Part shown: piece after piece, positions 1-38,297 of the stretch
Layout of the letters: each line of letters starts with the position of its first letter
How positions within the stretch are numbered: position 1 is the stretch's first letter
Source of the DNA: Macrostomum lignano
Taxonomy: Eukaryota
Direction: 5' to 3'
Assembly: GCA_002269645.1 (NCBI GenBank)
Contig: NIVC01004680.1
Location: 1-38,297 of the forward strand
Length of the DNA stretch: 38,297 nucleotides
Made by a program: the position numbers and the translations under genes
Notes under the pieces: generated by a model
What the model was told of the DNA's origin: nothing
What the model saw: only the letters and a program-made list of their open reading frames with translations
Database searches by the model: none

Positions 1-1589
1 GACCAAAAACATGTTTGTAAATAGTAGGTTTACTAAAGTTTGTAAACATTCACCTCCATTTCATTTGCCTTTCATCTCAGCATCTCAGCAAAATAGTGAG
101 AGAGGCTTTTTAGATAGCGACTGTGTTTGGTCATGAGTTCCTCCGCACTCAAGTAAATAAATTAAATGCACTTTAGTAAGCGAATAACTTGAATTGGACT
201 GAATGTTTTGTGAAAGTGAGCTTGCAAAGCGCCATTTATTGCCTTGTTATTTGTTGATACTGCTGATTTGGTGGCAGGGAAGTGGGTGGGGGTCTGTAAA
301 ACTAACCAATACGAGCCTGGGGAATATTATTACTTTTGTTCAATTTGGCATGCCATAATGAAATGTCATTGGCTTTTATTATATCTATACTTAGGAAAAA
401 CTTTTGTCAGCTTATCTTTATTTTTTCTGGCTAAATTTCAAATTGTATTTTTATCTTTAAAGGTTGCAACTAGTTTTTTACTACTTTTTATTTAGAGTTT
501 ATAGTAAACTTTGCTTTTATAAAATTGTACTTTATTTCATTCACATTTTAATGTTTTTAAAGAAAAAATACTAACCCTCATTTTAACTTTTTTCACAATT
601 TCTACTTTTATCAGCTTATTGGAGCATATAATATCACATAGAATGCTTATTTGTATTGTATAAAACTATCTGGACAATTTATAATGCCATCACTTTACTT
701 TTGGAATAAAGAAAGCAAATAGTATAAACCAAATTTAACAACTTTGCATCATTATGTTATGTTTTATTTCTAGATCCTAACATTTTTTGTTCAACCTTGT
801 TAACACATGTTGCTTGTAATATTTTAAAGACCTGATCCTGATTCCCAGATCCCAATCCTAATCCCAAAATTTTTTCCCAATCCTGATCCTGCACAATGAT
901 TTCAATCCTATCCAACCTCTATTGATTTGTAATCATTCATTCGTTATAGTTTGACACTGCTATGAGTAAGACACTAACTCTTGGCCTTAATCTTAAAGAT
1001 TGGTATATATTAGGGTTCAAAATTCCTATGACTAGGCCTAGGCCTATTAAACTTAAAAAGCCACAACCAACTAACTTAAAAACCTTCCTTAGCCTTAGGA
1101 CTTTATACTCTTGATCTGGACTCTTCCTCCTTTTATTTGGGTGCCAGTTGTTTGTCTGCCAACAGTTTGTCTGCTGAGCAGACATTCCTTTCTCTTTAAA
1201 TTTATTTGTCTACTGGGAAATGATGGTAGGAATGCAGAATAAGATGGGAGCTGCCTAACAATCTCTTTGTTGATATTGGTTAAAGTGCTGCAGGCGTTGG
1301 TCTCATTGAATATGACAATATATACTAGTTATAGATACATGCCATTAAGGAAAAGGTTTTTTATTAGAGGGGGAGACATGGTATGCAACAACTCTAGATT
1401 TGAACCAACACATGTCTTGCATCTAAAAATTGTTGAAAAAGAAAAACAATTTGTTAATATTTATTATCTCTAGCAAATTTTCAACTGTTTTAGTTCAAGC
1501 TTTAGTTCAAGCTACTACAAGACATATATCAATACTTTGGAACGTAGGCCGCGGCGGCGGCGGCCGGCCACCTATGCGCTATGCCTTAC

Positions 1590-1655
1590 CTTCTTGTTGC
1601 TGAGTAGTTTCATTTTTCCAGAAACAACGACAGAGACGGAGTTTGTACTTGACAT
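1590..1655 (-). CDS. Probable first coding exon of a separate gene running off the left edge (MSSTNSVSVVVSGKMKLLSNKK)
   Basis: AAAAATG start, 22 open codons, consensus donor AAG|GTAAGG followed by a short GC-rich patch; no downstream exon identified. Confidence 0.4.
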
Positions 1656-2614
1656 TTTTATATATTAAGGGGCAAAGCCTTTTATTTTCTTGCCTTTTAG
1701 TAAATTTCCGATTGTAATTTTAAACAGTTTCTTAATAAAACTAGACCGTCTACGGGCCTAGAATTATTAATGTATAATGTGGCAAGGAATTCTAGGACAC
1801 CAGCAAATTCAAAATTTTAATTTTTGTTTTGCGGGCTAAACAAAGATTTACTTGAGCCCCTAAACTTCAAAGGGAACATAAGCTTGCTTTAAAAAAATAA
1901 CGTATCCTACCTAAGTTGCACTATCTAATAAGGCTTAGTGCATACATACGACTAGTATGGCTATGGTACGTAATGCCTAACACCACGTGAGTAAAACCAA
2001 GCTATTTTTAGAGCCGGTTATGTGGCAGTGATTCAGTGAGGCACAACTTACTCCCGATAGGCCTATCGTTCTCGAGACTAGAATAGGGTTCTAGTCCTAC
2101 CCTCCAGCCCGGAGTGACAGCTAATCCATTATGTCCTACTCAATGCTAAGGATCTGACAGCGGTGTCGGAAAATTTTTCAAAGTGGGGGGGCTATTTGGT
2201 GGGAGGGCCACATTGCATATACATTTTTGTAATCGAAGGGCACCCTAACACCTGATTTTATGTAATTTTGTGACATTGTGAAAACCAGGCCAATATTCAA
2301 TTCTATGTTGGAAGTCGGAAGATGCTCGAATTTTCAACTGATTCAAACATTGCGCAACGGTACTGCACCATTAATTTATCTAGTAAATATCCCAAAGGAA
2401 TGAAAATTGCAAGGGCAAGACCAATCAGTTAATTTTCTGGATCTCTTGGCTACCTCCTTCAGTTCCTCTTGGCGTTGCATGCCTCTTTATTCTTTTAGCT
2501 GACGGCATTTTAATCATTTTGGTTGCAGCGCCAGCAGCGGTTTAAGTCTTGGGATTGCGGTTAGACTCGACAACAACAACAACAACGGAACACGCGTTCA
2601 GCGCCTCAGGGCGT

Positions 2615-3378
2615 GCCAGCCGACGTTTGCCAGCTGACGTTTGCCAGCTGACGTTTGCCAGCCGACGTTTGCCAGCTGACGTTTGCCTGCGGGACGTTTG
2701 CCAGCGGTACGTTTGCCTGCGGGATGTTTGCCTGCGGGACGTTTGCCAGCCGACGTTTGCCAGCCATGGCCAAACTCCGTTAAGCAGAGTTTGGCTTTTG
2801 AGTTAAGTATATATCAAGGACTACTCAAGTAACCAAGTACTCAAGTCATTGGTATTGGGCGAGATTAATGCAATACCATTATGGATGTCTCAATCTTTTC
2901 CCATATTTAGCTTGTAAACACTAGTTTGTTTGGCCACTGAGATGGAAAGGGCCATTCCATGGCATACATAGACATCAACTGTGACGATGGAAATTTCTTT
3001 TTTGTATTTTTACCTTTCTATTTAGGCAGACAAGAGCAATAACTTCAATAAGCCTGAACAGTTGTTTGTTAGTAAAACCTGTATATTTAATAGCAGTAGT
3101 AGGGAGCGAGGTGGAATTAGATTAGTGCTATGTCCACAGTTTTCAAATGCAAGTACATGCAAGCCTAGAGAGGGCATACTTATTTAACCAATTGCCGCCT
3201 GCAAATTTCCAGCTGGCAAACGTCCCGCAGGCAAACGTCGGCTGGCAAACGTCCCGCAGGCAAACGCCGGCCGGCAAAGGTCCCGCTGGCAAACATCGGC
3301 TGGCAAACGTCGGCTGGCAAACGTCCCACTGGCAAACGTCGGCCGGCAAACGTCCGGCAAGGCAAACTTCGTAGACCC
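2615..3378. mobile_element. Foldback/MITE-like element with terminal inverted arrays of 14-15-bp units
   Basis: 2615-2765 is (GCCAGCCGACGTTT/GCCTGCGGGACGTTT)n; ~3200-3378 is the reverse complement (GGCAAACGTC...)n; ~430-bp AT-rich interior; no TSD found. Confidence 0.65.
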
Positions 3379-3942
3379 GGTCAGACCACAGACTCCTCCT
3401 GATCTGCGACTTGCGGCTCCGCGACCAGCTCTACCGACCACCAAAGCAGCGGCCACGGCACTACTATCGCGCACTGTTGGACACCTGCGTGAAACGTCAA
3501 TTCGCGGGTGCCTTCGTCGCCACGCTTGGAGACCAGCGCGAGGCGGAGTATTCCGAGACGTGGACGCTGACGGATACGCTAGAGCGGCAGCTGGACTCGG
3601 CGCACTCAGGGCTGCTCCGTGCGGCCTTTCGAGCTGACGAGAGCGTCGGGACCGAGGCCCTGTACGATCGGGCCAAGCTGCAGCGCCCGTCCACCATCAT
3701 GCGCCGGCGGCGACTTCAACTGGCAAACCACGTGATCCGGGCCGAGGGCTACTGCCCCCAACCTGTTCAGGACGTCCTGCTGCTCACCTTGCAGGGTCCC
3801 TTCAGGCGGGGTCAGGCCCGAACCCGTCGATTCGTGGACTGCCTGCTGTGCGACGCTGGGGTGCCCGACACTGCCAACGGAGCGGACTTTGTTCGTTCCC
3901 AGGCTCTGCGGCGCGCCATCTGACGCGCCCTGCTAGCTAGCT
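3375..3942 (+). mobile_element. Internally deleted RTE-like non-LTR retrotransposon relic
   Basis: In-frame SDHRLL (end of APE endonuclease) at 3381, then YSETWTLTDTLERQLDSAHSGLLRAAF...MRRRRLQLANHVIR...RGQARTRRFVD, the typical RTE post-RT C-terminus; stop at 3923; short (CTAG)n tail. Confidence 0.75.
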
Positions 3943-5807
3943 AGTTACTTAGACGAGTTAGTCTGCTTGTGTAGTTAACACCCTTGAAGGCACAGTGAAG
4001 TGTATATGGCTAACGATAGATAAAGTTAGGGCCGCTGTATTTAACTCAGTAGTCAAAGTGCTCCAAAGCAATCAGGGCACGGCATGAAATGCAGACCAAT
4101 TCAGGTAACAAGCAACAGGAATTACGCAGTTTGGTCAATCAAAATGTCCGTCTTGAGCCACAGCCGAAGACTCTCACAGTCACAGTATTCTGTGCTCACA
4201 GTTGCCGTCAGTCATTACTCGCACTTCTTCCAATAGCCAAGCACCCCGCCAGAAGCCAGTAACACTCTTTTCCCGGAGCAGCGCTTTGAGCAGCAATACG
4301 AGGCTGCACTGTCCTTACAGATACTGCCTTTCTTGTCGCACTCCACTTTAACGCACGCGATTGAGCAGCCTGTATGTGAATTTTGTATGCGATTGATTAA
4401 TAATAGTCTTGCCAACCAGCAAGCCAAGGATGTAATTAAATAAAATTTGGCTCAATATTCCCGCGAACCTCACCGAGAACCGCGAGCAGGACAAGCAGAA
4501 CTAGCAGCACGAGTAGCTGGGTCTTCATTTCGAATATTTTAGTTTGGCTTGCAAGTCTTTAGCTTTAGCTTGCAAAAAAGTTTGCTTGGGGTCAACGCCT
4601 GTTCGCGTAGGAGCGCAGAGGGAATCTTTTGATGTCTATGGCAAAAGCCATCGAGGTAACACTGTTTACCGCGGGACCTTTTGCCCAGGGGGCTGACGAC
4701 TACGTCCGTTAATGCCATAGACATATTAATCATTAGGCGCCAGCTGGTGGTTAGTTATGCACTCGCCCCTGACTTGTCCAAGGGCACTGAATGATTTTCC
4801 CTCGTCCGCGAGGTCGATAAGTCTTTCTTGTCTAAGGCCTGAATACTGTCTTGGTTATAGTGAAGCTGCATACACGAATTTAATTGTGTCTAGTTTCGTT
4901 TGGGCCACAAACGATTGCGTCGACGGAAATTGTGAACTAAGTAAATTTTTGCGCGCCTTTCAGGCATCGAAACAGGAATACAACAGATTGCTTATCTGCG
5001 AATAGTCTATGGTCAAGCCGCCCACCATTTTTGGATATTCCCAACGGGTTATATTTGGATATACCCATTGCAGATAAGCAATCTGTATATTCCTGTATTA
5101 ATGCGTTTGCGAGGATATTTTTTATTCAATACAACAAAGCTGAATAAACAGATTGTATAACATGTACGAAAACGGCCGTAACGTGGGCATAATGAAACGT
5201 GGACCAATTGTTCCGCAATAATCGATGAGTGGAGCTAGAATCGACAATAATTACACTCACATCGGCCGAATTGCATGGTTTGTTCCGCATGGGATCCTCG
5301 GGGCAAGCCTCTTCTTCGCTTGGCAGTGGTGGCAGAGCATCATCGTTACCGCATTCAATGAATCGGATGAACTCCATCAACTCTTCGTCATACGCCTCGT
5401 CACGTCCACCCATACTCAAGTCGCTGAGAAAGTTGACCTCATTTCCATTCAAGCCGTCAATGCTTTCAATCGGCAAATTCGACCAATTTATCATTCGTAT
5501 GAGTGGCATGAGTAGAGGTTAGGGCAAACAGAAGAAACCACAGAACTTACAGAAGTTCTGTGGAAGAAACAGGAACATGCATCCTCTGCTGCAGAGTTCC
5601 AGCTTATAAGACCACAACTTCAATTCATTTAACATGTTTCGTCTATGGTAATTTCAGACTGTTCCGCTTAACTTTTCGTTCCAGACGTTTAGTCTATGGC
5701 CTTTATTTGGCTTGCGCCAAGTGGAAAATGCCTATGACACAAATCCCTAGAATCGCTTAGTGAACAATTCCCGTCTGGGAAGTTGTGTCCTAGCCGTTTT
5801 GAATTGG

Positions 5808-5951
5808 TTTTTGGACGAAACTAGACACAATTTCTAGTTGAGCAGCAAGTTTGAGCAGCCGACCTACCGACCTACCGGCCTCGACGCTATGGCAGTTGTG
5901 TGTGAGGCGTGAACTCTCGATAGTGGAATTGTGTCTAGTTTCGTCCAAAAA
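5808..5951. repeat. 144-bp unit bounded by a perfect 25-bp inverted repeat
   Basis: TTTTTGGACGAAACTAGACACAATT (5808-5832) and its exact reverse complement (5927-5951); 18-bp partial copy at 4882-4899. Confidence 0.85.
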
Positions 5952-8329
5952 TATCTCTACCTCTTGATAACCTTGATACCTCTTGATAATCATAGATTGT
6001 GTTGCCTATAAATGCTAACTTAGGGACGAATTAAAGTGTGCCTGACAAAAACAGCTGTCAGTGACACAAGCCTGCACTGACACAGGAGAGTCTAGATACA
6101 TGAGTCTGGCACAAGCGCCCAGTCTAGATACATGATCTGGCACAAGTGCAGTCTATGAGTCTGGCACAAGCTTTCTACACTAGCCGTCCATCTAATAGTG
6201 AAGAGAAGTGATAATTTTAATAGTTTTTATAAATTTAGCTCGTACTACTAGAAAGTACACAACATGAGTAGGCTGTGCGAGTTTTAATTCGTTTTGTAGC
6301 AGGAACCATTATTCAGCAATAAGCAGATCGGTCAATAATTGAGTCTCTTGGACGGACCAGGCCGGTGCGGCAATGATGGAGTCGATGGCGGAGAACTTTT
6401 AAACTCTGACTAAATCCAGATTAGGTACAGCATACGGTTCGTCTTCGTGTTGAACTTTTCTAATAAAACTCTTTCCCAAAGCTCGTAACAGAATGCAAAT
6501 GTACAAAAGGAATTTATGCTTCTAACTGCCTTATTTTTGCGAACACTTGCATGTACAGAAAACTTTTTATTCTGTACGTTTCAGTTTTTATTAACAGAAA
6601 TTGATATAGAAATTGAAAATATTAATCAGTTTCTGCTGGACAAATATTGCTGGTCATGCGGCAAATTATAACAAACAAAATTTCCAAGTGTTTTTGTGCG
6701 AGAGCATTTTAAAAAAGTTAGAAAAGCAGCAAGCAGAATGATGCGGCGGCTATGTTGTTGCCAGGTACTCAGTCAGGTAGCCTTCCCTGCCGCCGCCACC
6801 GGTGGGTTCGTTTGAACGCGTCTGGCTTTCCTGGAAAATTGTTCGAATAAAAACTGGTTTGACCCGACCGAATGATTGACAATTCCAGAGCCAATTAATG
6901 TAAAATCGTGCATCCAAATATTTATCAATAAGTAGACTAAAACAAACTGAACCAAAGACGAAAGTTTTGAAAGTAGATATATAAATTCAGTTTATCTAAA
7001 GAGTACATAGAATTTTGTATCTGCATGCTTTCCGACTATACTACTCATGGCATTGTTGGATGCATTAGCTTTGGCGCCGAACGATTTTATCATTGTTGAG
7101 TTAAACAAATTCCTGCTCATAAACTTGCTTGTTTTATGATTTCCTTGTCAATAGTGCAACTATGTTGTTAGGTGAAATTCGATAAAACAAAATGTAATAG
7201 CGAAAGTACAAAGGGATAGTAAAAAAACTAAGGAAAGATACAATAAAATCAAAACCAATTTTTATGTCATATGTTGGCAGGCGTGAATATTTAAATGTTC
7301 TGATTTGTGTGTCCGAGTGCTCCGTGTCGGGGTCACTGCATTGCTACAGGAAATCTCCGGATTTTTATGCACATTTAAACAAACATTACGCATTTCATTA
7401 GATTGTATTTTAGTAAAGGAACGGTGTTTGAGCTGAAGTTGTCTGGGCTTGCGCCCATACAGTCCAGCTTTGTTTTAATAAACCGATCTCCGTGCAACCG
7501 TGCAATCCACGCTGTGCAGACAATTCGAGAAAGTGAAAAATGGCCAAGGAGAATAAAATTAATGCCATTATTAACAAATTTATTACTGAGAATGGCGGCT
7601 GGGCCGACGGAGGCGTCGGGATCGAAGGGCTGTCAGCAAAACTTGTAGTTGTACTCCTAGGAATGGCCAGAGAGATGCTCAGTTAGAGGCAGGGGGCCTG
7701 TACACCCTGGCGCACTTCAAGCAACATTGTCACACCACCGGCGAGAGGCATTGCTGCCCATTCCGCCCACTCCCCTGAGCAGGCACACAAGCGCGCGGAT
7801 ACGTACGCAGTCATACGCACAGGCACACACTCACACAGGAGTGTACAGCGGCCCCAACTTTACTAATCCTTAAGCATGTACACTTCCCTGTGTCTTGCGA
7901 GTTGGCCGTCAGGGGCTTTTATTGCACGAGCAGAGCCAAACCGAGATTCCAATTAAGCCCCAAATTAATGCGACTGCACTTGGAATCGAGCCTGGGCCGC
8001 TGGCACATCAGAGCATCGCGCCGCCCCAAGGTCCGTATTCTGATTCATTTTTAGTCATCGAAAAAATAATTTTTTCTAACTACGAGACCGCGACTTTTAT
8101 CGACCTATCTTTTTGCACTTTTCTGCACAACTGGTCATTGAAGCTGTAGGCCATTCAACTGTCATGTCCTTCCAGACTTCATGGGGAGGTGCGGACGTTT
8201 TGACGGCAAACGTCTTACTTAGTAGGCGGAAAATTCTAGAATTATCCGGGGATCCATGGTATGCCACTGAAGCGTTGCGTATTAAATGAAGTACATTTTG
8301 AGGAAGGTATTTCTCTTTTTGATTTGTCC

Positions 8330-8973
8330 CTAGCGGTGCGATCTCGCAGACTCCAGGCTCACCTGCAGCTCCCAGGGATCTTCTTCATCATCGCTGTCGG
8401 ACCCGGTGGTGGTGTACTGCCCGCTGTCCACCCGGACGTCTTGTAGGCGGATCTCCGCCACTGCGGGCGCCATCTCGCCGGCGATGCCGCAACGACCAGC
8501 GTCCGGAGCATCGACGGCGTCGGCGTTGTTTTCTACAACGTCAACGACAAGGGCTTCTTCAGCCTTACCGACGTCGGGCGAATCGGCATCGGCGACGACC
8601 TCCTGCGGCGACTCCTCCTCGACATAGAGCTGGCGCTGCAGAATTGAGTTCCGCTTGCCCTGCCGCTGCCCCGACGGCCGGCCGTTCATCGTTGGTCGCT
8701 CGGCATCAGGCGACGATGGCGTCGAGTTGCCGCCCTTGTCGACAGGCACCGCTGTCGAGGCAGCGGTGGAGGCTGCGGTGTTAGCAGCGTCCTCCACGAT
8801 GGTGTCCAGCCCAGAGGACTGTCGGGAGGTGCTCGGCGGGGTGCCGAGGTTGTTGGTGAGGGCGCTGAGCGAGCGGCGGTGCTGCGCCCCGGCGATGCCG
8901 CCAAAGATGCCGGCGGACATGGCGGCCATGGACTTCAGGGCGTTGTTGGACTGGCGCTTGCTGATGTTTACGA
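8330..8973 (-). CDS. HVCN1: Hv terminal exon, low-complexity C-terminal tail
   Basis: Pyrimidine-rich acceptor ccctcccgcccacacag|TC completes Phe; VNISKRQSNNALKS runs into ORF 8330..8929 and TAG at 8332-8330; GC-rich codons. Confidence 0.75.
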
Positions 8974-11900
8974 CTGTGTGGGCGGGAGGGACGGCAGAGG
9001 GTTTCTAGTTGAACTATTTCTCGGAAACCAATGCCTAATATTCAATGATGAGATTCTTGGAAATCATTTTCTTATATAGTATGTCGTAGAAACCGATGCT
9101 TTAGTTGCGACGAACCCTTGGAAACAATGATGTAGTTTTCCTAGAAACTAATCCCGTAGTTCTCTTAGAAACAACTAATGTAGTTTTCTCAGAAACCAGT
9201 GCTTTAGAATTCCTAGAAGAATTGTTATTACTCGTAGATTCCCAGACACTTGGCTGCAGGGTGGTCCGTAGACACAGTGGTTAAGCGTGGGTCGCCCATT
9301 CCGCTAGATCCCAGACGTAGAGACACAGAAGATGATCTCCATTACCGAATCACTTGAAATCTTTGCTACTTTCCGTAAAAAAAGTTCTCTTCGCTCATCC
9401 TTGTATTTAGATATTAAGTTAGCTTAGACTAGAAAATGGAATGTCTGACTCAATAATTCCCGCCTGCGTTCTGCAGTCCGCAACACGTGGCCCATCTAAT
9501 GAACTTCTCGCGTCTGCTCACGCTGAAGCCCCCCCCCCAACTATCTGGCTGAGGGTCTGCGTGCGCTGCGAAGTGCAGCGGAAGAGACGAAGAAAGAGCG
9601 ACCTCTCAGCTCAGGACTCGAGCCCCCGGGGGCGCTTGGGATTCCGATGCTCCCCAAACCCCCACTGGATTCCCGCCAATAGACGGGACAAAAAGCGCTC
9701 AGGCGGCCACTGAGGCCTCCTTGACAGACAGGCGGCCTTCGCGGCGCAGGAAGCTGGCGACGACTGCTCGCGGACTTTTGGCTCGCGCGCGCGCCCCCAC
9801 TTCAGAATTCTATCCGCCTGCCTGCTCCAGGAGCTGCTACCGGCTGCCACTTGAAAGCCATTTATCATCTTCTTGACGACCAGAAAGGACGGACGGACGG
9901 CCGCCGCCGGAAGGAAAGCCCGCAGTCTGGCCGTGGGGCGAGGCGGCTGCACTTTTCACTGGGAACTCCATCAACTGGTGCTACGAAGAGCGCTGAGAGG
10001 GGGGCTGTCCCTCTTCACTTCTCTCTCTCTCTTTGTCACCCTTGCAGCCCCTCTTCTTCTTTTCACTCTGGCTGTGGATCTCCATTTCCACATATCCCTA
10101 ACACGCATTCGCTCCCCATCTCAGTCTCCCCATCATCTCAGTTTCCTCACTTCTGACACGCTGGAGATTGACGTTAAAAAATAGAATTCACAGCTCAGGT
10201 GAGGCAACTCACACCGCGGCTTGCAGTTGGCAATCTGCTCCTCCCCGCCGCCCAGTTCTCTGCAGAGCTCCTCCAGGAACAGGATGTGCTTCTGAAAGTG
10301 AACAGCGAGATTGTGGTTGGCGCTCTTGCTGGCAGCTGCTTCTCTGCTCGAGTTATCCATCATGCGCGCCGCCTCGACTCTCGGGCCCTAATTGATCCCC
10401 GGCCGCCTGTCCCGCCCCGGCTAATCCCCTACTGCTGCCAGGCCGCGAGATCATTCCGCTTCTCAACTTTTGCTACTAGGGGCGGCATAGGGAGACTGAG
10501 TAGTTAATTACCCCAGCCTGTTTGCCCGGGGAATTCGGGGCGCGCTGTTTGCAGACGCATTTCTGGTACAGAATTCCTGCCTCATGTTGCGACAGCCATT
10601 CTGCCCCCCCCTCAGTCCAATCTGAGCTCCCTGCCCTGTGCGGCTCGTGCTTTCTGTCAATAGGCAGCTGGCAGCCCTAAGTAGTATTTGACTTTGAAAC
10701 TCCCCCTGCTTTTATGGCACCTCCTGCAGGTCGCGCTCCGTCTCCAGGGTGTCACACTTCATCTCGGACATTCGCCTGGCTCGCTTCTGCAGCTGGATTC
10801 TGAACTCGCCACGCTGCTTCTCGTGCATCATCAGGCCTGCGGACGGTGTTGCGGCTTTGTTTTAACACGGGGGCTTGAGGGCCCGAAGTCTATGGCCAGC
10901 CCTGCTGCCGGGGCTTGGGGGCCCGAAGTCTATGGCCAGCCCTGCTGCCGGGGCTTGGGGGCCCGAAGTCTATGGCCAGCCCTGCTGCCGGGTTTTGGGA
11001 GACCGAATTCTATGGCCAGCCCTGCTGCCGGGGTTTGGGGGCCCGAAGTCTATAGCCAGCCCTGCTGCCGGGGTTTGGGGGCCCGAAGTCTATGGCCAGC
11101 CCTGCTGCCGGGGTTTGGGGGCCCGAAGTCTATGGCCAGCCCTGCTGCCGGGGTTTGAAGGCGCAAAGTCTATAGCCAGCCCTGCTGCCGGGGTTTGAAG
11201 GCCCGAAGTCTATGGCCAGCCCTGCTGCCGGGATTTGAAGGCCCGAAGTCTATGGCCAACCCATAGACTTCGGGCCGGGGCTTGCTGCCGGGGCTGCCGG
11301 GGCTTGGGGGCCCGAAGTCTATGGCCAGCCCTGCTGCCGGGGTTTGGGGGCCCGAAGTCTATGGCCAGCCCTGCTGCCGGGGCTTGGGGGCCCGAAGTCT
11401 ATGGCCAGCCCTGCTGCCGACAAAAACAGGTTTCGTTCTGGTATAAACAGATTGTAAATTCGCTCTCTTGTATTCGAAATTTTAAACACAGAATTTATAG
11501 GAGACTGGCAATACAAGACAAAGCTGACAGGGAATTACTTATTCAATTTGATGCTATATCAGCGGGTGTACTTTATTGTGACACAGTGTGATACGCAGGA
11601 CCCAGTTAACACCGTGTGGCCACTAAAGGTGTAAGATCATGGTTTAGCTCTAACTCGCCTTGTCAATCTCAAATGCTGCTCAGTGAATAGTGCACCAAAG
11701 TCGCTCAGGCCCTGACTAAAAGAAACGTGAATGGAATGCGAGCCTCGAGAGACACTGGAGAAAGGAAGTGCCAGAGATTGGCTGGGGCAAATTGGGCTGA
11801 GATGCAATTTGTAGTCGGGCCGCAGCTCCCCAGCCCACCGGTGAAATTTTCTGAATTCAAGCGTGCAAACGAGGTACAGGCGAGCTGAGGACATGCCCGA

Positions 11901-14900
11901 TGCGGCTTCAACTGAGAGGCAGAGGCAAAGGCCAGAAAATGTCGATAACTGGCTGGCACAGATGACTGCTCGCATTTGCCCACGGGTGGGTCTCGTTGCG
12001 TTTCTTCTCTATCCGTTGCCGAGCAGTTCCCCCCCCCGCCGCATCGGAAAGGTACGGGATGGGGGCCTTCTACTTCTCCATCGACTAGTCCATTCCCCGA
12101 TGAAAAGTCCCCGATCCTTCGATCTGTGCCGACCCGTGCAGTCGAGTAACTCGTAAAAAAAGGGCAGCCTCAGCCAAGACTCATTACTGGCTTGTTTTTA
12201 ATCACTCGCTAATAATTTCCAATCTCTTCTGCCGTGAAAAAAATAAAGTCAACTGATTCCACGGATAGAGATGAATACTGCGGTAACCCTCTATGCATGC
12301 AGATTTATCAGTTTAACTGTATAGGCAGACAATAAACAGGTCGAATAACCAACTTCAGCCCTTCTCATACTGGTCAATTTAATCAAGTGTACAGAGGTAG
12401 TGCGAGTGTACACGTAGACAGAGACCCTTTTGTAAATAATTGAGGGCGTTGGCCTGGAATGCCGAAATTGCAGTGCATAGGGAAATCTAATTCAGAAGAT
12501 TAATTTCTGATGAGGTACTCAGTTACAAACCCGCTAGTTTACATTTAAATTCATTTTAATAACTTTTACTAAAGCTTGTTAATATCTGCGCACTTCTGCA
12601 TCTGCGAGTGATTTCGACTTGTGGGATTAGAAAGTCGCTGAACTTTTATGTAAGCACTATTATTAATGGCCTTACTGATAATGCGAATATGGAGATCCTC
12701 TGCTGGGGCAGGAGAAGAAATGTGAGACTGATGGGGGCCTAGCATCTATAGCCATATTGGCAGCTGGGGGGGGGCTCAGAAGTGCTGAATACGAACTCCT
12801 GCTATTGTCCGTGCTCTGCAAGTGTCGGGAGAACCCAGATGTCTGGCTTTTCCTCTCCCAGCAGCGAGCATCCTGCACAGAACCCGTCACGCACCATTGA
12901 TGACGCGAACAATTCGCCAGAGCAGGAACAGGACCATGACTGACACTTCCGTGGACTCCAGCTTCACGAAGACGATGTCCGCCACAAATGAGATCATGAT
13001 CACCACTGCGTCGACGATCTGAAATCGAAATTTTAATAACAATTCGATTAATTATAAGCCCGCGCGTTGATCCGCAAAATTACCTGTTTGAGATCTTAGG
13101 CACACTTTGCAAACACAGGAGAAGTTGATAACAAGTTTTCTCTGTACTGCAGAGAAGTTCATCTAGTTTTCTAGTAACCAGAACTGCATGCATTGCTTTA
13201 GATATTCGCAAGTTTCTGGGGGTCTCCCTAATGTACCTCCTTAATTTTTATTGTGTTTTGTTTCAAAGAAAGTTCAGAAGAGTTCTGCAAGATACGCCAG
13301 TCGATTCAAGTTCAAGTATTTCAAGAAGGCATTTCACACAATCGCCAGGTCAATGGAGCTCCGAGCGTCAATGTGTCGGAGCGGCTGGTCTGTCTCTACC
13401 ATCATGGCGATACACAATCACTCGAAAGCTGCTGTTTCGACATCGGACGGCCTATCAGACTTCTTCAAGACGTCCTCTGGGATGCTCCAGGAGAACGCGG
13501 ATTGACGCCAATATCGCCCCTCCTGTCCTCAGCCGTTGAGGACGCCCAGCGATAGCACTCTATCGTCATGCCAGGCTGGTCCGTCCAAGGGACCTGTTGC
13601 GCTGTCGGCGATTCCAATTGAAAGGTCACCTCATCAGCAGTGTCCACAGTCGCAGTGTCCACAGACGGTGCAGGAAGTGCTGCTGCTAACGCTGCAGGCA
13701 CCCTACCGAAGCGCACTCGGCGTTTCGTCGACTGCCTGCTGGCTGATGCCGGCGCCCCGGATTCGGTCGGTTGCACGGCTTACGTTTGTGTCCAGGCCCA
13801 GAGATAAACCCGGTGCCGCTGCTCTCAATAAGGACTTGAACAACAACGCATTGAGCTTTTTGTTGTTGTTTAACGAATTTCATCTCTTGTGTGAAAAAAA
13901 CTAGACATTTTGAATTTCTCCTCATAAAATGACGCCCTCTCAATGGACTGAATTACAAGACTCCCTTCCCAATTCGCAAAATCTCGTTTCCTTGTGGGCT
14001 CGAAACCATCAGGAAAAGATAAACTCTTAAAATGTATCTAACGGCAAAGTGCGCAAAAGACGCAGCCGCCTCGGTTGTGCGCCTAAAGTTCGCAGCCGAG
14101 CCGAGAAATGCGGAACAAGAATGTCCTGCCTGGTGAATATTTCATCAGCATGCCAGTCCCCTGGCCGCTGGGCCCGAGTCAAATTCCAGACAGGGCGTCC
14201 CTGTTCCTGCACTGCCAGCGTCTTCTCCGCGCCTCATCCTACTGCGCAATAATTGATTGACTCATCCCAGATCTGGCTGTCTCGGTCCCGGCGGATTACC
14301 GACCAGGAAAGAGCGCATTTGTGCAGTGCTTTGTACAGCGCGCTGTGCAACAGCAAGGCTCGCATTAATGTAGCTTCAGTTTCCGTGCGAATCGAAGGGC
14401 GCTCTTTGCAGCTTCATTGAGCTGGCTGATTCGAAGTATCTGTGTGGAAGATCTTTTCAGATCCTGGAAATTCGCACTTAACTGTTTGTGCACTGAAGCA
14501 TTCATTTTATTGAAGAATGAGCCTCGACGAAATTAAGCATCGAATGGTTTCCAACTTTTGCGTTATCGGAATTGCCATGGTTGGGCTCGATCGGTGGCTT
14601 AACTCTCGAGTGTTCATTCGGTCCCACTGTTAATTTGTGAACCCTTGTCTAAGTGTACGAGCGTACTGTTAATATTTTTGTTCCAAATTTTTGTAGGTAG
14701 AAGATAATAATACACGAACTTGCAGCATCAATCTAGTGGACGTCGCAAGAGCAGGACGTATTGAAATTCTGTGAAGCACCGAGTGAATCTGAACACGATC
14801 TCCTGTTCTGGACCCTGATATTGACCTCTTGGGCGAAGTCAGACGGGCACTCGGCGTTTCGTCTACTGCTTTCTGGCTGACACCCAGTTTCCAAAAGCTA

Positions 14901-17770
14901 CCCTTTGATCTAAAAAGAGTCACTTGAGCTGTTTTTATCGTCGATAATGACTCAGACGTGCTCCATTCGCAGATGGACCGGTTATCGGTGCGCATTCGCG
15001 AGGGCACAAATACACCCCGGGTGACGAGCGGCCTCCGGTTATCAAACTTGCCGTCGAAAGCAGATTTCCTAATTCGAAAATCATGATGCAAATACCTTTG
15101 AAAACATTTCCTCCGCCTCTAATATTAGTCAATATTGCTGGCTTTGAAGTCGGCTCGAGTTTCCTCGTAGTGAAATTGGAGGCCTGTTTTTGCGGCCTGA
15201 ATCCGCGTAGGCAAGGGGTTGGCTGGATGGGAATATGTTCGGTTTGTCAGGCCGCTTATTAATTCACTGCAACGGCTTCGAAGCCCTTCTGGACCAAAAT
15301 AGACAGTCCATGCGAGTTGGAACGCGTGCTGCTGACGGCTTTCAGGTACGAAATGGACAATAATATTTTTCGACAGCATATTTTCAAGGCGTTTTTTTAA
15401 TCTATTTTTTATGCTTCTTCGGTTCAGTGGCACCTGGATAGTTGTCTCAGTTTCTCTTTCTGACATCTTGTTAATAAGGGCAGCAGGAGTCAACCTTGCA
15501 GTTTGGAAATTAATTACACACTAAGCAGTGCGCCTGCGGAGCCTTTGATTTTACCTGCAGCTTCAAACTCGAAGTCCAAGTTCAACTAATCTTTTAGATG
15601 CCCTTCTTCGACGAACTCAATGTCAAAGCGAGTACTGAGAATTTGAGCTATCAATTTTGCAAGACACAAGTCTGATTCAGATTCCATTGTACAATTATCT
15701 ACTCACCTCGAACTTCTCTCGCACAAAGTTCCGACCGAGGCAGACAATTTTCAGCGCCACCTCGAGGACGAACAGGCCGAGAATCCCAATGCTGACGAAG
15801 TGCAGCACGGCTGAGACGTCGTGCAGTACCTTGGCGTGGCTGAACTCCTGCTGGAAGTTGGCGAACGCCGAAGTCGCCGACGAATACGACCGGTTGGTGT
15901 CATCCCAGGCGGCGGCGCCGGCGTCGCTGGCGACGTGTCGACGCAACCGCGGCTGGTGGGACCCGGCTACCGACGGACTGGGCGAGCTCGCTCCGGGCTG
16001 CCCGCCAGCCACCGAGGAGGTCACGTTGCATGAGATGCTGGAGTTCTGACTCAGCGTCAGGAGCACGTCGGCCATGTTGGTCACCAGGCGCTCGGCAAAC
16101 TGAGGCGACGACGTCAGCTCCGGACTGAAGGCCGGCAGCAGGAGGCCTCGCTCGCCGAGCTGCTTGGCGAATGTTCGATTGACGAATCCGGCAGTCTGCA
16201 CGAAGGCGTCCTCGAGCTCCTGCTTCTCGCCTGCAATTCGCAAATTTGTGAGGCGCCGGTGTTTCGGATTCAGGCAATTTTGAGCTTGAGAAGTTTGGAG
16301 TTGTGAAACCGACCCAGCGAAATAGCATCGAGACAAAGTGACCGACTCGCTTTGGGTGGATCCCTAGGATAGCAGCTCCATTTCCGATTGGAGTCTCCTA
16401 CCATAGGGTTTTTTGCATCAACTGATAGCTCGTATCGGGATGCAGTGCTCGGTGCCACAATCCATTGGTTACACAGCCACATGGACTCGAGCTTCAGCTC
16501 TGCTAACTCTCATCTGTTTTCTACATGTCTTCATCCCTGACTAATCCTTTGGGATAACTAAAATCAACAGCATTGAGCTTAAATTCCTGAGATTCCGAGA
16601 ACCCTTTAGAAAATCCCTAAACTGCGTAAGCAGTTTCCATCATCAACAAAATTCTCCGCTATTCGGCCATTTTCGAATATTCCGTCCTTGCAGCCTCTTC
16701 CATCATCTTCCTAAGCCCCTTTCAGGTAAATCTCAAATTCCAAAGATTTCCACAAACCCATGCAGATTAAACCTGGATGCGGTGTGCATCCCGGATGGAT
16801 GCATCGGACTCCAGGAACGATGGATGAATAAATATGGAGGCTTCAATCGGAGAATAAACCCCACCCAGCATATCCTGACAGCCCACAGCCAGGCACTGAG
16901 CAAATCCTGACAGCCCACAGCCAGGCACTGAGCAAATCCTGACAGCCCACAGCCAGGCACTGAGCAAATCCTGACAGCCCACAGCCAGGCACTGAGCAAA
17001 TCCTGACAGCCCACAGCCAGGCACTGAGCAAATCCTGACAGCCCACAGCCAGGCACTGAGCAAATCCTGACAGCCCACAGCCAGGCACTGAGCAAATCCT
17101 GACAGCCCACAGCCAGGCACTGAGCAAATCCTGACAGCCCACAGCCAGGCACTGAGCAAATCCTGACAGCCCACAGCCAGGCACTGAGCAAATCCTGACA
17201 GCCCACAGTCAGGCACTGAGCAAATCCTGACAGCCCACAGCCAGGCACTGAGCAAATCCTGACAGCCCACAGCCAGGCACTGAGCAAATCCTGACAGCCC
17301 ACAGCCAGGCACTCAGCATATCCTGACAGCCCACAGTCAGGCACTGAGCAAATCCTGACAGCCCACAGTCAGGCACTCAGCATATCCTGACACCCCACAG
17401 ACGGCACCTATAGTCCTGGCTACTTACTGGTGATGGCCTTGATCTCCAGGATGATCTCGGCGATCACAATGACGGCGTCGATGAGCACGAAGGCGCACAG
17501 GATGATCTGCACTACGTTGGACCGGATTGCCAGCAGCCGCTGGCGGTGGCGCGCCTGAGGCTTTGGCCGCCATTTGCCGTTGCAGCTGCCGCCGCCGACC
17601 GAGGCGTGGACGGCAACGTCGGCGACAGGAGGCTGAGCAGCGACGATGAAGCTGACGAGGAGGAGGCGGCGGCAAACAGCAGCGGCGGCCTGGCTGGTGG
17701 CCCGCCGCCAAGGGCTCCTCCGTCGTCGCATTCATCGGATTCGTCACCGGATGACCGGTGGCGATAGCGG
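8330..17770 (-). CDS. HVCN1: Voltage-gated proton channel (Hv family, Hv3-like), spliced core: join(17770..17428,16230..15707,13018..12895,10836..10721,10291..10213,8973..8330)
   Basis: Four TM helices with Hv motifs: S1 ILCAFVLIDAVIVIAEIILE (Asp filter), S2 LHFVSIGILGLFVLEVALK, S3 FEIVDAVVIMISFVADIV, S4 VLFLLWRIVRVING, followed by a coiled coil. All junctions are GT-AG with matching phases (1,0,1,0,1). From the in-frame ATG at 17731 the join is 1791 nt (596 aa + stop). Family-level call by motif recognition, not orthology. Confidence 0.9.
9005..9230. repeat. Highly degenerate short tandem repeat
   Basis: Recurrent (T/C)AGAAAC/GGAAAC and TAGTT motifs at irregular ~25-50-bp spacing. Confidence 0.4.
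10213..10291 (-). CDS. HVCN1: Hv exon, distal coiled coil
   Basis: Acceptor ttcactttcag|AAG; KHILFLEELCRELGGGEEQIANCKPR; donor CGG T|GTGAGT (phase 1). Confidence 0.8.
10721..10836 (-). CDS. HVCN1: Hv exon, proximal C-terminal coiled coil
   Basis: Acceptor ccgtccgcag|GC completes Gly; LMMHEKQRGEFRIQLQKRARRMSEMKCDTLETERDLQE; weak donor GAG|GTGCCA at phase 0 fits the next exon. Confidence 0.8.
10871..11419. repeat. 40-bp minisatellite (GGGCTTGGGGGCCCGAAGTCTATGGCCAGCCCTGCTGCCG), ~13 copies
   Basis: Direct period 40; explains ORFs 10688..11591. Confidence 0.97.
12895..13018 (-). CDS. HVCN1: Hv exon encoding S3-S4
   Basis: Acceptor tttcgatttcag|ATC, donor AAT G|GTGCGT; IVDAVVIMISFVADIVFVKLESTEVSVMVLFLLWRIVRVIN (41 codons +1). 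Not present in the supplied ORF track. Confidence 0.92.
13310..13815 (+). mobile_element. Degenerate RTE-like relic: RT fragment plus C-terminal fragment, inside an Hv intron on the opposite strand
   Basis: YFKKAFHTIAR...STSDGLSDFFKTSSGMLQ resembles the RT motifs DFKKAFD...SGVLQGD; downstream CPQTVQEVLLLTLQAPYR and cggcgtttcgtcgactgcctgctg match the 3780-3870 region. Confidence 0.65.
14840..14885 (+). mobile_element. Tiny fragment of the same RTE-like C-terminus
   Basis: gcactcggcgtttcgtctactgctttctggctgacacc closely matches gcactcggcgtttcgtcgactgcctgctggctgatgcc at ~13714. Confidence 0.5.
15707..16230 (-). CDS. HVCN1: Hv exon encoding the long S1-S2 loop and S2
   Basis: Acceptor aattgcag|GC, donor TTC GAG|GTGAGT; 524 nt = 2+174 codons; ends HDVSAVLHFVSIGILGLFVLEVALKIVCLGRNFVREKFE. 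Confidence 0.9.
16868..17400. repeat. 32-bp minisatellite (CCTGACAGCCCACAGCCAGGCACTGAGCAAAT), ~16 copies
   Basis: Direct period 32. Confidence 0.97.
17428..17770 (-). CDS. HVCN1: Hv exon encoding the pre-S1 region and S1 (apparent 1-nt frameshift inside)
   Basis: Candidate acceptor ...tttgggcgcag|C at 17771/17770; donor ACC A|GTAAGT at 17428/17427. 3' part reads RQRLLAIRSNVVQIILCAFVLIDAVIVIAEIILEIKAIT. 5' boundary less certain than the donor. Confidence 0.8.
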
Positions 17771-17794
17771 CTGCGCCCAAACCGAGGCAGCTTG

Positions 17795-18345
17795 ACTGCT
17801 TCTGTCTGCTTCTGTCTGCTTCTGTCTGCTTCTGTCTGCTTCTGTCTGCTTCTGTCTGCTTCTGTCTGCTTCTGTCTGCTTCTGTCTGCTTCTGTCTGCT
17901 TCTGTCTGCTTCTGTCTGCTTCTGTCTGCTTCTGTCTGCTTCTGTCTGCTTCTGTCTGCTTCTGTCTGCTTCTGTCTGCTTCTGTCTGCTTCTGTCTGCT
18001 TCTGTCTGCTTCTGTCTGCTTCTGTCTGCTTCTGTCTGCTTCTGTCTGCTTCTGTCTGCTTCTGTCTGCTTCTGTCTGCTTCTGTCTGCTTCTGTCTGCT
18101 TCTGTCTGCTTCTGTCTGCTTCTGTCTGCTTCTGTCTGCTTCTGTCTGCTTCTGTCTGCTTCTGTCTGCTTCTGTCTGCTTCTGTCTGCTTCTGTCTGCT
18201 TCTGTCTGCTTCTGTCTGCTTCTGTCTGCTTCTGTCTGCTTCTGTCTGCTTCTGTCTGCTTCTGTCTGCTTCTGTCTGCTTCTGTCTGCTTCTGTCTGCT
18301 TCTGTCTGCTTCTGTCTGCTTCTGTCTGCTTCTGTCTGCTTCTCT
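17795..18345. repeat. 10-bp satellite (CTGCTTCTGT)n, ~55 copies
   Basis: Near-perfect array. Confidence 0.98.
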
Positions 18346-19704
18346 GCTGCTTTCTATGCTTCTAAATCCTTCGGGGTCCAAGTTTGTCAGCTCAGATAAG
18401 GCCGAGTCTTAGGAAGGCCGCACTGCTCAGTAGTCGGACTCTTTTGATCCGGGTCAAGCAATTCCCAACCCCCCCCCCCTTTCAGCCTCAGCCGGTGCCA
18501 ACCCGCGGAGAGCATCAGGGAAGGCAGGGAGCGAGTTGTCCGGAATGCCTGCTCCCATTGGCCCAGTGAGATTGGATGCTCAGCTGAGGAGTTCCAGACG
18601 GAGGCTTGAGCAGGGAAGGGACCATGAGCTGCTTGTTGATTAAAATAGGTTGTTTGTTAAACCGCTTCGATAGCTTTTGAATCCAAGTCGCTTTATTTGG
18701 TGCTTTCGATCGAAAGGATTTGGTATTTAAATCCCTCAATTGCGACATTCAGTGGTCAATTTTTTAACTCAGACACAGATTTGTCCTCTTTTAGCTCGAG
18801 ATTGTGCCGAACTGAGAGAAAGGCCTGAGGGAGCAGAACTAAGGTCAGGCCAGCTTCCCAGACTAATTACCGCTGGGTTCCCCCGGCTCTCGGGAGAGTC
18901 TCGAACTCAGACTAAGTGCGGCCGCTCTGTGACAGCTCGCGTCTCCATCAAGGCATCAAAGGCTCCGGGAGGGGGGGAGCTGGAGAGGCGGCCTCTCTGT
19001 GTGCCCCTGGATTCCTGGGAATTCCCAGCTAGCAGCGAAGGTAGCGAAGACGAGGCGGCGTTGTCACGGAAACGAGGACTCGAGCAGGGAGCTCCGGAGG
19101 CGGAGTCTGGGGCGGCGGCGGCTGTTTTTGGCATGGAATTTTCCAGTTTGCGCGCAACAGACGCGGTGGGGGGGGGCATTTTTGTTCATTCTGCTACTGC
19201 GGAGGAGGGGGCAGGGAGGACAAAGAGGCGGGTTTTCCCCGCTCCCCAATCATTGATTGATCCCTTTGCGAAAGCGAGCTCGGCAAGTGAGCTGCTCACA
19301 GTCACCGCCCTTTATATTCAGAAGAAGTGATGAAGGAAAGGCAATAAAAAGCACAAGCAGCTGTGAGGTCACTGCTCAGATAGGGAGAGTGAAAGTGAGT
19401 TTATTGTATTGGATTATGATTATTATTATCGCACACGCATTGTCCCGGGCACAAAGGCCGATAAAAAAGCAGCCGATTCCTCTTTTGAGCACAAAGGCGA
19501 GCGGACGGAAAATCCAGGATTAAAACAAAAGGTTTGGCAGGGGAAACTCCGGCAGGGGAGGCTTCGATCGCGAATTAAAAAGCTGGGCGGAACTGCCGCC
19601 TTCCGGTTGCTATGGGATATTTTTAGCTGCCTTGCCATACGAGCTCGAAATTCGATCAATTGGTAGACGGCCGATCCGCTCAGTAGCCGAATAATGTGTT
19701 TTAA

Positions 19705-19910
19705 AAGTACACCATTTTAGCAATCCACTTCTTTTATTCATCCTTGACGTTGGCTAGATTAGCAATCCATTTTATCCAATTCATAACTGATTAGCTAGAT
19801 TAGCAATTCAATTCTATTCCTTCATTCATGATTGGCTAGATTAGCAATCCATTCTGTTTCTATATTAATTCAGTGCTTTGGCTAGACTAGCAATCCATTT
19901 TATCCAATTC
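19705..19910 (-). repeat. Degenerate inverted copies of the 20-bp subunit of the 20493-21379 satellite
   Basis: TTGGCTAGATTAGCAATCCA and variants at ~40-45-bp spacing = reverse complement of TGGATTGCTAATCTAGCCAA. Confidence 0.8.
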
Positions 19911-20492
19911 ATTCATGATTAACAAACCCAATTTTACGCGTGCTGCAGAATACGCAACAGAAGCATTAAAGAGTCAAAGGAAAAATGAATAAACAATTTC
20001 ATCCTTCAAACTCTATCCATTTGCAAAACACGCATAGAAAATTTAGCTTTTTCCTACTGTCAGTAGTGCAATATGTTAGAAATCTAAAATACAATATTTT
20101 TCTGTAACCAAAACCGGCTGCCCTCTGCAACACGCCAAGGGATATCGATTCCGGGGATTACTGGGCTGCACATGGAGGGGGAAAGTTTGTTTTGGGACAA
20201 GTTTGAGCTTTAAGAAGATTAGCTGTCGATTGCCGCTGCAGACTAAGCTAATTACCAGCGCCTCTATCCCGCTGCCGGGATCTGAAAGGCCGGCCCCTGC
20301 GACTCATAATCTGCTCCAGTCGATCATTCTCTGTCCCCGGGGATCCGAGACGGATCTCCCCTTGTCTTGAAGGCTTTCAGTTTCTGTGCCATTATTTTTA
20401 AACTGCAAACCGGCTGTCTGTCAACTGGCCCGCCGGGACGCCGCCTCAAATCGATGAGGGATATTGGGCCTGCAGCTGCTGCCTGTTCGCAA

Positions 20493-21379
20493 TTGGATTG
20501 CTAATCTAGCCAACCATGGATTTGCTAATACAATGGATTGCTAATCTAGCCAATCATGGATTAGCTAATACAATGGATTGCTAATCTAGCCAATCATGGA
20601 TTAGCTAATACATTGGATTGCTAATCTAGCCAACCATGGATTTGCTAATACAATGGATTGCTAATCTAGCCAATCATGGATTTGCTAATACAATGGATTG
20701 CTAATCTAGCCAATCATGGATTAGCTAATACAATGGATTGCTAATCTAGCCAATCATGGATTTGCTAATACAATGGATTGCTAATCTAGCCAATCATGGA
20801 TTTGCTAATACAATGGATTGCTAATCTAGCCAATCATGGATTAGCTAATACAATGGATTGCTAATCTAGCCAATCATGGATTTGCTAATACAATGGATTG
20901 CTAATCTAGCCAATCATGGATTTGCTAATACAATGGATTGCTAATCTAGCCAATCATGGATTTGCTAATACAATGGATTGCTAATCTAGCCAATCATGGA
21001 TTAGCTAATACATTGGATTGCTAATCTAGCCAATCATCGATTAGCTAATACAATGGATTGCTAATCTAGCCAATCATGGATTTGCTAATACAATGGATTG
21101 CTAATCTAGCCAATCATGGATTTGCTAATACAATGGATTGCTAATCTAGCCAATCATGGATTTGCTAATACAATGGATTGCTAATCTAGCCAATCATGGA
21201 TTTGCTAATACAATGGATTGCTAATCTAGCCAATCATGGATTAGCTAATACAATGGATTGCTAATCTAGCCAATCATGGATTAGCTAATACAATGGATTG
21301 CTAATCTAGCCAACCATGGATTAGCTAATACAATAGATCGCTAATCTAGCCAATCATGGATTAGCTAATACAATGGATT
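20493..21379. repeat. 40-bp minisatellite (GGATTGCTAATCTAGCCAATCATGGATTWGCTAATACAAT), ~22 copies, made of two related ~20-bp halves
   Basis: Direct period 40. Confidence 0.97.
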
Positions 21380-21416
21380 TCAGCTCAAGCAACAGCAGCG
21401 GTAAGAAATCACTCAC

Positions 21417-21542
21417 GACTTTTTTCTCCGCTTCGTATTCACGGAGCCGATTTCGCTCTGCAGGATGGCCAAGTCAATGTTGTCCTTCTGCAGCTGCTTG
21501 ATGAACTTTTTGTTGTTCATCCAGCCGAACTGGTAGGAGTAC
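21417..21542 (-). CDS. Upstream phase 2-2 coding exon, probably part of the Hv N-terminus
   Basis: Acceptor gcccgcag|G, donor AAG TC|GTGAGT; YSYQFGWMNNKKFIKQLQKDNIDLAILQSEIGSVNTKRRKK. Splicing to 17770 gives ...KRRKKSRYRHRSSGDESDECDD. Confidence 0.7.
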
Positions 21543-21670
21543 CTGCGGGCCGGTGACAGCTTGACATTCAAATGTACCTTCTTTGCTTCAGAATGCGAAT
21601 CGTTGAAATTTTGATTCTTTATGTCCTGCTTTCGGCTTGGATTTGGTTTGCTTGTGTTATGAATCATGCT

Positions 21671-22000
21671 GATAACCAGCACTGTACATTGCGTCTATAG
21701 ATAACCAGCACTGTACATTGCGTCTATAGATAACCAGCACTGTACATTGCGTCTATAGATAACCAGCACTGTACATTGTGTCCATAGATGACTAGCACTG
21801 TACATTGCGTCTATAGATAACCAGCACATTGTGTCCATAGATGACTAGCACTGTACATTGCGTCTATAGATAACCAGCACTGTACATTGTGTCCATAGAT
21901 GACTAGCACTGTACATTGCGTCTATAGATAACCAGCACATTGTGTCCATAGATGACTAGCACTGTACATTGTGTCTATTATGTCTATAGATAAGCAGCAC
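21671..22000. repeat. 29-bp minisatellite (GATAACCAGCACTGTACATTGCGTCTATA) with variants
   Basis: Direct period 29, some shortened units. Confidence 0.92.
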
Positions 22001-22466
22001 TTTACAATGTGTCTAAAGATAAGCAGTAATTTTAATCACAAGTCAGTTTTCAGTCATATTCACAGTTAAAGTTCAGTTTTATAAAGTTAAGGCTGGAAAT
22101 TCAGTCATCAAGTGCACATTGCCCCACACACTGCTGAGTTCTTCGCTGGCCTCTGAGACTTTGGCAGACGCTTAGAATTCGACTGCAGCCTCCTCAGCTC
22201 CCGCAGCCCCAGGCAACCTCAGCTGACCCCGAAAAAGAAAACATCAGCCGGAGGGGGCAAACAAACGGCCGAAGAAGCGATGCCGTGATTGAGTGGGGCT
22301 TGGGGCGATCGCGGAGCTTCAAGCTCCGCTGGGAAGAACCGGGACAGCAATTATGCGTTACCCCGGATCCCGGCGGCATCCCCGACCGTCGGGGACTCGG
22401 CTGTTTGCGGATTCCGCTAGGAGCTTCTGAGTGGCGATCAAAGATTATAGCACAGGCCTTCACAAA

Positions 22467-22642
<176 letters not shown>

Positions 22643-23465
22643 AAAGTGTGCTCACCCTTATTTAGTCCCCAGCACTTTAACACCCAGAATGAGCAGCAGC
22701 TAAGAGAGGAAAGGCCTTAACAGGGGCTACAATAGACTGGGCAATGCTGTGAGTTTCATGTATCTTTCGCTTCAACGATCTTCACACGGCTTCCGCTCCG
22801 TGCCATTCTAGGTTAAAACTGCCCGGGTTTTCAATAAAACTTGCTTAAAGTTTAACGAAAAGAAGAGAAATGTGAGCGCAAATCGGGAGTGTTTCGCGTC
22901 TGGATCAGCGAGCCGAAGCGTCTGGACTTCAAGCTGAGTTGGCAGGCCTTGCGATTCCCCAAACAACCCCAAAGAGTGCGCGCGGCGCCTCGAACTTTCA
23001 AATAAACAGCGTCGTAAAGCCGCAGCAGCAGCAGCAGCAGCAACTGCGTGCTGCAGAGAAAGCAGAAGAAAGCCATTTTAGTATCCACCCAGAGTTCCAG
23101 AGCGCGCAACGGTGGAAATGTGTCCCCCCAAAATATTTTTTGCTTGCTGCATCCTCTGCGCCCGGTGCAGCTGCGCAGAAAGCTGCTGGCACAGCGGATC
23201 CCCAGGCCTGCCCGCCCCCGCCCTGGGTGTCCAGCTGGTGCTGATAGCCGCTGGTCTGAAAATGATGCGCTGTCGCTCCAGCCCCGGCTGCCAGGGGGGG
23301 GGAGAGCTCTCGGGTCGGAGGAGAAACCCGAATTGTGGAAAAATATTTACTTAGAAGGAAAAAATTCTACAGGTGCTCCGGGACGGCAGAGAATCGTAAT
23401 TAAGATGAAGTGGAAGCTGCTTCGCTGTGTGGTAAAGTAAATGAGACAGGTTTGACTTCATGGAA

Positions 23466-25816
23466 AAGTCACTCAGCCACAGTCACTCAGACACAGTCAC
23501 TCAGCCACAGTCACTCAGACAGTCACTCAGCACAGTCACTCAGCCACAGTCACTCAGACAGTCACTCAGCCACAGTCACTCAGACACAGTCACTCAGACA
23601 CAGTCACTCAGCACAGTCACTCAGACAGTCACTCAGACAGTCACTCAGACACAGTCACTCAGCCAGTCACTCAGACAGTCACTCAGCCACAGTCACTCAG
23701 ACAGTCACTCAGCCGCAGTCACTCAAACACAGTCACTCAGACAGTCACTCAGCCGCAGTCACTCAGACACAGTCACTCAGACAGTCACTCAGATAGTCAC
23801 TCAGACATAGTCACTCAGCCACAGTCACTCAGACAGTCACTCAGACAGTCACTCAGACACAGTCATTCAGACACAGTCACTCAGCCGCAGTCACTCAGCC
23901 ACAGTCACTCAGACACAGTCACTCAGACACAGTCACTCAGCCACAGTCACTCAGCCACAGTCACTCAGACAGTCACTCAGACACAGTCACTCAGCCAGTC
24001 ACTCAGACAGTCACTCAGCTACAGTCACTCAGACAGTCACTCAGCCGCAGTCACTCAAACACAGTCACTCAGACAGTCACTCAGATAGTCACTCAGACAC
24101 AGTCACTCAGACAGTCACTCAGACAGTCACTCAGCTACAGTCACTCAGACAGTCACTCAGACAGTCACTCAGACAGTCACTCAGACATAGTCACTCAGCC
24201 ACAGTCACTCAGACAGGCACTCAGCTACAGTCACTCAGGCAGTCACTCAGCCACAGTCACTCAGACAGTCACTCAGACAGTCACTCAGATAGTCACTCAG
24301 ACATAGTCACTCAGCCACAGTCACTCAGACAGTCACTCAGACAGTCACTCAGACACAGTCACTCAGCCGCAGTCACTCAAAAACAGTCACTCAGACAGTC
24401 ACTCAGACACAATCACTCAGCCGCAGTCACTCAGACACAGTCACTCAGCCGCAGTCACTCAAACACAGTCACTCAGACAGTCACTCAGACACAATCACTC
24501 AGCCGCAGTCACTCAGACACAGTCACTCAGCCGCAGTCACTCAGACACAGTCACTCAGCCGCAGTCACTCAAACACAGTCACTCAGACAGTCACTCAGAC
24601 ACAATCACTCAGCCGCAGTCACTCAGACACAATCACTCAGCCGCAGTCACTCAGACACAATCACTCAGCCGCAGTCACTCAGACACAGTCACTCAGACGC
24701 AGTCACTCAAACACAGTCACTCAGACAGTCACTCAGACACAATCACTCAGCCGCAGTCACTCAGACACAATCACTCAGCCGCAGTCACTCAGACACAGTC
24801 ACTCAGCCGCAGTCACTCAAACACAGTCACTCAGACAGTCACTCAGACACAATCACTCAGCCACAGTCACTCAGACACAGTCACTCAGCCGCAGTCACTC
24901 AGACAGTCACTCAGCCGCAGTCACTCAAACACAGTCACTCAGCCGCAGTCACTCAAACACAGTCACTCAGACAGTCACTCAGACACAGTCACTCAGCCGC
25001 AGTCACTCAAACACAGTCACTCAGACAGTCACTCAGACACAATCACTCAGACACAATCACTCAGCCACAGTCACTCAGACACAGTCACTCAGACACAGTC
25101 ACTCAGCCGCAGTCACTCAAACACAGTTACTCAGACAGTCACTCAGACACAGTCACTCAGCCGCAGTCACTCAAACACAGTTACTCAGACAGTCACTCAG
25201 ACACAGTCACTCAGACGCAGTCACTCAAACACAGTCACTCAGACAGTCACTCAGACACAATCACTCAGACACAATCACTCAGCCACAGTCACTCAGACAC
25301 AGTCACTCAGACACAGTCACTCAGCCGCAGTCACTCAAACACAGTTACTCAGACAGTCACTCAGACACAGTCACTCAGCCGCAGTCACTCAAACACAGTT
25401 ACTCAGACAGTCACTCAGACACAGTCACTCAGCCGCAGTCACTCAAACACAGTCACTCAGACACAGTCACTCAGACACAGTCACTCAGCCGCAGTCACTC
25501 AGACACAGTCACTCAGACAGTCACTCAGACACAGTCACTCAGACAGTCACTCAAACACAGTTACTCAGACAGTCACTCAGACACAGTCACTCAGCCGCAG
25601 TCACTCAGACAGTCACTCAGACACAGTCACTCAGACGCAGTCACTCAGACAGTCACTCAGACACAGTCACTCAGCCGCAGTCACTCAAACACAGTTACTC
25701 ATACAGTCACTCAGACACAGTCACTCAGCCGCAGTCACTCAGACAGTCACTCAGACACAGTCACTCAGACACAGTCACTCAGACAGTCACTCAGACACAG
25801 TCACTCAGACACAGTC
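23466..25816. repeat. ~2.35-kb compound 11/13-bp satellite (CAGTCACTCAGA / CAGTCACTCAGCCG / CAGTCACTCAAACA)
   Basis: Direct; variant units recur in ordered blocks. Confidence 0.97.
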
Positions 25817-27482
25817 GCAGGGGACACAGGGAACCTTTCGCTAATGAAAAACACAGTTAATCGTTTAACCAAAAAACAGGTGATAAAAAGCGCAGATCCG
25901 GAAACGCGAAGATGTCACAAATGGTGGGGGACGCGTGCGGGGCGGTGGAATCGGGTGCAGATGGGGATCCCAGATTCCGAGGGGTATCGGGTGGTGTTTC
26001 ATTCTGCGGCCCCACTTGAAGGCAGCAAGTTGCGATGCGGCTGTTTCTCACGCCGCCAAGCGAGTTTGTTTATCCGAACCGCACCGCCGCAAGCAAGTGC
26101 GCGAGGAGGACACCGGCAGGACCGGCTGCCTCCCAACTCCAATCGTCGCGCAAAAGTCCAAATATTCGGTCCCGTGGCGGTGGAGTTTTGTTTTACTGCG
26201 TCCCATTTTTGTTATAAACAAATGTCGATTAAGCAATCCGGGGGTTAATGCTTCAAGCTGCTGTACTGACGGTTATTCGAGATCCAAGCTCCGAGCCACC
26301 GATCGGGTTCAAGACTTGACCGATGATCCGGGCTGACCCTGGCTCTGCTCGGCCATGGGAACTCGGCCCTGTCGCTGCCACGTGCCCTGAATGACAGAAC
26401 TGATTCAAAGCGGCCGTGAGCCTCGGCTCCCTCTTTTAATTAATGACGCCCAGCCTTCCTCTTACCCAGGGACAGCGGCAGCTCAGCATCGGAGCCGAGC
26501 GGGAAGAGAAATGGACTTTGAGCGATGGAAACTCCTAGAATGAAGGGAATTCTAGCGCAAATTTCCGATAAAATTCCTTCTTGGGAGAGGACTTTCCAAA
26601 TGCCTATCCGCGTGGGCCCGGACATTCAATCGAGTTTGGCCTCAGCCTCTTTTGTGTCCCCTCCGTCTCACGGCTGGGGCTGGCTGCGCGGCTCCGAGTT
26701 TTATGCGGCGGCGGCCGTCCTCTCTGACTGAGATCGGACTTATCGCTATCCCACGAAGTCCGCGCGCCGCCCGTGTTTCTCTATCGATATTGAGCTCAGC
26801 CAGACCGGCTCCATGATCTATGATTTATTGCCAGCTGAGTAAATTGCAATCTCTCTAGTCTCCATTTATTCATCAGTAGCTGCGGTGGTTGTAGCGGCGC
26901 AAACTGGATCGATAATGGATCGATAAAGGAGTGAGGTGGACGGCCTAGGGAGGAGGGCGGTTGTACATGTACATTGCGAATGCACATTGATTCAGTTGAT
27001 GGGTTGAATGGCAGAGGGTGGGGCGATTTAATTTGGGTTCCGGGGTGCTTTCCACCGCCCACTGTGTTTAAGGTGGGTCCCGGCGCGCACTTGTCTCGGG
27101 GCTTGGTGCGCCGCGGCCTAGGCGGGGGTGGGTGTCAGTGAGGGCTTTCGTGCTTTGTACCCGCCTCGCACTGTCTCGCTTCGCTGGGCTTGCGTAGAAC
27201 GCACATTGATTCAATCGATGGGGGAATGGCGGAGGGTAGGGAATGATTTACTAGAATTTGGGGTTCAACACAGAACGCTGTATTGAGGGTGAACCAGACC
27301 CCAGGGCGCTGAGAATGTACATTGTGTTGACAATGAAAAAACGCGTACGCTGCGGAATAGGCCTGGCTGCCCAATTATTGCCTCCTTGCTGGCTGGCAGC
27401 ACTCACAGCCCTCACTCAAACTAACTGACCAAGCTCGCCAGGCCAAACTGAGATGCCTGCGTCGAGGGCTCTTTGAGCTCAC

Positions 27483-27751
27483 CCGTTACGGCCCCGCCTA
27501 GAAAGCCGACGGCCACCACCACCGCTGCCGCTTGTCGATCGTCCACTTGGCGGATCACCTGGCGTGGCAGCGGCATTTTCGGCCGAGTCGGCAATGCTCT
27601 CGGCAGCAGTGACCGCCGCGGCGGCTGCCTCGGCCTCCTCCTGATCCTGGTCCGTCTCCACCAGGAAGACGGCGGCATTTCGACGCGTCCGAAATCGGCT
27701 GGGAGACGGCGGCGCGTTCTTGTCCGAGCCGTGGAGATGCTGCTTGTCCAT
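27483..27751 (-). CDS. Candidate first coding exon A (MDKQHLHGSDKNAPPSPSRFRTRRNAAVFLVETDQDQEE...RRGRNG)
   Basis: ATG in AACAAGATGG context with an upstream in-frame stop; donor GG|GTGAGC, phase 2, compatible with exon 21542. Confidence 0.55.
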
Positions 27752-28130
27752 CTTGTTGGGATCCGCGGGACTTCTGCCGGCTCAACAGTCTTGCCGGCCT
27801 GCCACTTCTCGGGATATTTTCCCCATTGCAGCGCCGGGAATGGGGCTGAGGCGGTCCGGGATTGGGCTCCTGTCTGGCTTTGTGGGATTGGACCAGGCGC
27901 GCCGGAAATTCCGCACATTCCTGCGGCCCTCTGGGAAGCCACGGAGGCCTTTCAAGGGATGCCAGAGCGATGCGTGGGAAATGGAATGTGACGGGGCTGA
28001 CATGACTGTCCCTGTTTCACTGTTGGGATTGGCTGGCTGTTTGTAGCAAAATGCTAGTTTAGGACATTTATGAGGGCTGAACTACCCCAGCCCCAAGCTG
28101 TACCATGCCCTCACTAAATACTTCGCTGTC

Positions 28131-28388
28131 TACCTCACTGACTGCCTCACTGCCTGCCTCACTGCCTGCCTCACTGCCTGCCTCACTGCCTGCCTCACTG
28201 ACTGCCTCACTGTCTGCCTCACTGCCTGTCTCACTGCCTGCCTGCCTCACTGCCTGCCTCACTGCCTGCCTCACTGCCTGCCTCATTGCCTGCCTCACTG
28301 CCTGCCTCACTGTCTGCCTGCCTCACTGCCTGCCTCACTGCCTGCCTCACTGCCTGCCTCATTGCCTGCCTCACTGCCTGCCTCACCA
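28131..28388. repeat. (CTGCCTCA/CTGC)n 8-12-bp repeat
   Basis: Direct. Confidence 0.95.
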
Positions 28389-28636
28389 CTTCAAGGATGA
28401 CTAAAGTAGCGTCTAGAAAGTGGTTAAGTAGTCCATCAGTTCTTCCCTCACTGCCTTCCTCACAAGAAAGCTCAAATTTTAATTCAGATAAACGGCCTGC
28501 TGATGACTGCTGAGGTAAAACTTATATGAAGTATAGACTTTAAAAACACGATGCCCTACTTATTTGTTTGTGGTTGGTTAAACAGTAGTATGTATTGCAA
28601 ATGCTCTATTTTTTCCAAATCTTTTTATTGCTGACT

Positions 28637-29213
<577 letters not shown>

Positions 29214-29790
29214 CGATAAAAATTGCCGCGAATCCCAGCACCAAGTTGTCTTATCTGCCTTAGGCCACGGGGGCTCACCTATCGCATGCGGCTGTTGAGC
29301 TAATCCTCCCAGCCCTTAATCCCCATGGAAGCGGAATAGGTATTCTGTGAGTTGCCAGGCGCCGGTTATTCCCAGCTGATTAGCTGTCCAACCGGGCGAG
29401 CAGAACCCTCTCTGCCCACTGAAGCAGTCCACGGGGGGGGGGCTTTGCAGTTCTCAGCTGAGCTCTGGCGTGAAAGGCAAAAAATCATCATTTAAGAAGA
29501 ATTTGTGAAGAGGCAGCCCGTCCTCCGGACTCTCTAGCAATCGCCTATTATTGCCTGTTAGTGACTGCGTGCTGTTCTTTGGGGATATCCGGAAAATAAA
29601 TTAATAACCAGCTAATATAATTAGGCTTCAGGGAGTTGGGAGATAATGATGATTGGGAAATGGGAGATCTATTTTTCTGACTTTAAATATCAGCAGCAGC
29701 AGCAGCACCTGAAGTTTGAACTTAAATTTTTAAAAAAGCAAATTCGCTAATGTCTTACCCATAAAATTAATGAGTCAGGAAGTGAAAGCG

Positions 29791-29970
29791 GCGGTAGATA
29801 TGGTGGTAGATATATTGGTAGGTATGGCGGTAGGTATGGCGGTAGATATGGCGGTAGATATGGCGGTAGATATGGCGGTAGATATGGCGGTAGATATACT
29901 CGTAGCGGTAGATATGGCGGTAGATATGGCTGGTAGATATGGCGGTAGATATACTCGTAGTGGTAGATAT
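29791..29970. repeat. 12-bp repeat (ATATGGCGGTAG)n
   Basis: Direct. Confidence 0.92.
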
Positions 29971-30287
29971 AACAGTACCGACAGACATGGTGACGAAAGT
30001 GGTGCAAGAAGTGGCGCCCAAACGACAAGGGAGAGCCCAGAGAATGGCGCAAGAACCTGTACGCCAAAAGTTGCTACACTGCCTGGGAGTATCTCTGCGC
30101 TCGAACTTGAACTTTAGTTTATGACCCATTAACTGAAGTCACGATAGTACGAACTTGACGCGAACTTGAAACTTGAAGGGCGTTAAGTACGCTTGACCCC
30201 TATAAAATACACCAGGATGAGTCGAAACTGCCAGGAGGCCCGAGGCCGCCGCTAGCCCTCACTAAGCGGCTCGAGTCTGCGTCTCAC

Positions 30288-30490
30288 TTTCTACTGCGGC
30301 TGTCAGCGGCCGCCGCCTCGGCCTCTCGCTCGGCCGAGTCACCGCTGGCCGCGTAGTCCAGATAGAGGCTCCACAGCGACGCTGATACGTCCTCGAAGAA
30401 GCTGCCGCTGTCGCTGAGGGAGCCGCAGCTGCTGGCGGAGAGGCTGTGGTTCGAGGCAGACTTGCTGATGCGGCTCTTGCAGGTCGGCAT
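30288..30490 (-). CDS. Candidate first coding exon B (MPTCKSRISKSASNHSLSASS...AAADSRSRK)
   Basis: ATG in AACATG context; 67 codons +2; donor AA|GTGAGA, phase 2; GC-rich coding-like sequence. Confidence 0.55.
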
Positions 30491-31530
30491 GTTAGGACGC
30501 GAGCCGGGGGTTGGGGGACTCAGACGAGGAGACCGCAGATGGAGGGCGAATAAATGGCAAGGATTTCTGGGAGAACCGCTGTTTGTTATACGCGTGCCGG
30601 AGGCGAGGGGGGGTTCGGCAGAGGAAGGGAAACCCGGGGGAAGGGAGATGGGGATTTTTGTCCCATCTTGGCTGGGAATGATGCTTGGAGCACAGGCCGT
30701 GAGGAGTTTGTGCGAGATTTGAGCCAGGCTGGGGCTCTCGGAGGCGCCGATGACCAATGATTGTACATCTGGCAGCCTCCGCCCCGCTCGCACGCGAGTT
30801 ATTCATTCCATAGATGCTGAGCCATCAGTGTTTGGGGATGGGGCAGCCAGTCAGAGCGTGACACCTTCCATATTCAGAATGATGGAGCGGCCGCATTGTA
30901 GTCAGTGATGGATGCCCGACAACAGCTCCCGCCATTTTCTGCGACAGATCTCAGCAGCAGACATGAATCAAGTGCAAATTGCTGCCAAGACACTTGAATT
31001 TCCATCTTACTTACTAGTAGTAGGCAGTAGAGCATTTCAACTGTAGGATTTATTTGTGAAGTAGACTGTGAAATAGGCATAACGCTAATGAATAGCGGTT
31101 TCTATATTATGAGAAACCAGTCGATGCGAAATTATTCTGGAGATTAATTAAGATGTCCGAGCTTTCCGAGCAAAATAGCTGGGGATTAAATCTCGTAATA
31201 AACTTCTCCGGATTCTGCACCCGCCTACGCGCACACAAAAAGACTTGAGCAGAAATTCTTGCCTAAGCTGAAATCCTCATTGAACAGGCGGACAGGTGAT
31301 GCGCAACCGCGATGAGCTCTTCATGAAGGAGAAAAAGAAAGTAAAAGATGAACTTCTTTTCAAGTCGGGGCAACGCGTCATGCTTGAGACAAGTGCTGCC
31401 CTCTTAATTGAGGCTGAGTCGCGTGATTTTTGAGTTACAATTTGAACTCATGGACAGCTGCATTCCAAGGGAGTCAGACTTAATTAAGAGGCAGGTGAGC
31501 CTGGTGAGGCAGGCCAGAGCATGTAGGAGC

Positions 31531-32280
31531 TATGGGGAGATAGGGAGATGGGGATATGGGGAGATGGGAATATGGGAATATGGGGATATGGGGACATGGG
31601 AATGTGGGGGGATGGGGAGATGGGAATATGGGAATATGGGGATATGGGGAGATGTGAGGATACGGAGATGGGAATATGGGAATATGGAGAGATGGGAATA
31701 TGGGGAGATAGGAATATGGGAATATGGGGATATGGGGGATGAGGAGATGGGGAGATGGGAATATGGGAGATAGGAATATGGGGAGATAGGAATATGGGAA
31801 TATGGGGAGATGGGAATATGGGGAGATAGGAATATGGGAATATGGGAATATTGGGGATGAGGAGATGGGGAGATGGGAATATGGGGAGATAGGAATATGG
31901 GAATATGGGGATATGGGGAGATGGGAATATGGGGATATGGGAATATGGGGAGATGGGAATATGGGGATATGGGGATATGGGAATATGGGGAGATGGGAAT
32001 ATGGGGATATGGGGAGATGGGAATATAGGGAGATGGGAATATGGGGAGATAGGAATATGGGAATATGGGGATATGGGGAGATGGGGAGATGGGAAGATGG
32101 GGAGATGGGAATATGGGGAGATGGGAATATGGGGAGATGGCAGATGGAAGATGGGGAGAAAGGGAGATGGGAAGATGGGGAGATGGCAGATGGGAAGATG
32201 GGGAGATGGGGAGATGGGAAGATGGGGAGATGGCAGATGGAAGATGGGGAGAAAGGGAGATGGGAAGATGGGGAGATGAG
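31531..32280. repeat. Purine/G-rich compound repeat (GGGAGAT/GGGAATAT/GGGGATAT)
   Basis: Direct; strongly strand-asymmetric with almost no C on +. Confidence 0.93.
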
Positions 32281-33104
32281 AGAATAGGGATCTGGGGGAT
32301 GGTAAGAAGAGGAGCTGGGAAGATGGGAATTAAGTACGTGAGAGATGCAGAGGTGCGCAGAGCACGGAGAGACAGGGCGGTGCGGAGGCGGCGGTCCGGG
32401 GGCAATTCTTGTATCTGATTAGCCGCTGGTCTGATTGACTCCGGCGGGATGCCGTGCACTGCAGCAAATGAATGGAGCGGGACGGAGGGCAAGGATGGCG
32501 GCGGCGGGGAGGGACGGAGGGCCCCTTGGGCTGCAGGAACAGAAAAGGAGATGATTTGGTGGGAGATGAGGCCCAGCTTCCCAACCCGGAAGAGCCACCC
32601 GGAGAACGGAGGCTCGGGGGGGGGGTCAAGCTTGGCTTCACAATGGAGTGGCTGGAGGGCCTCTCAGCTCGAATCAGCAGTCCGTTGCAACGCGGCTTGA
32701 GCTGGGGAGATGGGGCGAGAGGGGAAGGACGGGGCAGAGACTTTCACGGACTCCGCGGCTCCCCTAGTGAAAGAAAGTTCTCATAGGTTCTCATTATTTC
32801 CTAAACCAGATCGAATTGCCAGATCACAGCACGGTCACAAGAATTTGCTTTTAGAAGGAAGAGCTGAATTAGGTGGCAGCGAAGTTTGCAACTTTTTCGT
32901 AAGAATTTTTCAGGAAAATCGAGCGGCAATGGGTGTCGGATTTCCAAGATCGATGGGCGGCGTGTGGGAGCGCTGGCTGCTTTCTCACGCCTTGAGTGAG
33001 ATTACAAGCGGCTGTGGCAGCCCGCGAGCTAGAATGAGATTTGATGGCTCCCGGAAGGATCGGGACAGCTTCTGAAGAATTGGGAGGTCAGGGTGGAGTT
33101 CAGG

Positions 33105-33730
33105 GTGGTCCCTGAATGATTGGGTGATCCCTGAAGGATCAGGCGGTCCCTGAAGGATTGGGCGGTCACTGAAGTATTGGGTGGTCCCTGAAGTTATTGG
33201 GCGGTCCTTAAAGGATTGGGCGGCCCCTGAAGGATTGGGCGGTCCTTGAAGGATTGGGCGGCCCCTGAAGGATTGGGCGGTCCTTGAAGGATTGGGTGGT
33301 CCTTAAAGGATTGGGTTGTCCCTGAAGGATCGGGTTGTACCTGAAAGATCGGGCGGACCCTGAAGGATCGGGCGGTCCCTAAAGGATAAAACGGTTCCTG
33401 AAGGATGAGGCGGTTGCTGAAGGATTGAACGGCCCCTGTAGGATTGGGTGGTCCTTGAAGGATTGGTTTGCCCTGAAGGATCGGGTTGTCCCTGAAAGAT
33501 CAGGCGGACCCTGAAGGATCGGGCGGTCCCTAAAGGATAAAACGGTCCCTGAAGGATTGGGCGGTCCCTGAAGGATTGGGAGGTCCTTGAAGGGTCGATG
33601 CGGTCCCTGAAGAAAATTCCCTGAAGGATCGGCGGTCTCTGAAGGGTCGGTGCGGTCCCTGAAGAAAATTCCCTGAAGGATCGGGCGGTCTCTGAAGGGT
33701 CGGTGCGGTCCCTGAAGAAAATTCCCTGAA
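33105..33730. repeat. 19-bp degenerate minisatellite (CCCTGAAGGATTGGGCGGT) with higher-order blocks
   Basis: Direct period ~19. Confidence 0.9.
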
Positions 33731-34278
33731 GCCCCGTTGCCAAAAACTCCCCAAGCAGGAGCGGCTCCACTTGTCCCCTAACCGAGGCAGCAGCAGCAAC
33801 AACTATCCCCCCTCCCATATCTTGCCGATATCTGCATCTGCACAAATATTAATATTTTGTCGTTGCCAGGGGAAATTCCGGCACCCGACCCCGGCTGAGG
33901 AAAGTCACTTGAATTCCCAGTAATTTTTGCATTCAGTAAAATACGCTTAGAGGCAGACAGACGGGCGATGAGGAAGTTGAGGGAATTGAGGAATTTTCTC
34001 CCACGGCCTGCCTGGCTGCCAGCAATAAATGGGAAATGAAGAGGCAGGCAGAAAATTACGATAAAGGGACGAGTCTTCTGCTTTTTGTGGTCCAGTTGCT
34101 TAATATCTGAGTCTGTCACTCCGTCAGTTATTCGTAGTTTCCCACTTATCAACAACAAGCCGCTCCTGACCTTCCATGACCTTCCCTGATGCCGAATGTT
34201 GACGAGTTCCGAGGATGTTTTAAATCTAAGCTACTCAACGCCCCTCAGCGCCCCTCCATTCCCAGCGGCCCTTCTCAC

Positions 34279-34577
34279 TCGTCCAGCAGCGCTTTCTCGC
34301 GCGAGTGGCTCCGCCCGGAGTCCACAGACTCGGTCCGCTCCCGGCTGGTGCCGCCGAGGCCGGAGCCGCCACCCACCGAGGACTGGCCGCTGTCGGTGCT
34401 CGCCTGCCTGCCGCCGAGACCGCCGGCCGCCCCGCCTCCGGTTGCAGCCGCCGCGGCCTGGATGGCCCATTCGCATTCCGTTGACCAATCGCCGCTGCCG
34501 CCGCAGCTGCCGCCTCTGAGCAGATGCTTGGCTGCCAGGAGCTTGGCCATGGAGCTGCTCGAGTGCGGTCTTCCCAT
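34279..34577 (-). CDS. Candidate first coding exon C (MGRPHSSSSMAKLLAAKHLLRGG...REKALLDE)
   Basis: In-frame ATGs at 34643, 34577 and 34550; donor GA|GTGAGA, phase 2; GC-rich coding-like sequence. Confidence 0.55.
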
Positions 34578-34666
34578 CGGTTGACGCAGAGCTTCAAGGC
34601 TTTTTATTGACAACCCGGGCCTCGCCCACCCGGAGATTCCCATTGGCCAACTGTCCCAGCCGTGTG

Positions 34667-34672
<6 letters not shown>

Positions 34673-34728
<56 letters not shown>
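34673..34728. repeat. (GA)n tract just upstream of candidate first exon C
   Basis: ~28 GA units. Confidence 0.97.
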
Positions 34729-34731
<3 letters not shown>

Positions 34732-35469
34732 CTGCTGTCCCGTGCTCATCTGTCCGCAAGCCCGGGGCATAAATATTGAAGCAACCAGCCTTCAAACTTC
34801 AGCCGGCTTGGAATTGATAATCGAGCCGCGAAGTCCCGGTTTCCCGCGGCTTGACCCCCCCCCCCCGCCCTGGCCTCTCTGTTCTCCTTCTCAGAAGCTG
34901 GGAGCTCGATAAGTCTCGAATCTCCACCGCGCCTGTTGTCAAGAACTGCGAGTTTCTGCGGCTCGCGGATACAATAACAGCGGAGGGCATGATAGCAGCT
35001 CATTATGATAGCAGCTTATTACTCGAACTCAGCCGTGGGAATTCTCGCCGAGGCAATCAGTCGGATTCGAGTTTCGGCGCCCCACCCCCTCTCTCTAAAC
35101 TCCCGGCAAAAGGAGTTGTGGGAAGTCGGAGCCAGGGAAATAAGTAAGGGAAAATGAGAAGAGAAGCCCCCTGCCCTTCCTTGCCGGTCTCTTTGAGTGG
35201 CTCGAACTGCGGGACCCGCCCGGCTGTTTTTGAGGCACTCCAGCGAGAAATGAAATGTTCCCGGAGCCTCGGGGGCGCCGCGCGGAGGCCTCCGTGCTTA
35301 AACCTCGCCGGTAAGGCGGATTTTCTACTGTAGGAAATGCGTGTAATCACGGTGAGTAATGCGCCAGACCAGCTCCCCTGATGAGGATTTGTGCCGGATA
35401 ATATCGCCAATCACTTCCCCTATCCGTTTCTGCTGAAAGGCCTCACTGATCCGCCACCGAGGGCCCTGG

Positions 35470-35786
35470 TGAACCTAAACTGACCCGTCTGACCTAAACT
35501 GACTCGTCTGACCTAAACTGACCCGTCTGACCTAAACTGACCCGTCTGACCTAAACTGACCCGCCTGACCTAAACTGACCGTCTGACCTAAACTGACCCG
35601 TCTGACCTAAACTGACCCGTCTGACCTAAACTGACCCGTCTGACCTAAACTGACGCGCCTGACCTAAACTGACCCGTCTGACCTAAACTGACCGCCTGAC
35701 CTAAACTGACCCGCCTGACCTAAACTGACCCGCCTGACCTAAACTGACCCGTCTGACCTAAACTGACCGGACTGAACCTAAACTGA
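35470..35786. repeat. 19-bp minisatellite (CTGACCTAAACTGACCCGT)
   Basis: Direct period 19. Confidence 0.95.
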
Positions 35787-36609
35787 AGAGCATGATCTAC
35801 CGGTAAACTGACGAACCCGGACTAAGCTAAGCTAAACTTTCTGACCTAATCGAGGGCTGAATTGCTATCCTGTCCCAAAGAACCTCTTGACCCAATCGCG
35901 CCTGATCCATCAGCCTGATCCCATGACTTCTTCCCAACAGATATTGAATCATTGCAGCTCAACAGTTAACACAAACTTACAATCGTGCATTGCTACTATT
36001 ATCAGTAGTCTGTTGCAGACTCGAGCTCATCAGTTTACACCGCTTTCTCTCGGCAAAGTTTTGGCTGGCGGCACTGCCAGTGCCATCATCATCAATCTCC
36101 ACCCAGCCCGATCTAACAAAGCGCGGTTGCTATAAAAAACCCGCTGTCCTGCTCAAGTCGCCTTGGCAGCGGATCTTTGAGCACGGAAAAGCGTTGCCTT
36201 GAGCAGCTCAAAGCCCTCCCGGGGCCGGGCCCGGCTCACACAATGGGCGAATTAGGTCACGCTTGAACTCAAAGAACGATGAGGCGCGGCCTTTTTCCTC
36301 CGACCGCAGCTTCCCAAGCCAGTGATAGAAAAAAACTTGTCAGATGCGGAGCGCTCAGAGCGGCCGACAAACTTCCGTCCTGACATTTTTTTCTGTTGAC
36401 TTCCGCTTCCACGTGCGGCTGGCTGCGTCCAGCAGATGAAGCCGCCGCTGACATCAGTCACCGGGAGGGTGACGGAGCGAGAGGGCAGCGCAGGCAGCAA
36501 ACTTGCCGCCAAAGGCCTGGCATTCACCCAGGCTGCAGTAACAGCTCAAGCAGCCCGTCCGCACCGATAACTCTCGTTTTGAGCAGCTCAGCTCACCAGT
36601 CAGTTTTAT

Positions 36610-37152
36610 AGAGCCTACCTGACACTCACTGCAGAGCCTACCTGACACTCACTTCAGAGCCTACCTGACACTCACTTCAGAGCCTACCTGACACTCACTG
36701 CAGAGAGCCTACCTGACACTCACTGCAGAGCCTACCTGACACTGCAGAGCCTACCTGACACTCACTGCAAAGCCTACCTGACACTCACTGCAGAGCCTAC
36801 CTGACACTCACTTCAGAGCCTACCTGACACTCACTGCAGAGAGCCTACCTGACACTCACTGCAGAGCCTACCTGACACTGCAGAGCCTACCTGACACTCA
36901 CTGCAGAGCCTACCTGACACTCACTGCAGAGCCTACCTGACACTCACTGCACAGCCTACCTGACTCTCATTGCACAGCCTACCTGACACTCACTGCAGAG
37001 CCTACCTGACACTCACTGCACAGCCTACCTGACTCTCATTGCACAGCCTACCTGACACTCATTGCACAGCCTACCTGACACTCATTGCACAGCCTACCTG
37101 ACACTCACTGCAGAGCCTACCTGACACTCACTGCAGAGCCTACCTGACACTC
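36610..37152. repeat. 23-bp minisatellite (GAGCCTACCTGACACTCACTGCA)
   Basis: Direct period 23. Confidence 0.95.
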
Positions 37153-37647
37153 GCCCAGTATTAGTATCTAATAAGAACTCAGAGGTACAGCAGAGCAAGA
37201 AAAAGCAATTTCACTTCATTCAGCAGCCGGTTCATTTCCCTTCTTCATCACGCTCCCGTCCTGCCTCATCAGCCCCCATTCCTGATGTTTTATTATCACA
37301 TCGCCGCTGCGGGAATGAAAGCCGATCTCATTTCACCCCGCAGTGCTCACCTAGGGCTCAATATTCCAGCTCGGCATCTCACCGCGGGCCTCAGCGCCCC
37401 CGCTTAGAGTGCATTTCGAGCTGTTTGCATTCGATTCGACTTGGGATGCGATTTTTCTAGGTAGTTGATTGCCTGGCCGTGTAGCCATCAATCAGCTGGG
37501 TGATCCCCGCTGGAAGAGTTTTCTTTTAGGGCCGCCTGTCAGTCCCGAGAGCTGGCGGGGTGAACACGGCATAAACCGGGGGGAGCTGCACTTCTGGTGA
37601 CGATTGAGTTGACATTTCTGTCTATAGTACATGCTTTAGTCAATCCT

Positions 37648-37995
37648 CCGAATCCTGAGTCCCGAATCCTGAGTCCCGAATCCTGAGTCCCGAATCCTGA
37701 GTCCCGAATCCTGAGTCCCGAATCCTGAGTCCCGAATCCTGAGTCCCGAATCCTGAGTCCCGAATCCTGAGTCCCGAATCCTGAGTCCCGAATCCTGAGT
37801 CCCGAATCCTGAGTCCCGAATCCTGAGTCCCGAATCCTGAGTCCCGAATCCTGAGTCCCGAATCCTGAGTCCCGAATCCTGAGTCCCGAATCCTGAGTCC
37901 CGAATCCTGAGTCCCGAATCCTGAGTCCCGAATCCTGAGTCCCGAATCCTGAGTCCCCGAATCCTGAGTCCGAATCCTGAGTCCCGAATCCTGAG
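37648..37995. repeat. 14-bp satellite (AATCCTGAGTCCCG)n, ~24 copies
   Basis: Direct period 14. Confidence 0.97.
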
Positions 37996-38115
37996 TGTCA
38001 GGTTAATATAGTGTCAGGTGGATATAGTGTTAGGTGGATATAGTGTCAGATGGATATAGTGTCAGATGGATATACATGAGTGTCAGATAGATATAGTGTC
38101 AGATGGATAGAGTCA
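37996..38115. repeat. 16-bp repeat (GTGTCAGATGGATATA)n abutting the 14-bp array
   Basis: Direct period 16. Confidence 0.85.
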
Positions 38116-38297
38116 GCTGTGAGCATACGCAGGACTTTATTAGGGCAGAGAATTTTTCCGTTAAAAAGTAAGCAGGCAGGGAAACCGGGATGAGCACGAT
38201 TTTGTAATCTCAGCTCCCAAAAGTGCTGCTCCAACGAGGCGCAGAAATCTCCCAGTCCCGGAGGATCAGTGCGGGCTCAGGTAGGGGATCACTCTGC

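Follow-up and report, generated by a model that had tools for sequence, protein, structure and literature searches.

Proton selectivity in Hv channels is conferred by an aspartate in S1 (D112 in human Hv1). The S4 signature of these channels is RxWRxxR. In AcHv3 of the mollusc Aplysia californica (XP_005094274, P0046), an accepted and functionally proven Hv that departs from this signature, the first S4 arginine (R1; R205 in human Hv1) is replaced by leucine (L429), followed by a proline (P430). AcHv3 is proton-selective (PMC10911540). It shows a proton leak and weak voltage dependence (PMC10911540), as had been correctly stated in the original prediction for the DNA analysed here. Its authors considered the proline, through unwinding of S4, and a breach of the hydrophobic gasket as candidate causes of the leak, and pointed out that Arg-to-Ala S4 mutants of Hv1 show no leak (PMC10911540). 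AcHv3 has Asn at the position of H193, yet it retains Zn2+ sensitivity (PMC10911540). A 2023 review defines Hv3 by the sequence xPWRxxR, describes a class without the S4 proline in Annelida, Bryozoa and Nemertea and also lists flatworm accessions (PMC10377628, section 2.1.4). Three HVCN1-like transcripts have been reported at the species level from the transcriptome of the flatworm Macrostomum lignano (PMC3447372), and none of the papers covered by our literature search reports functional work on a flatworm Hv.

Here we analysed a 38,297-nucleotide stretch of the M. lignano genome (contig NIVC01004680.1), hereafter the window. The original prediction, made from the sequence alone, proposed in it an Hv3-type, possibly leaky proton channel without R1 in a non-molluscan lineage. 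The lineage is indeed non-molluscan, being that of a flatworm.

Structure of the gene

The segment on which the prediction was based (12895-13018) matches one exon exactly, with AG at 13020-13019 and GT at 12894-12893. It lies in a gene of at least seven exons spanning at least 13 kb, from about 21541 to 8330 on the minus strand. The gene model contains six GT-AG junctions, and all modelled exons are open. The exons and the codons discussed below are as follows.

21417-21541, minus strand: upstream coding exon, 5' limit provisional, with the conserved cytoplasmic N-terminal motif YSYQFGWMNNKKFIKQLQKDNIDLAILQSEI; donor TC/gtgagt (phase 2), in-frame ATG at 21667
17428-17651, minus strand: exon for the pre-S1 segment and S1, VQIILCAFVLIDAVIVIAEIILEIKAIT; donor cca/gtaagt (phase 1); P0285 80% over S1
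15707-16230, minus strand: exon for the S1-S2 loop and S2, LHFVSIGILGLFVLEVALK, with H140, F150, E153 and K157; acceptor ttgcag/GC (phase 1), donor GAG/gtgagt
12895-13018, minus strand: exon for S3, the linker KLESTE and S4; acceptor tttcag/, donor g/gtgcgt (phase 1)
12923-12925, minus strand: CTG, encoding Leu where human Hv1 has R205 (R1), from HMMER and MAFFT alignments
12905-12919, minus strand: TGG CGA ATT GTT CGC, encoding W207, R208 (R2), I, V and R211 (R3), from translation and alignment
10721-10836, minus strand: post-S4 helix exon, (G)LMMHEKQRGEFRIQLQKRARRMSEMKCDTLETERDLQE; acceptor ccgcag/GC, donor GAG/gtgcca; colinear with P0284 and flatworm orthologs
10213-10291, minus strand: exon KHILFLEELCRELGGGEEQIANCKPR, carrying the unconventional-Hv-clade motif L..LC...G.....CKP, from ortholog and paralog alignment
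8330-8973, minus strand: exon for the long low-complexity intracellular C-terminus (FVNISKRQSNNALKSMAAMSAGIFGG...DPWELQ); in-frame stop at 8332-8330

The predicted protein of about 600-650 aa comprises S1-S4, a coiled-coil-like helix and a low-complexity tail, with a glycosylatable extracellular S1-S2 loop of about 133 aa (four N-x-S/T sequons), a C-terminus of about 280 aa and no S5-S6 pore domain. Correspondingly, Pfam Ion_trans matches only at profile positions 10-106 of 241, and the colinear orthologs also lack a pore. The post-S4 helix is a candidate coiled coil; in a crude heptad count over the 75 residues that follow S4, at most 10 of 22 a/d positions were hydrophobic.

At the 5' end, the Lingula N-terminus matches 21538-21449 (E 0.007), and the motif YSYQFGWMNNKKFIKQLQKDNIDLAILQSEI is also present in P0004, P0006, P0008, P0020 and P0021. 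The S1 exon could begin at either of two phase-2 acceptors, 17651 (cctcctcgtcag/C) or 17585 (ggcag/C), or at ATG 17731 if it were the first exon; the last model was dropped because the conserved N-terminal motif of the orthologs maps to 21541-21449. For the S2 exon, the acceptor at 16230 was preferred to that at 15966, used by fragment P0001, since 222 codons are open and the ITS/EK junction recurs in the paralog model P0285 (ITSEKVALEGAFVKTASFVNETF). Overall, P0284 and ten orthologs follow the model colinearly and gap-free across the E3-E6 junctions, and P0285 has the same E1/E2 junction. At the 3' end, a consensus donor (CAG/GTGAGC at 8363/8362) may direct onward splicing instead of use of the stop at 8332-8330; the B-box tail seen in the paralog models was looked for downstream of 8363 and not found.

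Two M. lignano proteins carry the UniProt name "Voltage-gated hydrogen channel 1", namely P0001, identical to the window translation but for one residue and its read-through end, and P0002, which is 85% identical to it. UniProt models of the locus are fragments or unspliced read-throughs, which the exon structure presented here corrects. The introns of the gene are full of tandem repeats. Pfam searches of seven further long ORFs of the window gave no matches.

A leucine at the position of the first S4 arginine

The S3-S4 exon translates as IVDAVVIMISFVADIVFVKLESTEVSVMVLFLLWRIVRVIN(G), with the S4 sequence VLFLLWRIVRVING. As predicted, leucine occupies the R205 position, encoded by CTG at 12925-12923 and followed by CTC (L206, 12922-12920), TGG (W207), CGA (R208) and CGC (R211). 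R208 and R211 are thus the only basic residues in S4, and the sequence LLWRIVR departs from RxWRxxR at R1 while keeping W, R2 and R3. Against the solved human and mouse Hv1 chains, HMMER placed LLWRIVRVING on LRLWRVARIING (E 5.4e-17 and 2.3e-16), and a 160-sequence MAFFT alignment gave the same register. A single transversion, CTG to CGG, would restore arginine at R1.

Searching with the S3-S4 exon by tblastn retrieved human Hv1 (1.2e-7) and the M. lignano paralog P0002 (8.8e-22). Moreover, the S4 peptide VLFLLWRIVRVING is identical in P0001, a near-identical model of the same gene, and in the paralog models P0002 and P0284, and the alignment has Leu at R1 in all flatworm orthologs. Chance or sequencing error was dismissed on these grounds. 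Judging from the alignment, the leucine appears to be inherited and ancestral across the clade rather than peculiar to the Macrostomum gene.

That the gene is a decayed homeolog, or the leucine an assembly error, is extremely improbable. In its favour, the genome is described as a hidden polyploid (PMC10468722), the introns here are repeat-rich, S4 is garbled in one of the paralog models (P0285, LLCAHCRVING), and UniProt models of the gene are fragmentary. However, every modelled exon is open with canonical GT-AG sites, the S4 peptide is the same in P0001, P0002 and P0284 while their loops differ, and all flatworm orthologs share the leucine. The reading of an intact gene with a genuine R1 substitution was therefore retained.

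Membership of the Hv family

Equivalents of D112, E119, H140, F150, E153, K157, E171, D174, D185, W207, R208, R211 and N214 are all found in the Macrostomum protein, including each of the hallmarks that the prediction had listed as intact (D112, H140, F150, E153, D174, D185, W207 and N214). The motifs LIDAV (17485-17471), LHFVS (15805-15791) and LFVLE (15775-15761), on the minus strand in exons other than that of S3-S4, were aligned by MAFFT to D112, H140 and F150/E153, respectively; the aspartate at D112 is the GAC at 17479-17477 within VLIDAV of the S1 exon. For the counter-charge and Phe set E119, D123, F150, E153, K157, E171, D174 and D185, the Macrostomum residues are E, E, F, E, K, E, D and D, and the hydrophobic gasket (V109, F150, V177 and I178, as defined in PMC6754559) is intact.

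In line with the prediction, the S3-S4 linker (KLESTE) contains no His. Among the first 75 rows of the 160-sequence alignment, His at H193 occurs only in human Hv1, P0059 and P0067, and its absence appears to be the norm outside vertebrates. The altered Zn2+ sensitivity proposed from the missing H193 was thus overstated, all the more because AcHv3, with Asn there, remains Zn2+-sensitive.

Among solved structures, the two Hv1 chains, human and mouse, ranked best (E 5e-17 and 2e-16), and no Cav or VSP match was stronger than 2e-4. Together with a neighbour-joining (NJ) tree of voltage-sensor domains (VSDs) and the residues at D112, D185 and N214, these data uphold the assignment to Hv rather than to TMEM266 or VSP. 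It is highly unlikely that the protein is a TMEM266/HVRP1-type voltage sensor incapable of proton conduction. TMEM266 (HVRP1, C15orf27) does resemble the Macrostomum protein in being VSD-only with a long C-terminus and in sharing H140, F150, E153, W207, R2 and R3; NCBI calls some isoforms of Lingula LOC106155662 "transmembrane protein 266", the post-S4 L..LC..G motif shows a loose resemblance, and E153 is lost in the parasitic orthologs. In contrast, Val at D112, Met at D185 and a retained R1 are common to every TMEM266 sequence sampled, and N214 is replaced by Asp in six and by Gln in the hagfish P0179, whereas the Macrostomum protein has Asp, Asp and Asn at D112, D185 and N214. TMEM266 also forms its own clade with a bootstrap of 1.0 in every column set, with the Macrostomum protein outside it, and AcHv3, a member of the same clade as the Macrostomum protein, conducts protons. 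TMEM266 membership was rejected on the basis of these residues and the separate NJ clade.

Relatives in flatworms and other spiralians

A word-indexed protein search returned two M. lignano fragments only, and an exhaustive HMMER search returned 748 relatives. The top HMMER matches were flatworm (cestode and trematode) proteins of 480-964 aa with L[LIV]WRxxR, followed by annelid, nemertean, brachiopod and bryozoan proteins, all with L or I at R1. In the tree, built by NJ rather than maximum likelihood on 135 columns, all 57 R1-less sequences, AcHv3 included, form exactly one clade (weak bootstrap, 0.32-0.39), with Leu, Ile or Val at R1 in 57/57. They still cluster when the S4 columns are removed (Jaccard 0.95-0.98). 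The flatworm clade including the Macrostomum protein has a bootstrap of 0.87-0.95. Within the R1-less clade, the Macrostomum protein is placed outside the LPWR sequences in an 18-member proline-less subclade (bootstrap 0.31) together with flatworm, annelid, nemertean, brachiopod and bryozoan proteins; the 41 xPW sequences make up the other part. This distribution suggests that the R1 leucine is older than the divergence of flatworms from the annelid, nemertean, brachiopod and mollusc lineages.

The R1-less clade also differs from the remaining sequences in median length (566 vs 253 aa), S1-S2 loop (138 vs 17) and post-S4 tail (232 vs 68); measured in the same way, the Macrostomum protein has a loop of 147 and a tail of 280. 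It thus combines a large loop, large intracellular domains and an S4 without proline in a non-molluscan lophotrochozoan, as do the proline-less unconventional Hvs of spiralians. By sequence, the gene appears to join an already described unconventional Hv class of worms, brachiopods and molluscs. Among the flatworm members of the set, only the Macrostomum protein and the paralog fragment P0002 have E153; in the orthologs of parasites it is replaced by C, Y, Q or T, a hint that function may not be uniform across the clade.

Discussion

Taken together, the exon probably belongs to an intact multi-exon M. lignano gene encoding a member of an R1-less Hv branch with a large S1-S2 loop and a long cytoplasmic C-terminus. 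In such a channel, protons would pass through the protein's own VSD, with the S1 aspartate pairing with R2 or R3 in the open state, and the post-S4 helix would probably serve dimerisation. As each subunit has two gating charges instead of three, a shallower voltage dependence and a shifted threshold relative to Hv1 would be expected. The direction of the shift is unpredictable, because R205A in human Hv1 shifts V0.5 positively and R1Q in the mouse channel shifts it negatively (PMC10377628).

Whether the protein would behave like AcHv3 is a separate question. The Hv3-type label stands in so far as R1 is absent and the protein falls with AcHv3 in a single, weakly supported R1-less clade; it fails in that the sequence is LLWR without proline, the subclade is proline-less and the gasket has F150 and V109. 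A functional Hv3-type channel with constitutive proton leak and almost no voltage dependence seems doubtful. It would fit the leucine at R1, equivalent to L429 of AcHv3, the shared clade, and the large loop and long C-terminus common to both proteins (about 133 aa with four sequons and about 278 aa here, figures conditional on the gene model, itself supported by P0285 and P0284). However, the proline before W207 that defines xPWRxxR is missing, and the gasket is intact at V109 and F150, where AcHv3 has T109 and L150 and the xPW class has Phe at 150 in 0/41 sequences. The AcHv3 authors suspect proline unwinding and a gasket breach, and Arg-to-Ala S4 mutants of Hv1 are leak-free. With no proline and an intact gasket, the leakiness of AcHv3 is not transferable to the Macrostomum protein, and the "possibly leaky" character originally proposed does not follow from the loss of R1 alone.

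Our preferred reading, an intact R1-less Hv, can be extended to a bolder proposal of low probability, namely that flatworms from Macrostomum to Schistosoma, Fasciola, Taenia and Echinococcus carry an ancient R1-less Hv paralog acting as a natural "R205L" channel that leaks or has very low voltage dependence. Relative to the canonical Hv1 sensor, the Macrostomum protein differs essentially only by R1 to Leu, with gasket, counter-charges and helix intact. If the natural "R205L" channel did leak or gate weakly, loss of R1 alone, and not the proline or the gasket, would explain the AcHv3 phenotype, and parasitic flatworms would have a constitutive proton conductance unlike host Hv1. Three anomalies coincide in AcHv3 (loss of R1, an S4 proline and an altered gasket), and the Macrostomum protein has only the first of them; this natural dissection means that its expression could tell which anomaly underlies the leak and weak voltage dependence of AcHv3. 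The R1-less channel is present in the medically important Schistosoma, Fasciola, Clonorchis, Taenia and Echinococcus, where databases label it "Hv1", and M. lignano offers a tractable laboratory model for these parasites.

Compared with known systems, the Macrostomum protein shares with canonical Hv1 (human HVCN1; PDB 5oqk, 3wkv) the VSD fold by sequence (E about 1e-16), the counter-charges, the gasket, W207, R2, R3 and N214. Canonical Hv1 differs in having R205, an S1-S2 loop of about 17 residues (measured h125-h140) and a C-terminus of about 60 aa, and vertebrate Hv1 also in H193. With AcHv3 it has in common Leu at R1, W207, R2, R3, D112, the large loop, the long C-terminus and the R1-less clade, but the residue before W207 is Leu (LLWR) rather than Pro (LPWR), the gasket residues differ as described above, and the post-S4 sequence is not conserved. 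The AcHv3 loop (299 aa) and C-terminus (535 aa) are longer, and overall identity to the gene model is 17%. The closest likeness is to the proline-less spiralian Hvs, such as those of Owenia (P0014), Tubulanus (P0020), Bugula (P0026) and Lingula (LOC106155662, P0021), and to their flatworm members, auto-named "Voltage-gated hydrogen channel 1", in Hymenolepis, Rodentolepis, Spirometra, Taenia, Echinococcus, Clonorchis, Fasciola and Schistosoma mekongi. This class and the Macrostomum protein share L or I at R1, a non-proline residue next to it and then WRxxRxxN, as well as D112, a mostly retained F150, a long S1-S2 loop and a long C-terminus. Three motifs are also common to both: two after S4, KQRxEFRIxLQKRARR and L..LC...G.....CKP, and the N-terminal F.KQL.KDNID.

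An S3-S4 exon lacking the first S4 arginine

On the minus strand, positions 13018-12895 read ATC GTC GAC ... CTG TTC CTG CTC TGG CGA ATT GTT CGC GTC ATC AAT G and translate as IVDAVVIMISFVADIVFVKLESTEVSVMVLFLLWRIVRVIN(G); because the flanks are tttcag and gtgcgt, 12895-13018 is exactly one exon. In a HMMER search of all PDB chains, the best matches were human Hv1 (5oqk, E 5.4e-17) and mouse Hv1 (3wkv, 2.3e-16), and the next-best, Cav domains (2e-4) and Ci-VSP (0.025), were far weaker. The query LLWRIVRVING aligned onto LRLWRVARIING in the Hv1 chains, which places the Leu codon CTG (12925-12923) at R205 (R1, human Hv1 numbering) and confirms the replacement read in the original prediction. S4 has no other basic residue farther upstream. 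The motifs quoted alongside the replacement come from further exons of this strand (LIDAV, 17485-17471; LHFVS, 15805-15791; LFVLE, 15775-15761), and the S3-S4 linker, KLESTE, indeed has no His at the H193 site. The observation holds in every detail. Among the first 75 alignment rows, His in the H193 column is rare, occurring only in human Hv1 and the proteins P0059 and P0067.

Gene model

The closest database proteins were two M. lignano fragments named "Voltage-gated hydrogen channel 1" in UniProt: P0001, a model of the window gene differing from the window translation by one residue, aside from a C-terminal RVINGA that is unspliced read-through of the S3-S4 exon donor, and P0002, a paralog with 85% identity. 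P0002 and sequences given in the PMC10377628 supplement served as guides for locating further exons, joined later by the paralog models P0284 and P0285.

Exons of the Hv gene
E0: 21541-21417 or longer, minus strand, N-terminal motif YSYQFGWMNNKKFIKQLQKDNIDLAILQSEI
E1: ?-17428, minus strand, S1 (candidate acceptors 17651 or 17585)
E2: 16230-15707, minus strand, S1-S2 loop and S2
E3: 13018-12895, minus strand, S3-S4
E4: 10836-10721, minus strand, post-S4 helix
E5: 10291-10213, minus strand, conserved C-terminal motif
E6: 8973-8330, minus strand, long C-terminal tail

Every modelled junction is GT-AG with compatible phases; the E3-E6 junctions are gap-free and colinear with P0284 and ten orthologs, and the E1/E2 junction ITS/EK is also found in P0285. 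The predicted protein has ~600-650 aa, with an S1-S2 loop of ~133 aa carrying four N-x-S/T sequons and a C-terminus of ~278 aa.

The paralog models P0284 (1103 aa) and P0294 (800 aa) run past DPWELQ into a B-box-type/repeat protein, a continuation that could reflect merging of gene models or a genuine fusion. A strong consensus donor that may be used, CAG/GTGAGC, lies at 8363/8362, exactly where both models continue, and a search downstream of it revealed no window exons homologous to their B-box tail. In P0285 (UniProt A0A1I8F401), S4 is VLFLLCAHCRVING versus VLFLLWRIVRVING (aligned to window 12925-12905), W207 and R2 being gone across four codons before the frame is regained; P0002, the same paralog, has a normal S4. 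Decay of a homeolog would explain this odd S4, as would a compensated frameshift in a draft assembly.

The window is eukaryotic and rich in repeats. Long tandem arrays come almost right up to exon edges of the Hv gene (16867-17407, 10870-11419 and 17796-18363): a 32-bp x17 array begins 21 bp past the donor of the S1 exon, a 40-bp x14 array stops 34 bp short of the post-S4-exon acceptor, and a 10-bp x57 array is immediately upstream of the S1 exon. Mini- and microsatellite density is unusually high (20494-21379, 21671-21978, 23467-25816, 28637-29211, 31531-32327, 33103-33731, 35473-35786, 36610-37152 and 37648-37996; for example, a 14-bp unit x175 across 2.3 kb and (ATAG)x144), which skews the local GC/AT composition strongly and gives rise to numerous spurious long ORFs. 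A 170-aa ORF (…VQDVLLLTLQGPFRRGQARTRRFVDCLLCDAGVPD…) at 3411-3923 (+) has a degenerate, frameshifted copy at 13555-13804 (+) in the S2 / S3-S4 intron (tblastn, 1.6e-11). No match was seen at the DNA level, nor any Pfam hit, and the ORF looks like a piece of a dispersed element, possibly a retroelement tail.

Relatives and key residues

Searched exhaustively with HMMER, a set of 1.84 billion protein representatives yielded 748 relatives. The best-scoring ones, 480-964 aa long, come from cestodes (Hymenolepis, Rodentolepis, Spirometra, Sparganum, Taenia, Echinococcus and Mesocestoides) and trematodes (Calicophoron, Clonorchis, Fasciola, Schistosoma mekongi and Heterobilharzia), followed by Owenia (annelid), Tubulanus (nemertean), Lingula LOC106155662 (brachiopod) and Bugula (bryozoan). 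Each of these named proteins has L or I at R1, then L/I/V/M, then WRxxRxxN. AcHv3 of Aplysia californica itself was also retrieved (P0046, XP_005094274, 980 aa, L429-P430).

In a 160-sequence alignment, the window protein carries D112, E119, E at 123, H140, F150, E153, K157, E171, D174 and D185 in S1-S3, and L at 205, W207, R208, R211 and N214 in S4; the domain holds all features credited with Hv1 proton selectivity and gating, R1 excepted. In contrast, the retrieved TMEM266 sequences have V112, M185 and R205 where the window protein has D112, D185 and L205, and Asp (six sequences) or Gln (hagfish) at N214, which the window protein keeps. Judging from these residues, its voltage-sensing domain would conduct protons, and each subunit is predicted to have two gating charges, which would make the voltage dependence shallower and shift the threshold.

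In the parasitic flatworm orthologs (P0003-P0012), the S2 counter-charge E153 is replaced throughout, by C in trematodes and some cestodes and elsewhere by Y/Q/T; Glu is retained in the copies of free-living Macrostomum. The isoforms of Lingula anatina LOC106155662 (P0021 cluster) are split at NCBI between "uncharacterized protein" and "transmembrane protein 266" and are named Hv1 in UniProt. With Asp at D112 and LMWR in S4, this protein clusters with the clade of the window protein rather than with TMEM266.

Phylogeny and architecture

A neighbour-joining tree was built from 135 trimmed voltage-sensing-domain columns of 138 sequences (200 bootstraps). The window protein falls within an 11-member flatworm clade (bootstrap 0.945), nested in an 18-member proline-less clade (0.31), itself nested in a 57-member clade (0.385) that comprises exactly every R1-less sequence and no others. 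The R1-less set still groups after removal of five S4 columns (Jaccard 0.98; flatworm clade bootstrap 0.955) or of S4 and everything beyond (Jaccard 0.95; 0.87). In the full and both reduced column sets, TMEM266 stands apart as its own clade (bootstrap 1.0). The window protein is a member of the Hv family and neither a TMEM266 nor a VSP, and it probably falls on the R1-less spiralian branch, of which Hv3 is part.

Median architecture of the R1-less clade and the remaining Hv sequences, TMEM266 excluded (window length from a model starting at the S1 exon)
Length: R1-less 566 aa; others 253.5 aa; window 596 aa
S1-S2 loop: R1-less 138 aa; others 17 aa; window 147 aa
Post-S4 tail: R1-less 232 aa; others 68 aa; window 280 aa

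The defining traits of Hv3 are given as xPWRxxR, large intracellular domains and an S1-S2 loop of very large size, and proline-less channels of Hv3-like architecture were reported in Annelida, Bryozoa and Nemertea (PMC10377628). For Platyhelminthes, that review names just two channels, both from Schistosoma and with long S3-S4 loops, and lists flatworm accessions, including one Macrostomum transcript, in its supplement (PMC10377628). Three HVCN1-like transcripts were reported in M. lignano (PMC3447372), and in the literature searched no flatworm Hv had been studied functionally. The present analysis contributes a better gene model and explicitly places the flatworm channels in the proline-less R1-less class.

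Hydrophobic gasket and comparison with AcHv3

The hydrophobic gasket of human Hv1 consists of V109, F150, V177 and V178 (PMC6754559); the window protein keeps V177 and has I at 178. V109 and F150 were compared across 151 Hv-family sequences classified by R1 and S4 proline.

Gasket residues 109 and 150
Window: V; F
AcHv3: T; L
xPW class (n=41): mostly N; never F
R1-containing (n=87): mostly V; always F
Proline-less R1-less (n=24, including the window): mostly V; F in 17/24

At position 150, the 41 xPWR (molluscan Hv3-type) sequences have L (32), M (7), I (1) or V (1). Loss of the charge-transfer Phe tracks the S4 proline rather than R1 loss. The Hv3-type assignment of the original prediction is partly supported, by the probable sharing of the R1-less branch, but does not extend to the S4 proline, which is absent, or to the gasket, which is intact: the window protein is of the proline-less, gasket-intact type, and its Leu at R1 is a clade-wide ancestral state.

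As originally stated, AcHv3 lacks R1, leaks and is weakly voltage dependent; it has L429 in place of R1, carries P430, is proton-selective and retains Zn2+ sensitivity (PMC10911540). Extending its leak to the window protein from R1 loss is a weak step, because AcHv3 also has the S4 proline and a changed gasket, and because, according to its authors, Hv1 mutants with S4 Arg-to-Ala changes show no leak (PMC10911540). The window channel is the free-living model ortholog of a channel found in major parasites and, being proline-less with an intact gasket, in contrast to AcHv3, a natural control, with a single anomaly, for the phenotype of AcHv3.
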